NCBI GenBank assembly: GCA_963729915.1
Contig: CAVSQE010000019.1
Span: forward strand, 42,292-106,291
From: an uncultured Acidobacteriota bacterium
Lineage (GTDB): Bacteria > Acidobacteriota > Terriglobia > Terriglobales > Acidobacteriaceae
Direction of reading: 5' to 3'
Length of the DNA: 64,000 bases
Numbering within the stretch: position 1 is the stretch's first letter; each line of letters opens with the position of its first letter. The position numbers and the translations under genes are program-made. The notes under the pieces are model-generated. The model had not been told where the DNA came from. It did not search any database and saw only the letters and a program-made list of their open reading frames with translations. This document shows, one piece after another, positions 1-64,000 of this stretch.

Positions 1-1
1 A

Positions 2-3000
2 GAGCCGAACTCTCAGCAATACCAGACAGCAGACGAGTACCTCTCCGGCAACGTGCGCCAGAAACTGAAGGACGCCCAAGGCGCCACACTGCTCGACCCA
101 GCCTATGAACGCAACGTCAAGGCGCTCCAAGCCGTCCAACCCGAAATCGTTCCCTTCATCGACATCGATGTGCGTCTCGGACAAACCTGGGTGCCAACAG
201 AGGTGTACGTTCAATTCCTCAACCGGCACATGGCCGAGCAACGCCCGGCGTCCGGTGACCGCGCGCCGTCCATCACAAGAGACCTCAACGGGCGCTGGAG
301 CGTCGATCTGCCTTCCTGCTACAACGCATTCGAGCTGACACACAAGTGGTCGGGCGGAGGGATGTCCGGTCACAAGCTCCTCGAATACGGTCTCAACCTC
401 CAGGAACCGACCATCTATCAAAACAATGCGGATGGCAAGCCTGTCATCGATACGGTACGAACGATCGCTGCGCGGGCCAGATTGCGCGAAATCAAAGATG
501 CCTTTTCCGAATGGGTCAAAGACGACAAACAGGCCGACATTCATCCGCAGATCGAGCGCATCTACAACGAGACCTTCAACGCCACGCGTCTGCGTGTGTA
601 CGACGGTGGTCACCTCTCGTTCCCAGGGCTGAATCCCACCGTCGTTCCGCGCCCATATCAGATGAGGGGAGCCTGGCGCGTCATGGTCGAAGGCCGTGCC
701 CTTCTCGACCACTTCGTCGGTTCCGGGAAATCCCTCTCGGTAATTATCGCCGGTATGGAATCGCGACGAATCGGAATCTCGCGCAAGAACCTCTATGTAG
801 TCCCGAACAACATGATTCAGCAATGGCGGGAAGAGTTCAAGAAAGCCTATCCTTCCGCCAATGTTCTGGCCGTGACGGAACGGGATTTCGATTCCCCACT
901 GAGCAGGAAACGTCTCTTCAGTCGTGTCGCTACAAACGAATGGGACGCCGTCATCGTTCCCCATTCCCAGTTCGACATGCTCCCCATCTCGCCCGAACGC
1001 GAAGCGAAAACTGTCAACGCACAGATGCAAGAGATGAAAGACCTGCTGCGTGAGGGCGCTGAAACCAATCGCCCTAAGACGAGAGCTGAGAAGCGGACCA
1101 CGCGCCAGATCGAGAACAAGATTCAGAAGTACAAGGAGAAGCTGAAAGAGCTTTCCCAGGGCCGGAAGGACGACACCATCTACTTCGACGATTTGGGGAT
1201 CGATCGCCTTTTCGTAGACGAAGCCCATGCATACAAGGCTCTGGCAATCGTCACGAAGATGGGAAACATTGCGGGTATCAGCACCCGCGAGTCCCAGCGG
1301 GCGCAACGCATCCTCGCCAAGATCGAGTTCATGCAGGAAACGCATAACGGCGCCGGGGTAATCTTCACCACGGCCACACCGATCACAAACACACTCGGCG
1401 AACAGTTTGTGATGACTCGCTACCTGGCGCGCGACATCCTCACCAAATGCAACATCCACAATTTCGACGACTGGGCGGCAAACTTCGCCGAGCCCGTCAC
1501 GCGGATGGAATACGCCACAGATGGCGTCACCATCAAGCCGAAGACCGCTCTTGCAAACTACGTCAACGTCCCGGAACTCCAGTCCATTTGGTCCCAGTTT
1601 GCTGACGTAATGATGCAGGACGAAGCCGAGGAAGCCGGCTACATCACCCTACCCAAGGCCGTCCGCAAGGATCTTCTTGTCAAGGTGACTCCAGCCCAGG
1701 AACCCCTGCTCCAGAGCATCGCCGAGCGCGGCGAACTCCTGAGCCTTCCGATGAGCGATCCGGACCGGCCTGACCCAACCGAAGACAACTGGCTCAAGCT
1801 CGATTCCGACGCCTGCGCAATCTCACTCGACGCCCGTCTTTACGATCCCACCCGCCCGGACGATCCTGACAGCAAGGCCAATACCGCCGTGCGCAAGGCA
1901 CTCGATGTCTTGCACCGCACGGAAGCCGAACGCGGCACTGTCATTGTCTTTGCCGACCGTTACCAGCGCGGCGACTTCAACCTCTTCGAGGACATGAAGA
2001 GGAAACTCATCGCGGCCGGCGTATCCAGGGAACAGGTCGCAATCGTTCACGACTACAAGAAGGGCAAGGAATTCTTCGGACTTCAACAGGCTATGCGCGC
2101 GGGCCGCGTCCGTGTCCTGCTCGGCACCACAGAAAAGTGCGGAATCGGCGTCAACATTCAGACGCGCCTCAAGGCGCTGATTGACCTCGACCTCCCGCAA
2201 CGGCCCGACCAGTTGGAGCAGCGCCACGGTCGAATACGCCGTTCCGGTAATACATTCTCCGAAGTGGAGTTCTACCGGATGATTTCAGAACCAAGAGACG
2301 TGGCATCGCCAAAGGCGCACGATCTTCAACGTGCCCAGCTCCTGGAACGGAAGCAGACGTTCCTGTCTCAGTTCAAATCAGGCGGCCGGATGGGTCGAAA
2401 GATCGAAGATATTGCCGGCGAGACACGGTTGAGTCCTCAGATGTTTGCCCTGGCCAAGGCCCAGGCCACCGGCAACCCGCTGGCGCTGGAAAAGATCAAG
2501 CTGGAATACGAGATCAAGAACCTGACCCTACTCGCTCGCTCCAACCGGCTCGACCACTACAACAACCGCCAGCAACTGCTGAACGTCGAGTACCGGATCG
2601 CACATCTCAAAGACAGGTTGCCTCAACTTCAGGAAGCGAACCGTGTATTCAAATCACATGAGCACCGGGACGATGAGGGCAAACTGCTCAGTCTCCAGGT
2701 TCGCTTCAACGGCCTCGAATTCTTGCGGCTCAAGGACGCCAACGAATACCTGCGAACGGTCTCCCTCGACAGCACAACACAGCTCACCGTCAACGGCCTG
2801 GACATTTCCCTCGCGGTCAGCGATGCCCTCATCAAAGACGAACTTGGCGCCATCACGGACATAACAGCCGTTCGCTACAACCTGGCCGGGGAGTGGTTCG
2901 ATGTGCCGCGCCCGGAAGCCCACATGGGGATGCCCTCAGCCCAATCGCTGCTCACCTCAGTCTTGCGCCGCGGTGGAGACCTGCCGACGAAGATCCTCGA

Positions 3001-3373
3001 AACAGAATCATCCATTCTCGAAAACGAGTCCACACTGACCCGTCTGCACACAGCGTTGGATTATCAAAGCCCCTACGAGGCGAAGCTCAATGAGTACGAG
3101 CAGCGTCTGGCGGAAATCGACAAGGAGCTACTTGGCAAGACGGAAGAGGTCGAGGAGCTGGTCGATGCGGAGGCGGAGGAACTAGGGTCTGCAAAGACCG
3201 TTCCGGTCGAACGTGAAGCCACGGATAGCGAAGATCGCGTCACCGCGGAACCCATCGAAGACCGATCTGTAGCCGAGATTGCCGTGGATGATTTCCCAGG
3301 CGAAGCCCTCGAAATACCCACGATGCAGGCTCCCCGATTCAAAAGAAGGCAAACGGCCGATCGAGGACGGTAA
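2..3373 (+). CDS. C-terminal ~1120 aa of a giant SNF2/DEAH helicase of the fused DNA-methyltransferase/helicase class (DarB-like, typical of conjugative elements and phages); 5' end outside window
   Basis: The frame is open from nt 2 (EPNSQQYQTADEYLSGNVRQKL...), so the GTG at 53 is not the true start. Helicase motifs: VGSGKS (I), LFVDEAHAYK (II, DEAH), TTATPITN (III), QRHGRIRRSGN (VI). A long coiled-coil and acidic tail follows the core. Confidence 0.8.
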   Translation, partial: EPNSQQYQTADEYLSGNVRQKLKDAQGATLLDPAYERNVKALQAVQPEIVPFIDIDVRLGQTWVPTEVYVQFLNRHMAEQRPASGDRAPSITRDLNGRWSVDLPSCYNAFELTHKWSGGGMSGHKLLEYGLNLQEPTIYQNNADGKPVIDTVRTIAARARLREIKDAFSEWVKDDKQADIHPQIERIYNETFNATRLRVYDGGHLSFPGLNPTVVPRPYQMRGAWRVMVEGRALLDHFVGSGKSLSVIIAGMESRRIGISRKNLYVVPNNMIQQWREEFKKAYPSANVLAVTERDFDSPLSRKRLFSRVATNEWDAVIVPHSQFDMLPISPEREAKTVNAQMQEMKDLLREGAETNRPKTRAEKRTTRQIENKIQKYKEKLKELSQGRKDDTIYFDDLGIDRLFVDEAHAYKALAIVTKMGNIAGISTRESQRAQRILAKIEFMQETHNGAGVIFTTATPITNTLGEQFVMTRYLARDILTKCNIHNFDDWAANFAEPVTRMEYATDGVTIKPKTALANYVNVPELQSIWSQFADVMMQDEAEEAGYITLPKAVRKDLLVKVTPAQEPLLQSIAERGELLSLPMSDPDRPDPTEDNWLKLDSDACAISLDARLYDPTRPDDPDSKANTAVRKALDVLHRTEAERGTVIVFADRYQRGDFNLFEDMKRKLIAAGVSREQVAIVHDYKKGKEFFGLQQAMRAGRVRVLLGTTEKCGIGVNIQTRLKALIDLDLPQRPDQLEQRHGRIRRSGNTFSEVEFYRMISEPRDVASPKAHDLQRAQLLERKQTFLSQFKSGGRMGRKIEDIAGETRLSPQMFALAKAQATGNPLALEKIKLEYEIKNLTLLARSNRLDHYNNRQQLLNVEYRIAHLKDRLPQLQEANRVFKSHEHRDDEGKLLSLQVRFNGLEFLRLKDANEYLRTVSLDSTTQLTVNGLDISLAVSDALIKDELGAITDITAVRYNLAGEWFDVPRPEAHMGMPSAQSLLTSVLRRGGDLPTKILETESSILENESTLTRLHTALDYQSPYEAKLNEYEQRLAEIDKELLGKTEEVEELVDAEAEELGSAKTVPVEREATDSEDRVTAEPIEDRSVAEIAVDDFPGEALEIPTMQAPRFKRRQTADRGR

Positions 3374-3507
3374 ACGAAGCACTGACAACCTTATATCTGG
3401 ACAAGATTCTTGCATTACCGGCCGAGAAGTTTCGCGACAAGTCTGGCCCGGGGGGCCGATCCAAGATTATGTCATCAGCGCCACCGCGAAATGAGGCCGA
3501 TTTAGAG

Positions 3508-4674
3508 TTACGCGAGGATTCGCCCAAAGCGTACTTTGAAATCATCGTCGCTGAGCAGAACGGCGGAGCGTATCTTCCAATAGGCCGCGAGAAGCGTCTT
3601 TTCGCCTTCGCTCAGTTTCTGCATCTCCTCGTATGCGCTGATCTGGAAGACTTGACCTCGACCAAACGCGCCGCCGAAAACCTCCCCCGGAAAGAACTGG
3701 ATCGCAAGTTCCGAACTAAGAGACACTCCAGCGTTCGCGAGTCCGCGGAGGAGATCTTCGGCAAGTGCCCGGCGTTGATCAATGTTACAGATATCGTCTA
3801 CTGCGATACGCAGCGCAGAGAAAGCCTCGGACGGAATAATCTCTCTCATCATATGGAAGGCACGTCGCAGTTCGTCTGCCAACTGAGCTCTGGTGCCACG
3901 GTCAGCGGGAGCGCCGGCACGCAGCGATTCTTCATACAGCAAGATTCCGGGGCTCGTATCTTCCCTGAAGTAGGTCCGCAAGTGGTTCGTGACACGAACG
4001 CCCAACGCGGCATCTCTAGCGAATTGTTTGTAGAACGCTTCTCGAAAAGCCGCGATGTCTATGGCTGCATTCAGAATTGCGATAATGTCGGACGCATGGA
4101 CTCTGGCTTCCTCGCGATCATGTTCGGCTTGTTCCGGCCCCCGCACGTTCCTGTATCGGTCGTCGAGGGCAAGAAGCTTCAGCAGAACAAGCGCATGGGC
4201 GCGCGTGACACGAAGATTGGCTCGCGCTGGCGTTCCGTCTGGCAGCATCCCACGCACTTCATGCAGACCTGATTCTCGCAGCGCGATGCTACCGCCGAGG
4301 CATTCTCGCGCGTGCAGTCCCTTTTCAATCGAAACGCGGAAGTCAGTCCCCTTCTTCAATTCGTCCGGCGCCATGAATTCGATCCGCATGACTTCCCTGG
4401 AACCGGGGATCGGCTTCTGGAATTGAAAATTGCGTGATTCGGGAACCACGGTATAGCTCAGCGCCGCCAGTTTTTCCGTGACGTTTGCGGGTCTCTCCCG
4501 CAGTGAAATTGCATCCAGAAGGAAATCGAAGTCCCTCGTCGCTCTGGCCTCGGCGAGCACGAACTTCAGTGCTTGTCCGCCAACCAGGACGAATTCGTCC
4601 GCGGCAGGACCAAGCGTCGTGAGCAACTCCAATAGATACGTTTTTTGTGGTTCGGGAATCATACTGCTTTCCAC
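3508..4674 (-). CDS. Nucleotidyltransferase-fold protein, AbiEii/DUF1814-like putative toxin (388 aa) with an extra C-terminal region
   Basis: Pol-beta NTase pattern VLVGGQALKFVLAEARATRDFDFLL followed by MRIEFM. The start overlaps the upstream ORF stop by 16 nt (4659-4674). Confidence 0.55.
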   Translation of the reverse strand: MESSMIPEPQKTYLLELLTTLGPAADEFVLVGGQALKFVLAEARATRDFDFLLDAISLRERPANVTEKLAALSYTVVPESRNFQFQKPIPGSREVMRIEFMAPDELKKGTDFRVSIEKGLHARECLGGSIALRESGLHEVRGMLPDGTPARANLRVTRAHALVLLKLLALDDRYRNVRGPEQAEHDREEARVHASDIIAILNAAIDIAAFREAFYKQFARDAALGVRVTNHLRTYFREDTSPGILLYEESLRAGAPADRGTRAQLADELRRAFHMMREIIPSEAFSALRIAVDDICNIDQRRALAEDLLRGLANAGVSLSSELAIQFFPGEVFGGAFGRGQVFQISAYEEMQKLSEGEKTLLAAYWKIRSAVLLSDDDFKVRFGRILA

Positions 4675-5804
4675 ATTGGCTCGATTGCATTGTCGAACAG
4701 GTAGTCCGCCTGTTTCTGGTCGCGCCCGCCGCGTGCCGCTAGATCGAGATACGTCTGGACATCAGATACGGTCGGGATGCGTTCGTATCGTTTGGCGTAC
4801 ATGAATACTCCAAGATCGTATGGCTCTAAGAAGCGGAGTGGTGGACCCTCGGCTTTGGAGCCAGCGAGATTTTTCAGCTTTTTGTTCTGCTTTGCGGATG
4901 GCAAGTATATATCCACTGTGTCGAGATCGATGAAGGGAGCGCGAACTGTGGCGGCAGCGGGTCCAGTGAAGGCAAATGCGCCCAGGGACAAGGATTCGAG
5001 TGCGTCACTGATTCTGGCCAGGTCTTTGCCGAATGAATTGGGGTAGGTGATGCTATTCCGCAACCGTGAACGATAGCGTTCCCGGTACTTCGTTGCCCAG
5101 GCGAGCAAAAGGCGCTTCGGCTCCGGCAGCACCACAGCTGTACCGCGTCGGCGGACCCAAAGCTGCTCTTCCAGCGTGCTGAGAGCTTTCGATATGGTGC
5201 CTAGGCTGACGATGAAACTCCTCTCAGAATCACGATCCGTCACTTCGGAGATGAGCGCATTGTCGCGGGATTCCCTTTCGAGTTCCTGTGCAATGTCGCT
5301 CAGAGTCCACGTGCGCGGGTTTTCGAGGAGGACCCTGAGGATTCGCGAAAAACGGCCGGAGAAAACATTCACCTCGCGGGGACCTTCCGCCGATTGAACC
5401 CAATTTTTGCTGCGCTGGCCTGTCCGTTGCAGAACGAACCTGCCAGGAACATTGATGGAAATGTTGCCGGCAAGGTCAAGGAAGTCAATCCCCGCGCCCA
5501 TGCAGTAGGTCTGTGCCTGTTGCGAGAGAGCTGGACAGATGATTGCGAAAGCGGCATCCTTTTCAATTGCCTTTAGACGGGCGATCCATGGGGCGATGGC
5601 TTCAAGCTGCCTGGGACTGATTGCCTGCTTGATTTCTGCATAGACGCGGACCTTGTTCGTTCCGGACTCCAGATCAAAGCGGACATCGAACGGACCGCTC
5701 TTTGCCACATTGGCGGCCCGTATTCCTGACATTTGCGCAAACGGAACCTGATCCATGATGGCCTGGACGACAGCGGCTTCAGTCATTTGAGCAGAGCGTT
5801 GCAT
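4659..5804 (-). CDS. wHTH protein with AbiEi-like C-terminal domain (putative antitoxin/regulator) and an N-terminal PD-(D/E)xK-like extension (381 aa)
   Basis: Central wHTH-like segment WTLSDIAQELE...ISKALSTLEEQLWVRRRG. C-terminal part ends in VSDVQTYLDLAARGG, as in AbiEi proteins. N-terminal FDVRFDLE...VYAEIKQ gives a D...ExK pattern. Operon partner of the NTase gene. Confidence 0.5.
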   Translation of the reverse strand: MQRSAQMTEAAVVQAIMDQVPFAQMSGIRAANVAKSGPFDVRFDLESGTNKVRVYAEIKQAISPRQLEAIAPWIARLKAIEKDAAFAIICPALSQQAQTYCMGAGIDFLDLAGNISINVPGRFVLQRTGQRSKNWVQSAEGPREVNVFSGRFSRILRVLLENPRTWTLSDIAQELERESRDNALISEVTDRDSERSFIVSLGTISKALSTLEEQLWVRRRGTAVVLPEPKRLLLAWATKYRERYRSRLRNSITYPNSFGKDLARISDALESLSLGAFAFTGPAAATVRAPFIDLDTVDIYLPSAKQNKKLKNLAGSKAEGPPLRFLEPYDLGVFMYAKRYERIPTVSDVQTYLDLAARGGRDQKQADYLFDNAIEPMWKAV

Positions 5805-6060
5805 GGACTCATTTTCCCAGATAGGAAAATGAATGTAAAGGAAAACTTTCCACTATGTAGATTTTCTTGAACTGGAAAGCACCATGCAGGATCGTGCTTC
5901 TATCCGCAGAATCGGTCCGCTCCATCGCGCATTGCCGACGGACACCTGCGGGAGCTGTCATGCCGTTCGTTGACGGAGAGTTCAAATAAATCAAACACAT
6001 ACAAAGCTAGAGCAACGGATTTTGTGGTATCATTGAGATGTAATCCAGGAGACCAGCCTG

Positions 6061-7242
6061 ATGCCTCGCAGACCAAAGCAGGAAAAGCACAAAGGTGTCT
6101 TTGAAAAGGCGAAAGGCTCGGGCATATGGTGGATTCGCTATACCAATGAACAGGGCAAGCGGGTCACGTCCAAAGTCGGAACCTTCTCGGCGGCCGTCCG
6201 GGTCTACGAGCAGCGCACCATGGCGATCCGGCTCGGCATTCTGCTTCCCACCTCCCCTCGGCACGGCGCCAAGTTTTCGGAGTTGGTAGCCGACGCGATC
6301 AAGTTCTCGGAAAAGCATCACCGGGCTTCCAAGGACTTCAAGCAGCGGGCGGAGTTGGCACTCGAAGAGTTCGGCGATCGCGTAGCTGAGTCCATCACCA
6401 CGGCGGAACTTCAGGCGTGGGTGGACGAGATGGCCGAGGAACGGGACTGGACCGGGGGAACCCAGAATCGGTTCAAGTCCACCCTCAGCACGGTTTTCCG
6501 GGAGGGGATGCGGGCCGGCAAGGTCACCGTGAACCCGGCCCGGCTGATCCGGCGCGCGAAAGAATCCCTGGGGCGGGTCCGGTTCCTCTCCTACGAGGAG
6601 GAGGCCAAGCTTCGGAAAGCCATCGCCGCCACCCTGCCCGGCCGCATCAAGGACGAGGGGGAAAGCGCCTTCGCCCAACTGGATGTTGCCCTCCACACCG
6701 GGATGCGCAAGTCCGAACAGTTCGCCGCCACCTGGGAGCAGGTTGACCTCGAACGGGGGTTCATCTACCTCTCCATGACCAAAAACGGCAGCGACCGTTT
6801 CGTCACCCTCAACAGTGCCGCCGCAGCGGTGCTCAGACGCCTCCAGGAGCATCACAAAGAGCTGGGGCTACCCTTGACCTCCACCCTGTTTCATTCCAAG
6901 CGCGACGGGCTGATTAAGAACCCGCGCAAGTGGTTCGCGACCGCCCTCGAACAGGCCAAGATCAAGGGCGTCACCTGGCACACCCTCCGGCACACCTTCG
7001 CTAGTCGTTTGGTGATGGCTGGGGTAGACTTAAAAACAGTGCAGGAACTGATGGGACACAAGACGATCGCTATGACCGCCCGGTATGCCCACCTCGCCCC
7101 GATTCACAAGTCGCAGGCGCTGGAAACCCTGGTGCGTCCGGGGTCGGTTTCGGTACAAAGTGGCTATTTTTTGGCTACCAACACCAAAACGGCCACGCGG
7201 AGCAGAAAACTGAATAGCCTTCAACTTATTGACTCTAAATAA
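6061..7242 (+). CDS. Tyrosine recombinase / phage-type integrase (393 aa)
   Basis: C-terminal catalytic region HTGMRKSE ... WHTLRHTFASRLVMAGVDLKTVQELMGHKTIAMTARYAHL (R..HxxR..Y signature). Sits adjacent to a tRNA gene. Confidence 0.9.
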   Translation: MPRRPKQEKHKGVFEKAKGSGIWWIRYTNEQGKRVTSKVGTFSAAVRVYEQRTMAIRLGILLPTSPRHGAKFSELVADAIKFSEKHHRASKDFKQRAELALEEFGDRVAESITTAELQAWVDEMAEERDWTGGTQNRFKSTLSTVFREGMRAGKVTVNPARLIRRAKESLGRVRFLSYEEEAKLRKAIAATLPGRIKDEGESAFAQLDVALHTGMRKSEQFAATWEQVDLERGFIYLSMTKNGSDRFVTLNSAAAAVLRRLQEHHKELGLPLTSTLFHSKRDGLIKNPRKWFATALEQAKIKGVTWHTLRHTFASRLVMAGVDLKTVQELMGHKTIAMTARYAHLAPIHKSQALETLVRPGSVSVQSGYFLATNTKTATRSRKLNSLQLIDSK

Positions 7243-7256
7243 GTTGCATCAGATGT

Positions 7257-7332
7257 GAGCTCGTAGCTCAGTTGGTAGAGCAACGCCCTTTTAAGGCGTG
7301 GGTCCTGGGTTCGATTCCCAGCGAGCTCACCA
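7257..7332 (+). tRNA. tRNA-Lys (anticodon UUU), CCA encoded
   Basis: 76 nt. Acceptor GAGCTCG/CGAGCTC, D-loop TAGCTCAGTTGGTAGAGCA, anticodon loop CTTTTAA, T-loop GGTTCGATTCC, 3' ACCA. Confidence 0.95.
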
Positions 7333-7504
7333 CCCAGGCTGCCGATTCCCTCTTGCAAACGCCATGTAGTTTCCGGATTGGCGGTCATTCAGGAGCGACC
7401 CTGAAATCAGCCAAATCTTCAGAACTTGAGCGTTCGGCGAGTGGCTTGGCGATTTTGCGTAGATCGCGGAACGTCCAAAGCGGATTCGCAGACTTGCTCG
7501 ATTA

Positions 7505-8464
7505 CTAGTTTTCACTCGGCATTTCAACCGAGTCGACGACAATGATGTCGATCGGCTGCTTCTCCTGCGTGAGTTTGAGGCCGAGTTGCTCGCTTAAGGC
7601 CGTGAAGAGTGAGGGCCACTGCGCATCGGGGTCGACTGGAGCGGCTCCAGGGACGGGATCGTCGGGGGTCCAGCGCAGTGTGAAATCGTATCCGCCTGTA
7701 AGGCCGGTCTTGTCAACCACCGGGCGACCAGCGATCTCGGGTTCGGACGCAAGCGACCTGACTAGGTTGCTCATCAGTGCGGAGTGCCCTTCCATATGGC
7801 CACGACCTACGAAATTGATCCGGTTCGGTGGGATGCCCGCATGCAAATCTTGCTCCGGGTGCGGGGGCTGCAGCTTCGAGCCGCTCTTCGCCACGTGGAG
7901 CACGAGGACCGACAGCTCGCGGGTCTCATGGTGGAACTTCAAGCGAAATCGATCGGCAAGCAACGACCGTGTCATGCAGCGGAGCTCTTCGTCGACCTCT
8001 GGCTGCGTCATCTTGCTCCATCGCGCGGCGGTCTCGGCATCGACCTTGGCGTTGATGTCGAATGGCCGCGAGCCCATCCAACTGGGGCCACCTTCGATCT
8101 GAGCCCTGACGATGCGGCTCACGCCGTAGGCGTTGGCGATCATCCCACTCAGGGTCACGCCGTCCCACTTTAGCCCGTCAGGTTGCCGCCAGTACATCGC
8201 TTCGTGTTCTTTCGCAGGGTCGCTTAGCTTCACGGTGACAATATCGAAGCTTAGCGCGGCCTGCTGAGCGTGTGCGGCCTCAGAGGACGATAACGGCGCC
8301 GCGGCGTGCAGAACCTGCGCGTGCATAGGAGCGGCGACGAAGAGGATTATCGCGGCTACCAAGATGCTGCCGAGGACTCGATGCTTACGGAAATACCTGC
8401 GGAGCGCGACAAAGACTGTCTCACCCACGAGCATCTCTAACTGTACTGACTTCAATAACGGCAT
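7505..8464 (-). CDS. TIGR03435-family (soil/Acidobacteria-associated) secreted protein
   Basis: N-terminal hydrophobic signal-anchor. C-terminal signature FTALSEQLGLKLTQEKQPIDIIVVDSVEMPSEN is typical of TIGR03435. Confidence 0.75.
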   Translation of the reverse strand: MPLLKSVQLEMLVGETVFVALRRYFRKHRVLGSILVAAIILFVAAPMHAQVLHAAAPLSSSEAAHAQQAALSFDIVTVKLSDPAKEHEAMYWRQPDGLKWDGVTLSGMIANAYGVSRIVRAQIEGGPSWMGSRPFDINAKVDAETAARWSKMTQPEVDEELRCMTRSLLADRFRLKFHHETRELSVLVLHVAKSGSKLQPPHPEQDLHAGIPPNRINFVGRGHMEGHSALMSNLVRSLASEPEIAGRPVVDKTGLTGGYDFTLRWTPDDPVPGAAPVDPDAQWPSLFTALSEQLGLKLTQEKQPIDIIVVDSVEMPSEN

Positions 8465-8797
8465 CGACGTCTCCCCACCGACCTAAGTATCTATTTCCTT
8501 TTGCAAGGTTCAAAAGCGCAGCAACCATGTAGTTCAGGTTCCTCCTCTTATGATCCTTCCAGGCCGCTGCATATTCCATTATTTCGCACGCCGGGTGCCA
8601 TCGCACTTGTCCTGCGAAATTCTATCCGAATCACGCAGAAACGCTGTTCTTGGTGAGTGGTAGCCCATCCGGAAGGCACTCTTCCATTAATATCGCCGGA
8701 ATCAGCGTCATCGACCGCTTCTTGGTGCACTGATACGATTCGTTTTAGGATGGACCTGCGGCCCGGACGGGCTTCTGGTACTGAGGAAAGCTCAAGG

Positions 8798-9424
8798 ATG
8801 GTTTCGACGGAAGAGATTGTTGCGCTGCAGGATCGGCTGACTTGCCTGTGGCACGAAACAGCAAACCGGCAAGAGACGCCGGCCCCAGAGAGCTCGGCCA
8901 ACGCCTGGCTCGACCTGGTGGCGCGGCAGCATCGCGCGAACTTCGATCTGTGGCACATCGAGGATGAAGCGCGGGCGCCGCGGGTGAGCGACGCGGAGCT
9001 GGCCGCAGTGAAGCGTCGCATCGACCAGACCAATCAACTGCGTAACGATCTTGCCGAAGAGCTCGACCGCAAACTGCTGGAATGGCTTGCGCCGCAGGGA
9101 TTGCCTAAATGTGACGCGGCGCAGAACTCGGAGTCGCCGGGACTGATCATCGACCGGCTGTCGATTCTTGCGCTGAAGATTTACCACACGCGCGAAGAGA
9201 CCGAGCGCAAGGCTGCGCCGGAGGGCCACGCGGTGCGCAATCTGGAGCGGCTTGAGGTCCTGAAAGAACAGCGCGCCGACCTGGCGGCTTGTCTGGATGC
9301 GCTGTGGCGGGACACCGTGAGCGGAGCGCGTTGCTTCAAACTCTACCGGCAGATGAAAATGTATAACGATCCCGCACTGAATCCGGCAATCTATGGCGAT
9401 TCGGCGGGAGAAAAGGGCCGTTAA
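8798..9424 (+). CDS. DUF4254-family protein
   Basis: Motifs RQHRANFDLWHIEDEAR...KRRIDQTNQLRNDLAEELD...IIDRLSILALKIYH. ATG at 8798 is preceded by gaggaaagctcaagg. The longer ORF from 8657 is probably an over-extension. Confidence 0.65.
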   Translation: MVSTEEIVALQDRLTCLWHETANRQETPAPESSANAWLDLVARQHRANFDLWHIEDEARAPRVSDAELAAVKRRIDQTNQLRNDLAEELDRKLLEWLAPQGLPKCDAAQNSESPGLIIDRLSILALKIYHTREETERKAAPEGHAVRNLERLEVLKEQRADLAACLDALWRDTVSGARCFKLYRQMKMYNDPALNPAIYGDSAGEKGR

Positions 9425-9492
9425 TCCCCGCGACGAAGGCCCCCATTGACGGGAGGCGGGGTTCTGCGTATAAACATGGCCTAAGTCATGTT

Positions 9493-10131
9493 ATGTTTCA
9501 GCCAAGGTTCCCCGCCCGCATGGAATCGGGATACGGGGGAAAGGAATGCACGCTTCCAGCAAAAACCATGACGCAAGATGCTCGAGCCGCGGCAGCCAGC
9601 CGCAAAAAGAATGCGACCCCGGCCGCAAAATCCGACGGTCATACCCGTGCCAAGGCGAGTCCGGTCTTTCAGCACTATGAGGCCGCCGTAATGCTGCTGC
9701 AGCAGGGGAAGTATGAGAAGGCGCTGACCGCCCTGGAGAAGTTGCTGCCGGAAGCGCCGCCGGAAATCAAGGACCGCTGCCGGATGTACATCAGCACCTG
9801 CCAGCGCCAACTACACGGTCGCGGGCGCTCGTTCCCTACTCCGGAAGAGCACTACGACTACGCGATCTCGTTGCTGAACACCGGGTACTACGAGGAATCG
9901 CGGGAGCAGTTGAACCAGATTCTCAACGACCACCCCGGCGCCGACTACGCCTTTTACGGGCTGGCGGTGCTGGAAGCCATTACCGGCCGCGCCCAGGACT
10001 GCCTCTCCAGTCTGGCACGGGCCATTGAACTGAACCCCAAGAGTCGGGTGCAAGCGCGCGTCGATAATGACTTCCAGAACATGGCAGACGATCCGCGCTT
10101 TACCGAGTTGCTTTACCCTGAGGTTCCGTAG
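9493..10131 (+). CDS. TPR-repeat protein (start uncertain; ATG at 9568 also possible)
   Basis: TPR-like helices (YEAAVMLLQQGKYEKALTALEKLL; YDYAISLLNTGYYEESREQLNQIL; AFYGLAVLEAITGRAQDCLSSLARAIELNP). Confidence 0.6.
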   Translation: MFQPRFPARMESGYGGKECTLPAKTMTQDARAAAASRKKNATPAAKSDGHTRAKASPVFQHYEAAVMLLQQGKYEKALTALEKLLPEAPPEIKDRCRMYISTCQRQLHGRGRSFPTPEEHYDYAISLLNTGYYEESREQLNQILNDHPGADYAFYGLAVLEAITGRAQDCLSSLARAIELNPKSRVQARVDNDFQNMADDPRFTELLYPEVP

Positions 10132-10150
10132 GTCCTCTGTATTGAATTCA

Positions 10151-11227
10151 GTGAAACCCGCAAACGATGAACCAGCGCAGGCGCCGGAGCGCGAGTCTGC
10201 GGCGGCGACGGCACTGCGGGCACTGCGCGTGGTCGCCATTGGCGGCGGCACGGGACTCTCCACGCTGTTGCGCGGATTGCGCCGGCACGTTCCCGCCCCC
10301 GGAAAGAGCGCCACCGCGGCGAACGCTATCGCTGACCTTGCCGCCGTGGTGACCGTGACCGACGACGGCGGCTCCTCGGGACGGCTGCGGCAGGACTTCA
10401 ACATGCTTCCACCCGGCGACCTGCGCAACTGCATGGTTGCCCTCAGCGAAGAAGAGGACCTGCTGACGCAACTCTTCTCGCACCGCTTTCGCGCCGGCAA
10501 CGGTTTAAAGGGGCACAGCTTCGGAAATCTGTTTGTGGCTGCGCTCACGGAGATCACGGGCGATTTTGCCCAGGCAGTGCAATTGGCGTCAAAGATCCTG
10601 GCCACGCGGGGACACATTTATCCGGCGACGACGGCCAACACAACGCTGGTAGCCAACATGGACGATGGCTCGATTGTGCGCGGCGAAACCAATATCACTG
10701 CAAGCAAGCGGCGCATCGTGGAACTGACGCTCGATCCGCCCAATCCCACGCCCCTGCCGGAGACGCTGGAGGCAATTGAGCGCGCGGAGCTGATTACGGT
10801 GGGCCCCGGCTCACTGTATACGTCGCTGATTACGAACCTGCTTGTGGACGGCATCCCCGAGACGCTGGGCGAGGCGCACGGCGTGCGCGTGTTTATTTGC
10901 AATCTGATGACGCAGGCCAATGAGAGCCTGGGGTTGAGCGCCGCTGATCACATCCAGCGCATTTACGACCACACGCGCAGACCGATCTTCGATTTTGCGG
11001 TCGTCAACACGGGGGAATTTTCGCCAGACACTCTGGCCCGTTACGCTGCCCAGGGCGCGACGCCGATCGTGCCCGACGTCAAGCGCATTGAAGCGCTGGG
11101 CGTACGCTGCATTGCCGGGGATTTTGCCAGTGAAGAGATTCTAGTGCGCCACACGGCCAGCCGCCTGGCGGACGTGGTGCTGGAACTGGCGCAGACCCGT
11201 GCCGGATCATCACAAAATCCTCAATAA
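10151..11227 (+). CDS. YvcK/CofD-family gluconeogenesis factor (UPF0052)
   Basis: VVAIGGGTGLSTLLRGLR and VTVTDDGGSSGRLR motifs. GTG at 10151 avoids overlap with the upstream gene; the ORF track start at 10067 is likely too long. Confidence 0.85.
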   Translation: MKPANDEPAQAPERESAAATALRALRVVAIGGGTGLSTLLRGLRRHVPAPGKSATAANAIADLAAVVTVTDDGGSSGRLRQDFNMLPPGDLRNCMVALSEEEDLLTQLFSHRFRAGNGLKGHSFGNLFVAALTEITGDFAQAVQLASKILATRGHIYPATTANTTLVANMDDGSIVRGETNITASKRRIVELTLDPPNPTPLPETLEAIERAELITVGPGSLYTSLITNLLVDGIPETLGEAHGVRVFICNLMTQANESLGLSAADHIQRIYDHTRRPIFDFAVVNTGEFSPDTLARYAAQGATPIVPDVKRIEALGVRCIAGDFASEEILVRHTASRLADVVLELAQTRAGSSQNPQ

Positions 11228-11305
11228 AAAAATCTTTTCAGGCGTAGACCGCCCGGGGTAGAGTCGAAGTGCGCGCTTGCCCTCCCTGCGCGACGAGGAG
11301 GATTT

Positions 11306-11845
11306 ATGAACAAGACCCGAGTTTGGACGATTGTCGGTTGTTGCGGCCTTGCGCTCGCCGTGTTGGCGTGGGGTCAATCGAAACAGAAGCCGGGCCTGTG
11401 GGAGACCACAACCCAGATGAGTATGGCCGGCATGCCGCAGATGCCGCAATTGCCGCCGGGCACACAGTTGCCACCGGGAGTGCAGATGCCTGCCTCTCCA
11501 TTTGCTCCGCACACCAGTGAGGTTTGCGTCACCCAGGCCATGATCGACAAATACGGAAGCCCGTATTCCAATCCGCAGCGCGGCGATTGCCAGGTAACGG
11601 ACATCGTGATGAAGCCGGACGGCATGACGGCGAAGATCGTTTGTACCGGCCAGATGAATGCGACGGGCACCGTGCAGACGACGTTTGTCAACTCCAATAC
11701 GACCAAGACAAACGTGCACATAACGGGAACCATGCAGATGGGATCGAACAGCCGGCCCATGGACATGACCATGCAGTCGACCTCTACCTACAAAGGCCCG
11801 GACTGCGGCAGCGTGCAGCCGTTGCCCATGCCCCCAAGCAAATAA
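11306..11845 (+). CDS. DUF3617-family secreted protein
   Basis: Signal peptide, then PGLWETTTQM... and conserved Cys pattern. RBS gaggagg lies upstream of the ATG. Confidence 0.6.
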   Translation: MNKTRVWTIVGCCGLALAVLAWGQSKQKPGLWETTTQMSMAGMPQMPQLPPGTQLPPGVQMPASPFAPHTSEVCVTQAMIDKYGSPYSNPQRGDCQVTDIVMKPDGMTAKIVCTGQMNATGTVQTTFVNSNTTKTNVHITGTMQMGSNSRPMDMTMQSTSTYKGPDCGSVQPLPMPPSK

Positions 11846-11873
11846 GGGAACTCGCGGGCGCTGCGTGACGGGT

Positions 11874-13037
11874 TTATGCCTCGACGGTGCGCTTGAGCTG
11901 GCCGCAGGCGGCGAAGATGTCGCGGCCGCGCGGCTGGCGAATATAGGCGGGGATTCCCTCTTCCATGAGGAGCCCCTGGAACTGCTCCGCAGTCTCGGGT
12001 TTTGGAGTTGCGTAGGGGATATCCGGCCCGGGATTCCAGGCGATCAGGTTCACCTTTGCGGGAAGGCCGGAGTGGCGCACGAGGCGCGCGACCTCGCGGG
12101 CGTGTTCCGGCTGATCGGTGACGCCACCCAGCAGCACGTATTCGAAGGTGATGCGCTCGCGGGGACGCAGCGGGACCTGACGCACCGCGTCGATCACTGC
12201 GGCGATCGGCCACTTGTGGTTGATGGGCATGATTTCAGTGCGGACCGCATCGTTGGGCGCGTTGAGGCTGATGGCGAGCTTGGGGCGCACGTCGAGCGGT
12301 TCTTTTGCGAATTTTTCGATCCCGGGAACGATGCCGGAGGTGGAGACGGTCATACGCCGAGGGCTGAGGCCGACCTCGTGGACCAGCAAGCGCACCGCAA
12401 CCATGAAGTTGTCATAGTTGAGGAACGGCTCGCCCATGCCCATGAAGACCAGATTCACGCGATCGCGGCCGACGCGAACGGCCTGACGATCGAGGACCGT
12501 GACGACCTGGCCTGCGATTTCGCCCGCGGTGAGATTGCGCTGCAGGCCGAGTTTCGCGGTAAGGCAGAACTGGCAGTTGACGGCGCAACCGATCTGCGAG
12601 GAGATGCAGATGGTAGCGCGGGACCAATCCTTTTCGCCGGGGCCAATTTCGTCGCCGACCTCGCCATCGTCACCCGCCGGCATCCACACGGTTTCCGCCG
12701 TTTCACCCTTTGGACGAGAGCCTTCGAATTCGACCAGGTAGCGCTCGGTGCCGTCGGAAGACTGGAAGGCGCGAGCGATGGCCGGACGGCCGATTTGCCA
12801 GCCTTCGGCGGTTAGTTTTGTGCGCAAAGGCGCGGGCAAAGTAGTGATTTCATGAATTTCTCTAAGCCACTGACGATACATGGCTTCAGCAATCTGATTG
12901 CCCCGGAACGCGGGCTCGCCAGCTGCGGCCAGAAGCCCGGAGAGAGATTCCGCATCTAATCCAAACAGGGGCTCCCTGAGGCCACCGGACGCACGGTTCA
13001 CGTCTAAAGAAACGAGTTGGGCTGATTTTTCGCGCAT
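11874..13037 (-). CDS. rlmN: 23S rRNA/tRNA (adenine-C2)-methyltransferase RlmN, radical SAM
   Basis: CAVNCQFC radical-SAM cluster motif, GMGEPFLNYDN, C-terminal ACGQL. Confidence 0.9.
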   Translation of the reverse strand: MREKSAQLVSLDVNRASGGLREPLFGLDAESLSGLLAAAGEPAFRGNQIAEAMYRQWLREIHEITTLPAPLRTKLTAEGWQIGRPAIARAFQSSDGTERYLVEFEGSRPKGETAETVWMPAGDDGEVGDEIGPGEKDWSRATICISSQIGCAVNCQFCLTAKLGLQRNLTAGEIAGQVVTVLDRQAVRVGRDRVNLVFMGMGEPFLNYDNFMVAVRLLVHEVGLSPRRMTVSTSGIVPGIEKFAKEPLDVRPKLAISLNAPNDAVRTEIMPINHKWPIAAVIDAVRQVPLRPRERITFEYVLLGGVTDQPEHAREVARLVRHSGLPAKVNLIAWNPGPDIPYATPKPETAEQFQGLLMEEGIPAYIRQPRGRDIFAACGQLKRTVEA

Positions 13038-13163
13038 GACAGGGCTCAGCTTTCAGTATCTTAGCTTTTCCTGAGGGGCTCTGGATTCGAACCATCCGCC
13101 CTCCCCGTTGTCGAGCGTGGCTGCCGGCTTATTGGAATTGGCCTACAATCGAGTTTCGAACTG

Positions 13164-14456
13164 GTGCCGATGAATACTGAGAGAAATCTTCGCCGTACCG
13201 TATTGCCGAACGGCCTGATCGTCCTGACCGAGCGCATGGACCACCTGCACTCCGTGGCCATGGGCATCTGGATCAAGTCTGGCTCGCGGTGCGAAACCCC
13301 GGAGATCAACGGCATCTCGCACTTTGTGGAGCACATGCTCTTCAAAGGCACGCGTTCGCGCTCGGCGCAACGCATTGCCCGCGAGATGGATTCGATTGGC
13401 GGCAACCTGGACGCTTTTACCAGCAAGGAAACCATCTGCTTCAACGTGAAGTCGCTGGCGGGCCATGTGCCCATTGCGCTGGACGTGCTGAGCGATATGG
13501 TGCTGAATCCTACCTTTGCCCTGCCCGATATTGAGCGCGAGCGCGGGGTGATTCTGGAAGAGATCAAGATCGACGAGGACAATCCCGACGTGCTGGTGCA
13601 CGAGCTGTTTACGCAGAGCTTCTGGAAGGGGCATCCGTTGGGCAAGCCGATCCTTGGCACCACGGACACTGTGGCGCGCCTGGGCCAGCAGCAGCTCTTC
13701 GCGTACCACGGCGACCGTTTTCACGGGGGGAACATGGTGTTCTCCGCGGCCGGGAACCTGGACCACGATCAATTTACCGCGGCCGTAGCGGAAAAGTTCT
13801 CGGCACTGGCCATCGGCAATCCATTGCAAGAGCTTTCAGCGCCTGAGCCAAGTGCCCGCATTACTCTGCGCAACAAGAAAGCGCTGGAACAGGTGCAGAT
13901 CTGCCTGGGCGTGCCGGCGCCGCCAATTACTGACGAAAACCGCTACGCGACGACGATCCTGAACACAGTGCTGGGCGGCGGCATGAGTTCACGGCTCTTC
14001 CAGACCATCCGCGAGGAGCGTGGGCTGGCCTACTCGATTTATTCCGACCTGAGTCCTTATCGCGACACCGGAAATCTTTGCGTGTATGCGGGCACATCGG
14101 CCAACAAGGCGCTGGAAGTGGTGGACCTGATTCTGGCGGAGTTCCGCAGCCTGAAGCAGGAGCCGGTCAGCGCCGAAGAGCTGACGCGCGCCAAGGACCA
14201 GGTAAAAGGCAACATTCTCATGGGAATGGAAAGCTCCAACTCGCGCATGGCCAACCTGGCGCGGCAGGAGATGTACTTCCACAAGTTCTACTCGGCGGAC
14301 GAGATTATTAAGCACGTGGATGAGGTGGAAGCGGAGCACGTGCAGGCGATGGCGCAGCGGCTCTTCATCCCCGAGAGCATTGCAGTAACGCTGCTGGGGC
14401 GGCTGGACGGGGTGAAGCTGAACCGGACCGACTGGCGTGTTGAAGAAAGCCTCTAA
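13164..14456 (+). CDS. M16-family (pitrilysin/insulinase-like) zinc peptidase
   Basis: HFVEHMLFKGT (HxxEH inverted zinc motif) and M16 N- and C-domain organisation. Confidence 0.85.
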   Translation: MPMNTERNLRRTVLPNGLIVLTERMDHLHSVAMGIWIKSGSRCETPEINGISHFVEHMLFKGTRSRSAQRIAREMDSIGGNLDAFTSKETICFNVKSLAGHVPIALDVLSDMVLNPTFALPDIERERGVILEEIKIDEDNPDVLVHELFTQSFWKGHPLGKPILGTTDTVARLGQQQLFAYHGDRFHGGNMVFSAAGNLDHDQFTAAVAEKFSALAIGNPLQELSAPEPSARITLRNKKALEQVQICLGVPAPPITDENRYATTILNTVLGGGMSSRLFQTIREERGLAYSIYSDLSPYRDTGNLCVYAGTSANKALEVVDLILAEFRSLKQEPVSAEELTRAKDQVKGNILMGMESSNSRMANLARQEMYFHKFYSADEIIKHVDEVEAEHVQAMAQRLFIPESIAVTLLGRLDGVKLNRTDWRVEESL

Positions 14457-14557
14457 CTGCCTTTCGAGCGATTCATTTCCCTTTCCCGTCTGTACGTTGT
14501 AGCATTTTCTCGGACGGGCCTGGAGTTGCGGGCCTGCTCGAAGGGACTGGAATCGCA

Positions 14558-15102
14558 ATGAGTCACAAGACTTTGCCTGCTTTCTTTCGTCGCTCGCGGC
14601 GCGCCGCAGCGCCCAACGGTTTTACCTTGATGGAATTGCTGATCGTGATGGCCATCATCATTGATCCTGATCCTCCTGTGCGATGAAGAGCCATCCCAGC
14701 TCATATGAAGCACGCGCCACGAGCTGCGGCGAACAATACAATCCGCGTGATTACATCGAGACCGCTGAGATCACTACGAAGCGACTTATCCAGCCAACGG
14801 CTATGCCTGCGAGCTGAAACGTTCTTGGCGGCGATCCGGGTGCCGGGGTTGCCCACGCCTACGCGGCTCACGTTATTTCGCCAACATCTGGCGCGTCGGA
14901 GCTAAAACGGGCTATGTCTATTCACATCGTGAATTGGATAAGGCCGCAGTGAACGGAACGGAGCGATTTCCGGTTATCAGCTCACCGCGTTGCCGGCGAC
15001 ACCGGGTAAACGGGCGACATAGGCTTTTGCATCGACGGGTATGGCGGCGATCTCAAGCAGGATCCCACGGGCGGGGCGAACTGCACGCAACCGCTGCAAT
15101 GA
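14558..15102 (+). pseudogene. Type IV pilin / pseudopilin-like gene (prepilin N-terminal methylation domain), disrupted by an in-frame stop and multiple frameshifts
   Basis: N-terminus MSHKTLPAFFRRSRRAAAPNGFTLMELLIVMAII, then TGA at 14684. Pilin-like pieces continue in changing frames: AIPAHMK..AANNTIR / DYIETAEIT / YEATYPANGYACELK / LGGDPGAGV.. / GAKTGYVYS..DKAAVNGTERF / GYQLTALPATPGK / TGDIGFCIDGYGGDLKQDPTGGANCTQPLQ*. Confidence 0.7.
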
Positions 15103-15111
15103 GACCCCGTA

Positions 15112-15819
15112 TTGCTGGTCTCCAGACCGGCTGTGGTGCGCGTCTCCCCGCGCATTTGCCGATTGTCATCGCTGGAGTCAGGCTGTGCTAGCTGGCGCTT
15201 GCCAGCGCAATCTCATCCCCCGCGCAACCCCCCGCTCGTCACCGCTCTCGAACTCGCCGCACGCGTTGACCGCCATTACGACCAATTGCACTCGCTCAAG
15301 GCCGGGTTCCGCGAGGACTATGCCGGAATGGGCATGACGCGCACGGAGAGCGGCACACTTTTTCTGCGCAAGCCGGGACGCATGCTGTGGCAGTACAGCA
15401 CACCGGCGGGCAAGATCTTTCTGCTCGACGGCAAATACGGCTGGCTCTACACCAAGGGCGATGCGCAGATACAGCGAATCCCGGCCAAAGAGCTGGACGA
15501 TCTGCGTTCGCCGCTGCGTTTTCTGTTAGGACACACGGAGTTGGAAAAGGAATTGACCGGGCTAAAGCTGGAAGGAGCTTCCAACGGTCTTTACACACTC
15601 AGCGGTTTGCCCAAGGGCCAGGAGAATCATGTGACGCGGCTGGAACTGACGGTGACCGCTGCGGGCGCAATCACGACCCTGGAAATGCAAGAGGTGGACG
15701 GCGCGATCACGCGCTTCACCTTTACAGGCGAGCAGCCCGATGCAACGATTCCGGCGGAGATGTTCCACTTTACGCCGCCGGCAGGCGTGCCGGTAGTGGA
15801 TACGATGCCGCCGGTGTAG
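15112..15819 (+). CDS. LolA-like outer-membrane lipoprotein carrier protein (N-terminal leader apparently damaged)
   Basis: LolA-type core: SGTLFLRKPGRMLWQYSTPAGKIFLLDGKYGWLYTKGD...LRFLLG...ITRFTFTGEQ. The TTG-start ORF lacks a signal peptide. A signal-peptide-like ORF in another frame (ATG 15099) ends at TAG 15189. Confidence 0.7.
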   Translation: MLVSRPAVVRVSPRICRLSSLESGCASWRLPAQSHPPRNPPLVTALELAARVDRHYDQLHSLKAGFREDYAGMGMTRTESGTLFLRKPGRMLWQYSTPAGKIFLLDGKYGWLYTKGDAQIQRIPAKELDDLRSPLRFLLGHTELEKELTGLKLEGASNGLYTLSGLPKGQENHVTRLELTVTAAGAITTLEMQEVDGAITRFTFTGEQPDATIPAEMFHFTPPAGVPVVDTMPPV

Positions 15820-16086
15820 ACAGAGGTCAGGGGTCAGAGGCCTGGGATCAGTTTTCGTGCCGCGTGGACTCTGTGCCCGCCCCGACCGTTCGATCAAAAC
15901 CGGCGGCATCGGATTGAGTCTGGCCTGGCGGCCTGCTTCGTTCCAACCCATTCGAGGTTCGTCACCTGCCATGGTGATTGGGCGCACTGACGCGCTCTTC
16001 GTGAAGACTATCCTTCGGTTGTCTCAAATCGGGTCCCCGTTCAGTGATGGGCAGTGAAAGCATCGCGTCCCAACGAGGAGACTGCA

Positions 16087-16599
16087 ATGAAAAAGACAAG
16101 TTACCTGCTGCTGGCGCTGCTGCCGCTTACCCTGGCGCTGCCGGCGCGGGGTGAGACCTACAAGACCCGTTATCCCGACCCATGCAACGTGATGTGGAGC
16201 GCGGTTAAAGACGCGCTCAGCAATCAGCAGAACTACAACGTGAAGAAGGTTGACAACGCGCAAATGTCGTCCGACTACCAGCCCAAGCACGAAGTGCACT
16301 TCGACGTTTCAGGCGTGGCCCTGCAGCGGGAGAACCATGTGCGGCTGGCGGCAAGGGGCTCGGGCTGCGAGATGCAGGTGGTGTCAAACTACAGCGGCTG
16401 GGGGCACAACGACGAAGGCGACTTCAAGAAACGCGTGGAGGAGTCGCTCAAAAAGATCAAGGGCGGAGCGACGCCCGCGGAGCCTGTGGTGGTTGCGGCA
16501 TCCCCTACGGACGCCAATCCCGCCGAGCCCCCCGGGGCAAAATCGACTACGAGTACGCTCGAACCTGGGGCGGACACGCCCGCGAGCAAATCCCACTAA
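16087..16599 (+). CDS. Secreted hypothetical protein
   Basis: ATG at 16087 preceded by gaggag. Signal peptide MKKTSYLLLALLPLTLALPARG. No recognised domain. Confidence 0.5.
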   Translation: MKKTSYLLLALLPLTLALPARGETYKTRYPDPCNVMWSAVKDALSNQQNYNVKKVDNAQMSSDYQPKHEVHFDVSGVALQRENHVRLAARGSGCEMQVVSNYSGWGHNDEGDFKKRVEESLKKIKGGATPAEPVVVAASPTDANPAEPPGAKSTTSTLEPGADTPASKSH

Positions 16600-16609
16600 A
16601 TGCAAAACG

Positions 16610-16644
16610 CCGCAGCAGGGCCAATGAATGCGCCTCTGCTGCGG
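16610..16644. terminator. Hairpin between convergent genes (possible bidirectional terminator)
   Basis: Perfect 9-bp stem CCGCAGCAG/CTGCTGCGG with a 17-nt loop, flanked by an A-run on the left. No strong T-run. Confidence 0.45.
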
Positions 16645-16698
16645 TACTTGCGATGTGTGTCTAACGAATCAATCGGCGCCGAGTGAAGATCCGCCGCG

Positions 16699-17010
16699 TT
16701 ACTTGCCGGGCTTGGCGGGAGCGCTGACTGGAGCAGACTGTGTGCCTTCAGTCACGGAGTGCGAGCCGGTGGAGCGCACAAAGAGAATCACGAGGCTGAT
16801 GGACGTGCACATGAAGATGATGGCCGCCCAGGTGGTGAGGCGGGTTAGCACGTTGGCCGCGGCTCGCGGGCCAAAGGCGGTTTGCGAACCCTGGCCGCCG
16901 AAGGCGCCGGCAAGATCGGCCGAACGGCCCTGCTGCAGCAGGACGACGCCAATCAGGAAGAAACACACGATCACGTGCAGGACAATTACAAAGTAGAAGA
17001 GAATCTGCAT
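16699..17010 (-). CDS. secG: Preprotein translocase subunit SecG
   Basis: MQILFYFVIVLHVIVCFFLIGVVLLQQGRSADLAGAFGGQGSQTAFG... is the typical SecG sequence. The ORF track extension to 17133 runs into the tRNA. Confidence 0.85.
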   Translation of the reverse strand: MQILFYFVIVLHVIVCFFLIGVVLLQQGRSADLAGAFGGQGSQTAFGPRAAANVLTRLTTWAAIIFMCTSISLVILFVRSTGSHSVTEGTQSAPVSAPAKPGK

Positions 17011-17079
17011 TCTTGGCTGCTTTCCAATTCGATCCGGCGATGAGGGTATGGGTTGCGCCGGCCCGGGTGCGAGAATCTT

Positions 17080-17165
17080 TGGTGCGGAAGACGGGACTTG
17101 AACCCGTATGCCTTTTGGGCGCCGCCCCCTCAAGACGGTGCGTCTGCCAATTTCGCCACTTCCGC
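17080..17165 (-). tRNA. tRNA-Leu (anticodon GAG), class II with long variable arm, CCA encoded
   Basis: The reverse complement reads GCGGAAGTGGCGAAATTGGCAGACGCACCGTCTTGAGGGGGCGGCGCCCAAAAGGCATACGGGTTCAAGTCCCGTCTTCCGCACCA. Anticodon loop is TTGAGGG. Confidence 0.93.
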
Positions 17166-17271
17166 AGTTCTCTCAAGTATATCAAATGCAGAATTGCCGA
17201 AAACGACTCGGGAAACCACCGTCGGAGGGCCGCGAACGGGCCGTACCTGGGTATACACTCATCCAAAGCAT

Positions 17272-18633
17272 ATGCGCATCCATGCGTCGATATCCTTTCT
17301 TTTCGCAGTCGCTTCGACCCTGGCCTGGAGCCAGAGTGCAAGCCATCCAACTGCTTCCATGACGAAATCGAAAACACCAACTCCCGCACAGGTTCACCGC
17401 TCCGCGATCGTGATCGATACGCACGTGGACACGCCGCAACGCTTCGTCGACGAGAACTTCGACCTCGGCGATCCGCTGAAGGGCGGCAACTTTAACCCCG
17501 GCAATTTCAACCTCGACACGGCGCGTCGTGGAAACCTGGGCGCGGAGTTCTTCTCCATCTGGGTCGACCCGAATGTGTACAAGGACCACGAGGCGCGGCG
17601 CACGCTGGTACTGATCGATGCCGTGAAGCAGCAGGTGGCCAGGCACCCCGATCAGATGGAGTTTGCGACGTCGGTGGCGGGGATTGAGCAGGCACACCGC
17701 GATCACAAGCTGGCGGCGCTGATGGGGATCGAGGGCGGGCACTCCATTGAGAACTCGCTGGCTCTGCTGCGGCAGTACTACGCGCTGGGCGTGCGATATA
17801 TGACGCTGACGTGGAGCAATTCGAATGGCTGGGCCGACAGCTCTGGCGATGCCGACGACACAAGCGTGCCGCACACCAAGGAGGGCCTGAGCGAGTTCGG
17901 CAAAGATGTGGTGTACGAGATGAACCGGCTGGGCATGATGGTGGACGTCTCGCACGTTTCGGACAAGACGTTTTACCGGACGCTCAATATCTCCCGGGCG
18001 CCGGTGATTGCGTCGCACTCGTCGGCGCGAGCGCTGTGCGATGCGCCGCGCAATATGACAGACGACATGCTGCGCGCAATTGCGCTGTACGGAGGCCCGA
18101 ATTCGAAGGGCGGAGTTGTGATGGTGAACTTCTACTCCGCGTTTCTGTCGCAGGACTACCGCAACGCGCAGAAGGCCATGCAGCCGCAGGTGGACAAGGC
18201 CGTTGCCGAATTGAAGGCGAAGGCCAAGGCTGAGGGACGGGACAAGACGCCGGAAGGGCGCGCTGCCCTGCAAGACGAGATCGATAAGCTGCAGCGGTCG
18301 TACGCCGACCGGATTCCGCGGCCGCCGCTTTCGGTGCTGATCGACCACATCGACCACATTGCCAAAGTGGCAGGCGTGGATCACGTGGGATTGGGGTCGG
18401 ATTTCGATGGCATCCAGGGGCAGTTGCCGCAGGGCATCGATTCCCCGGCCGATTTGCCGAAGATCACTGCGGCGTTGATGGCGCGTGGCTACTCACCCGA
18501 GGATTGCCGGAAGATTCTAGGCGGTAATTTGCTGCGCGTCTTCCGCGAGGTGGAGCAGGTTTCGAAGCAGTTGCAGGCGGAGAATCGGCCGAGGATTACG
18601 GCGAAGCAGCCCTTCGATAAGCCAGCCAAATAG
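17272..18633 (+). CDS. Membrane dipeptidase, peptidase family M19 (secreted)
   Basis: Signal peptide from the ATG at 17272. Motifs IDTHVDTP, VDVSHVSDKTF, APVIASHSSARALCDAPRNMTDD, GLGSDFDG. Confidence 0.85.
   Translation: MRIHASISFLFAVASTLAWSQSASHPTASMTKSKTPTPAQVHRSAIVIDTHVDTPQRFVDENFDLGDPLKGGNFNPGNFNLDTARRGNLGAEFFSIWVDPNVYKDHEARRTLVLIDAVKQQVARHPDQMEFATSVAGIEQAHRDHKLAALMGIEGGHSIENSLALLRQYYALGVRYMTLTWSNSNGWADSSGDADDTSVPHTKEGLSEFGKDVVYEMNRLGMMVDVSHVSDKTFYRTLNISRAPVIASHSSARALCDAPRNMTDDMLRAIALYGGPNSKGGVVMVNFYSAFLSQDYRNAQKAMQPQVDKAVAELKAKAKAEGRDKTPEGRAALQDEIDKLQRSYADRIPRPPLSVLIDHIDHIAKVAGVDHVGLGSDFDGIQGQLPQGIDSPADLPKITAALMARGYSPEDCRKILGGNLLRVFREVEQVSKQLQAENRPRITAKQPFDKPAK
18541..18609 (+). repeat. 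Direct repeat copy 1 (inside the 3' end of the dipeptidase CDS)
   Basis: 69 nt, 56/69 identical (hand alignment) to 19455-19523. Confidence 0.8.
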
Positions 18634-18885
18634 AGTCCGGAGACCAAGATCCAGTTTGTGAGTCGCCGTTGAAGTGCCTGAGTCCTCTCGGACATTGGAC
18701 AGGCGGAGGCGGCGCAAACCTCTACCACTTTGGTCACTTCAATTCTTTGTATTTCAATGACAGTGCCCCCCCTTTTTTTTGATACTCCTTGGCACGGCGA
18801 GGAGGCGATTCCAGGCAATAACGCACTTCCCTTCGCTGACGTTTGCAATGGATCGCCCCCCGCCCAATCCCCCTGGGAGGTTTCT

Positions 18886-19362
18886 ATGAAAACCCATCGC
18901 ATCGTTCTCACCGGGCTCCTTGCACTATGCGGCACACTGGCGACATGCCTTCCCTCGCAAACTCAGGCACAGACGAATTCGGACATTGCAAAGAATGCCT
19001 TTGCAGTCACTGTGCCGATCAACATCAACAATTTCGTCTTCACTCCGGTCACCATTCCGGCGGGAAAACGGCTGGTTATCCAAAACGTGAGCCTTTCGGG
19101 TGCTGCGCAGACCACTGGCGCCTATGTAGTGCCAATCGTCATCCTTGATGCAACACTTGGCTCCGAAGGGCAAAACCTCTACTACTATGCGCCCAGTCCC
19201 TACGTCACCGATCCCTCACAGTTCTATTTAAGCCAGCCGACGACGGTCTATGCCGATACCTTGAACGTGGCGCCGGCGTTCGCAGGTTTTACCCCGTCCT
19301 TTATGTCGTTTAATGTGGTGATCACGGGGTATCTGGTCGAGCTGCCCCCCGCCCCCAAGTAG
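18886..19362 (+). CDS. Small secreted hypothetical protein (158 aa)
   Basis: ATG at 18886 preceded by gggagg. Signal peptide MKTHRIVLTGLLALCGTLATCLPSQTQAQ. No recognised domain. Confidence 0.55.
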   Translation: MKTHRIVLTGLLALCGTLATCLPSQTQAQTNSDIAKNAFAVTVPININNFVFTPVTIPAGKRLVIQNVSLSGAAQTTGAYVVPIVILDATLGSEGQNLYYYAPSPYVTDPSQFYLSQPTTVYADTLNVAPAFAGFTPSFMSFNVVITGYLVELPPAPK

Positions 19363-19400
19363 TCCAATCTCATCACCATCCCCATTTCACCTGCCGGTGT

Positions 19401-19431
19401 GCATGGACAGCTTCTCCCTCGCTGTCCATGC
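19401..19431 (+). terminator. Hairpin downstream of the secreted ORF
   Basis: Perfect 10-bp stem GCATGGACAG/CTGTCCATGC with an 11-nt loop. No T-run. Confidence 0.4.
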
Positions 19432-19454
19432 GCATTGGAGTTGTGGGTACACCG

Positions 19455-19523
19455 TTCCGCGAAGTGGCTCGGACTGCGAAGCAGTTGCGGGCAGAGGAGC
19501 GGCCGAGGATTACCGGGAAGCAG
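19455..19523 (+). repeat. Direct repeat copy 2: relic copy of a dipeptidase 3' end (FREVARTAKQLRAEERPRITGKQ*)
   Basis: 81% identical to 18541-18609, and in frame it ends with a TAG stop. Confidence 0.8.
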
Positions 19524-19645
19524 TAGACGGTTGTCAGCTTTCAGGGATCAATGAGCAGGCGTCACGGTTCGATATTGCAGCTTGCATCCCGGCCCCTGCA
19601 CCTTATACTGGCTTATCGTTCAATTCCCTTCCCGGAGAATGAAAA

Positions 19646-21283
19646 ATGAACCTATTGCAGCGGCGGTTTGCCATCCTGATGGCAGCAGCAGCGCTCATCC
19701 TTGTGGGGTCAGTTTGCGCGCAAGACGACAAGACAGCGGCGAAGCCCGCGACTACGGACAAAGCCACGGAGCCGGCACCTCCGCCGCCCGACTCGACCAC
19801 GCAAGGCACGATCGACGTGGGCGGGCAACACATTGCGTACACCGCCATTGCCGGAACCATCACGGTGGGCTCGACCGATGAGCAGGATGCGCAGCTGGGG
19901 GCGGACGGAAAACCGCAGCCGGGAAGCCAATTGGCGCTGGAAGAGCCGGACAAAGCCAAGGATGCTCCGCCTGTGGCGCGGATGTTCTACGTGGCGTACT
20001 TCAAGAAAGACGCCAGGGCCGAGGATCGGCCCATCACGTTCTTTTATAACGGCGGCCCGGGCAGCTCCACGGTTTGGCTGCACATGGGATCGCTGGGACC
20101 GAAGCATGTAGTGACGGCCGGCGACACGCACCTGCCCGCCGCGCCCTACACGATGGTGGACAACCCCAACAGCCTGCTGGATGTAAGCGACCTGGTGTTT
20201 ATCGACATGCCCGGAACCGGGTTCGGGCGCTTGATCGGCAAAGACGGCGGCAAGGCTTTCTGGGGGATCGACGGCGACGCCTCCGCGTTTGCGCGTTTCA
20301 TTGAGCGCTTCATCACCAAGTATTCACGGTGGAATTCACCCAAGTTCATCTTCGGCGAGAGCTACGGGACCACACGCTCGGCGGTACTGTCCGATCTACT
20401 GGAAAACAAATACGACACCGACCTGAACGGCGTGATCCTGCTTTCGCAAATTTTTAACTTCACCACCGACATCGATGGGCCCGGCGCGAATCCCGGCGTG
20501 GACCAGCCCTATGTGCTGGGCCTGCCCACCTACGCCGCCACGGCGTGGTATCACAAGAAACTTCCCACGCAGCCTGCCGCACTGGAGCCGTTTTTGACCG
20601 AGGTCGAGCAGTTTGCCATGGGCCCCTACGCGCATGCACTGGCGCTGGGCACGGACCTGGGAGCGGACGAGAAACAGCAGGTGGCAGAGAAGCTGCATGA
20701 ATACACCGGATTACCCGTGGCCTATCTACTCAAAGCAAATCTACGGGTGAGCGGTCCCGAGTTCGAGAAAACCTTGCAGGACGATTCGGACATGACAACG
20801 GGGCGCCTAGATACGCGCTTCTCCGGGCCCAATCTGGATCCGCTGAGCGAGAACGCGGAGTACGATCCGCAGAGCTCGGCCATTTCTTCGGCGTACGTAT
20901 CGCTCTTCAACAACTACGTGCGCCACGACCTGAAATATGGCGACGGACTGACGTATGTGCCGGAGGTCTACGGCGAAGAGCACTGGGACTTCAAGCACAA
21001 CGGCAACACGGTGAGCGTGAACGTGGCGCCGGACCTGGCGGAAGCAATGAAGACGAATCCGCGGCTGAAGGTGATGGTGAATGGCGGCTACTATGACTTG
21101 GCAACGCCGTTTTTTGCCGCACAGTACGAAGACAAGCACCTGCCGATTCCGCAGCCGCTGGCCAAGAATATTGAATACGACTGGTACGAGTCTGGACACA
21201 TGGTCTACGTGCGAGATGAATGCGTAAAGCAGTTGCACGACCGCGTGGCCGCGTTCATTTCGAGTACGGATGCGGGAAAATAG
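19646..21283 (+). CDS. Serine carboxypeptidase, peptidase family S10 (secreted)
   Basis: FFYNGGPGSSTVWLHMGSLGP and FGESYGTTRS (catalytic Ser motif); signal peptide. Confidence 0.85.
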   Translation: MNLLQRRFAILMAAAALILVGSVCAQDDKTAAKPATTDKATEPAPPPPDSTTQGTIDVGGQHIAYTAIAGTITVGSTDEQDAQLGADGKPQPGSQLALEEPDKAKDAPPVARMFYVAYFKKDARAEDRPITFFYNGGPGSSTVWLHMGSLGPKHVVTAGDTHLPAAPYTMVDNPNSLLDVSDLVFIDMPGTGFGRLIGKDGGKAFWGIDGDASAFARFIERFITKYSRWNSPKFIFGESYGTTRSAVLSDLLENKYDTDLNGVILLSQIFNFTTDIDGPGANPGVDQPYVLGLPTYAATAWYHKKLPTQPAALEPFLTEVEQFAMGPYAHALALGTDLGADEKQQVAEKLHEYTGLPVAYLLKANLRVSGPEFEKTLQDDSDMTTGRLDTRFSGPNLDPLSENAEYDPQSSAISSAYVSLFNNYVRHDLKYGDGLTYVPEVYGEEHWDFKHNGNTVSVNVAPDLAEAMKTNPRLKVMVNGGYYDLATPFFAAQYEDKHLPIPQPLAKNIEYDWYESGHMVYVRDECVKQLHDRVAAFISSTDAGK

Positions 21284-21297
21284 GGCACATGTGTTAG

Positions 21298-21657
21298 GTG
21301 CGACCGATGCCTATCAAGAATGACGCCGATCGGAATAGAGCAGCGGTGTTCTGGCTTCTGTGGGCGATTGGGAGCATCGCACTAGCCCTGAGTGTCTGCT
21401 GTTTCATGCTGGTGGGAGTCGAGATAGAAACGCAGCTCGCGGCGTTTCTCACGATCGAGACCGTCCTAGCGACAGCATTTCTCGTCGGCCGGTGGAATGT
21501 CGAACCGTTAGAAGAGGAAGATTTTGCGGAACGGTGGAAGATCGGCCCTTGGATCATCACCTTCATGCTGATCGAGATTGGTTATTGCGGCCTTGTTATT
21601 TGCTTAGCGATTTGGGCAGTAGTTACGCACCACGAGCCGCCGCCAGGGGCTATTTAA
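21298..21657 (+). CDS. Small integral membrane protein, hypothetical
   Basis: Three to four hydrophobic helices. No recognised domain. Confidence 0.4.
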   Translation: MRPMPIKNDADRNRAAVFWLLWAIGSIALALSVCCFMLVGVEIETQLAAFLTIETVLATAFLVGRWNVEPLEEEDFAERWKIGPWIITFMLIEIGYCGLVICLAIWAVVTHHEPPPGAI

Positions 21658-21673
21658 GATCGGACTCTAGCGG

Positions 21674-23353
21674 TTATGACGCTTTCGCAGCTGGGGCGGC
21701 TTCGTAGACTTCTTTGGCGCGGTCGAGTGCGGCCTGAACGTTGGGCATAATGTTCTCGCGGCCAAGGCGGTCAAGGAAGCGCGTGCCGCTGAGGAGCTTG
21801 GATGGCTGCTCCATGGCGCCACAGAGAATCAGCGTGCGGCCGGATTCATGCAGACGCTTGGAAAATGTCTCGATGGCATGGATGCCGGTGGCATCAATGG
21901 CGGTCATGTTGCGGAGTCGCAGGATCACCACCGCTTCAAACGCTTCGATATTGGCCGTGGCCTCGACGAGTTTTTCCGTGGTACCCCAAAGAAATGGGCC
22001 GTGAATGCGCAGCAGCGAGACGTAGGGCGGGACAATGCGGCCCTGCAAGACGTGCGGCAAGCCGTCGCGGATGTACTCTTCGGTGACCGGAGAGACGGTC
22101 GTGGTGTCGGCAACGCGACGGATATAGAGCAGAGCGGCAAGCCCCAGTCCAACAGCCACGGCAACGGTGAGATCGGCGAAGACCGTGAGCGCAAAGGTGA
22201 CCAGCCAAACCGAGATGGCGGTGAAGTCCAAGCGCAGAATTCCGCCGATCTCGTGCCACTCGCCCATGTTGTAAGCCACGACAAAGAGCACGGCGGCGAG
22301 CGTGGTGAGCGGGATGTAGCTGGCCAACGGCGCAGCCACCAAAAGAATGCCGAGCAGCGTGACAGCGTGAATCATGCCCGAGACGGGCGAGCGCGCGCCT
22401 GCGCGAATGTTGGTGGCCGTGCGCGCGATGGCGCCCGTGGCGGGAATGCCGCCAAACAGCGGAGAAACAACGTTGGCGAATCCCTGGGCAACCAGCTCGA
22501 CGTTGGAGTTGTGGCGATCGCCGGTCATGCCGTCGGCCACGACGGCAGAGAGCATGCTTTCAAGCGCCGCCAGCATGGCCACGGTGAAAGCTGCAGGGAT
22601 GAGGGGCAGAATGTGTTCGGCGTGGAAGTTGGGGATGGCGAAGGGCGGAAAGCCGCGCGGAATACCTCCGAACCTGCTGCCGATAGTCTCGACGGGCAAA
22701 CGAAACCACACGCTGACCGCCGTACAGGCCAGGACCGCGACGATGGAAGCGGGAACGCGGCGGGTGAGGCGCGGCAGAAGGATGAGGATGGCGAGCGTGC
22801 CGAGGCCGAGACCGAGAGCGGAGTGATTGACTGTGGTGAAGTGAGCGGCGAGCACCATCATGCGAGGCAGAAACTCGCTGGGGACAGCTGGCGTGCGAAG
22901 GCCGAAGAAATCCTTGATCTGTGTTGAAGCGATGAGGATGGCGATGCCGTTGGTAAAGCCGACGACCACCATGCGCGGGATAAACTTGACCGCGGCGCCG
23001 AGGCCGGTGAAACCCATGATGAGCAGAATGATTCCGGCCATGAGAGTGACCATGGCAAGGCCACTCATGCCGAAATGGGCTACGATGCCGGCAACAATGA
23101 CGACGAAAGCGCCGGTGGGTCCGCCGATCTGCGTGCGCGAGCCGCCGAGAGCGGAGATGAGAAATCCGGCAACGACGGCTGTATAAAGACCAGCCTGCGG
23201 CGTGACGCCGGAGGCGATGCCGAATGCCATGGCGAGAGGCAGCGCGACCAGGCCAACCGTGATGCCGGCGAGCAGGTCGTGGAAGAACATCTGGGCGGTG
23301 TAGACACGAAGCGCCAGAACCGACTTGGGGAGATTGGGATTGCTTATGGACAT
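21674..23353 (-). CDS. SulP-family inorganic anion (sulfate) transporter with C-terminal STAS domain
   Basis: DLLAGITVGLVALPLAMAFGIASG..., multiple TM helices, and a C-terminal STAS-like VILRLRNMTAIDATGIHAIE. Confidence 0.9.
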   Translation of the reverse strand: MSISNPNLPKSVLALRVYTAQMFFHDLLAGITVGLVALPLAMAFGIASGVTPQAGLYTAVVAGFLISALGGSRTQIGGPTGAFVVIVAGIVAHFGMSGLAMVTLMAGIILLIMGFTGLGAAVKFIPRMVVVGFTNGIAILIASTQIKDFFGLRTPAVPSEFLPRMMVLAAHFTTVNHSALGLGLGTLAILILLPRLTRRVPASIVAVLACTAVSVWFRLPVETIGSRFGGIPRGFPPFAIPNFHAEHILPLIPAAFTVAMLAALESMLSAVVADGMTGDRHNSNVELVAQGFANVVSPLFGGIPATGAIARTATNIRAGARSPVSGMIHAVTLLGILLVAAPLASYIPLTTLAAVLFVVAYNMGEWHEIGGILRLDFTAISVWLVTFALTVFADLTVAVAVGLGLAALLYIRRVADTTTVSPVTEEYIRDGLPHVLQGRIVPPYVSLLRIHGPFLWGTTEKLVEATANIEAFEAVVILRLRNMTAIDATGIHAIETFSKRLHESGRTLILCGAMEQPSKLLSGTRFLDRLGRENIMPNVQAALDRAKEVYEAAPAAKAS

Positions 23354-23405
23354 GGGAACTCATGTCTATTTTACGCGAATCTGAGTTTTCAGTAGTCTTC
23401 GGGGC

Positions 23406-23870
23406 TTAGGCGAACGGCTTTGTGTAGATGAAGGCGGCGCGGTGGCGCGCGTAGTAGTGTTCTTCCCTGCCCCGGCGCGTGTAGCCGCGGCTTTCGTAAA
23501 GATGGATGGCCGCGGCGTTCTCGACATCCACATGCAACGCGATGCTGTGCGCGCTGGCCGCGCGGGCTGAGCTTTCGGCATGGCCCAGCAGCTCCGCACC
23601 GATTCCGCGGCCGCGGAATGCTGGATGCACTTCGAGGGTCTGGATGTAGGCGGCTGACTCGCTTTGCCCGGCCGGCCATTCGACGATGGAAAAGCCGATC
23701 AGATCGATCTTCGGTTCTGGGCCGTCTTCTGCGATCCAGGTTGCCGCTTTGGGGCTTTCAATCAACTGTTGCATGTAGGTGCAGCTGAAGCGGAAAGCCG
23801 GCTCGAAGCAAAGCTCCTCGACCGCGTAGAGGGCGGGAAAGTCGCCGGACTGGTAGAGGCGGTAGCGCAC
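23406..23870 (-). CDS. GNAT-family N-acetyltransferase (RimI-like)
   Basis: Acetyl-CoA binding motif QTLEVHPAFRGRGIGAELL. Confidence 0.85.
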   Translation of the reverse strand: MRYRLYQSGDFPALYAVEELCFEPAFRFSCTYMQQLIESPKAATWIAEDGPEPKIDLIGFSIVEWPAGQSESAAYIQTLEVHPAFRGRGIGAELLGHAESSARAASAHSIALHVDVENAAAIHLYESRGYTRRGREEHYYARHRAAFIYTKPFA

Positions 23871-24025
23871 AGAGAGACTTTACAGGATGGGTGGGGAGAG
23901 TGAATGGGTTAGTGCCTTCCCACCCTTTCCGCGATGAAGCCACGGAAAGGATGCGGCACGGGTCAAATACAGGTCCTTCGGCTCGTCCCGGCACGCCGGG
24001 ACTCGCTCAGGATGACCAAATACTG

Positions 24026-25060
24026 CTAGACCTTGGCTTCGAGATCGGCGATCACGTCGAAGAAGCGCTGATCGAGGCGACGGTTGGTAATGATGGCATC
24101 CTTGATCGGGATGTCGGTGATGTCCAAGCCACGGAGGACAGCGATGCGGCCCCACTTCTCCTCGTGCACCATGTCGATGGCGTGCAGACCATAGCGCTGG
24201 CCGAGCACGCGATCGTAGGCTGTGGGAACGCCGCCGCGTTGCGTGTGGCCGAGATTGACGGAGCGGGTTTCATAGCCGGTTTTCTTCTCGATGAGTTCGG
24301 CGAGAGCTTCGCCGATGCCGGAGAGGCGCGCGTGGCCGAAAGAGTCGACCTCGGCGGAGCCAATCACCTGACCCACTTCGGGCAGATGGCAACCCTCAGC
24401 GGCCACCACGACGCCGTAGTGCTTACCGTGGTCGTAGTTGTACTTGAGCAGAGCGCAGACGTGGTCGATGTCGATGTCCTTCTCAGGAACGAGAATCACG
24501 TGCGCGCCGCCGGCGATACCGGAGGCATAGGCGATCCAGCCGGCGTCGCGGCCCATGACTTCAATGACGACGACGCGGTTATGCGAGTCGGCGGTGGTAT
24601 GGATGCGGTCAACCGCTTCGGTGGCGATGGAAACGGCCGTATCGTAGCCGAAGGTGGCGTCGGTGCCGTTGATGTCGTTGTCGATGGTCTTGGGAACTCC
24701 TACGGCCTTGACGCCGTGTTCGGCGAGGAAAAGCGTGACGGATTGCGTGTCGTCGCCGCCAAGTGCAATGAGGGCGTCAATCTTGTTGGCCTTCAGAACC
24801 TCCTGCGCCTTCTCGATACCGCCAGGAATCTTCTTCACATTGGTGCGCGAGGAGTGCAAGATGGTGCCGCCCTTGAGCTGAATGCCGTCGGTATTTTCGA
24901 GAGTAAGGGGAATGAAATTGTTATCGAGAACGCCGCGCCATCCATTCAAAAATCCGATGAATTCGTCGCCGTAGTGGTTGATGCCCTTTCGGACCGCTGC
25001 ATAAATGACCGCATTCAATCCGGGGCAATCGCCGCCACCGGTCAACAAAGCAACTCGCAT
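24026..25060 (-). CDS. pfkA: 6-phosphofructokinase
   Basis: MRVALLTGGGDCPGLNAVI, GGDDT, MGRDAGWIA. ATG at 25060 preceded by gaggag; the longer ORF to 25159 is unlikely. Confidence 0.88.
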   Translation of the reverse strand: MRVALLTGGGDCPGLNAVIYAAVRKGINHYGDEFIGFLNGWRGVLDNNFIPLTLENTDGIQLKGGTILHSSRTNVKKIPGGIEKAQEVLKANKIDALIALGGDDTQSVTLFLAEHGVKAVGVPKTIDNDINGTDATFGYDTAVSIATEAVDRIHTTADSHNRVVVIEVMGRDAGWIAYASGIAGGAHVILVPEKDIDIDHVCALLKYNYDHGKHYGVVVAAEGCHLPEVGQVIGSAEVDSFGHARLSGIGEALAELIEKKTGYETRSVNLGHTQRGGVPTAYDRVLGQRYGLHAIDMVHEEKWGRIAVLRGLDITDIPIKDAIITNRRLDQRFFDVIADLEAKV

Positions 25061-25257
25061 CGCAAAATCTCCTCGTAGTCTTGCCTCGGCCGTTCTGGCC
25101 GGGCCTGAAATTTGATGGCGTCCAGTGCGGCCGGAGGCGGGGAGATCACCGGCCTTCACGCCTTAGATAGTGTATCGCGGTCCTGTCAATGGAATCGTGA
25201 TCCAGGTTACAAGCGCGCTGTCCTTGGGGTGCAGGTTTCAGGTGTCAGCGTGAATGT

Positions 25258-25298
25258 GAGTGTGAGTGTGGATGCACGGTCCCGGCACACTCACACTC
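25258..25298. promoter_or_regulatory. GT-rich perfect inverted repeat in a divergent promoter region
   Basis: GAGTGTGAGTGTG (25258-25270) / CACACTCACACTC (25286-25298) with a 15-nt spacer. Lies between the pfk start (25060, -) and the 25361 (+) gene. Confidence 0.5.
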
Positions 25299-25360
25299 GC
25301 ACCGCACACTCCTCTCTGGACCCTGCTCCCCATCCCGCCCAGAAAGTGCTTCAATAGGGT

Positions 25361-26017
25361 ATGCCTGAAAACGGCGCGCCGTTTCTGCTTGCGTTCATCG
25401 GCCTGGTCGTCATTGTGCTGCTGGTGCTGTTGCAGCTAACGCGGCTGGGATACCTGATTCGCGCCACCATTCCGGACCGGCCGCGGCAGCGGATGTTCAT
25501 CGCCTCAGTTTCGTTCCTGATTACATTCGCAGGCGTACGGATTCTGGTCCACCGGATTGCGAGCCACGAGGGGCGTATGCAGTGGGTGACATTGCATGGG
25601 ATGCATATTCACCACCTGGTGTGGGGGATTCTGATCCTGCTCCTGGTGGGTTATGGATGGCTGCTCGATCTGGGATGGTCGAATTCGCCGGAGTCGATTT
25701 TTTTTGGTCGCCTGATGGCAGTGAGTTACGGTGTGGGCGCGGCGTTGACGCTGGACGAGTTTGCGCTCTGGCTGAGCCTGGAGCCCGACGCATACTGGAC
25801 GCGCGAAGGCCGGCTGAGCATTGATGCCGTGATCATCTTCGGCTCTATCCTGGCGGTGGGGATGTGGGGTGCCCCGTTTTTTCGTGCTCTCCAGAGGATG
25901 CGCGGCAGGGGGGCGGCGGTGGGCAAAGGCATCGGCCCGCTCGGCTCGCCTATCCGCCGCGGGCGGTTGCTTCGTCGGCGTAAAGTTCGGCGATCACCGC
26001 CGCATATCGCGCAATAA
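25361..26017 (+). CDS. Integral membrane protein, hypothetical
   Basis: Five to six hydrophobic helices and a basic C-terminal tail. The 3' end overlaps the convergent acyl-CoA ligase gene. Confidence 0.5.
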   Translation: MPENGAPFLLAFIGLVVIVLLVLLQLTRLGYLIRATIPDRPRQRMFIASVSFLITFAGVRILVHRIASHEGRMQWVTLHGMHIHHLVWGILILLLVGYGWLLDLGWSNSPESIFFGRLMAVSYGVGAALTLDEFALWLSLEPDAYWTREGRLSIDAVIIFGSILAVGMWGAPFFRALQRMRGRGAAVGKGIGPLGSPIRRGRLLRRRKVRRSPPHIAQ

Positions 26018-27752
26018 GAACGCGGCGCTTGATCTTCATCGACGGCGTGAGCTCGCCGGTGTCCTGGGTCCACTCGTCAGCCAGGATGCGGAAACGTTTG
26101 ATGGTCTCAAAATTAGCCAGAGTTCCGTTGACTTCGCGGATGGCCTCGCCATAGACCTCAACGATGCGCGGATCGGCTACAAGAGCTGCGCGAGAGTCGA
26201 AGTGGACTCCGTGATGCTGTGCCCATTCTTCGAGGGCGGCAAAGTTCGGCGCGATGAGCGCGGAGATGAACTTGTGGCGATCGCCGACCAGCGCTGCATT
26301 GGCGACGAGCAAATGGTTCTTCAGCTTGTTTTCGATGGGCTGAGGCGCGACCATTTTGCCGCCGGAAGTTTTGAGCAGTTCCTTCTTGCGATCGGTGATG
26401 TAGAGAAAACCGTCGGCATCGAGATGGCCGATGTCGCCGGTATGGAACCATCCATGGCTGTCGAAGCACTCGGCCGTGGCAGTTGGCTTGTGCCAGTACC
26501 CGCCGAAGACCGATGGGCCGCGGACCAGCAACTCGCCATCTTCCGCGAGTTTGAGTTCGACGTTGCCAATGGGCATGCCGGCCGCGCCTATGCGGTGCTG
26601 GATAGGCGTGTTGAGCGCAATGACGGGTGAGGTTTCCGTGAGGCCATAGCCTTCCCAGAGAGCGATGCCCGCGGAGGCGAACCAGCGCGCGGTGTCAATG
26701 CCAAGCGGCGCGCCGCCAGAGATGAAGACGCGCACGCGGCCGCCGAAGGCCTCGCGCACTTTGGAGTAGACCAGCTTGTTAGCCAGTTTCCAAAGCAGAG
26801 CGTTGGGCTGGCGGCCATCGTAGACGATATCGGCATAACGCGAGCCGTGATGCACGGCCCATGCGAGAAGACGCTTCTTGATGGGCGATTGCGCCGCGCG
26901 GCGTTCTACTTCCTGGTGGATTTTCTCGAAAACGCGCGGCACGCCGACAATGACCGTGGGCTGAATTTCGCGCATAGCCTGCGGCAGCTTATCGAATTGC
27001 GAACAGTACGCCACCTGGGCGCCGTAGTTGTACATCACGTAATCGAGAACGCGGGCCGTGACGTGAGAGAGCGGCAGGAAAGAGATGCAGGCGTCGGTGG
27101 AGTCGAAGTGGAAGTCGGCAGGAGCGAAGTTCTGGTTGGCGGCGATGTTGCCGTGGGTAAGGGCCACGCCTTTGGGCTCGCCTGTAGTGCCAGAGGTGTA
27201 GATCAGCGTGGCCAGATCGTGCGCCTCAACGGAATGCGCAAGAGCATCGAAGACGGGATCGCGCTCAGGGCCGAGCGTATTGGCATTGCCGAGCAGCGCG
27301 CTCATGGCGATGGCGCCTTCGGGAGCCGGAGCATCCATCATGACGATGCGCTCAAGTTGGGTCTGGTCGCGCACGGAGAGAAGCTTGTCGAATTGCAGCC
27401 GCGTGGAGACGACCGCGATGCGGCAACCGGCGTCGCGAATCTGCTCGGCAATTTGCTCACCGGTGAGCGTGGGATAGAGAGGCACATCGGCCGCACCAAT
27501 GGCCAGCGTGGCAAAATCCGCGATCAACCACTCCCAGCGATTTTCGCTGATGAGTGCGATGCGGTCACCCTTTTTCGCGCCGAACTGGAGAAAGGCGGTG
27601 GCCAGTGCGCGGACGCGCTGGTAGATCTGATCGGAAGAGAGCGGGTGCCACTCATTGAACTCGTCCTGCCAAAGAACCGCGCGCGGATTGGCAGCCGACG
27701 CCACGCGAAAGAAAAGGTCATTGAGCGTCGTGATCTGAGGGACAGGCATCAT
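25950..27752 (-). CDS. Long-chain fatty acid-CoA ligase (AMP-dependent synthetase)
   Basis: AMP-binding motif IYTSGTTGEPKGV, plus GYGLTETS and TGDIG..DADGFLYITDRKKE. Confidence 0.88.
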   Translation of the reverse strand: MMPVPQITTLNDLFFRVASAANPRAVLWQDEFNEWHPLSSDQIYQRVRALATAFLQFGAKKGDRIALISENRWEWLIADFATLAIGAADVPLYPTLTGEQIAEQIRDAGCRIAVVSTRLQFDKLLSVRDQTQLERIVMMDAPAPEGAIAMSALLGNANTLGPERDPVFDALAHSVEAHDLATLIYTSGTTGEPKGVALTHGNIAANQNFAPADFHFDSTDACISFLPLSHVTARVLDYVMYNYGAQVAYCSQFDKLPQAMREIQPTVIVGVPRVFEKIHQEVERRAAQSPIKKRLLAWAVHHGSRYADIVYDGRQPNALLWKLANKLVYSKVREAFGGRVRVFISGGAPLGIDTARWFASAGIALWEGYGLTETSPVIALNTPIQHRIGAAGMPIGNVELKLAEDGELLVRGPSVFGGYWHKPTATAECFDSHGWFHTGDIGHLDADGFLYITDRKKELLKTSGGKMVAPQPIENKLKNHLLVANAALVGDRHKFISALIAPNFAALEEWAQHHGVHFDSRAALVADPRIVEVYGEAIREVNGTLANFETIKRFRILADEWTQDTGELTPSMKIKRRVLIARYAAVIAELYADEATARGG

Positions 27753-27885
27753 TGTCTTCGGGAACGAACTATCCTAGCACGCGGACCATGCGAGTGTACC
27801 ATTTGAACTCCGCGCTCTAAGTTATAGACTGCAATCAGCGGCATTTTGATCTTCCCTCAGAACGGGGCCCCTTTCATCGTTCAAG

Positions 27886-29277
27886 ATGGCTGAATTGAAT
27901 CCTACATTTCTTGCAAGCGAGCCTGACCCCGGCATGCTGGAAAAGCTGGCGGTGGCGGAGCACCTTGCACTGGGCGCGGTGATTGCTCTTGCGATTTTGA
28001 ATCTCGCCGCCTCCTTTCTGCCGCTGGCGCTGCGGCTGCAGACCACAAACTGGCGATTGATGAGCGGCGAAGCGGTGCTGTTCGCGCTGATGAGCGCGCT
28101 GAGCTTGCTGTTGCTGGAACCACGCCGCTCGCAGGGGACGCAATTTGCAGGCCAGGCGCTGGCAGCGGCCGTGCTGCTGCTGAGCGGAATCATTGTTGCC
28201 GCCCGCGCGCTGCATCCCGCGCCTGGAGCGACGGGGCTGGATTCTATCCTCCCGCATCCGTATTGGCTTTTAAGCACCCACATTTCCCTGCAAGCGGCTG
28301 GCGGCTTTGCGCTTCTTGGTCTGTCGATGCTGTTTCTCCGCGTGCAGAGCCGCGCCGCGGTTCTTGCTGCCGATGTTTCGACCTGCTGCCTGGTGTTCGT
28401 GGTACTGGTGTTGGCGTCGGAGCAGATCAGCGACATGTCGCACATCTTCGGCCCAGCGGCAGACACGGGCCGTTCGTTCCAGACCACGGTTTGCCTGCTC
28501 CTGCTCACCAGCGTGACGTTCTTTCATCGTGCCGGCAACGGGATTCTTTCGATTTTTGTGGGACGCGGAACCGGCAGCAGGCTGGCGCGGGTGTTGTCGC
28601 CGATTCTGCTGCTGCTCCCTTATCTGCGGGAATGGGGTCGCGCTCACTTCATCGGCGACCGGAGAATGCCTCCGCCGTATTCGACTGCGATTCTGGCCAC
28701 GCTGGCGGTGATCGTGTCCAGTGCGCTGTTGCTGTATCTCGCGCGTCGCATCAACAGCATGGAAGTGGAGATTCACAATCTCTCGCTGCGCGACGAGTTG
28801 ACGGGTCTTTACAACCTGAGAGGCTTTCGTCTGCTTGCCGAGCAGGGACTTCGGAGGGCGAATCGATCGAGCCATCCCTTTTCGGTTCTGTTCGTCGATC
28901 TGGACGACCTGAAACAAGTCAACGATCAGTTCGGACATTTCGTGGGTTCCCAGTGCCTGGTAGAAGCCGCGGAGATTCTGCGCACAGTGTTTCGCGAAGC
29001 GGATGTGCTGGGGCGGATCGGCGGGGACGAATTTGCCGTGGCGGGCGAGTTCACCGAGCCGGGCATGGTTCTGGCGGTCGAGCGGCTGGAAGAGATCGTC
29101 GCAGGGTGGAACACGGGGCCTGATCGACCCATCCCGCTCAGCCTCAGTTTCGGAACCGTGACTTCAAGATCAGGGTCGCATGAAACGCTCGATGCCCTGC
29201 TCAAGAGTGCCGACCATGCGATGTACGAGCACAAACGCCGCAAAAAGAGTTTGGCTGAGGAAATCGTGCAGCCGTAA
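27886..29277 (+). CDS. Membrane-anchored diguanylate cyclase (GGDEF domain)
   Basis: N-terminal multi-TM region. C-terminal DELTGLYNLRGF...RIGGDEFAV. Confidence 0.85.
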   Translation: MAELNPTFLASEPDPGMLEKLAVAEHLALGAVIALAILNLAASFLPLALRLQTTNWRLMSGEAVLFALMSALSLLLLEPRRSQGTQFAGQALAAAVLLLSGIIVAARALHPAPGATGLDSILPHPYWLLSTHISLQAAGGFALLGLSMLFLRVQSRAAVLAADVSTCCLVFVVLVLASEQISDMSHIFGPAADTGRSFQTTVCLLLLTSVTFFHRAGNGILSIFVGRGTGSRLARVLSPILLLLPYLREWGRAHFIGDRRMPPPYSTAILATLAVIVSSALLLYLARRINSMEVEIHNLSLRDELTGLYNLRGFRLLAEQGLRRANRSSHPFSVLFVDLDDLKQVNDQFGHFVGSQCLVEAAEILRTVFREADVLGRIGGDEFAVAGEFTEPGMVLAVERLEEIVAGWNTGPDRPIPLSLSFGTVTSRSGSHETLDALLKSADHAMYEHKRRKKSLAEEIVQP

Positions 29278-29305
29278 CGAGCAGCGCCAGGTACGAGCAG
29301 TTGCG

Positions 29306-29337
29306 ATGAGGAGTCCGGCGAGTACCGGACTCCTCAT
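29306..29337. terminator. Strong hairpin between convergent genes (bidirectional terminator candidate)
   Basis: Perfect 13-bp stem ATGAGGAGTCCGG/CCGGACTCCTCAT with a 6-nt loop. Confidence 0.6.
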
Positions 29338-29343
29338 GAAGGT

Positions 29344-30345
29344 TTACGGCAGCTTGTAGACGGTCTGGAGGACCTTGTCTGCGAGGTTCTGTGGGAGCGG
29401 CGCATACGAGAGGCTCGAAGCTTCGCTTTCGCCGGACTTGATAATCCAGCTCAACATGTCCTTGATGACTTTTTCTTTTGCCATGTCTTTGGGCTGGGTG
29501 GGAATGAGCAGGTAGGTAAAGCTGGAAACGGGATAGGCGTTTGGGCCGGGAGCGTTGGTGATGGAGACGCGATAATCGGCCGGTATCTTGGCCGTGCCGC
29601 CGGCTATCGTCACGCCGTCGATCGAGGCCTTGACGAATTTTCCGTCCGCATTTTGCACCAAGCCGTAGTTGATGTGATTCTGAACGGCGTAGATGAGCTC
29701 GATATAGCCGATTGCGCCTGGAAATTGGCGAATCTGTGCAGAGACGCCCTCATTGCCCTTGCCGCCTACACCAGTGGGCCAGTTGACCGAAGTGCCGGAG
29801 CCGGGACCGCTCTTCCATTCGCTGCTCACCTTGCTCAGGAAGTCGGTCCAGATGAAGGTGGTTCCGCTGCCATCGGAGCGATGGACCACGATGATCCTGT
29901 CACCTGGCAGATTTACGCCCGGATTGTCTTTGGCGATGCGGGGATCATTCCACTGTGTGATCTTGCCCAGGAAGATGTCCGCAAGCACCGACTGGCTGAA
30001 TTTGAGTTCAGCGGTGACACCGGGCACATTGTAGGCCGGCACATCAGCACCCAACACAGTGGGTAAATTGATGACCTTGACGCCGCACGACTTGAGCAGG
30101 TCGTCGGTCATGGGCATGTCGGATGCGCCGAAGTCGACTGTCCCCGAGCACACCTGCTTGATGCCGCCGCCGGAGCCAATGGACTGGTAGTTGATTTCAA
30201 CGCCGGGATGCGCGGCGCTGTACTGCGTGAACCACTTGGAGTACATGGGATAGGGAAAGGTTGCGCCCGCTGCGGTGATCTGCTGGGCCTGAGCCAGGCT
30301 CAGTGCCGCGGCCATACATAAAACGGCAAGTAACGTCTTTTTCAC
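29344..30345 (-). CDS. pstS: Phosphate ABC transporter substrate-binding protein PstS
   Basis: ITAAGATFPYPMYSKWF..., SIGSGGGIKQ, RSDGSGTTFIWT. GTG at 30345 gives the signal peptide VKKTLLAVLCMAAALSLAQA. Confidence 0.88.
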   Translation of the reverse strand: MKKTLLAVLCMAAALSLAQAQQITAAGATFPYPMYSKWFTQYSAAHPGVEINYQSIGSGGGIKQVCSGTVDFGASDMPMTDDLLKSCGVKVINLPTVLGADVPAYNVPGVTAELKFSQSVLADIFLGKITQWNDPRIAKDNPGVNLPGDRIIVVHRSDGSGTTFIWTDFLSKVSSEWKSGPGSGTSVNWPTGVGGKGNEGVSAQIRQFPGAIGYIELIYAVQNHINYGLVQNADGKFVKASIDGVTIAGGTAKIPADYRVSITNAPGPNAYPVSSFTYLLIPTQPKDMAKEKVIKDMLSWIIKSGESEASSLSYAPLPQNLADKVLQTVYKLP

Positions 30346-30534
30346 AATTCGCTCCCGAGCAGTTTGTCTGCCGCAAATCATTGTCTACTCGGATTGTTAA
30401 GGGCAGTTGAAAAGAAAGAGGACTCCCAAAGAGGGCTGTGGGGAACCGAGCCGGAGATTGGCAAAAGGGCTACACTGATGCGGCGTACGTAATCGTTACC
30501 GGGATTTGCGTGAAATGACAGGGAGGGCGAAGCG

Positions 30535-31629
30535 ATGGACAAAGGAAAGACGTCGCGGAGGGATTGGATAGCGGGCGCCGCAGGAGCTGCGCTTGCGGCC
30601 GGATTGCCGATGCGCGGGATGAGTGCGACGTGGGCGCAGGAGCAGCGCCCGACGGGAACGGACCAGCAGCCTAATGCAGGAGCCGGACGGGCGGCGTGGA
30701 TGCAGAATCCGCGTTATGCGTGGGGCGTGATGACACATTATCTGGCCGACTGGCAGGCGCGCGTGAACAAACTGGAAATGACGGTCGAGCAGTGGAACAA
30801 GATGGCGGATGGATTCGATGTAGAGGGGATGGCGAAGCGGCTGGAGCAGGTGGGCGCGGGACATTATCAGCTCAGCATCGGACAGAACTCGGGCTACTAT
30901 CTTTCGCCGAATGCGGTCTACGACAGAATTGTGGGCATCGCGCCGAGCAAATGCGCGCGGCGAGATCTGGTTGCGGATTTCTACGAGCCGCTCCATAAGC
31001 GGGACATCAAGCTGATGGTGTATCTGCCGTCAGGCGCGCCCGGAGGGGATCACGTAGCGCGCGAAGCGCTGGAATGGGTGAACGGACCGTACGCGAACAA
31101 GAACTTCCAACGCAAGTGGGAACAGGTGATCGCGGCATGGTCCAAGGCGTGGGGGACGAAGGTGGTGGGGTGGTGGTTCGACGGCTGCTACTATCCGAAC
31201 TCAATGTACCGCTCGGCGGAGACGCCGAATTTTGCCAGCTTCGTGGCCGCGGCACGTGCGGGCAATCCCGATTCGGCGGTGGCATTCAATCCGGGCGTGA
31301 TTTACCGGCTGATTTCCGTGAGCCCTGACGAGGATTTCACCGCGGGCGAGATCGACAAGCCCGATCAAGCGACGGTGCGGCGCAGCGGCGAAGGGCGCAT
31401 CGACGGAACGCAACTGCACATGCTGAGCTTTCTGGGCGAGACGTGGGGGATGGGCGCGCCGCGGTTCACGGCAGATCAGGTGGTTGAGTTCACCAAGAAG
31501 ATTCGCGACTTTGGCGGGTCGGTGACGTGGGACGTGCCGGTGACGATCGATGGCACGATCAGCGATCCATTCATGGAGCAGTTGACGGCGCTGGGCAAGG
31601 CGTTTCCGAGGACAGTTGCTGGCTCCTAG
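30535..31629 (+). CDS. Tat-exported glycoside-hydrolase-like protein (distant GH29 alpha-L-fucosidase-like pattern)
   Basis: Tat motif SRRDWIAGAAGAALAAGLP. The segment GAGHYQLSIGQNSGYYLSP...RRDLVADFYEPLHKRDIKLMVYLPS resembles the GH29 core but lacks HHDGF. Confidence 0.45.
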   Translation: MDKGKTSRRDWIAGAAGAALAAGLPMRGMSATWAQEQRPTGTDQQPNAGAGRAAWMQNPRYAWGVMTHYLADWQARVNKLEMTVEQWNKMADGFDVEGMAKRLEQVGAGHYQLSIGQNSGYYLSPNAVYDRIVGIAPSKCARRDLVADFYEPLHKRDIKLMVYLPSGAPGGDHVAREALEWVNGPYANKNFQRKWEQVIAAWSKAWGTKVVGWWFDGCYYPNSMYRSAETPNFASFVAAARAGNPDSAVAFNPGVIYRLISVSPDEDFTAGEIDKPDQATVRRSGEGRIDGTQLHMLSFLGETWGMGAPRFTADQVVEFTKKIRDFGGSVTWDVPVTIDGTISDPFMEQLTALGKAFPRTVAGS

Positions 31630-31702
31630 CCTCCAGCTTCTAGCTTTCCTGATCCACAGCCCGGGAACAAATGCACACTCATGGGTGTCTAAACGTCCGG
31701 GG

Positions 31703-32611
31703 ATGTTTTGGCTCTTGCTGCTTATCTACAAACCGGATAGAAGCAGAACCGCATGGCACTCATTGGCCAGCATTGTAGCCGCGGCCTTGTGGGGTTCGGT
31801 TGCCCTGGCGCAGGCAAGCGGCTCCGATTCGCAGGCTCAGTCCGCAAATGCCACAATCGACCTTCCATCCTTCGAAGTTATTTCCATCAAGACGCACCCA
31901 GTAGGCTACTGGCCTACGTTCGCACAGCGGCGATTTACGGCAGATGGTTTTGTCTGGAAGAACGCCATCGCTCAGGGAATCCTGGTTTATGCTTACAATC
32001 TCCGCGACCCCAAGTTAAGCAACAGGCAGCGGCTCATTCCCGGCGGTGAAAAATGGATGTTCTGGGACTGGTTCGACATAGAGGCAAGAATGTCGGATGC
32101 CGAGATTACGACGCTGCAAGAACTCAGTCCCGATGGGCAGGAAACATACGAGCGCGAATTAGTGCAATCGATGCTTGCAGATCGCTTCAAGTTGAAGCTG
32201 CACCATGTCATCAGAAATGCTGCAGGATGGGAACTGGTCGTGACCCGGAACGGCCCCAAGGCGATGAAACATGAGCCGGACGGCATGGCGTCAAGATCCA
32301 GTTGGTCCGACCTTGATCACGTCGAATATGACGCGGTTCCAATCGCGTGGCTAATTCAGTTCCTGGAGGGATTTGAGAACGCTCCAGTAATAGACAAGAC
32401 CGGACTCAAAGGCAAATACGATTTCAAACTCGAGTTTGCACGCGATTCCGACATGCCCCTATCCCCAGGAAACAGTCTGCCTGCGACGAATGACGCGGAG
32501 CCTTCGATTTTTACTGCGCTTCAGGAGCAGCTTGGGCTGAAGTTAGTCCGGGTCACGATCCCGCTGGATGAAATCGTCATCGATCACATCGAGAAGCCAT
32601 CGCCGAACTGA
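31703..32611 (+). CDS. TIGR03435-family secreted protein (second paralog)
   Basis: C-terminal IFTALQEQLGLKLVRVTIPLDEIVIDHIEKPSPN. ATG at 31703 gives a signal-like N-terminus; the ORF track start is 31616. Confidence 0.7.
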   Translation: MFWLLLLIYKPDRSRTAWHSLASIVAAALWGSVALAQASGSDSQAQSANATIDLPSFEVISIKTHPVGYWPTFAQRRFTADGFVWKNAIAQGILVYAYNLRDPKLSNRQRLIPGGEKWMFWDWFDIEARMSDAEITTLQELSPDGQETYERELVQSMLADRFKLKLHHVIRNAAGWELVVTRNGPKAMKHEPDGMASRSSWSDLDHVEYDAVPIAWLIQFLEGFENAPVIDKTGLKGKYDFKLEFARDSDMPLSPGNSLPATNDAEPSIFTALQEQLGLKLVRVTIPLDEIVIDHIEKPSPN

Positions 32612-32626
32612 TGCGTGTCGCCAAGG

Positions 32627-34078
32627 TTAGTTCGAAGTGGCGGCGCCGGTGGGTTGAGTCGTCGTCGGTGCAGGCGCGGTCTGCGGAGCCGGCGCGAGCG
32701 GCAGCGTGAAATGGAAGCTGGAGCCGTTGCCGAGTTCGCTTTCAGCCCAGATGCGTCCGCCGTGAGCCAGCACAATGTGCTTGACGATGGCGAGGCCGAG
32801 GCCGGTGCCGCCGGATTCGCGCGAGCGCGCCTTGTCGATGCGGTAGAAGCGCTCAAAGATGCGCTCCAGGTGCTCCGAGGCAATGCCAGGGCCGAAGTCC
32901 TGAATGGTGAACTGCACCTCAGAGGCGAGCAGGCGCGCGGAAACACGAATGCTCTTGCCGGTTTTGGCGTACTTGAGGCCGTTCTCGAGCAGGTTGCCGA
33001 AGACCTGATGCATGGCGTCGGGATCGGCCATGACCAGCGCGTCGGGCGCGGTCGTGGACTGAATCTTCACGCCCGAGTCCACGAATTTGCCGCCGATGGA
33101 GTCGATGGCGTCGCGGAGCAGGACGCTGGCGCGGACGGGCTGCAGATTGACTTTGTAGTCGGGACTTTCGACGCTGGCCAGGGCGAGCAGATCCTCGGTG
33201 AGACGGTTCATGCGGCTGGCGTTCTTGAGAATGACGCCGAGGAATTCCAGAGTCATCTCCGAACTGGGATTGGGATCTTCAATGAGCGTTTCCACGTAGC
33301 CCTGGATGGAAGTGAGCGGGGTGCGCAGTTCGTGGCTGACGTTGGCGACGAACTCGCGGCGGGATGTTTGCGCGGCCTCGATGCTGGTGACATCGTGGAG
33401 CACGACCAGCGCGCCGCCCGCGGGCAACGGCGCTGCGTTGACTTCAAAGACGCGGCCGGGAGAAAGCAGGCTGGCTCGGCCCACGCAGAGCTCGCGGCGC
33501 TCGAGAGCTCCGCGCACACAGGCCAGCAGCTCGGGGTCGCGGACGGAGTGCACAAGGGGACGGCCGGGAATGAGCTGCGATCCGGCAATGCGTTGCATGA
33601 CGGCGTTGGACCAGCGCACAAAGCCGGTGGACGTGACGGCAACCACGCCCTCCTGCATGGAGTCGAGCATGACGGCCAGCTCGGCGCGGCCGCTTTCGAG
33701 CTCGGCAAAGTCCCGGCCAAGGCGCTCGGCAGTTTGATTCAGGGCGGCTTCGACGGCGGAGAGCTCGGCGAATCCGTGCGTCTCGCCGGGGCCCTGGGTC
33801 TCGATGCGGGCGTCGAGATCGCCGTCAGCGATGCGGCGCGAGAAAGTGACAACACGGCGCAGACGCGCGGAGATGCGGCCGGAGACCCAGACAGCCAGAG
33901 GCAAAGCGATGACGAGCGCGATGAGCGCGAACCAGAGTGCATCGCCGCCGAGCACGCTGAGAGCGTCCTCAGGCGCGCGTTCCCAAATGTGGCGAATGAC
34001 CAGCTCCACCACCAGCATCTGGACGGCGAGCAGGAGGAGAAACACTCCGAGCAGCTTGGTGAAGACGTTGGAGTTCAT
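32627..34078 (-). CDS. PhoR-like sensor histidine kinase (TM-HAMP-PAS-HisKA-HATPase)
   Basis: H-box SRREFVANVSHELRTPLTSIQGY. N, G1 and G2 boxes (FGNLLENGLKY, DFGPGI, GGTGLGLAIV). Confidence 0.85.
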   Translation of the reverse strand: MNSNVFTKLLGVFLLLLAVQMLVVELVIRHIWERAPEDALSVLGGDALWFALIALVIALPLAVWVSGRISARLRRVVTFSRRIADGDLDARIETQGPGETHGFAELSAVEAALNQTAERLGRDFAELESGRAELAVMLDSMQEGVVAVTSTGFVRWSNAVMQRIAGSQLIPGRPLVHSVRDPELLACVRGALERRELCVGRASLLSPGRVFEVNAAPLPAGGALVVLHDVTSIEAAQTSRREFVANVSHELRTPLTSIQGYVETLIEDPNPSSEMTLEFLGVILKNASRMNRLTEDLLALASVESPDYKVNLQPVRASVLLRDAIDSIGGKFVDSGVKIQSTTAPDALVMADPDAMHQVFGNLLENGLKYAKTGKSIRVSARLLASEVQFTIQDFGPGIASEHLERIFERFYRIDKARSRESGGTGLGLAIVKHIVLAHGGRIWAESELGNGSSFHFTLPLAPAPQTAPAPTTTQPTGAATSN

Positions 34079-34087
34079 GAGAATTCA

Positions 34088-34122
34088 GCCAGTAGCCAAT
34101 AGCCAGTAGCCAGTAGCCAGTA
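34088..34122. repeat. Tandem heptanucleotide repeat, 5 copies of GCCAGTA (one GCCAATA)
   Basis: Read directly: gccagta gccaata gccagta gccagta gccagta. It starts 10 nt upstream of the kinase start codon (34078, minus strand). Confidence 0.85.
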
Positions 34123-34277
34123 GTTCCAGCTGGCCCGAAAATTTAGCCAGCAGCCAACCATTCGGTAGCCAATATCCGTCGGCCCGAAACGATCAGGCGT
34201 TTACGTCAATGATTCGACGGCCGCATGACCTCGAAAGAAATTCACTGCCCACGTTTTACTACTGGCTACTAACTGCC

Positions 34278-34976
34278 TTACTCGCCCTTGGGCAGTTCGA
34301 AGCGATAACCGGCGCCGCGCACGGTTTTAAGGTAGCGCGGATTCTCCGGGTCGATCTCGATTTTCTCACGGATGCGGCGCACATAGACATCGACAGAGCG
34401 AGGCGTGACGAAGCGGGCATCGCCCCAGACCGCGTCGAGGAGGTGGTCGCGGCTGAAGACGCGACCGGGATGGCGCGCAAGGTAATCGAGCAGGCGGAAT
34501 TCCGTAGCCGTCGTGGTAGTGAGCTCGCCGCGGACCTTCAACTGCATGGCGCTGGCGTCGATGATGACCTCTTCAAAGCTGATGATGGCGGGCGAAGTGG
34601 GGCGCTCGAAGCGGCGCAGAACGGCTTTGACGCGGGCCACCAGTTCGCGCGTGGAAAAAGGTTTGGTGATGTAATCGTCGGCGCCCAGTTCCAGGCCGAG
34701 GACACGATCGTTCTCGCCCGCGCGCGCGGTGAGAAAGATGATGGGAACAGTGGAAAGGCCGGCGTGGTTGCGTAGACGGCGGCAAACATCCAGGCCATCG
34801 CCGCCGGGAACCATGATGTCCAGCAGGAACAGCGCCGGGGGCTTGCGCTCGGCGTCGGGTATGAGATTGGTGGGGGTATGAAACAGGCGTGCTTCAAAAC
34901 CTGCCGCTTCAAGGTGATGTTGCACCAGCCGCGCGATGTCGGCTTCGTCTTCCAAAACGAATACGGATTGGCTCAA
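34278..34976 (-). CDS. PhoB/OmpR-family response regulator
   Basis: Receiver domain (VFVLEDEADIARLV, LFLLDIMVPGGDG) plus a winged-helix output (RPGRVFSRDHLLDAVWG...YLKTVRGAGYRF). TTG at 34976 preceded by gaggac; the ORF track start at 35054 is likely too long. Confidence 0.88.
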   Translation of the reverse strand: MSQSVFVLEDEADIARLVQHHLEAAGFEARLFHTPTNLIPDAERKPPALFLLDIMVPGGDGLDVCRRLRNHAGLSTVPIIFLTARAGENDRVLGLELGADDYITKPFSTRELVARVKAVLRRFERPTSPAIISFEEVIIDASAMQLKVRGELTTTTATEFRLLDYLARHPGRVFSRDHLLDAVWGDARFVTPRSVDVYVRRIREKIEIDPENPRYLKTVRGAGYRFELPKGE

Positions 34977-35267
34977 ACCGTCAGTCCTCGTCCGGCGGCC
35001 GGTGGGGTGGTTGAGCAGATGCAGGCCGCTGGAACCAAGATCAGAGTAATGCAACGAGGCAAAGGGATTGCAAACGTTTGATGAATTTGGAAACGGCAGA
35101 TGAATGCCGTATCACTGTGCGGTAATTCGGCGGGCCGGGCGCAAGTTGCGGAGAGGAGGGCGCTTGAAAGGAGGAATCCTCTTAACGGCATGTAATAGGG
35201 GTCAAAGAAAACGAATGAAGACCATCCCTCAGCGGCTAAAGCCACGCGCCACTCTTTTGGCCCCTGC

Positions 35268-35297
35268 GGCACGACTGAAGCCGTGCCCTTTCAAAAC
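35268..35297 (+). repeat. 30-nt hairpin repeat element, copy 1
   Basis: GGCACGACTGAAGCCGTGCCCTTTCAAAAC (stem GGCACG/CGTGCC); 28/30 identical to 38091-38120. Confidence 0.8.
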
Positions 35298-35319
35298 GGC
35301 GAGCTTCTCCGTAGCCTGT

Positions 35320-37261
35320 TTAGCGCTTCTTTGCGCCTTTCGAAGCCGGCTTCTTCGCCGCTGGCTTGGCGGCCTTCTTTGCAGCCGGCTTGGATTTGGG
35401 CGCAGGCTTTGAAGCTTTCTTTGGAGCGCCCTTTGCGGGCGTCTTCGCCTTAGCCGGTGCGCGCTTTTTCGCGGCAGGTTTGGCAGGCTTTACCGCTTTG
35501 GTCGCCGACGGCTTTGCTTTTGCAGCGGGAGCCGGATGGGCCTTTGCAGGGGCGACCTTCGCCGGAGCGGGCAAAGCCTTTGCTGGGGCGGGGGCTGCCT
35601 TTGCCGGAACGGGAGCGGCAGGCTTCCCTTTTGCCGCAGGTTGCGGAGGCGCGGGCTTGGCGGGCACAGCCGGAGCTTCCGCCTTGCCCGATCCCTTTTT
35701 GCCCGGAGCCGCCGTCAGGGGCTTCTTCTTGCCGGCCGGAACTGCCAGCTTCTCGCTGGCTTCTTCCTCGTCTTCGTCGGACTCGGCCTCGTCTCCTTCG
35801 TCCACTTTCAGAGCACCCTTGGGCAGAACGCTCAGGTCGAGCTCCTCGTCGTCGCCGATCGGCTCCAGGTCATCATCGGCCAACAGACTCTCTTCGCCTT
35901 CCTCATCTTCATCGAAGGCTTGCTCCTTGATCTTCGCCTCGGCACGTTTGGCGCGGGACCGCTTGATGGTGACCTGCGGCGGCGGGGCGGGCGGCGAGTG
36001 CGGCTCGAGGTAGGCGCGCATCTCCTCCGGGGTGGTCAGGTGGCCGTCGATCAATTCCAGAAAGATGCTTCTGCACCAAGTCTGCATAGCCGGGCAACTC
36101 GGGCGTGATGCGCATCTCCTGCATGAGCAGGTAAGGGATACGCTGGCGCGCTTCAGGCCAGACCTTGAGGAAGAGATTGAAGCGCTCCTGAACGGTTTTA
36201 TCCTTGCTGATAAACCCAAGCCAGAGAATCGCTTCTGGATCATAGCTCATGAAAAGCTTGTAGCCTGCCGAGGCCTTGGCATTCTGCTTGGAGAGCAGCA
36301 CTTTGGCAAAGCCGTTGGCCTGGGAATCGAGATGATTCCACTCCTCGACGAAGCCGGGCCGGAGCATCGCCTTCTTGAGCGCCGACAGATCCTTCGACGG
36401 CAGCTTGGCGGTAAGCAACTGCATCTGCCCCGCGGACATATCGGGATGAACACCCTGCACCAGTAACTGGACCGCCAGATCGTGGAGGGCCGTCAGCTTG
36501 GCTTCATCGGCCTTGGCCGACGTCCAGGCTGGGAAGAGGACCTTCATCCAGCCTTCGGCCTCGAGAGCGCGGAGCACTTTGAGCCCATCTTCCTCGTGGC
36601 CAATCTGTTCCAGTTCCTCACTGCGCGCATGGGAGGAAAGAAACTCAATGACGCCTTCGTTTTTGGCGTTCTCGTAGCGGGTCTGGGTTCTGGGATCCAT
36701 CTCCCAGCCGAGACGGGCGCGGTAGCGGGTGGCGCGGATCATCAGTGAGGGTTCTTCCAGGAACCCGTAGTTGGAAACCAGGCGGAGCGTGCGAGCTTCG
36801 ATGTCGGCGGCCCCGTTCAGCGGATCCATCAAGAGGCCGAAGGAGCCCTCGTTGAGGGAGATGGCCATGGAGTTGACCGTGAAGTCGCGGCGGCGCAGAT
36901 CGTCCTGGATGGAAGCAGGATGATAGACCGGCTTGCCGGGCTTGGGGTACTCCACGCGATGGGTACTGACGACATTGACACGAACGGTGCCGGGAAAACA
37001 CAGGTACAGGCTGCGGGAGGGCTCATCTTCACCCCACAACTTGCCGCCGAGTTTTTCCAATGGTTTCTTGAGCTTAAGGGCGTTTCCGTGAACCGCTACT
37101 TCCAGTTCGCGAACCGCGTGGCCACTGGTAAGGTCGCGGACGGCGTCTCCGGTGAGGAAAAGGATGCTGCCGGCATCGCGTGCCGCGGTGCACAACTGCA
37201 TGAGCGCGTGGCGTTGGTCAGCGGAAAGCCGGTTTTCCAGGAGGTAAATGTAGTCGGGCAT
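35320..37261 (-). pseudogene. PolyA_pol/CCA-adding-family nucleotidyltransferase fused to acidic and histone-H1-like (Ala/Lys/Pro) tails; reading frame broken once near 36067
   Basis: Head domain FLTGDAVRDLTSGHAVRELEVAV and RRRDFTVNSMAI (ORF 35909-37345). The C-terminal part continues in another frame (ORF 35320-36243: FLELIDGHLTTPEEMRAYLEPH...KPAAKKAAKPAAKKPASKGAKKR). Deleting one base (plus-strand g at 36067) would join them as ...ADLVQKIFLELIDGH... ATG at 37261 is preceded by aggag. Confidence 0.65.
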
Positions 37262-37544
37262 GCGTGCTCCTGTTTCTGCCATCCTCAACTTCAGCCAAGT
37301 ATCTGATGTTGTTGCCCTTACAGGGAGAATATTGGAAGCTGGCAAACAAAAACATTAACACAAGTTGAGCAGAATGACCAGTTTTGCTCAGCGGACCACC
37401 ACTATTGGACGATTTGGAAACCCTGAGAGACCCCACGCCGGTTTCCCGATAGGTCCGGGCGAACCTGCATTTGGAAAAGGGGAGCCAGAAGGAGCAATAG
37501 AAGCGTCCGCCACGGCGGGCTTGACCGTGCGACAATCCAGAGCG

Positions 37545-38063
37545 ATGGCTTCGGCGCGCAAATCCGTCATTGTGCGTAAGTTCTCGCGCGATTGGTGCGC
37601 GGGCTACGCGGGCGCGGAATTTGGGCAGCAGAAAGCTGAGCTGGAGTTTCTGGACCTGACCGGCAAGGTGGTCCGGATAGGTTGGGAGCAGGTGAAGTGG
37701 GTCTGCTATGTGCGGGACTTCCCTGCCGGATCGGCAGACCAGGCCAACCCTGAGCGCCTGGTACGCAAGCGATTTTCGCTGCGGCCGCGCACTGCTGGGC
37801 TCTGGTTGCGCCTGATCCTAGGCGATGGTGACGAGTTGGAGGGATTGGCAGCCAACGACCGTTCCCTGGTGGAAGGCGCCGGGCTCCTTCTGACTCCGCC
37901 GGATACGCGCTCGAATACCCAGCGGATCTTCGTGCCCAGGCAGGCCATACAGGCTCTCGAAGTGGTGAGTTTGATCGGGGCCGCGGGGCGGAAACGGGCT
38001 GAGACGCCGAGGCCGGGCGAAGAGCAGCCTGGGCTGTTCGGCGCCGAGGGAGAGACGGGCTAA
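37545..38063 (+). CDS. Hypothetical protein (172 aa)
   Basis: ORF with ATG at 37545 (the longer ORF starts at 37365). No recognised motif. Confidence 0.45.
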   Translation: MASARKSVIVRKFSRDWCAGYAGAEFGQQKAELEFLDLTGKVVRIGWEQVKWVCYVRDFPAGSADQANPERLVRKRFSLRPRTAGLWLRLILGDGDELEGLAANDRSLVEGAGLLLTPPDTRSNTQRIFVPRQAIQALEVVSLIGAAGRKRAETPRPGEEQPGLFGAEGETG

Positions 38064-38090
38064 GAGATGCCCTTTTCCTTCCTCACCCTC

Positions 38091-38120
38091 GGCACGACTA
38101 GAGCCGTGCCCTTTCAAAAC
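38091..38120 (+). repeat. 30-nt hairpin repeat element, copy 2
   Basis: GGCACGACTAGAGCCGTGCCCTTTCAAAAC. Overlaps the stop codon of the 38114-38878 gene. Confidence 0.8.
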
Positions 38121-38878
38121 CGCGGCCCGATTCTGTATGTCTTTATATGTACTTTCATCCGATATGGAATCTTGTCGCTGGTTAGTCTAACTAAATTGCC
38201 ATTTGCAGTCTGGCTAAAAATAAAATATTGACTGCTCGCCCACGTAGTCTGCTTTCCTTGAGCCGAACCAACAACGGCAAAATCTTCAACGCCATCTCCG
38301 TTGAAATCCCCCCGGGCAAGAATAGTGAGGACGTAGTAGTTATTTTCATCTTCCGCCAGTAGCCGATCATTTGTAACTGAAGTGATCTTCAACTTTGAGT
38401 TGTACTGCTGCCAACTAGTCCCGTTTTGTTCAGCCTTCTCAGCGGCATTTTCTACTTCTTTTGCTCCCACGATAAGGATTGGGGGAAGTTGATCTAAGGA
38501 GTTGGCTGTCCAATGGTACGAAATACCGGAGGTCGGTGAGCTAGCAGTCTGAAGGTCGCGAAGAACGTAGCATCGAAACACAAACGAGCCTGTTAGCTTC
38601 ACCACCAAGTTGTCCTTAGGGTGGAACCCGGCGCTTACAGAATCTAAAAAGTCCTGGCAAGTCTTGATTGTACGATCTGCGGTGCCATTTGTGTAGGTAA
38701 CTGCTGTCACCATATCAGGCAAGGGGGTTGACATAGCACTAGGGATGTCAGTTTGACTGCTTAGCTTAAGATCCGGTGACCATGTAACTTGGGCTACACC
38801 AGTTTGCACAGACATTACGCCGAACCACACAAGGCCGACTACGGTCGTCGCGGTTATGTGAATCAAACGGTTTTTCAT
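38114..38878 (-). CDS. Secreted hypothetical protein with one FG-GAP/VCBS-like motif, low-GC gene
   Basis: Signal-anchor MKNRLIHITATTVVGLVWFGVMSVQTGVAQ; motif ARGDFNGDGVEDFAVVGS. G+C is clearly below the neighbours. Confidence 0.55.
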   Translation of the reverse strand: MKNRLIHITATTVVGLVWFGVMSVQTGVAQVTWSPDLKLSSQTDIPSAMSTPLPDMVTAVTYTNGTADRTIKTCQDFLDSVSAGFHPKDNLVVKLTGSFVFRCYVLRDLQTASSPTSGISYHWTANSLDQLPPILIVGAKEVENAAEKAEQNGTSWQQYNSKLKITSVTNDRLLAEDENNYYVLTILARGDFNGDGVEDFAVVGSAQGKQTTWASSQYFIFSQTANGNLVRLTSDKIPYRMKVHIKTYRIGPRF

Positions 38879-39023
38879 GATCTTTGCTGTCCCCCTCTAA
38901 CCAGTTCTTATGTAACGGACCCGTGATTATCTCTCGCTAGTTGCCCACCGCTTGCAAGGTATACGTGTTATACGCCCCTTGCAGTAGATTACCGTCTGCC
39001 TTTGCTCCATCCTGCAAAGATTC

Positions 39024-40268
39024 TCAGGCGTTTTGCAGGGATGCGGCAAGCCGGGCGTCGAGCAGGCTTTTGTAGTAGTTGACGGTCAAGCCCACGACGC
39101 GCGATTCCACGTAGTGCTCTAAAATCCACACACGCGCTGACTGCCCCATGCGTCGGCGGCGTTTGGGATCGCGAATGAGCTTTGTCACCGCCTCATAAAT
39201 CGCCTCTGGATACCCCGGTGGAATGATCAGCCCGGTAATTTCGGGAAGAACAGAATCGCGCGCGCCGGTGCTTTCCGTGGTGACGACGGGGATCCCCGTA
39301 GCTGCCGCTTCCAGCACAACATTCGGGAAACCCTCGCGCCAGGTGGGCAGAACCAGCAGATCCATGGCGCGGTAATACGGTGCCGTGTCGGGGACAAATC
39401 CCGTGCAGTAGATGTTGGGATGATGCAGAATGCGCACCCTGAGACCTGGATCGAGCGCGTCTTCAGAGACATCGAACCAACCCACCAGCAGCAGGCGCGT
39501 CGAGGGTTCTGAGCAAAGAATCAGGTCGAAGGCTTCACAAAGTTCGGGCAGCCCTTTGTCGCGTGTCAGGCGACCCGCAAAGCCGATAACCGGGACGCTG
39601 CGCGGAATGCCCAGTCGCTCCCGGATCGGGCTTGGGCCGGGAGAAAAGCGATTGATATCGACGCCATTGCTGCTGCCCTCGCCTAACAAGTGGAGTTTGC
39701 TCAAGGGAGCTACACGCAACGCGAGGGTTTCGGTTCGCAGGCTTTCGCTGTTGCACAGCACCACGTGCGCGCAGCGCGCAGCCAAGCGCTCCGTGGCCAG
39801 CAGAATACGGCGCTTGAATCCCGATGTGGTTTGGAGCTTGAGACCGCGCAACATATAGACGCGCCGGGGAACGCCGCGCAGCCAGGCGGCGAGAGTACCC
39901 AACAAGCCGGCTTTCGGAGTGCTGAACTCGACTATGTCAGGCCGGCACTCTCCGATGAGCCGCCAAAGCCGATAGAGAGACACCAAATCGGCGAAGGGCG
40001 CGATGCCGCGCTGCATGGGGAGCGCAATCCTCTCTACGCCTTCACGCGAGGCGGTGATATCGAGCAAGGGCCCCGGACTGCAAAGCAACAGGACGCGGAA
40101 TCCGGCGTTGCGCAAGGCTCGCAAGCGCGCACCGAGCACAAGGCAGGTCTGCGCGTGCGTGACTCCAACGACGATGGTAGGCGGCTGGTTCCCGCGCGAC
40201 GCAGAAATGCAGAGATCATATGGCGCGGCATCTGCCATAAAAGGCCCGTGCCGGAAAGATTTCTCCAA
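39024..40268 (-). CDS. Glycosyltransferase family 4 (GT-B, RfaB-like)
   Basis: C-terminal GT1/GT4 motif LVLPTWREGFPNVVLEAAATGIPVVTTESTGARDSV. Confidence 0.8.
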   Translation of the reverse strand: MEKSFRHGPFMADAAPYDLCISASRGNQPPTIVVGVTHAQTCLVLGARLRALRNAGFRVLLLCSPGPLLDITASREGVERIALPMQRGIAPFADLVSLYRLWRLIGECRPDIVEFSTPKAGLLGTLAAWLRGVPRRVYMLRGLKLQTTSGFKRRILLATERLAARCAHVVLCNSESLRTETLALRVAPLSKLHLLGEGSSNGVDINRFSPGPSPIRERLGIPRSVPVIGFAGRLTRDKGLPELCEAFDLILCSEPSTRLLLVGWFDVSEDALDPGLRVRILHHPNIYCTGFVPDTAPYYRAMDLLVLPTWREGFPNVVLEAAATGIPVVTTESTGARDSVLPEITGLIIPPGYPEAIYEAVTKLIRDPKRRRRMGQSARVWILEHYVESRVVGLTVNYYKSLLDARLAASLQNA

Positions 40269-40421
40269 GGATTGGAGGCCGGCGCGCAGATCTTGGGAAG
40301 AAAAGTTGCAAGTGTAGCGGTGTGGGACATTGATAAGGGTTACCTAAGAAAGATTCAGTGATTGCCAACACATGGCTTGATGTGGGTATTGGGGGACAAT
40401 TACTTTCCTCTCAGGAAACCC

Positions 40422-41471
40422 ATGGAGCAACGCTCAAGAATTCTCCTGCTGACTCCTCGAAATGGCGGCGGCGGCGCACAGCATGTGATGGCGCTGGTAG
40501 CGCGCGGGCTGTCGCGGGAACGATTTGAGGTCCATCTGGGGTTGGTGCGGACTAAGGATGCCGGCGCCGGCGCGTTGCCGCCCTGGGTGACGGTCCATGC
40601 GCTGGGCGCCAAACGAACGCGCGACGCGACGCTTCCCCTGCTGCTGCTGGTGTGGCGGCTGCGGCCGGATGTGATTTTGTCGGGAGCGGCGGAAATCAGT
40701 TTTCTGGCGCTCTTTCTGCGGCCATTTTTGCCGCCAGGAACGCGCGTGCTGGTGCGGCAGAACGGGACGGTCTCTACTGCTTTGGCTCATGGTGGCGTGC
40801 CACGATACACGCGCTTGCTTTACCGACTGCTTTACCGGCGAGCCGATCGCGTGATCTGCCAGTCGCGGGCCATGGCCGAGGATCTGGCGCGCGAGACAAG
40901 AGTTCGGAGTGAGCAGATTGTGGTGCTGCCCAATCCCGTAGATCTCGAAGGAATTCTGGCCGCACGCAACGCTCCGTCGGCCTGGAGCGGCCCCGGCCCG
41001 CATTTGCTCGCCGTCGGAAGGCTGTCGCGGGAAAAAGGCTTCGATCTCCTGATTGAGGCGTTGGCTTCCCTGCGAAGCCGGTATCCAGAGGCCGACCTGA
41101 TTCTGGTCGGATCGGGCCGCGAGGAAGTGTCGCTCAAAGAGCTTTGCCGTTCGCTGGAAATCGATGCCGCAGTCCACTTTGCGGAACAGGTGGAGACTCC
41201 TTATGCGTTTTTCCGGGGAGCGACGCTGTTCGTGCTTTCATCGCGCTATGAAGGCATGCCCAACGCGTTGCTGGAGGCGGCCGCGGGGGGCCTGCCGCTT
41301 GTGTCCACGCCGGCGTCAGGCGGGGTGGTGGACCTGCTCAGTGGCCGACCGGGAGCGTGGTTAGCGACGGATGTCTCTGCGAGTGCTCTAACCGAAGCCT
41401 TAGAATTAGCTCTTGAGAGTCTCCATCCGGGAGACCGCTTCCACCACGGATTCTTCCCGTCAGCGGTCTAA
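40422..41471 (+). CDS. Glycosyltransferase family 4
   Basis: RILLLTPRNGGGGAQHV... and FVLSSRYEGMPNALLEAAAGGLPLVSTPASGGVVDLL. The ATG at 40422 is the likely start. Confidence 0.8.
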   Translation: MEQRSRILLLTPRNGGGGAQHVMALVARGLSRERFEVHLGLVRTKDAGAGALPPWVTVHALGAKRTRDATLPLLLLVWRLRPDVILSGAAEISFLALFLRPFLPPGTRVLVRQNGTVSTALAHGGVPRYTRLLYRLLYRRADRVICQSRAMAEDLARETRVRSEQIVVLPNPVDLEGILAARNAPSAWSGPGPHLLAVGRLSREKGFDLLIEALASLRSRYPEADLILVGSGREEVSLKELCRSLEIDAAVHFAEQVETPYAFFRGATLFVLSSRYEGMPNALLEAAAGGLPLVSTPASGGVVDLLSGRPGAWLATDVSASALTEALELALESLHPGDRFHHGFFPSAV

Positions 41472-41947
41472 AAAGGATCACGAGCGGCCTGGAATATGCC
41501 GTTCGGCGCGCCGCCGAACCCTGACGAGCCAGTATGGCCCAAAGTAAGAAACTGTCTATTTTTCCCATGTGCATTTTATCTCTTGACATTTTTTCGAGAC
41601 AGATGTTTCCTTACAGTACAGTTTTCCACCCCAAATGAACGACCTGCTACCAGGGTCACTCCTGTGTTGCTAACAGGGGGTTGGCTTCGACGGCGAAGGA
41701 TTGGGCGTGCCGGGCCACAGATACACCGGCTTACTTTCCATAGAGCATCGCCTCCCGTTGTCGAACCGGTCTCCCGTAAAAATTTCTCACGGTGCACGTC
41801 CATCTCAGCGCCAGGAACGCGCCGCTCGTCGAGACGAGCGCGCACATGCCGGCGTAGCTCCCGGGCACAATCATCGTGAAGCCGTCCACCTCGCCGCCTG
41901 CGCCAGTTCCAGCTTGCGACGTACAAACGAGGTCGCCGGAGGGGCCT

Positions 41948-42199
41948 ATGCTTCGTGATGGCTTTCGCTTTGCGCTTTCTTTCCTGCTGGTTGCCTTGTC
42001 GATCCCGTTGCTTGCGGTTTCGTTCTTGATCGTCGCCCTGTGCGCGGCGGTGGTTGCCATTCTTCCGGGATTCCCGAAACGTAACCATGGGGACGCCATT
42101 GCCCTGCAGAAACTGCGCGCGGTCGATGAGTTCGGTTTTGAAGAGGCTGTGAAGGCGTACGAGGATTTGATCGGCGCGTACGTGTGGAGGCAGCCATGA
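41948..42199 (+). CDS. Small membrane protein (83 aa), possibly a remnant of a sugar-transferase N-terminus
   Basis: MLRDGFRFALSFLLVALSIPLLAVSFLIVALCAAVVAILPG... The stop overlaps the next gene's ATG (ATGA at 42196-42199). Confidence 0.35.
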   Translation: MLRDGFRFALSFLLVALSIPLLAVSFLIVALCAAVVAILPGFPKRNHGDAIALQKLRAVDEFGFEEAVKAYEDLIGAYVWRQP

Positions 42200-43371
42200 G
42201 CCACGCAGCGATGGCGATTCCCGGCCTCGACCGGGTGGGCGGCGCCGAACAGCAGGCCATCTTGCTCGCCAAAGGGCTGCGGCGGCGTGGCTGGCGTGTG
42301 AGCATGGTGGCGCTTTCCGGCTCCGGCGGCGCCGCGGCGGCGGAGCTCGAGGGCGCAGGGGTCCGATTCCTGAGCCTCGAGATGCGCAAAGGGCTCGCCG
42401 ACCCGCGAGGATGGATTCGCTTCCAGCGCTGGCTTTGGCGCGAACAACCCGACGTGCTTCACGCGCACCTGCCGCACGCCGCGTGGCTGGCTCGCTGGTC
42501 GCGGCTGGCAGCGCCGGTTCCGCTGGTGGTGGACACGTTGCACAGCTCTTCAACGGGCGCAGCGGTACGGCATTTCGGCTATGCCTGCAGCCGCTGGCTT
42601 ACGGACCATGTAACGGCGGTGAGCGAGGCAACGGCCGCGTCGCACCGGGCCGCCGGGATGGTGAGCGGGAGCAAACTTTCAGTCATCGGGAACGGCATTG
42701 ACGTGGATCGATGGCGACCAGATGCACGGGCACGATTGGAGGCGCGAGAGGAGCTTGGAATCGGGAATGATTTCTTATGGCTGGCAGTGGGCCGCCTGGA
42801 AGTGGTGAAGGACTACTCAACGTTATTGAACGCTCTTGCGCGCGCTCCGAAGACGGCGCGGTTGCTGGTTCTCGGCGGAGGGCCGCTCAAAGCGGAGCTG
42901 AAAACCATGGCCGCGGAGCTAGGCCTCGGCCAGCGTGTGCGCTTTGCAGGCTTCGAACCAAACGTGGTGCGCTGGATGCGGGCTGCCGACGGATTTGTTC
43001 TGTCGTCACGCTACGAAGGACTGCCCATGGTTCTGCTGGAAGCGGGCGCTTGCGGGGTACCAGTTGTGGCTACCGATGTTCCCGGAACGCGCGAGGTGGT
43101 TGTGGATGGGGAGACGGGCTGGCTCACGCCTGCCGGAGATTCCGGGCGACTGGCGGCAGCGTTGCACTGGTTGATGCATACCCCGCTCAGGATACGGCAG
43201 ACAATGGGTATGCGGGCGCGGCAGCGCGTCGTCGAGCGCTACAGCCTGGAAGCCATACTGGACCGCTGGGAACGGCTTTATGCGGACTTGTTGGAGCGAA
43301 AGAACGCCGCCCGGCACCATCGCCTGCCGGCGTGGGAGATTTTGAGACGCCGCAGCGCACATTCAGCCTGA
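42196..43371 (+). CDS. Glycosyltransferase family 4
   Basis: IPGLDRVGGAEQQAILLAKGLRRRGW... and FVLSSRYEGLPMVLLEAGACGVPVVATDVPGTREVV. Confidence 0.8.
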   Translation: MSHAAMAIPGLDRVGGAEQQAILLAKGLRRRGWRVSMVALSGSGGAAAAELEGAGVRFLSLEMRKGLADPRGWIRFQRWLWREQPDVLHAHLPHAAWLARWSRLAAPVPLVVDTLHSSSTGAAVRHFGYACSRWLTDHVTAVSEATAASHRAAGMVSGSKLSVIGNGIDVDRWRPDARARLEAREELGIGNDFLWLAVGRLEVVKDYSTLLNALARAPKTARLLVLGGGPLKAELKTMAAELGLGQRVRFAGFEPNVVRWMRAADGFVLSSRYEGLPMVLLEAGACGVPVVATDVPGTREVVVDGETGWLTPAGDSGRLAAALHWLMHTPLRIRQTMGMRARQRVVERYSLEAILDRWERLYADLLERKNAARHHRLPAWEILRRRSAHSA

Positions 43372-44066
43372 ATGCGCGCGGCTAGGGTCAAGGTGGCAGG
43401 CTGAAGTTGGAAGAGTACGCGATCAAGAGAAGTGAACTGCGCTGCGTGAACGGCAAGAAAGCTGTGGAAGGCTGCAATTTCCGATTCACGGGCGGTGTTG
43501 GGGTGGACGCAGATGGTCCAAAGGCCGCGGTCTTTCTCGACCGGGGCCCAGAGCTGTTGCGGAATCCAGGTAAAGCCCCTGCGAAGGACCGGAGCGCGCG
43601 TAAAACCGTCGGATAAAACGAGGATTCCCTCATCACCCAGGACTGCGAGCGTGTTGGCATCGAAGCCGTGGCGCGGAGCGACCCAGAGCTTCGGATCGAG
43701 GCCGTGGCCGCGCAGGATGCGCATGCCTTCGCCGATCCACGCCCGCTGCATTGCAGCCGAGACGCCAGCAAACTCCGAGACGCGATGCAGATCGACCAGG
43801 CTGGGGCCGCGGCTTGCGCACAAATGACGGTAGCCGTGGAGACCAATCGTTGCTCCTACGGCTTCGAGAGCGCGCATGCGGCCCCAAAAGGCCGGGTCGG
43901 GTGGAGAGACCTGCAACTCCGTGTCCTGATTGTCGGGGACGACGGCTAGGATCGGCTGCAGGTGGAACTCTTCGATCAGCGATTGCATCTGCTGCCAGCG
44001 CTCGGCGCAGATGGTGGGGCATAGATCGTCAATGCGGAGCAGGTATTGCGCGGGAGACGCGATCAT
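43278..44066 (-). CDS. DUF2334 / polysaccharide-deacetylase-like protein
   Basis: MIASPAQYLLRIDDLCPTICAERW...ILAVVPDNQD...GLHGYRHL. The start overlaps the upstream gene stop (ATGA at 44063-44066). The upstream part of ORF 43278-44489 is spurious. Confidence 0.6.
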   Translation of the reverse strand: MIASPAQYLLRIDDLCPTICAERWQQMQSLIEEFHLQPILAVVPDNQDTELQVSPPDPAFWGRMRALEAVGATIGLHGYRHLCASRGPSLVDLHRVSEFAGVSAAMQRAWIGEGMRILRGHGLDPKLWVAPRHGFDANTLAVLGDEGILVLSDGFTRAPVLRRGFTWIPQQLWAPVEKDRGLWTICVHPNTARESEIAAFHSFLAVHAAQFTSLDRVLFQLQPATLTLAARIQAECALRRLKISHAGRRWCRAAFFRSNKSA

Positions 44067-45418
44067 GCGGCTGCCTCCTGCGCGGAGGCGCGCGCCAGCA
44101 GCTTGCGGCTCCAATACCAGAGATAAAAGAAGGTGCTCACGGTCCAGAGCGAGGTGGCAAGGGCGATTCCGGGCACGCCAAACCAGTGCATGAGGACGAG
44201 ATTGAGCACGATATCGAGGCCCAGGTTGAGGATGCCGCAGTAGAGGACCAGATCGGTGCGGCGCATTGCGACGATTAGGCGATAGTAGACGCGGCTGGTG
44301 ACATAGAAAGGAATTTGAACGGCGTACATGGCAAGCACCGTGGCCACGATGGCAGTGTCGTGCGGGCCGAAGCGGCCATGCTGATAGGCGATGCGGACGA
44401 GCGGCCGTGCGCAAGCGATGAGAAGGACCGCGATGGGGATCGAGACCAGCGCGGTAAGCCCAACCCAGGTGCGGACGGTGTGGCGGCATCCGGCCCAGTC
44501 GCGGTGAGCGATCATGCGCGAAAAGTAGGGCACGATGGCGGTGGAAACCGTGCCGGCCAGCAGCGCGAGCACGACACTGACGAAACGATTGGCGTAGACC
44601 AGAGCCGAAACACTGCCCGCAGGCAACATGGCGGCCATCGACTGATCGACGAGCAGACCGCCTGAGGCGACCACACTGCTGAGCAATATAGGACCATATT
44701 GCCCGGCGACCTCACGCGTGGCCGGGTTCATGCCATGCCAGCGCAAATGGAATTGGTAGCCGTGGGCTTGCATCATCCACGCAACGATGATGACGTGCAG
44801 CAATGAACCGGCAAGAGTGGCATAGACCATGGCCCAGATGCCGAATCGGCTGCCAAGGAGTAGCGCGCCGACGAGTACGGAGATGGAGATGACTGCCGGC
44901 GCGAGAGCGGGAAGGACGAAGCGATCGAGCGTGTTCAGAATCGCGGTGCAGTTGGTGGCGATGCCGGTGAGAAGGACGATGGGCAAGAGTCCGTAGAAGA
45001 TTCGAATGGAAAGCGCGAGCTTGACGGGCGAGAAGTTGGAAGCGATGAGCGGGAAGAAGCCGTGGGCGAGAAGCGCCATGAGAGCGGACGCCAGGCCAAG
45101 AAGCAGGCACATCGACAGCATCGAATTCGAGAGCAGTTGCTGGGCGCGTTCGCGGCCCTCTTGTTCCCTCACCCGAACCAGCGTGGGCACGAGCGCCTGA
45201 TTCATGGATTCCGAGATGAGGTTGACGAGCAAGCTGGGAATGAGCGCCGCGGCGAGAAAGGCGTCCATGGCATCGGAGCGGCCATAGACAGAAGCGACAC
45301 CGATTTCCTTGGCGGTGGCGATGAGCTTGACGAGGATGCCCGCTGTACCAACAGAGATGACGGCGCGCAGGATGCCGCGATGCACGGTGGAGGATCGGGT
45401 GAGCGCGGCAATCGGCAT
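44063..45418 (-). CDS. MurJ/MviN-family (MOP superfamily) flippase, probably polysaccharide unit flippase
   Basis: VKLIATAKEIGVASVYGRSDAMDAFLAAALIPSLLVNL is MurJ-like. Roughly 12-14 TM helices. Confidence 0.78.
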   Translation of the reverse strand: MPIAALTRSSTVHRGILRAVISVGTAGILVKLIATAKEIGVASVYGRSDAMDAFLAAALIPSLLVNLISESMNQALVPTLVRVREQEGRERAQQLLSNSMLSMCLLLGLASALMALLAHGFFPLIASNFSPVKLALSIRIFYGLLPIVLLTGIATNCTAILNTLDRFVLPALAPAVISISVLVGALLLGSRFGIWAMVYATLAGSLLHVIIVAWMMQAHGYQFHLRWHGMNPATREVAGQYGPILLSSVVASGGLLVDQSMAAMLPAGSVSALVYANRFVSVVLALLAGTVSTAIVPYFSRMIAHRDWAGCRHTVRTWVGLTALVSIPIAVLLIACARPLVRIAYQHGRFGPHDTAIVATVLAMYAVQIPFYVTSRVYYRLIVAMRRTDLVLYCGILNLGLDIVLNLVLMHWFGVPGIALATSLWTVSTFFYLWYWSRKLLARASAQEAAA

Positions 45419-45431
45419 GACGGCGCGGCTT

Positions 45432-46664
45432 TCAGGAACTCGGCTGCGCCGCCAATGGCAGCGCGGGAGCGGCGACTGAGCGCGGGGGCGCAGACTGGAA
45501 ACAAGCGGCTAAACCGCGCGGGTTTTCTTCGGAAAGGCGCGCGGCGAGAAGGACGATGCCGAAGAGCAGCCAGGTGGTGCGGTTCTCCTCGACCGTGGCG
45601 ATGAGCGAGGTAACGGCCCACACAAGCAGGCACGTGACCAACGCGAGACGCAGAGGACCTCGGGTTTGGAGCGTCGCACGAACCGCAAGAACAAGAAGCA
45701 GCGACGCGAGAAGCAACGCGCAGAGCCCTCCGCCAACCAGAATGGACAACACGGTGTTGTGCGCGGTGTCGATGGGCGAAAGATGCGCGGCCGCAACAAA
45801 GGAACCGACTCCAGTGCCGAAAAGCGGCGCGTGTACGAAGGCGCGCCAGCCAGCCGACCAGATGTTGAGGCGCTGATTTAAATCGCCGCTGCGCAACTGC
45901 TCTGGGATGGTCGCGAGACGGTCGATGGTGCCGCGGGGAAGGATGAACCAGAGGGCAGCGAGAAAAGGCGGCAGAGCGAAGAGGCCGGCGGCGACGCGAC
46001 GGGCGTGACCTTGGGCCAGGAGAAGAAAGCAGCCCGCGAGAGCCACGAGAGCGGCTAGGAATCCGCTGCGGGAGGCGGTAAGCAAAACCGCTACGATGCC
46101 GAGCGGCAGAAATCCGATGGCCATGAGGCGCAGTGGCCAGCGGCGCTCGCAATGCACGAGGAGGGCGGTGAGCGGAAAGCCGAGATCGAGAAAACGAGCC
46201 ACTTCATTGGGGTCCTGACCGTAGGCGGCAAAGCGGATCTGGCCGGTGGCGATGGCCTCAGGCGAGCGAAAGGCGAGCAGGGTGAGCGCGGCCAGAACCC
46301 ACGATCCGGCGACGGTGGCGCGCAACAAGTTGCGCAGGTCGGCCGGCGTGTCGGCGAACTCCCACACCAGCCAGACGATCATCATCTCCTGAAAATAGCC
46401 GCGCAGTTTTTCGAGCGTAACGACGGAATCGATGGACCAGAAACACGTGCAGCAAAACCAGAGATAGAGCGCGAGGGTGAGCCAGCAGAATGCGTTGGGA
46501 GTGCGGATGCGACCGGCTTGAAAAATCGCAGGAATGGCCGCGAGCAGGACCAGCAGACCGACGATGCGAGCCACGTTGCCCAGCGGCTCACCGAGATCGA
46601 GGGAGTACTCCCAGGGGATGGCGAAGGCCAGAAGCAGCAGCAGAATCCATGCAATCTTTCGCAT
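45432..46664 (-). CDS. O-antigen ligase / Wzy-like polymerase family membrane protein
   Basis: Polytopic membrane protein with a central Wzy_C-like loop (SRSGFLAALVALAG...), within a polysaccharide locus. Confidence 0.7.
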   Translation of the reverse strand: MRKIAWILLLLLAFAIPWEYSLDLGEPLGNVARIVGLLVLLAAIPAIFQAGRIRTPNAFCWLTLALYLWFCCTCFWSIDSVVTLEKLRGYFQEMMIVWLVWEFADTPADLRNLLRATVAGSWVLAALTLLAFRSPEAIATGQIRFAAYGQDPNEVARFLDLGFPLTALLVHCERRWPLRLMAIGFLPLGIVAVLLTASRSGFLAALVALAGCFLLLAQGHARRVAAGLFALPPFLAALWFILPRGTIDRLATIPEQLRSGDLNQRLNIWSAGWRAFVHAPLFGTGVGSFVAAAHLSPIDTAHNTVLSILVGGGLCALLLASLLLVLAVRATLQTRGPLRLALVTCLLVWAVTSLIATVEENRTTWLLFGIVLLAARLSEENPRGLAACFQSAPPRSVAAPALPLAAQPSS

Positions 46665-46667
46665 TGC

Positions 46668-49343
46668 CTAATACCTTTGCGAATAGACGAGCGCGGAGTA
46701 AATGGTGACGCCGATGGCGGATTGAATGGCGGATTCCATGGTCCGGTTCACCAGGTTTTTGGCGAAAGAATCAGGCACATAGAGGATGTCGCGGTCCTGG
46801 ACGGGCTGGTCGGGATCCTGGCCGTGCAACATGCGCCTGAGGTTGAGAGCAATCATGGTGCGGCCGCCCTTTTGCTCCCGGATGAGCACGGCGTGAGCGA
46901 CGGCAGCATTCAGCGATGGGCCCCAGGCCAGCGAGAGTGCTTGCACGACGGTGAGGCCCTGCACGGGATCGACTGGGAAACCGCCGGGGCGAATCACGTC
47001 GCCGACTACATAGACAAGACCAGCGCGGCTCACCTGCACGGTGTCGCCGGGGCTGAGTTCGGGGTTGTGATCGGAGGCAGTGTCGGTGCCGCTGGGATCG
47101 AGCACCACCGGATGCGCGGTTTTGGGGTCGCCGGAATGAAAGACGTTCACGAGGCGGCCGGCATTGGACGAAAGACCGGAGGCGGCGGAGATCAAGTCGA
47201 GCAGCCGGTGATGGTAGGTGTAGGGATACACGCCGGGATGAGTCACTTCGCCGAGGACGCTCACGTCTTGACCGGCGTAGGCCGTGACAAGCACTGAGAC
47301 CAGCGGATGCAGGAGCATGCCTTTGGCCAAAAGAGCAGCTTCTATGGCATGCGCGGCGGCCTGCTCGTCCATGCCGTTGATGTTGACTTCGCCGATCATG
47401 GGCAGCGTGACCGTGCCGGCAGCAGAGACGCGCACTGTGGAATGGAATTCGGGCGTGTGGTACTCGCTGATGTCGAGGAAGTCGCCGGAAGCGATGAGCG
47501 CGGGCATGGGCGAAGAAGATTGCGCGGCGGCGAGCGGCGGGACTCCTGCGGTGCCTGCGTTGTTCCAAACCGTGGGAGCTTCCTTGGGATTGGGAAGGCT
47601 GCGCGTCTCCTGCGATTGCGGGATGTTGACGACGCCGCTGGGCAGGCCCGAAGTGTTGGGCGTGGGCGGCTGCGCGTGGATACAGGCGCCTGCGGCTAGC
47701 AGCGTAAGGAAGATGGCGGCGGTGCGGGCTGCGGAATTTGCGAGCGATTCGCGGAGCAGCGCGGCGCCTATTGCGATCCAGAGGCCGGCAAAAAAGGTGA
47801 TGGCGAGATAGAGCGGCAGATCGGGTGCGACGGGCTTAACCGGCTGGCGGGCGGCGTTGACAACCGAGATGTTGGAGCTGTGCACACCGGCGGCAAGACC
47901 CGCTTCTTCTGATTTCTCGAGCACACGCACGTAAAGATCGTGGCTGGCATTCGCTTCCTGACGCATGACGGCGTACTCCGTGGCGGCCTCGTTCAACCTC
48001 ATGCCTTCGCTGGTCGCCTGTTCCAGGCTCTTGTGCACTAACTGCTCGCGGTCGAGTGCGGTTTGCCAGTTGCTGCGGAAGCGTTCGTCAAGCTTCGCGT
48101 CTTCCGCCTGCTTCTGCCGGTCGAGATCCTGCAGTTGACGGCCGATCTCGACGACGCGCGGAAAGCTGGGGCCGTGTTCGGCGCTGAGCTGGGCTTGTTC
48201 CTGCTCCAGATCGCTGCGGCGCGCGTGTATCTGCTCGAGAAGCGCGGTGGCAAAGTTGCCGTTTTGAGCTTGCAGGCGCGGATCCGCGGCGATGACCATC
48301 TCGGGATCGCCCTGCGAAGTGGCGCGATACTCGGCTTCCGTGAGGATGCGATCGGTAGTAGCGGCAACAAGCTGGCGGCTGAGTTCGTCGATCTCCAACA
48401 AAACCGACGCGTGCTCGGTTTCGCCCGACTGGCCGTTGGCCTGCACCTCGGGCGTGCTCACAATGCCGTGCTGCGCCTCGAAGTCGGCTAGGCGTTGCTG
48501 ATCGCGATCGACGCGAACCTTCAAATCCGCGAGTTGAGCATTGAGCCAGCCGGATGCTTGCGCTGTGGCCTGAATCTGCGATTCGGTCTCCTGTTCCTGA
48601 TAGGCGCGAATCAGCGCATTGACGACAGCGGCGGACAATGCGGCGTCGCGGGAGCGAAAACGAATCTCCACCAGTAGAGTGCGCGGCATGGTCTGCACGT
48701 GCAGGCGCCATGCAAACCGCTCAAGAAGCCAAGCCTGCGCATCGGGAGCGGGTTGCTCGGGATTGAAACCGGGAAAGCGCTGACTAAACCGGCCACGGAA
48801 TCCCGGCTGCTGATAAAGCTTGAGCCCGGAGATCACGCGCCAGGCAAGTTGATCGCTGCGCAGTTCGCTGGCCAGAGTTTCAAGCGCCATCGGCGCGGAA
48901 AGAGCGGATGCCGAGGCGAAGGGTTCTTGCGCATCGAGCGTGAGTGAGGATGCCGGAGCGGTTCGCAGCTCGACGCGCGCGTTGGCTTCATATTGATTCG
49001 GTGCGATGAGGCAATAAAGAAGGCAGGCGACGAGCAGTGACCCTTCGATCGCGGCAATGAAGCGGCGCCGGCGCCACAGGGCTTGACCCAGCTCGCGCAA
49101 CGAAGTCGATCTGGGCGGCGGCGCTTCGGCTTGGGAATGCGGCGCGGATTCGTCAGGAGATGCAAAATGGACGGACAAATAATCAGGCAAGGGGCAAAAA
49201 CCTCGCTCAAAAGAACTCGCGCAGAGCAAAACCTTCGCCCGATTCCTGCCAGAAGTACGGCCTGAAGCGAAATGGTCCGCCGCGGCATACCGCAGCCGAC
49301 GCCCGCCATGGGCCTCTCCTTCTCCCACGCCAAACAAGGACAA
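46668..49343 (-). CDS. Fusion of a polysaccharide co-polymerase (Wzz/GumC-like PCP, no kinase domain) with an outer-membrane polysaccharide export protein (Wza-like OPX: Poly_export + SLBB); true start uncertain (probably near 49180)
   Basis: N-terminal Wzz motif FIAAIEGSLLVACLLYCLIAPNQYEANARVEL, a long coiled coil, and GNVR-like ISVVNAARQPVKPVAPDLPLYLAITFFAGLWIAIGAALL. An internal lipoprotein-signal-like segment TAAIFLTLLAAGAC follows. Then the OPX core SGDFLDISEY...VSAAGTVTLPMIGEVNINGMDEQAAAHAIE...VSVLGEVTHPGVY and a second SLBB (VYVVGDVIRPGGFP). Confidence 0.75.
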   Translation of the reverse strand: MSLFGVGEGEAHGGRRLRYAAADHFASGRTSGRNRAKVLLCASSFERGFCPLPDYLSVHFASPDESAPHSQAEAPPPRSTSLRELGQALWRRRRFIAAIEGSLLVACLLYCLIAPNQYEANARVELRTAPASSLTLDAQEPFASASALSAPMALETLASELRSDQLAWRVISGLKLYQQPGFRGRFSQRFPGFNPEQPAPDAQAWLLERFAWRLHVQTMPRTLLVEIRFRSRDAALSAAVVNALIRAYQEQETESQIQATAQASGWLNAQLADLKVRVDRDQQRLADFEAQHGIVSTPEVQANGQSGETEHASVLLEIDELSRQLVAATTDRILTEAEYRATSQGDPEMVIAADPRLQAQNGNFATALLEQIHARRSDLEQEQAQLSAEHGPSFPRVVEIGRQLQDLDRQKQAEDAKLDERFRSNWQTALDREQLVHKSLEQATSEGMRLNEAATEYAVMRQEANASHDLYVRVLEKSEEAGLAAGVHSSNISVVNAARQPVKPVAPDLPLYLAITFFAGLWIAIGAALLRESLANSAARTAAIFLTLLAAGACIHAQPPTPNTSGLPSGVVNIPQSQETRSLPNPKEAPTVWNNAGTAGVPPLAAAQSSSPMPALIASGDFLDISEYHTPEFHSTVRVSAAGTVTLPMIGEVNINGMDEQAAAHAIEAALLAKGMLLHPLVSVLVTAYAGQDVSVLGEVTHPGVYPYTYHHRLLDLISAASGLSSNAGRLVNVFHSGDPKTAHPVVLDPSGTDTASDHNPELSPGDTVQVSRAGLVYVVGDVIRPGGFPVDPVQGLTVVQALSLAWGPSLNAAVAHAVLIREQKGGRTMIALNLRRMLHGQDPDQPVQDRDILYVPDSFAKNLVNRTMESAIQSAIGVTIYSALVYSQRY

Positions 49344-49478
49344 AGGGATAACTCTGGCGTTCAGAACGAAAAGCTAATTCTGAGGAAAACCCTGACAGTT
49401 TCTTCCATAACAAGCGATTCGTCAATGCTGCTCGTCACATGTGGGCGCAAACCGGCCAGGGCGGCTCTAGGCTGAGTG

Positions 49479-50426
49479 TTAAGCGGGCTGGCTTGAGTTT
49501 CGATACCACTCGACGGTGCGGCGGAGGCCTTCGGGGAAATCGACGGAGGGCGCGTAGCCGAGGAGTTCGTGAGCCAGGCGGATATCGGCCAGGGAGTGGC
49601 GGATATCGCCAGAGCGCGGCTCGGCATAGGCAGGTTTGCCGCGATAGCCGGTGAGTCCGCAGAGAAGCTCGAAGGTCTGGTTGAGCGTGATGGCCGTGCC
49701 GGTAGCGACGTTCATCATGCGACCCGAGACCTTTTCCGCCGGGGCTGCGGCTGCCAGCAGATTGGCTGCGACTACGTTGTCGATGTAGGTAAAGTCGCGG
49801 CTCTGCTCGCCATCGCCGTGGATGGTGGGCTGCTCGCCCAAAAGCATCTTGCGGCAAAAGATAGCCAGAACGCCGGAGTAGTGCGACGTGGGGTCCTGGT
49901 AGGGACCGAAGACGTTGAAGTAGCGCAGGGTGACGGTTTCGATGCCGTAGACGCGCGTGAAGGCGCGCAGGTAGTGCTCGCCCGCCAGCTTGGCCACGGC
50001 GTAGGGGCTGATGGGATTGGGGAGCATTTCCTCGTGCTTGGGCAGCGTTGGCGTGTCGCCATAGGCCGAGGAGGATCCTGCGTAAATGATGCGGCGCACT
50101 CCGGCGGCACGCGCGGCTACCAGCACGCTGAGAGTTGCATCCACGCAATTGCGATTGGTTGCCGCGGGATCGGCCACCGAGCGCGGGACCGACGCCAGGG
50201 CTGCTTCGTGGAAAACAACCTCGACGCCGGCGCAGGCGCGCTCGCAGACCGCGGGATCGGCCAGGTCGCCTTCGAGGAATTCCATGGCCTCAAGACCCGC
50301 AAGATTGGCGCGCTTGCCGGTAATGAAATTATCGATGCCACGTACTGTTTCGCCACGCTTGAGGAGCGCCGCAGCGATGGAACGGCCAATAAATCCGGCG
50401 ACGCCGGTAACAAGATATCTGGACAA
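49479..50426 (-). CDS. NAD-dependent sugar-nucleotide epimerase/dehydratase (GalE/WbpP-like)
   Basis: Rossmann motif VTGVAGFIGRS and catalytic YAVAKLAGE. TTG at 50426 preceded by gaggt; the ORF track start at 50639 is over-extended. Confidence 0.85.
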   Translation of the reverse strand: MSRYLVTGVAGFIGRSIAAALLKRGETVRGIDNFITGKRANLAGLEAMEFLEGDLADPAVCERACAGVEVVFHEAALASVPRSVADPAATNRNCVDATLSVLVAARAAGVRRIIYAGSSSAYGDTPTLPKHEEMLPNPISPYAVAKLAGEHYLRAFTRVYGIETVTLRYFNVFGPYQDPTSHYSGVLAIFCRKMLLGEQPTIHGDGEQSRDFTYIDNVVAANLLAAAAPAEKVSGRMMNVATGTAITLNQTFELLCGLTGYRGKPAYAEPRSGDIRHSLADIRLAHELLGYAPSVDFPEGLRRTVEWYRNSSQPA

Positions 50427-50620
50427 GTTCGTACCTCGATCAAGGTTGGCCGCACGCCGGACTGGCGAACGGCGCCCGTTGGCAGTGTAACGCGAATCGA
50501 GACCGCCCGAAGAGGCCGTACAATCTAGAGCATCGTGCATCCCGCTGTGGCCCCCTTCCCGAACTTGAACCACTGAAATCCATGATCTGAGCTCATCGTG
50601 TATCGTGACTTGGTGCAACC

Positions 50621-52498
50621 ATGATGGACCTGCTGCCAACTTTGGCCGAGCCCGGGCAGTTTGCGCTCTGGGAGCGAGGGCTGTTCGTCGCGCTTGCCGG
50701 CACGTCGGCGTACGGATTTTGGCGGCGTTTCGGGCCCATCCTCGGAAAGGTTCTCCAATCGAAGAAAGATTCCGATTTTCATCTCTTCCCCATCGGTAAG
50801 CGCGTGCGCGATTTCGTCTGGGAGGTGCTGCTGCAGGCGAAAGTCATTCGCGAGCGGCCGCTTGCGGGTATTGCGCATGCGCTGGTGTTCTGGGCGTTCT
50901 GCGCCTTCGCACTGGTCACGCTGAACCACTGCGCGGCGATTTTGGGCATTGGATTCCTCGATCCCGCCGGTCGCGTAGGGCGACTTTACTTTGATTTTGC
51001 GGCCATCTTTGCCATCGCCTGCGCGGTCGGCATTCTCGGCTTGTTCTCGCGCAGATTCCTGGTCCAGCCCAAATGGCTAGGCAAGGTCTCCTGGGAGTCC
51101 GGGCTGATTGCCTTGCTGATTTTCGCGCTGATGGCAACCTACCTGGCGGCGCTTTTTGTCACGGCGCCGAGCGGCGCAGTGCAGGCGCTGTGGTGGGCGC
51201 ACACACTCACGTTGCTCGCGTTTCTGCCGCTGATTCCGCACACCAAGCATCTGCATTTGCTGCTGAGCCCGTTCACCGTGTTCCTTTCGCGCGGTGAATT
51301 CGCGCACATTCCTCCACTGAGCGGCGACGAAGATTTCGGCCTGGTTGCGGGAAAAGATCTGACGCAGCTCGTAAGCCTGCAGGCGTACTCATGCGTGGAG
51401 TGCGGACGCTGCATGGAACACTGCCCGGCCAACGCGACCGGCAAGCAACTGAACCCGAAAGAAATTGTGCTGGGGTTGCGAGGCTACCTGAACGAGTTCG
51501 GGCCGCGATCGGAGGAACCGCTGCTCGGCAAGTACAACACGCAGGAGGCGGTGTTCGAGTGCACCACTTGCGGAGCTTGCGAGTTTCAATGCCCCGTGGG
51601 CATTGAGCATGTGCCGATCCTGGTGGGACTGCGGCGCGGCGCGGTGAACACGGGCGCGTGGGAGAACGACTACGGATCGAAGCTGTTTTTGGCTTTGGAG
51701 AAAGGTAGTAATGCGTTGGGCCTCAGCGCCACCGAGCGCGACAAGTTTGTGGAGAAGAACGCGCTGCCCGTCTTCGACGGGACGCAAGAATATTGCCTAT
51801 GGCTGGGCTGCATGGGCGGATACGATCCCAAGGGGCGCGAGATCGTGCTGGCTCTGGTGCGGGTGATGCGGCATCTGGGCGCAAGCTTTGGCGTGCTGCG
51901 CAAAGAAAAGTGCACCGGCGATCCGGTACGCCGGCTGGGGAACGATCTGCTCTTTCAGCAACTGGCTGAGGCGAACCTTGAGGCGCTCAAGCAGAACAAG
52001 GTAAAGAAAATCGTAACCATCTGCCCGCATTGCGTGCGCACGATTCAGGAGGATTGGAAGGAGTATGGGACGCCGCCTGAGGTGGAACATCACAGCGAGT
52101 TCCTCGCTCGTTTTGCTTCGCAAATACCTTCCGTCCAAAACCAGGAGAAGATCGTGTTCCACGATCCGTGCTATCTGGGGCGCTATCGTGGGGTGTACGA
52201 CGAGCCGCGGCAGGTGGCGGCGCTGGCTGGCGAGCTGGTCGAGGCGCCACGCTCGCGGGAGCGGAGTTTTTGCTGCGGCGCGGGCGGCGGGCTGGCGTTT
52301 CTCGGCGAAGAAAAAGGTGACCGCGTGAGCCAGGTGCGCGCCGCGGAATTGGTTGCGACAGGAGCCGGTGTAGTCGCCGCGGCCTGCCCCTTCTGCAATA
52401 CGATGTTTCGAGATGCACTCGCGGCGCGCGGTGAAGGTGCGCCGGAGCTGTTGGACATTGCGCAGATTGCGGCGAGAGGATTGCCGAAGAATTCGTAA
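50621..52498 (+). CDS. Membrane-anchored (Fe-S)-binding oxidoreductase (heterodisulfide-reductase-like, CCG domains) associated with ETF
   Basis: Five to six N-terminal TM helices. Two 4Fe-4S motifs (CVECGRCMEHCP, CTTCGACEFQCP). Cys-rich CCG-type repeats (CPHC..., FCCGAGGG, ACPFC). Confidence 0.8.
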   Translation: MMDLLPTLAEPGQFALWERGLFVALAGTSAYGFWRRFGPILGKVLQSKKDSDFHLFPIGKRVRDFVWEVLLQAKVIRERPLAGIAHALVFWAFCAFALVTLNHCAAILGIGFLDPAGRVGRLYFDFAAIFAIACAVGILGLFSRRFLVQPKWLGKVSWESGLIALLIFALMATYLAALFVTAPSGAVQALWWAHTLTLLAFLPLIPHTKHLHLLLSPFTVFLSRGEFAHIPPLSGDEDFGLVAGKDLTQLVSLQAYSCVECGRCMEHCPANATGKQLNPKEIVLGLRGYLNEFGPRSEEPLLGKYNTQEAVFECTTCGACEFQCPVGIEHVPILVGLRRGAVNTGAWENDYGSKLFLALEKGSNALGLSATERDKFVEKNALPVFDGTQEYCLWLGCMGGYDPKGREIVLALVRVMRHLGASFGVLRKEKCTGDPVRRLGNDLLFQQLAEANLEALKQNKVKKIVTICPHCVRTIQEDWKEYGTPPEVEHHSEFLARFASQIPSVQNQEKIVFHDPCYLGRYRGVYDEPRQVAALAGELVEAPRSRERSFCCGAGGGLAFLGEEKGDRVSQVRAAELVATGAGVVAAACPFCNTMFRDALAARGEGAPELLDIAQIAARGLPKNS

Positions 52499-52520
52499 AT
52501 TAAAGCGGGAGCGCTGAAGA

Positions 52521-53291
52521 ATGAAGATCGTTGTGGCTATCAAACAAGTGCCGGATCGGGATGCGCCTGTCCGTATCGACGACAACACGAAGTGGATAGA
52601 AGAGCGTGAGCTCCAATGGGCGATGAACGAGCCGGACGCCTACGCGCTCGAAGAGGCATTGCAGTTGAAGGAGAAGCATGGCGGCGAAGTGATTGTGCTG
52701 AGCGCGGGACCTGAGCGCGTGGGCTCGACGATTCGCGAGGCGCTGGCCAAGGGCGCGGATCGCGCCATCCATATTGTGTGCGACGACCTGGGCGCGCACG
52801 ACGCCTTGGGTGTGGCGCGACTGCTCGCTGCAGCCATCAAGCCGGAAAACCCCGCCCTGGTGCTGACCGGATTGCAGTCGGAAGATCTGGGATTGGGCCA
52901 GACCGGCGTGATCCTCGCCGAGCTGCTGGGGCTGCCGCATGCGACGCTTATTCTGCACGTGGAGAAAACCGATGCGGGCCTCAAGGTAAAGCGTGAACTC
53001 GAAGAGGGATGGTTCCAGTCCGTCGAGATGCCGCTGCCCGCGGTGCTGACCATGCAATCGGGCGGAAACAAGTTGCGCTATGCCACGCTGATGGGCATCA
53101 AGCGCGCCAAGACCAAGGAGCTGCGCGCGATGAGCGCCGCGGAACTGGGCGTGGCAGTTGCATCGACGGTGACACTCGAACAGATTGCGGCCCCGAAGAA
53201 GCAAAAGTCGACGCAGATTCTGGGCGGATCGGCGAAAGAGGCTGCCGTAGCGTTGGTGGAGAAGCTGAAAACGGAGGCGCGGGTGCTATGA
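52521..53291 (+). CDS. etfB: Electron transfer flavoprotein beta subunit
   Basis: MKIVVAIKQVPD... and ALAKGADRAI..; classic EtfB. Confidence 0.9.
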   Translation: MKIVVAIKQVPDRDAPVRIDDNTKWIEERELQWAMNEPDAYALEEALQLKEKHGGEVIVLSAGPERVGSTIREALAKGADRAIHIVCDDLGAHDALGVARLLAAAIKPENPALVLTGLQSEDLGLGQTGVILAELLGLPHATLILHVEKTDAGLKVKRELEEGWFQSVEMPLPAVLTMQSGGNKLRYATLMGIKRAKTKELRAMSAAELGVAVASTVTLEQIAAPKKQKSTQILGGSAKEAAVALVEKLKTEARVL

Positions 53292-54265
53292 GTGTTCTTC
53301 TGGTTTTGGAAGAGAGCGGCGGGACGATTAAACGCGCCAGTTGGGAAGCGCTTGCGGCCGCATTGAAGCTTGGCCCCACGCAAGATGTGACGGCCGTCGT
53401 CATCGGCGCGCAGACCGAGACGTTGGCTGCCGAGGCAGCGACCAGAGGCGTTGGCAAGGTAGTGCGCGTGGAGCACCCTTTACTGGCGCTCTATACAGCG
53501 GATGGATATTCGCTCTCTCTGCATGAACTCATCCAAAACCAGGAAAAAACGAAGTGCGTGCTGTTTCCGCACACGTATCAGGTTCGCGACTACGCGCCGG
53601 CGCTGGCGTGCAAGTTCGGCCAGGTGCTGATCGGCGATGTGATTGCCATCGAAGACGGTCCGGTATTTACGCGGCAACTGCTGCAAGGCCGACTGACCGG
53701 AACCTATCGGCACAGCGGCAACGGGCCGTGCTTTGTGTCAGTGCAGGCGGGTGCGTTCCGGGCGGATGAAGTTGCGGCACAGGCCGGCGCGGCGCCAGCG
53801 CCGATTGAGGTTTTTACGCCGACTCTCGATGCCGCGCAGATTCGCACTAAACCTAGCGAGCCGTTTCGCGAATCGGCGCAGACGGTCGATCTCGGCTCGG
53901 CGCAGCGGATTGTGAGCGTGGGCCGCGGCATCAAGGAAGAGGCGAACATGCCAATGATCGCCGCGCTCGCCACTGCGCTCGATGCGGAGCTGGCCGCATC
54001 GCGGCCCATCTGCGACAACGGATGGCTTCCCCTGGAGCGGCAGGTTGGCAGCTCGGGCCACACGGTTACGCCCAAGCTTTATCTGGCCGTTGGAATTTCC
54101 GGAGCCATCCAGCACCTTGTCGGCATGAAAGGTTCGCAGTGCATTGTGGCCATCAACAAGGACCCCGACGCGCCCATTTTCGAAGTCGCCGATTACGGTA
54201 TTGTGGGCGATCTGTTCGAGGTAGTTCCCGCTCTGACGGAAGCGGTGAGGGCGGCTAAGGCCTAG
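53288..54265 (+). CDS. etfA: Electron transfer flavoprotein alpha subunit
   Basis: The ATG overlaps the etfB stop (ATGA). FAD-binding C-terminus [37 protein letters not shown]. Confidence 0.9.
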
Positions 54266-54388
54266 GCGGTGATTGTGCGCTGGAGGAGCCCCTGAGGGCG
54301 CTCGTGGTGACGGAAACAGAATCGCCTATGCACAATGTTCTTATTCCCTTTTCCGCCGCGAAAGAGACTAGATATTTGGCGATTCGGA

Positions 54389-55261
54389 CTACTTCTCAGA
54401 CCCTTCGCAAGTTTCGCCTTGATAGTGAATCGCACTGAGCGGTTGCTTCAGTTGGACGAGAATGTCGGCCCGGACCGTCTGGTACGTCGGTTCACTGTCG
54501 GGATACAACTTGATGAGCGTCTCTGAACTCGCGCTTGGATAGGCTTCAAGAGAGTAGCTGCGGTCACCGGCAGCGGCCTCGTTCGGATGCCGCTGGCTGA
54601 AATCGGTCTGGTCAGCATCTTTGGACTCGAGGTCGATATGCGGAGTGAAACCGGTGCAAGGGTCCCTCTCCTCGTAGAGCAGAAAACTGTCACGGGTGTT
54701 GTGCTGCCCATGCAGCGTGGGATACTCGATCACTCTGAGGAACTCGTTGCCCGTACCAAATGAGTCGATCGGATAGCCGTTATCGGCAGGGAGCGTTCTA
54801 TCGCCTGCGAGGGATGCTTTGCGCATATCGAGCCGCGCTGCTTCGAAATCCTGCCATCGGTTGAGCTTGATGAAATCCTGCAGCAGGCTGTAGCGTACCG
54901 ACCATGTATAGTTGCGGCTGTTAGCGAGCGCGCGCTGGAATAGCGGGATTGACTCTTCGACGTGCCCGGCGCGGACAGCAGCCATTCCGACCATGCTGAG
55001 CGCGCGAGCATCATTGGGATACGAGTCCAGAACTTTCAGGTAGATCTTCAGCGCTCCTTCATAATCGTGGCAGCGTTCCGCAAGGATCGCCGGTGCAAAC
55101 GCATTTTCACGATCTGCCGCGTACTGCGACATGTTTGGACCGGGTACGATTTGTGTTGGCAGTGTGGCCTTACATGGAACTTCAGCGCGGTCTGGAGGGG
55201 ACGGCGTTTGCTGCGCGAAGCAGAAAGTGCCGGCTAGCAGGATCGGCAGCATCTTTCGCAT
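54389..55261 (-). CDS. Secreted TPR-like repeat protein, hypothetical
   Basis: Signal peptide MRKMLPILLAGTFCFAQ and TPR-like helices (YEGALKIYLKVLDSYPNDARALSMVGMAAVRAGHVEESIPLFQRAL). Confidence 0.55.
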   Translation of the reverse strand: MRKMLPILLAGTFCFAQQTPSPPDRAEVPCKATLPTQIVPGPNMSQYAADRENAFAPAILAERCHDYEGALKIYLKVLDSYPNDARALSMVGMAAVRAGHVEESIPLFQRALANSRNYTWSVRYSLLQDFIKLNRWQDFEAARLDMRKASLAGDRTLPADNGYPIDSFGTGNEFLRVIEYPTLHGQHNTRDSFLLYEERDPCTGFTPHIDLESKDADQTDFSQRHPNEAAAGDRSYSLEAYPSASSETLIKLYPDSEPTYQTVRADILVQLKQPLSAIHYQGETCEGSEK

Positions 55262-55429
55262 GCCCGGAATTTAGCAGATTTGCAGAGCGTGGACAAGGGC
55301 TCCAGTCTATGCGCCGGCATGACCATCTCTCATCCACTGCCGTCCCCGACCCACTGTATACAGGAACGCGCGCCACGCGTTATGGTTCTTGTTTGCCGCA
55401 AGTCGGCGTGTGAACGGAGGGAATTCACG

Positions 55430-56431
55430 ATGCTCGCTCCCGAAACGTATCTGGCCGCACTCAGCCTCACGATTTTGACCATGCTGTGCTGGGGATCGTG
55501 GGCCAACACGCTAAAACTGTGCCCCGGCTACCGCTTCCAGCTTTTCTATTGGGACTACGCGATCGGCATGGCGGTAGGTGCGATCTTCTGGGGATTGACG
55601 GCGGGAAGCATGGGGCACGCGGGAACTGCCTTCCTCCGCGACGTGGCGCAAACGCCTGTCGCGCCCCTGCTTTATGCCATGGCGGGCGGCGCAATTTTCA
55701 ACGTGGCGAACCTGCTGCTGGTGGCCGCAATTGATGTAGCCGGCATGGCAGTTGCCTTCCCCGTCGGCATCGGCCTCGCCCTGGTGATCGGTGCAATTTC
55801 AAATTACGTGATCAAGCCAGTGGGCAATCCCGTTCTGCTGTTTGGTGGCGTGGCACTGGTGGTGGTGGCGATTGTGCTGGACGCGGCGGCCTATCGTAAA
55901 CGCGAAGCCACGGCCAAGGCGACGACGGTGCGCGGCATTGTCCTCAGCCTGGCGTGCGGCGTGCTGATGGGCTGCTTTTATCCCTTCGTGGCGCACGCGC
56001 TGAACGGCGAGCCTGGGCAAACAGCGCCGGGGCCGTACGCTGTCACGTTGTTCTTCACCATCGGGTTGCTGATTTCGACCGTGCCCGCGAATTGGCTGCT
56101 GATGAAGAAGCCGCTGGATGGCCGCGAGCCGGTGGACGGCGCGGACTACGGGCGCGCGCCCTTTGGCTGGCACCTGGCGGGAGTGCTGGGCGGAGCTATA
56201 TGGTGCACGGGAGGCGTGGCGAATTTTCTTGCGTCGGGCGCGCACCTGGTGGGCCCGGCGGTCTCGTATAGCATTGGTCAGGGCGCGACCATGGTGTCGG
56301 CGTGCTGGGGCGTGTTTGTGTGGCGCGAGTTTGCCGGCGCGCCGCGCGCGGTCACTGTGCTTCTGGTGTTGATGTTTCTGTCTTTTCTCGTGGGGCTGGG
56401 ATTGGTGGCCGCAGCTCCGCTCTACCCATGA
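55430..56431 (+). CDS. GRP/DMT-family sugar transporter (RbsU/GlcU-like), 10 TM
   Basis: ATG at 55430 preceded by ggaggg. Polytopic, with LCWGSWANTLKL near the N-terminus. Immediately upstream of ribokinase. Confidence 0.6.
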   Translation: MLAPETYLAALSLTILTMLCWGSWANTLKLCPGYRFQLFYWDYAIGMAVGAIFWGLTAGSMGHAGTAFLRDVAQTPVAPLLYAMAGGAIFNVANLLLVAAIDVAGMAVAFPVGIGLALVIGAISNYVIKPVGNPVLLFGGVALVVVAIVLDAAAYRKREATAKATTVRGIVLSLACGVLMGCFYPFVAHALNGEPGQTAPGPYAVTLFFTIGLLISTVPANWLLMKKPLDGREPVDGADYGRAPFGWHLAGVLGGAIWCTGGVANFLASGAHLVGPAVSYSIGQGATMVSACWGVFVWREFAGAPRAVTVLLVLMFLSFLVGLGLVAAAPLYP

Positions 56432-56528
56432 TCGAGATTTCTGACCGTGGAATCTGTACCCGAAGAGTCGTGGTATCCCAGGTCTCAGAATCGAGACCTG
56501 GGGCACCCAGAAACTTGAGCCTTAAGCC

Positions 56529-57449
56529 ATGAGCGACACGCGCAAACCGATTGTGATTGTCGGCAGCATCACGATGGATCTGGTCACGCGGACGCCGCGC
56601 ATTCCCGCGATCGGGCAGACCTTGATCGGAACGGGATTTGAGACCACGCCCGGAGGCAAGGGCGCGAACCAGGCAGTGGCCGCGGCGCGACTCAGCTATC
56701 GCGTGGCCATGGTGGCCAAGGTGGGCGACGACACCTTCGGGCCGGTATTGCTCGAGAACCTGAAGCACGCGGGCGTGGATACGACGGCGATGGCTCACAC
56801 CGCCGGCTCGTCGGGACTGGCGCCGATGTTTGTTGCCGACGACGGGCAGAATGCCATCGTGGTGGTCCCGGGCGCGAACGGCAAGATGGATCGCGCAACG
56901 GTGGACAGCCACGCGGATCTGATTCGCTCAGCCGGCATGGTTCTCTGCCAACTCGAAATTCCCATGGACACGCTGACCTACACCCTGGACCTTTGCGCCA
57001 AAGCGCAGGTGCCGGTGATGCTCGACCCCGCGCCGGCGGCGACTTTACCCGATGCGGTGTGGAATCAGGTGGCGTGGTTTACTCCCAACGAAACCGAGGC
57101 AGCGTTTTACGTGGGCGACGGGACCGACGTGGAGGGCACGGCGAAGCGCCTGCATGCGAAAGGTCTGCGCGGCGTCGTGCTGAAGCGCGGCGCTGAGGGC
57201 GCATTTGTTTCAGTTGCAGGCGAAAGGGCTGAGTGGGTCAAGCCGTTCAAGGTGGACGCCATCGATACCGTGGGCGCGGGTGACTGCTTCAACGGCGCAT
57301 TTGCCGTGGCGCTCGCGGAGGGCAAGGACCCTTGGGCTGCGGCGCGGTTCGCCAATGCCGCGTCGGCCATCAGCGTGACGCGCAAGGGCGCGCAGGCCTC
57401 GATGCCGATGCGCGCCGAAGTCGAGGAGTTTCTCGTCGCACGCGAGTAA
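56529..57449 (+). CDS. rbsK: Ribokinase
   Basis: IVIVGSITMDLV, GGKGANQAVAAARL, DTVGAGDCFNGAFA (PfkB family, ribokinase pattern). Confidence 0.85.
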   Translation: MSDTRKPIVIVGSITMDLVTRTPRIPAIGQTLIGTGFETTPGGKGANQAVAAARLSYRVAMVAKVGDDTFGPVLLENLKHAGVDTTAMAHTAGSSGLAPMFVADDGQNAIVVVPGANGKMDRATVDSHADLIRSAGMVLCQLEIPMDTLTYTLDLCAKAQVPVMLDPAPAATLPDAVWNQVAWFTPNETEAAFYVGDGTDVEGTAKRLHAKGLRGVVLKRGAEGAFVSVAGERAEWVKPFKVDAIDTVGAGDCFNGAFAVALAEGKDPWAAARFANAASAISVTRKGAQASMPMRAEVEEFLVARE

Positions 57450-57726
57450 CCCGCGCTGTTCCAGAAACATGTGATCAATCAGCGGCGCATTTCTTGCGTC
57501 GCGTGCTCTGCGCCCGGCTGGCTCGCAGTAGAAGGTCGCGGAACGCCGAAACTCCGCGGGAGCCTGGAGTCCGCAGACACGTCTGTGTCAAACCTGGCTT
57601 TATGCCTTCGAGCTGCCTAGCTAAACGAATCCGCCCCCCGCGGGATCGCGACTGATCTAATTAGAGATATTCGGCCCATGATTCTTCCCAGCGCGGTTCC
57701 CAATTAGATTCAGTGGCTTCAATCCG

Positions 57727-57745
57727 GTGACAAACGGTTTGTCAC
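57727..57745. promoter_or_regulatory. Perfect 19-nt palindrome (putative operator) abutting a TTGACA -35-like hexamer (57746-57751)
   Basis: GTGACAAAC g GTTTGTCAC read directly. TTGACA follows immediately. A weak -10 candidate TAGCAT lies at 57771-57776 (19-nt spacing). Confidence 0.45.
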
Positions 57746-58093
57746 TTGACAGTTGTACCTGGCCATTGAGTAGCATCGGTCCGCTCCTCGAAAGGGAGTT
57801 TAAGACCCCACTCCGAAAACGATAACGTAAAGGCTCCCGGCGCTAAAAAGGCAGTTGTAAGCTCGCTTTGCTCACAGTTTGCCCGCAAAACCGCGTTCGT
57901 TTGGGAGCCCTTCACGCACCGGGACGGCTTTGGTAACGAAGAGAGGTTCACCTCTCAAGTAGCAGAGAGGAGACGAGTTGATCAATGTAAACAGTTACAG
58001 ATCAACATGAATTTCAACCGTGAACCCGAGTGAATCCACTTTACGATCCGCACATTGAGCGCGGAGAAACCGAAACCCTTCATGGAGGATCCG

Positions 58094-61000
58094 ATGCCTT
58101 TTAAAAGACAGTCAGTGGTAATGCTGCTCATGGTGTTGCTGTTCTCGAGCTCGATATTATTGGCGCAAACAACAACCGCTGAAGTGAATGGCGTGGTGCT
58201 GGACAATGCGGGCAGGTTCATCCCGGGCGCTTCGGTGAAGGTAACCAGCCAGGAGACGAACATCGTCAGCGCAATCGAGACGAACCAGGACGGTACGTTT
58301 ACGATCATCAACCTCCTGCCCGGCAGATACATTTTGACCGTGGAAAAATCCGGGTTCAAAACTGTCAAGCTGCCTGTGTTCACCCTGGATGTGAACCAGA
58401 TCCTGACACAAAAGTTGACGATGCAGGTCGGCTCTGCGCAGGAAACGGTGACAGTTACCAGCGAAACGACGCAGCTTCAAAGTTCGACGGCGGAGTTGGG
58501 CACCACGATCGATCCACAGATGGTGGCGGCGCTACCTATGAATGGGCGCAACTTCACCGAAACAGAGATCGATCAGCCCGGCGTAACCCCGATCTCAACG
58601 GCACAATCTTCGGGCGTGGGTTCAGGCGACGGCACCATGATCGGGATTCCCGGCACGGTTACGTACAAAGTTTCAATCAACGGGCAAGTCAACCGATCCA
58701 CCGAGTATTTTCTCGACGGCATCATCAACAGCGATTTCCGCATCTCGGCCTATGCCTACCTGCCGATCGAGGATACGATCGACGAATTCAAGATCCAGTC
58801 GCACAACAGCGATGCCGAGTACGGGGGAGTGCTGGGCGGAGTGGTGAATCTGGCGACCAAGGGCGGCACGAACAATCTTCATGGGTCAGCATGGGAATAT
58901 GCCAGGAGTCAGATTTTTGACGCCCGCAATCCGTTTACGGGATTCTGTAACGCAGCCCAGTGCGCCGGGCTCGCCAGCAAGCTCGCCGGCGAAGTGACCG
59001 CAGGCACGATCACAGCCGCGCAGGAAGCCGCGACCCTTTCAAGTACTCCCGTGTCGCCGCTTGGCTATTCGCAGAATGAATTCGGCGCCACTATCGGCGG
59101 ACCGATCATCAAGAACAAAACCTTCTTTTACGCCGGGTACGAAGGCTGGCGTTACTCCAAGCCCAGCAATTCTTTCGCCATCACCCCAACCGCCCAGGAG
59201 TTGAGCGGAGACTTCAGCGGCGAAGTGTCTCCCGAACTGATCGGAACGGTGAATAGTTCAAAGACCGGAACTACGCCGAATCAGCTCTACAACCCATTCG
59301 CAGAGTCGGGCGCCAGTTCCGCCGTGCCGTTTACTTGCTTGTCAAACACAGTCGGCATAGCCGGTCAGACCCCTACCCCGGAGCCGTTGCTTAATCCCGG
59401 CGCCACTTTCGGGACCCCCGGCTACGGTCAACAGGTGTCAGGGGGAACGCCTTGCAACGTACTGCCTGCGGGACTAATCGACTCCAAAGTGGCGGCACTG
59501 GCTTCGGCCTACACGAAGCAACAAGCCGCGGCGTGCTTGTTCAGCCCGAATTACGCTACCAATGTTGACAACTGCCTGGATAGTCGTCCAACAACCGACA
59601 ACTCCGAAAACATGAATGTGCGCATCGACGAACATCTCGGGAATAAGGACACTTTGTGGGGCCGCGCATCGATGTTCTGGGATACGGACACCGGAATCGT
59701 TGCAGGCACCTCCTCGATAAGTCCCACTTCGTACCATGCGTGGAACTATGGCGGCGGCTGGGACCACGCCTTCACGCCGGATTTTATTCTCGACGTCCAT
59801 GGCGGCTATAACTCGAAGCCGTACCAGATTAACCCCACAAATTCAGCGGGCTTCACGCCGGAAACATCCGCAGGGCTTTCCGGGCTTACCCCGACGCAAG
59901 GCTTGTACATCAGCCCGTCCAGCTATCCCAATATGGGCAACATCGGACCTGAGCTGCGGGGTAATCCGATCGGGAGCGGTACCGGCAGTATTACGTGGAT
60001 ACACGGCAGGCACAATGTGAAAGCTAGGGTTGCAGTACATCTATGAGCAGCGATTCCAGTCGAATTTGTATGCTCAATTCGTTTACAGCACGAGCCAGAC
60101 GTGCCCGACCAACAGTTCCGGAAATTTTGCCTGCAGCGGTGCGGAAGGAAATGCTCTGGCGTCGGCCTTACTGGATCTCCCGTCCAGTTACAGTGCCAAT
60201 TTGCCCAAATATGATGTCATCCATCTGAGAGTCCAGAGCTGGGCCGGATACGTTCAGGACGAATGGCACGTAAGACCCAACCTGACCTTGAACCTTGGCC
60301 TGCGGTACGATTTCATCCCTGCCGTCGCAAATATTGCCGGCGACGGTCAGACATTCAATGCGCTGGATCTGCCCGATCACCAATACATCATTCAAGGCTC
60401 TGCGTCGAATCCGGCCTATGCTACGGGTTGCGGTTCGCCCGAGGTTCCGCCCTGCATTCCCGGCGGACTGTCGGCGGTTGCGGACAACACATCGATCGTT
60501 TTCTCTTCGAAGCAGCCCGTGGCCGGAGCCATTAAAGACAATGTTGGCCCGCGCCTCGCCGTGGCATGGCAATTTACTCCAAAGATGGACCTCCGCGTGG
60601 GGTACGGCTGGTACTACGACACCATGAGCGCTCGCAGCCAGTGGGTACAAAACACATTGGCAGGGATCGCTGTGGCCGTTTACCGGCGGTGTGGCCTACA
60701 CCTTCAACAACGCTCCCATCGGGGCTACGCCGAGCAGCACAACGTTCCCGATTTGTAATTCGATAGCGTCCTGCGGCGCCACAACTGCCGGATACTCCGG
60801 GTCGTCGTTTGAGAACGCGATCGGCTTGTCCAACCCCGTGGTGAATCCCACTCCGTGGTCCAACACGAGCTACACCAATGATCCACGCTACTCCAATCCG
60901 CGGTCGCAGCAATGGCAGTTCGACATCGAGCGGCAACTGAGTCCGAGTTCGGTGGTCTCCGGTGGCCTACGTGGGCAGCTCGACGCAGCGACTGGACTTC

Positions 61001-62017
61001 ACCGGCCAAGCCAACGAGCCGGTCGGGCCGTTCTGCGAGAACACCGCGCAGTGCGCCACCCCGGTGACATCGGCTCAGGCGGAACTGACGGAGTACATGC
61101 CGTTCTCGTCAACCGGCTGGCACTACGCCGAATCTACCGGCATTTCAAACTACAACGCCCTGCAGGCTCAATACCATCAGCACTTTTCCAATGGCCTGTC
61201 GGCGCTGGTGGCCTATACCTGGTCGAAGTGCTTGTCAACGAGCAACGGCTGGTTTAACGCCGAAAACGGTGACCTGGGCGATCCCATAGAGGACTTCTTC
61301 AACACCTCGCTTGATTATGGAATCTGCGGTTTTAATACTCCGCAGGAATTCAACGTGAGCGGAGTGTACGACCTGCCCTTCGGAAAGGGCCAGAAGTGGC
61401 TCTCACACGGGCCTCTTGCATGGACTCTGGGCAACTGGAATGCGGCCGGTTCCTTCCTGATGCGCTCCGGCCAGGCATTCAACCCGACCTGGGGAGGCGC
61501 CAGCAATATCTGCTCGGGTTCTGCGACGGCAAACTGCGTACCGACCTCAATTGCCGGGCTGGCCACGACCTCGAGCGATCCGGCTAGTCTTTCCGTGCCG
61601 GGCAGCTCGTACACCGGATACAGCAGACCCAGCGTAGTTCCTAGCTGCAACCTCCACGCCAGCCAGGGCGAATCGCAATGGTACAACCCGAATTGTCTTG
61701 TCAGCCCGGCGTCAACTCAGGTCGGGCCCGGATACGGATTCGGAAACGCGGCCATCGGTGGACTTAGGACACAAGCATTTAACTCAGTGGACTTCTCTCT
61801 GATCAAGAACATTCCCATACGAGAGCACACAACGGTGCAGCTTCGCTTCGAGGGCTTCAACGTGGGCAACCACGTGGTATGGGGCGAACCGGGCGTCTCG
61901 ATCGCTCCCAGCTACTCTTCAACGTCTGGAGGCACCACCTACGGCACTGCGGGCGCGATCAGCAGCATCTCAAGCACACCGCGGGAGTTACAGATGGCTG
62001 CAAAATTCACGTTTTAG
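58094..62017 (+). pseudogene. TonB-dependent receptor with N-terminal CarboxypepD_reg domain (acidobacterial type), interrupted by three single-base frameshifts
   Basis: Signal peptide MPFKRQSVVMLLMVLLFSSSILLAQ; CarboxypepD_reg VNGVVLDNAGRFIPGASVKVTSQETN...GRYILTVEKSGF; plug and barrel; terminal ...ELQMAAKFTF. The frame changes at ~60026, ~60659 and ~60961, with sequence continuity across each junction. Confidence 0.8.
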
Positions 62018-62229
62018 TCCGTGCTCCATTGGACATCCAGCACGGCGGAGGGCCGTTACTTCGCGCACCTCCGTCGTGCCGTCAACCACCATGATCTTTT
62101 TCTACGTACCGCAACCTGCAACCTTCTCCTCTCCGGACCGAAGAACGCATCGCTCCTGAGAGGAGCACTTTCGCACTTCAGGCGGCCTGTTGGCGCGGGA
62201 AGTCGATCTGCCATTGAGAGGATGAGCAC

Positions 62230-64000
62230 ATGCAAGACGAAATGGATCGAATCCGCCGCAGAGATTTCTTGCGGCTGAGTGGCGCGGGAATCGCGGCCGC
62301 GAGCCTTCACACACTGCTGCCCAGCCCGCTCGCGCAAGCGCAGCCGGGAGAGCCTGCCGGCACGCGAACAGCACCGGCTCATCCGGTGTCGCTGCTCTCG
62401 AAGCAACTGGAGGTGACGCTCGACGGCGACGATGGCCTTCCCTACGAGTATCACTGGGTCGCGACCGGAGCCAAGCTGCGCGGCGAAGACTTCGGTCTCA
62501 AGATGACGGCGACCATCTGCCAGCGCGACTCATGGCGGTTTTTCACGGCCACTGCCGAACGGCCGCAATCGTCGCAGGGCAAACCCGCATCCGTGGCGCG
62601 TTTTCATTTCACAGTTCGGGATGGATCGGGCGACAGCGCGACGGCCTGCGCGTCCTTCACGCTGCATTATGAACTGACCGGAGCCACGCTGCAGATTACC
62701 CTCGACGACATCGAAGAAACGAACGGCTACGAACTGCTCGAAGTGGCCATGCCGCGGTTGGCGACGGTGCGCGAGGAAGACGGCCCGGCGTGGCTGGTGC
62801 ACGGCGACTTGGGCGGGCACCTGGTGATGCTGGCCGACGCCAAAGCTGGCACGCTCCCACCGAACAGGTTCTGGGGTAACATCAACGGATCCCTGCCCGT
62901 AAATATGGTGGGCACCGGCCAACTGATGTGTGTGCAGGAGACGACCGCGTTCATGGACACGACGGCGGTTGCCGTCGCTGGTACGGCCGGCAGCCGGCGC
63001 GCGTCGATCGGGTCAGGGCGCGTGCATCGCGTGAACGGCCACGACTGTTACGACCTGAACCTGGGTACGGGCGCGCCGCTGAATTGCGGCGTGACGGCAA
63101 CGCCGAATGTACTCGTCGAAGACACACCCTCGTGCCGGCTGGATTTTCTCCCCGTGACCGGCGACCCGCGCTCGGCGTGGATCAAAGCCGGCAAGATGAT
63201 TCGCGATCGCATGCCGGCGATACCGAGCGGCTTTTATCACGACAAGCACATGTACGGCATTCACTGCGACGAGCCGCTTTTCCCTGAACCCACGGCGACG
63301 TTTGCGCAATGCGAGCAGGTGATTGCGGAGATTGCAGACCTCCTCGATCACGCACCCCAGATCGTGCACTTGTGGGGATGGCAGTTCAGGGGCAAGGACA
63401 CGGGCTATCCGGCAGTGAACAAAGTCAACGAGCGCATTGGCGGCTATGAAGGCATGATGCAGTTGATGGAGCGCGGACGCGCACACAACGCCACCGTGAC
63501 ACTCTCAGACAACTACGACGACGCGTACAAGAGCAGCCCGGCTTGGGACGACGCGCTCATCGCACGGCGGCCAGACGGCCAGCTGTGGCAAAGCCGCTCG
63601 TGGACCGGCGAAGTGTCGTATATCCTTGGCCTCGCGAAGTTCATGGAGGGCCCCGGCGTGGAACGCGTGCGCTACACCTGCGAGCGCTACAAGCTGCCGC
63701 AAACCACGCATGTCGACGTGCTCTCCTACTACGCCATTCGCAACGATTGGGACCCGAAACGTCCGGCCAGCGGCATTCGCAATCTCCGCCACGGACGCTA
63801 TCGAGTGCTCGAGGAGTTCGCCAAGCACGGCGTGGACGTAACCTCGGAGGCGTTGCGGTATCCCATGATCGGCAAGATCAGCTGTGTGTGGTACGCGCAG
63901 CCCTCGGAGACGAGCCCGTTGGGCGGCAAGCCGGTTCCGCTTCTGCCGCTGATCTACGGCAAGAGCGCCATCTGGGGACTGAGCAGCACGAACGGCGACG
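62230..64000 (+). CDS. Tat-exported glycoside hydrolase, GH101-like (endo-alpha-N-acetylgalactosaminidase family) candidate; 3' end outside window
   Basis: I translated it by hand and found it open from the ATG at 62230 to the window end. Tat motif RRRDFLRLSGAGIAAASL. The segment QIVHLWGWQFRGKDTGYPAVN resembles the GH101 catalytic-domain signature. It is not in the ORF track because no stop is reached. Confidence 0.5.
   Translation, partial: MQDEMDRIRRRDFLRLSGAGIAAASLHTLLPSPLAQAQPGEPAGTRTAPAHPVSLLSKQLEVTLDGDDGLPYEYHWVATGAKLRGEDFGLKMTATICQRDSWRFFTATAERPQSSQGKPASVARFHFTVRDGSGDSATACASFTLHYELTGATLQITLDDIEETNGYELLEVAMPRLATVREEDGPAWLVHGDLGGHLVMLADAKAGTLPPNRFWGNINGSLPVNMVGTGQLMCVQETTAFMDTTAVAVAGTAGSRRASIGSGRVHRVNGHDCYDLNLGTGAPLNCGVTATPNVLVEDTPSCRLDFLPVTGDPRSAWIKAGKMIRDRMPAIPSGFYHDKHMYGIHCDEPLFPEPTATFAQCEQVIAEIADLLDHAPQIVHLWGWQFRGKDTGYPAVNKVNERIGGYEGMMQLMERGRAHNATVTLSDNYDDAYKSSPAWDDALIARRPDGQLWQSRSWTGEVSYILGLAKFMEGPGVERVRYTCERYKLPQTTHVDVLSYYAIRNDWDPKRPASGIRNLRHGRYRVLEEFAKHGVDVTSEALRYPMIGKISCVWYAQPSETSPLGGKPVPLLPLIYGKSAIWGLSSTNGD

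Follow-up and report, generated by a model that had tools for sequence, protein, structure and literature searches.

The 64,000-nt stretch of acidobacterial DNA analyzed here (the window) probably encodes a bicistronic, autorepressed toxin-antitoxin (TA) or abortive-infection module of the AbiE family, carried on a genomic island and belonging to the branch that combines COG4861 (AbiEi_2) with DUF1814 (AbiEii/COG4849-like) proteins. We put the probability of this reading at about 0.7. Both proteins belong to these families, the regulator is built of three domains, its gene precedes the nucleotidyltransferase (NTase) gene and overlaps it by 4 nt, and the promoter contains inverted repeats. Judged by its sequence, the locus is an ordinary member of the widespread COG4861 branch of the AbiE family. 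The features of the locus are listed in Table 1.

Table 1. Features of the AbiE-type pair and of its surroundings (positions in the window)
Feature	Position	Strand	Remarks and evidence
N6-methyltransferase/Eco57I and SNF2 helicase fusion, 3' two-thirds	1..3373 (ORF 53-3373)	+	Pfam and PADLOC helicase matches
NTase C-terminal helical extension	3508..3816	-	Residues ~283-384 plus stop; beyond the Pfam match; one subclade only
NTase core, DUF1814/AbiEii, presumed toxin	3817..4662	-	Residues 1-282 of the 384-aa protein; Pfam, PADLOC, invariant residues
ATGA stop/start overlap	4659..4662	-	Sequence reads ...gca gtA TGA ttc...
abiEi_2-type gene, three-domain regulator, presumed antitoxin	4659..5804	-	381 aa plus stop; homologues, Pfam AbiEi_2, AF2 pLDDT 83.4
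C-terminal AbiEi_2 domain, presumed toxin-neutralizing	4662..5123	-	Residues 228-381; Pfam PF09952
Winged helix-turn-helix (wHTH), central	5124..5375	-	Residues ~144-227; weak Pfam matches, AF2 helices
NucS/EndoMS-like PD-(D/E)xK domain	5415..5804	-	Residues 1-130; D40, E57-x-K59, invariant D110-x-x-G113-N114
Promoter and two inverted-repeat candidate operators	5809..5851	-	Promoter scan, inverted-repeat search
Tyrosine integrase	6061..7242	+	Pfam Phage_integrase 1.1e-30; divergent from the pair
tRNA-Lys(UUU)	7257..7332	+	ARAGORN; abuts the integrase; probable island boundary

Gene calls and genomic context

Two minus-strand ORFs were present with the predicted coordinates and lengths, 3508-4674 (388 aa) and 4659-5804 (381 aa). 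Each had more than 600 homologues at E<=0.001 (626 for the regulator), and the best 120 were nearly all full-length in both cases, therefore both ORFs are genes and not chance ORFs. The best 120 of the 626 regulator homologues were mostly 378-383 aa long. Among the NTase homologues listed, the full-length ones were nearly all 384 aa and started at the methionine of MIPEPQ, which is ATG 4662 in the window, with GGAAAG 6-7 nt upstream of it. GTG 4674 was rejected as the start of the NTase in favor of ATG 4662. The original prediction had given an overlap of 16 nt (4659-4674) between the genes, but this holds only for the longest ORF from GTG 4674; with the true start at ATG 4662, the overlap is the 4-nt ATGA. 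Translational coupling of the two genes, which had also been proposed, is supported by way of this stop/start overlap. In L001, L007, L009 and L013, the four acidobacterial lineages examined, gene calling gave the identical 4-nt overlap.

As predicted, the pair is located between the helicase gene and the integrase. The mobile-element setting was confirmed as well, the pair lying on a low-GC stretch that adjoins the integrase and a tRNA gene. The GC content was 0.54-0.59 to the left of the tRNA-Lys gene and about 0.60-0.62 farther right. These values suggest that a low-GC island of roughly 11 kb, with ends placed by GC content only, carries the pair next to the integrase and tRNA-Lys. Within 12 kb, the tRNA-Lys region had no direct repeat of at least 12 nt.

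The methyltransferase-helicase fusion is convergent with the NTase gene. The whole gene, encoding 1723 aa, was seen in L009 at 12432-17603. A functional tie between this gene and the pair was considered and rejected because the fusion is not kept beside the pair elsewhere, the neighbor being different in every other lineage. In L001, the 1396-aa gene that follows the pair was unrelated to the fusion (BLASTP E 0.19) and resembled a STAND-type NTPase.

The downstream NTase

By its sequence, the downstream protein is a DUF1814/AbiEii nucleotidyltransferase. PF08843 (AbiEii) matched residues 21-282 with 34.3 bits (GA 22.5; profile 8-229 of 238), and the PADLOC AbiEii model matched at 1.2e-7. The homologues were named AbiEii/AbiGii by NCBI, and many of them also carried PF12281 (NTP_transf_8). 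The strings VLVGGQAL...RDFDFLL and MRIEFM, from which the family had first been recognized, are present in the ORF; the spacing between the first two is 10 residues rather than 13. The signature had been called minimal, but a complete DUF1814 core was found instead. G28, R40, T42, D44, D46, E95, K162, R169 and D192 were invariant. Motifs I and II of the pol-beta superfamily and the third carboxylate are present as G28-G29, D44-F-D46 and E95, all invariant in 32 sequences. Motif III (KLxAaxxR-like) is present as K162-L-L-A-L-D-D-R169-Y, in which K162 and R169 are invariant, and it aligned with LKGVALGERY of a distant partner NTase. Motif IV (+DxxD) has only a putative variant: hhalign placed K-D-A-Y-D of the distant NTase over V188-H189-A-S-D192, where H189 and D192 are invariant but another residue stands in place of the first Asp. 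Just ahead of this region, a 15-residue insertion contains an invariant H181-D182-R183-x-E185. In the R40-A-T42-R43-D44 loop, where R40, T42 and D44 are invariant, T42 is a candidate phospho-acceptor located two residues before the first catalytic Asp.

The C-terminal extra part, originally estimated at about 150 aa, amounts to about 100 aa beyond the AbiEii profile, since the Pfam match ends at residue 282. This extension was all-helical in the model (pLDDT >90). It was missing from two shorter partners, that of L007 (292 aa, with 63% identity across residues 1-278) and that of L013 (285 aa). The best fold match of the NTase was weak (E 0.029, TM 0.28-0.45) and was obtained with 4ok0, an H. 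pylori entry deposited under the name of a putative nucleotidyltransferase. We take this structure to be JHP933, a DUF1814 protein. In both proteins an NTase core is followed by a helical domain; the 4ok0 target, however, has 225 aa and is without the additional C-terminal helices. Neither a profile search nor a single-sequence search tied the NTase directly to the MenT/AbiEii crystal structures.

The three-domain regulator

The regulator is composed, in this order, of a NucS/EndoMS-like PD-(D/E)xK domain, a winged helix and an AbiEi_2 domain. The wHTH-like center and AbiEi-like C-terminus of the original prediction are supported, and the strings quoted for them, including VSDVQTYLDLAARGG, are present. 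In the window regulator, the wHTH gave sub-threshold Pfam matches to HTH_IclR, HTH_11, GntR and Crp at residues 153-232, while relatives matched MarR, IclR, Crp and HTH_24 at 1e-6 to 1e-7. In the AF2 model, a beta-hairpin at 218-225 comes after three helices (153-161, 168-181, 201-213).

PF09952 (AbiEi_2) matched residues 228-374 of the regulator (profile 4-142 of 143) marginally, with 22.2 bits against a GA of 21. With AbiEii and AbiEi_2 both above their gathering cut-offs, the AbiE-like pairing of an NTase with a wHTH regulator was borne out. AbiEi_2 matched 25 of the 30 sampled relatives (best E 2.2e-15). No other part of the family is as well conserved as this domain, with P328, D330, G332, Q350, Y352-L-D-L and R361. 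AbiEi_1, AbiEi_3 and AbiEi_4 of Pfam gave no match to the regulator at E<=1, and neither did the PADLOC AbiEi models match it.

Foldseek matches of the C-terminal domain to MenT1 (8an5_B, E 0.017) and TM1012 (2ewr, E 0.09) had raised the idea that it is a degenerate NTase fold akin to that of its partner. This is unproven: the usual DxD carboxylates were unconserved, and an hhalign comparison of the regulator C-domain profile with that of the partner NTase was negative (probability <1%). Matches of PADLOC PDC-M05A to 6 of the 30 relatives were rejected as support for the same idea, since they cover only the wHTH (residues ~131-200 versus profile positions 7-63). PDC-M05 is a HEPN/MNT candidate system (PMC12988326).

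The N-terminal nuclease-fold domain

The N-terminal ~130 aa of the regulator have a PD-(D/E)xK fold in the AF2 model. A PD-(D/E)xK-like pattern (FDVRFDLE...VYAEIKQ) had been noticed here before; the strings are present, AF2 and Foldseek bear out the fold, and D40, E57 and K59 are conserved. The secondary structure elements of the model were H9-17, E28-35, E41-47, E50-58, H64-80, E84-90, H95-104 and E107-110, giving a core of a-b-b-b-a-b topology (pLDDT 83). The triad occupies canonical positions in this model, with D40 at the start of beta-2 and the ExK at the end of beta-3. In the PDB, the top Foldseek matches were the EndoMS/NucS structures 5gkj, 5gke and 2vld (E 1.5e-4 to 3e-3, with probability 1.0 at E 1.5e-4), and further matches were Cap4, FokI, BspD6I, Can2 and BamHI. 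Many of the viral matches were restriction endonucleases or nucleases.

Sequence-profile searches against Pfam and PDB gave no significant match of this domain to a curated nuclease family. The best PDB profile match was EndoMS with E 0.076, below significance, aligning the ExK and the 'GvlvAPyiS..a..lCee.Gigy' stretch. NucS_C was the sole Pfam family to which several members had a match (3 of 22; best E 0.13, sub-threshold).

D40, E57 and K59 were kept in all close relatives. Among 87 full-length representatives, D40 was found in 74, E57 in 70 and K59 in 66, and the whole DEK triad in 55. A QxxxY (RecB/NucS-type) motif at Q96-Y100 was dropped as a candidate; it is present in close relatives but unconserved family-wide. 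We found no mention of an N-terminal nuclease-fold domain of COG4861 regulators in the searchable literature, and this model-based assignment is new here.

Promoter and candidate operators

Two inverted repeats were identified in the promoter. The repeat GGAAAgtTTTCC (5840-5851) abuts the -35 TTTACA (5834-5839), and TCATTTTCC-N6-GGAAAATGA (5809-5832) spans the -10 GAAAAT (5811-5816). Each pattern occurred once in 64 kb, compared with 0.03 and 0.13 expected. The 18-mer GGAAARTTTTCCTTTACA was found once per locus in all 13 loci compared, 47-50 nt before the gene start, including loci whose partners are only 52-53% identical. This conserved candidate operator/promoter, together with TTTCC-N6-GGAAA, is also new here.

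Distribution of the family

A profile search with the regulator detected 2397 representative clusters at E<=0.001, of which 1088 reached E<=1e-10. The distant full-length matches listed were mostly 340-370 aa long and matched through both the N- and C-terminal parts. More than 1000 representative clusters, from Acidobacteriota, Actinomycetota and Pseudomonadota, had the three-domain layout. The combination of N-domain, wHTH and AbiEi_2 is therefore the norm in the AbiEi_2/COG4861 family, and the claim of a new architecture for this type of system fails. Profile searches placed the pair largely in existing families that have the same architecture, apart from the regulator N-domain, which is covered by no Pfam model. 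The labels 'atypical' and 'non-canonical' were likewise not borne out for a branch that is widespread and annotated in databases, and in which the pair was published in 2014.

Regulator homologues were named AbiEi family antitoxin by JGI or NCBI, and plasmid copies (94-98% coverage) carried the RefSeq name 'type IV toxin-antitoxin system AbiEi family antitoxin'. In two plasmid cases where the match reached the next gene, that gene was annotated 'AbiEii/AbiGii toxin'. The order regulator-then-NTase, with a 4-nt overlap or a short gap, was found in all 5 independent lineages read, at 25-100% identity, and on a RefSeq-annotated A. vitis plasmid. In the Actinomycetota lineage, the partner NTase was recognized at an hhalign probability of 97%. 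The neighborhoods were of a mobile or defense type: L001 had TIR, PNP_UDP_1 and a STAND-like NTPase, L007 had IS elements and ThiF/Multi_ubiq, and A. vitis had an ABC-three-component system. Relatives were frequent on large plasmids and megaplasmids. No phage-borne copies were detected by tblastn in 50,697 phage records.

Comparison with known systems

Dy et al. (2014; PMC3985639) described the association of COG4861 with COG4849, for which the STRING score was 99%, and PF09952 corresponds to COG4861 (PMC7251935). The COG4861–COG4849/DUF1814 pairs share with the locus the same two families, the gene order with regulator first and NTase second, the overlapping genes and the three-domain regulator of 340-385 aa. 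They differ from it in the NTase, which is about 100 aa longer at the C-terminus in the acidobacterial subfamily.

The systems S. agalactiae AbiEi–AbiEii and M. tuberculosis MenA3–MenT3 (COG5340–COG2253; now type VII TA) share hG[GS], DxD and K...R with the NTase, and in both a wHTH antitoxin gene lies upstream of a DUF1814 NTase gene. The apparent S/T phospho-acceptor position two residues before the first Asp is a further likeness to AbiEii/MenT3. The R-x-[ST]-[RK]-D of the NTase corresponds to the arrangement in MenT3 (R76/S78/K79/D80) and MenT1 (T39/R40/D41), two toxins in which the S/T serves as phospho-acceptor (PMC11375011; bioRxiv 2026.01.19.700257). MenT4, however, indicates that not every DUF1814 toxin is under phosphorylation control. 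The inverted repeats in the promoter resemble those of AbiEi autoregulation, and negative autoregulation at such repeats has so far been shown only for COG5340 AbiEi. The regulator described here is not a COG5340 protein. Compared with COG5340 AbiEi, it has about twice the length, a central rather than an N-terminal wHTH, a C-terminal domain from a different family (AbiEi_2) and an extra PD-(D/E)xK domain. The characterized AbiEi and MenA antitoxins are without this nuclease-fold domain.

The C-terminal nuclease domain of NucS/EndoMS (NucS_C; 2vld, 5gke) was the best structural match of residues ~1-125, and the ExK strand and 'G-h-h-h-A-P-x-h-[ST]...helix...G-h-x-[FY]' align at the sequence-profile level. 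However, the domain has no counterpart of the NucS N-terminal DNA-binding domain, its similarity is below Pfam thresholds and its D-to-E spacing is 3 residues longer. It also has a COG4861-specific invariant D-L-x-G-N motif, and about one third of the relatives have lost the triad.

Proposed mechanism and alternatives

By analogy with MenT1/3/4 and S. agalactiae AbiEii, the 384-aa NTase would use NTPs to extend tRNA 3' ends, blocking aminoacylation and translation. The regulator would neutralize it through the AbiEi_2 domain, which would dock on the active-site face and probably set off the auto-phosphorylation of T42 within the R40-A-T42-R-D44-F-D46 loop, as in type VII logic. Bound to the TTTCC/GGAAA inverted repeats, which overlap the -35 and -10, the winged helix would act as repressor of the operon. 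The toxin would be freed once the regulator is lost or inactivated, for instance during phage infection or after the island has been lost. The NucS-like domain is a family-wide third module and would most likely be a DNA-binding, DNA-sensing or DNA-cleaving accessory and not the neutralizing part. The canonical AbiE model does not account for what the N-domain and the NTase extension do.

The antitoxin may also be an enzyme, with an N-domain that works as a nuclease or DNA-structure sensor, so that the locus would be a sensor-coupled defense system and not a plain TA pair. The domain could then act as a second effector on invading DNA, or recognize phage DNA or replication intermediates and release the NTase. 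We regard this as possible but doubtful. The predicted fold with D40, E57 and K59 in canonical positions, the intact triad in 55 of the 87 representatives (each residue being kept in 76-85%), the true nucleases among the closest structures (EndoMS/NucS, Cap4, FokI, Can2) and the retention of the domain across phyla are in its favor. However, about one third of the representatives lack at least one triad residue and yet keep the domain and the invariant D110-x-x-G113-N114, a pattern more in keeping with a structural or binding role than with obligatory catalysis. The lack of family-wide conservation of the QxxxY-like motif of close relatives and the sub-threshold similarity to NucS_C also argue against it. 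Such an enzymatic antitoxin would extend the TA/abortive-infection explanation and is compatible with it.

It is similarly uncertain, and in our view rather unlikely, that the pair is mainly an addiction cassette stabilizing the island through post-segregational killing, with no role in phage defense. The pair is directly beside the island integrase, its relatives are common on large plasmids and megaplasmids, and S. agalactiae AbiE stabilizes plasmids (PMC3985639). However, relatives are located among defense-type genes (TIR, STAND-like NTPase, ABC-three-component system), abortion of phage infection is what the founding AbiE systems do (PMC3985639), and the stabilization and defense roles are not mutually exclusive. 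That the NTase is no toxin at all, but a regulated nucleotidyltransferase acting on a small molecule, protein or signaling nucleotide, with the regulator only a transcription factor, appears improbable. The ~100-aa helical extension, absent from characterized toxins and close relatives, and the lack of a direct sequence link to the MenT/AbiEii structures would agree with it, but the DUF1814 core is complete, including the candidate phospho-acceptor T42, all lineages examined show tight coupling of the gene to an AbiEi_2 partner, and the context is of a mobile or defense type.

Implications

Acidobacteria have hundreds of near-identical copies of this gene pair, which has been recognized bioinformatically since 2014, and the locus itself is one of them. 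It points to the COG4861 branch, whose thousands of members across phyla are auto-annotated as 'AbiEi antitoxin'. The conserved 18-bp candidate operator/promoter may provide a handle for studies of regulation and for finding further loci. If the N-domain is functional, it would suggest in concrete terms how infection might be sensed by an AbiE-type system. As a speculative extension to which we give a low likelihood, all COG4861/AbiEi_2 antitoxins might be three-part sensor-regulators in which the NucS-like domain couples recognition or cleavage of invading DNA to the release of a tRNA-targeting NTase, and the helices of the subclade NTase might add specificity or docking. If this were true, the COG4861 branch would be mechanistically distinct from the characterized COG5340 AbiE/MenAT systems.

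Identification of the gene pair and its family

The two minus-strand ORFs of the original prediction were recovered, and all strings quoted from them were found in the window. The regulator, a presumed antitoxin, and the NTase, a presumed DUF1814/AbiEii toxin, each matched over 600 homologues (E ≤ 0.001). The best 120 of each were almost all full-length, and most of them derived from genomes of Acidobacteriota and from metagenomes of soil or peat. Proteins identical to the regulator were present on five contigs. On sequence grounds, both ORFs are real genes.

A 16-nt overlap had been assigned to the genes, with the NTase starting at GTG 4674. Among the matches listed, nearly all full-length NTase homologues were 384 aa long with MIPEPQ at the N-terminus. 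The methionine of this motif corresponds to ATG 4662, and GGAAAG was located 6-7 nt 5' of it, while no GGAAAG-like element was found upstream of GTG 4674. The 384-aa homologues and the GGAAAG element favour ATG 4662 over GTG 4674 as the start, and the overlap is therefore only 4 nt (ATGA). The 4-nt overlap was also called in all four acidobacterial lineages examined.

Pfam AbiEii (PF08843, DUF1814) matched residues 21-282 of the 388-aa NTase ORF with 34.3 bits (gathering score 22.5), and AbiEi_2 (PF09952) matched regulator residues 228-374 with 22.2 bits, barely above its gathering score of 21, which bears out the AbiE-like assignment. PF09952 corresponds to COG4861 (PMC7251935). The PADLOC AbiEii models matched the NTase at 1.2e-7, and its homologues carry the NCBI and JGI name "AbiEii/AbiGii toxin family".

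The module had also been called atypical and its architecture new; neither description held. When 1.84 billion representative proteins were searched with a regulator profile, 2397 clusters matched at E ≤ 0.001, of which 1088 reached E ≤ 1e-10. Among the distant full-length matches listed, most were 340-370 aa long, with two matched stretches corresponding to the N-domain (residues 1-130) and the wHTH/C-domain. The pattern D…ExK…PR…APYxS…C…GIGYxDLxGN was kept in a 30-member regulator alignment (identity at least 22%), 25 members of which matched AbiEi_2 (best E 2.2e-15), and NCBI gives the name "type IV toxin-antitoxin system AbiEi family antitoxin" to members from Thermoleophilia and Actinomycetota. 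Using tblastn, the regulator matched 46 plasmid records, 36 of them at a query coverage of at least 80% (92-98% in the twelve listed), from hosts such as Agrobacterium, Ralstonia, Cupriavidus, Sphingomonas and Streptomyces. The A. vitis genes for an "AbiEi family antitoxin" of 358 aa and an "AbiEii/AbiGii toxin" of 289 aa overlap. An actinobacterial regulator with 25% identity is followed by a 283-aa protein; hhalign connected this protein with the NTase family of the window at 97% probability (E 4.8e-11). A tblastn search of 50,697 phage records detected no copy. The three-domain layout is thus common across the family, and a paper of 2014 had already described COG4861–COG4849 pairs as the second AbiE-like class (PMC3985639). 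This pairing was treated as uncharacterised in papers of 2024-2026 (PMC11375011; bioRxiv 2026.01.19.700257). The locus is one more pair of the COG4861 branch, a family recognised since 2014.

Features of the regulator-NTase locus and of related loci (L001-L014, relatives' loci carrying homologous pairs; L009, parent contig of the window)
Feature	Locus	Position	Strand	Remarks
Methyltransferase/helicase fusion	window	1-3373	+	C-terminal 1106 of 1723 aa; convergent with NTase gene
Same, full gene	L009	12432-17603		
NTase, longest ORF	window	3508-4674	-	388 aa, GTG start
NTase C-terminal extension	window	3508-3816	-	residues ~283-384
Gene overlap, ATGA	window	4659-4662		
Regulator	window	4659-5804	-	381 aa, ATG start
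AbiEi_2 domain	window	4662-5123	-	residues 228-381
Inverted repeat TCATTTTCC-N6-GGAAAATGA	window	5809-5832		covers -10 element
Inverted repeat GGAAAgtTTTCC	window	5840-5851		adjoins -35 element
14-nt inverted pair	window	within 5860-5992		105 nt apart
Imperfect inverted repeats AAGCACCAT/ATCGTGCTT	window	5877-5899		
Integrase	window	6061-7242		with tRNA-Lys(UUU), 6061-7332
GC dip	window	38001-39000		single 1-kb bin
1396-aa protein gene	L001	10341-14531		same strand as pair
Conjugation-type cluster	L007	10494-12411		
Neighbours of pair	L001			TIR, PNP_UDP_1, STAND-like NTPase
Neighbours of pair	L007			IS elements, ThiF/Multi_ubiq
Neighbours of pair	L013			TonB-dependent receptors
Neighbours of pair	L014			glycosyltransferases
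Neighbours of pair	A. vitis			ABC-three-component system

The NTase

In an alignment of 32 NTase sequences (identity at least 49%), the invariant residues included G28, R40, T42, D44, D46, E95, K162, R169, H181, D182 and D192. These cover the pol-beta hG[GS]…DhD motif, the third carboxylate and DUF1814 motif III (K-L-L-A-L-x-D-R), and R40-A-T42-R-D44 matches the loop R-x-[ST]-[RK]-D of MenT3, MenT1 and AbiEii. Therefore, the signature, previously regarded as minimal, is complete for these motifs. MenT3 S78, MenT1 T39 and AbiEii T65 are auto-phosphorylated when the antitoxin binds (PMC11375011; bioRxiv 2026.01.19.700257). In the AF2 model (pLDDT 86.5, pTM 0.86), the NTase core leads into an all-helical body. 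Among PDB folds, the model's best match was weak (4ok0, a putative H. pylori nucleotidyltransferase, E 0.029), and sequence searches with the NTase did not reach the MenT/AbiEii crystal structures.

Beyond the Pfam match are about 100 aa, instead of the 150 estimated before, all-helical and confidently predicted. This extension was found in the acidobacterial subfamily of 384-392 aa and was missing in relatives of 285-292 aa. The L007 NTase (292 aa), whose regulator is 52% identical, is 63% identical over residues 1-278 and then ends, and the L013 NTase has 285 aa. Judging from these comparisons, the extension is a separable module; family and fold matches to it were sought and none were found.

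The regulator and its N-domain

The AF2 model of the regulator (pLDDT 83.4) has three domains and a single disordered linker (residues 132-143); HTH matches were weak and located at residues 153-232. Residues 1-130 form a helix, three strands, a helix, a strand, a helix and further strands, with D40 opening the second strand and E57-x-K59 closing the third, which is the PD-(D/E)xK arrangement. In Foldseek searches against PDB, EndoMS/NucS ranked top (5gkj, E 1.5e-4; 5gke; 2vld), followed by Cap4, FokI, BspD6I, Can2, BamHI and VC1899, and many of the matched viral models were named "restriction endonuclease", "nuclease" or "VRR-NUC". EndoMS/NucS were also the best PDB sequences for a profile of the N-domain only, at sub-significant E-values (0.076 and 0.091); this alignment pairs ExK and the downstream G-h-h-h-A-P-x-h-S…C-x-E-x-G-h-x-[FY]. 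The N-domain is covered by no Pfam or NCBIfam model, and NucS_C was the sole Pfam family with multiple matching members (3 of 22, E 0.13). The model topology and these matches therefore support, at the fold level, the nuclease-like N-terminus proposed in the original prediction. No mention of a nuclease-fold domain in COG4861-type proteins was found in the searchable literature.

Conservation was analyzed in 87 representatives of at least 320 aa from the family profile search, unselected further and aligned to the family HMM. D40 was D in 74 and E in five, E57 was E in 70 and D in four, and K59 was K in 66 and R in five; the full triad was intact in 55. D110 and G113 were invariant (87/87), N114 occurred in 85, and S94, C101 and P64 were conserved in 84-89%; the N-domain is thus under strong constraint. 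This constraint peaks at D-L-x-G-N, a non-catalytic turn, and roughly a third of the lineages are without at least one triad residue. Such a pattern is in line with a role in DNA binding, sensing or scaffolding, catalysis possibly being kept in many members, the window regulator included. That the N-domain is a functional nuclease or DNA sensor adding a sensing or effector layer seems less likely than not to us.

The regulator model also matched MenT1, a toxin of the NTase type (8an5_B, E 0.017, 151 columns), as well as TM1012 (2ewr), and F-T-G-x-A-A-A…V-D-I-[YF] in the AbiEi_2 domain resembles a degenerate hG[GS]…DxD. This domain may thus have an NTase-like fold that has become inactive; its profile-profile test with the partner NTase was negative.

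Promoter and candidate operators

A sigma-70-like promoter was located 5' of the regulator gene (TTTACA, a 17-nt spacer and GAAAAT preceded by TG), overlapped by two inverted repeats sharing TTTCC/GGAAA half-sites. Both patterns occurred once in the 64-kb window, where 0.13 and 0.03 were expected by chance. The 18-mer GGAAARTTTTCCTTTACA was present exactly once per locus in 13 of the 13 loci compared, 47-50 nt 5' of the regulator start, also where regulators were 52-53% identical; those loci have a third TTTCC-Nx-GGAAA upstream. Autorepression by the wHTH was shown experimentally for COG5340 AbiEi (PMC3985639). By analogy, the conserved repeats would be the expected signature of wHTH autorepression in the window pair. 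The remaining inverted repeats of the 256-nt integrase/regulator intergenic region might be related to integrase or excision control.

Genomic context

The integrase gene stops 15 nt short of the tRNA-Lys(UUU) 5' end, which places the low-GC island on the 5' side of the tRNA, an unusual side for an island. To the left of the tRNA, GC was 0.54-0.59; further right it was about 0.60-0.62. No att direct repeat of at least 12 nt was found within 12 kb. The distant GC dip (0.50, with about 0.60 around) may be a further small insert of foreign origin or a region with an RNA gene.

The helicase next to the NTase had been labelled DarB-like, fairly, because its ORF is the C-terminal part of an N6-methyltransferase/Eco57I and SNF2 fusion. 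The 1723-aa protein comprises an N6_Mtase/Eco57I-like methyltransferase, WH_1, DUF8437, SNF2 helicase and Helicase_C, with PADLOC DrmD/BrxH-type helicase matches; small ORFs, a LacI-type gene and an IS come after it on the parent contig. The fusion was not conserved beside the pair in other lineages. Since the neighbours vary in every lineage, conservation is limited to the two-gene module.

In a 75%-identical lineage (L001, also L002, L003 and L006), the gene of a 1396-aa protein lies 41 nt downstream of the pair; the L001 protein had weak nSTAND3/AAA_5 matches only. The L001 island, which further carries TIR, DUF2971, PNP_UDP_1 and Mu-transposase/IstB genes, looks like a defence island. In L007, ThiF/DUF6791 (E1-like) and Multi_ubiq genes by the pair are followed by Peptidase_M78/HTH genes; surrounded by IS elements, these form a defence-type cluster for ubiquitin-like conjugation.

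Proposed mode of action

The pair, for which family membership, domain anatomy, gene coupling and conservation of the candidate operator were established computationally, is probably an autorepressed AbiE-family toxin-antitoxin or abortive-infection module (probability about 0.7). As suggested by the work on MenT and AbiEii, the NTase would extend tRNA 3' ends and halt translation. The AbiEi_2 domain of the regulator would neutralise it, probably through docking at the active site and induced T42 phosphorylation, and the toxin would be set free once the regulator is lost. The module may serve defence or island addiction. Of interest are the apparently undescribed nuclease-fold domain of the whole family and the clean candidate operator, rather than the window locus itself.
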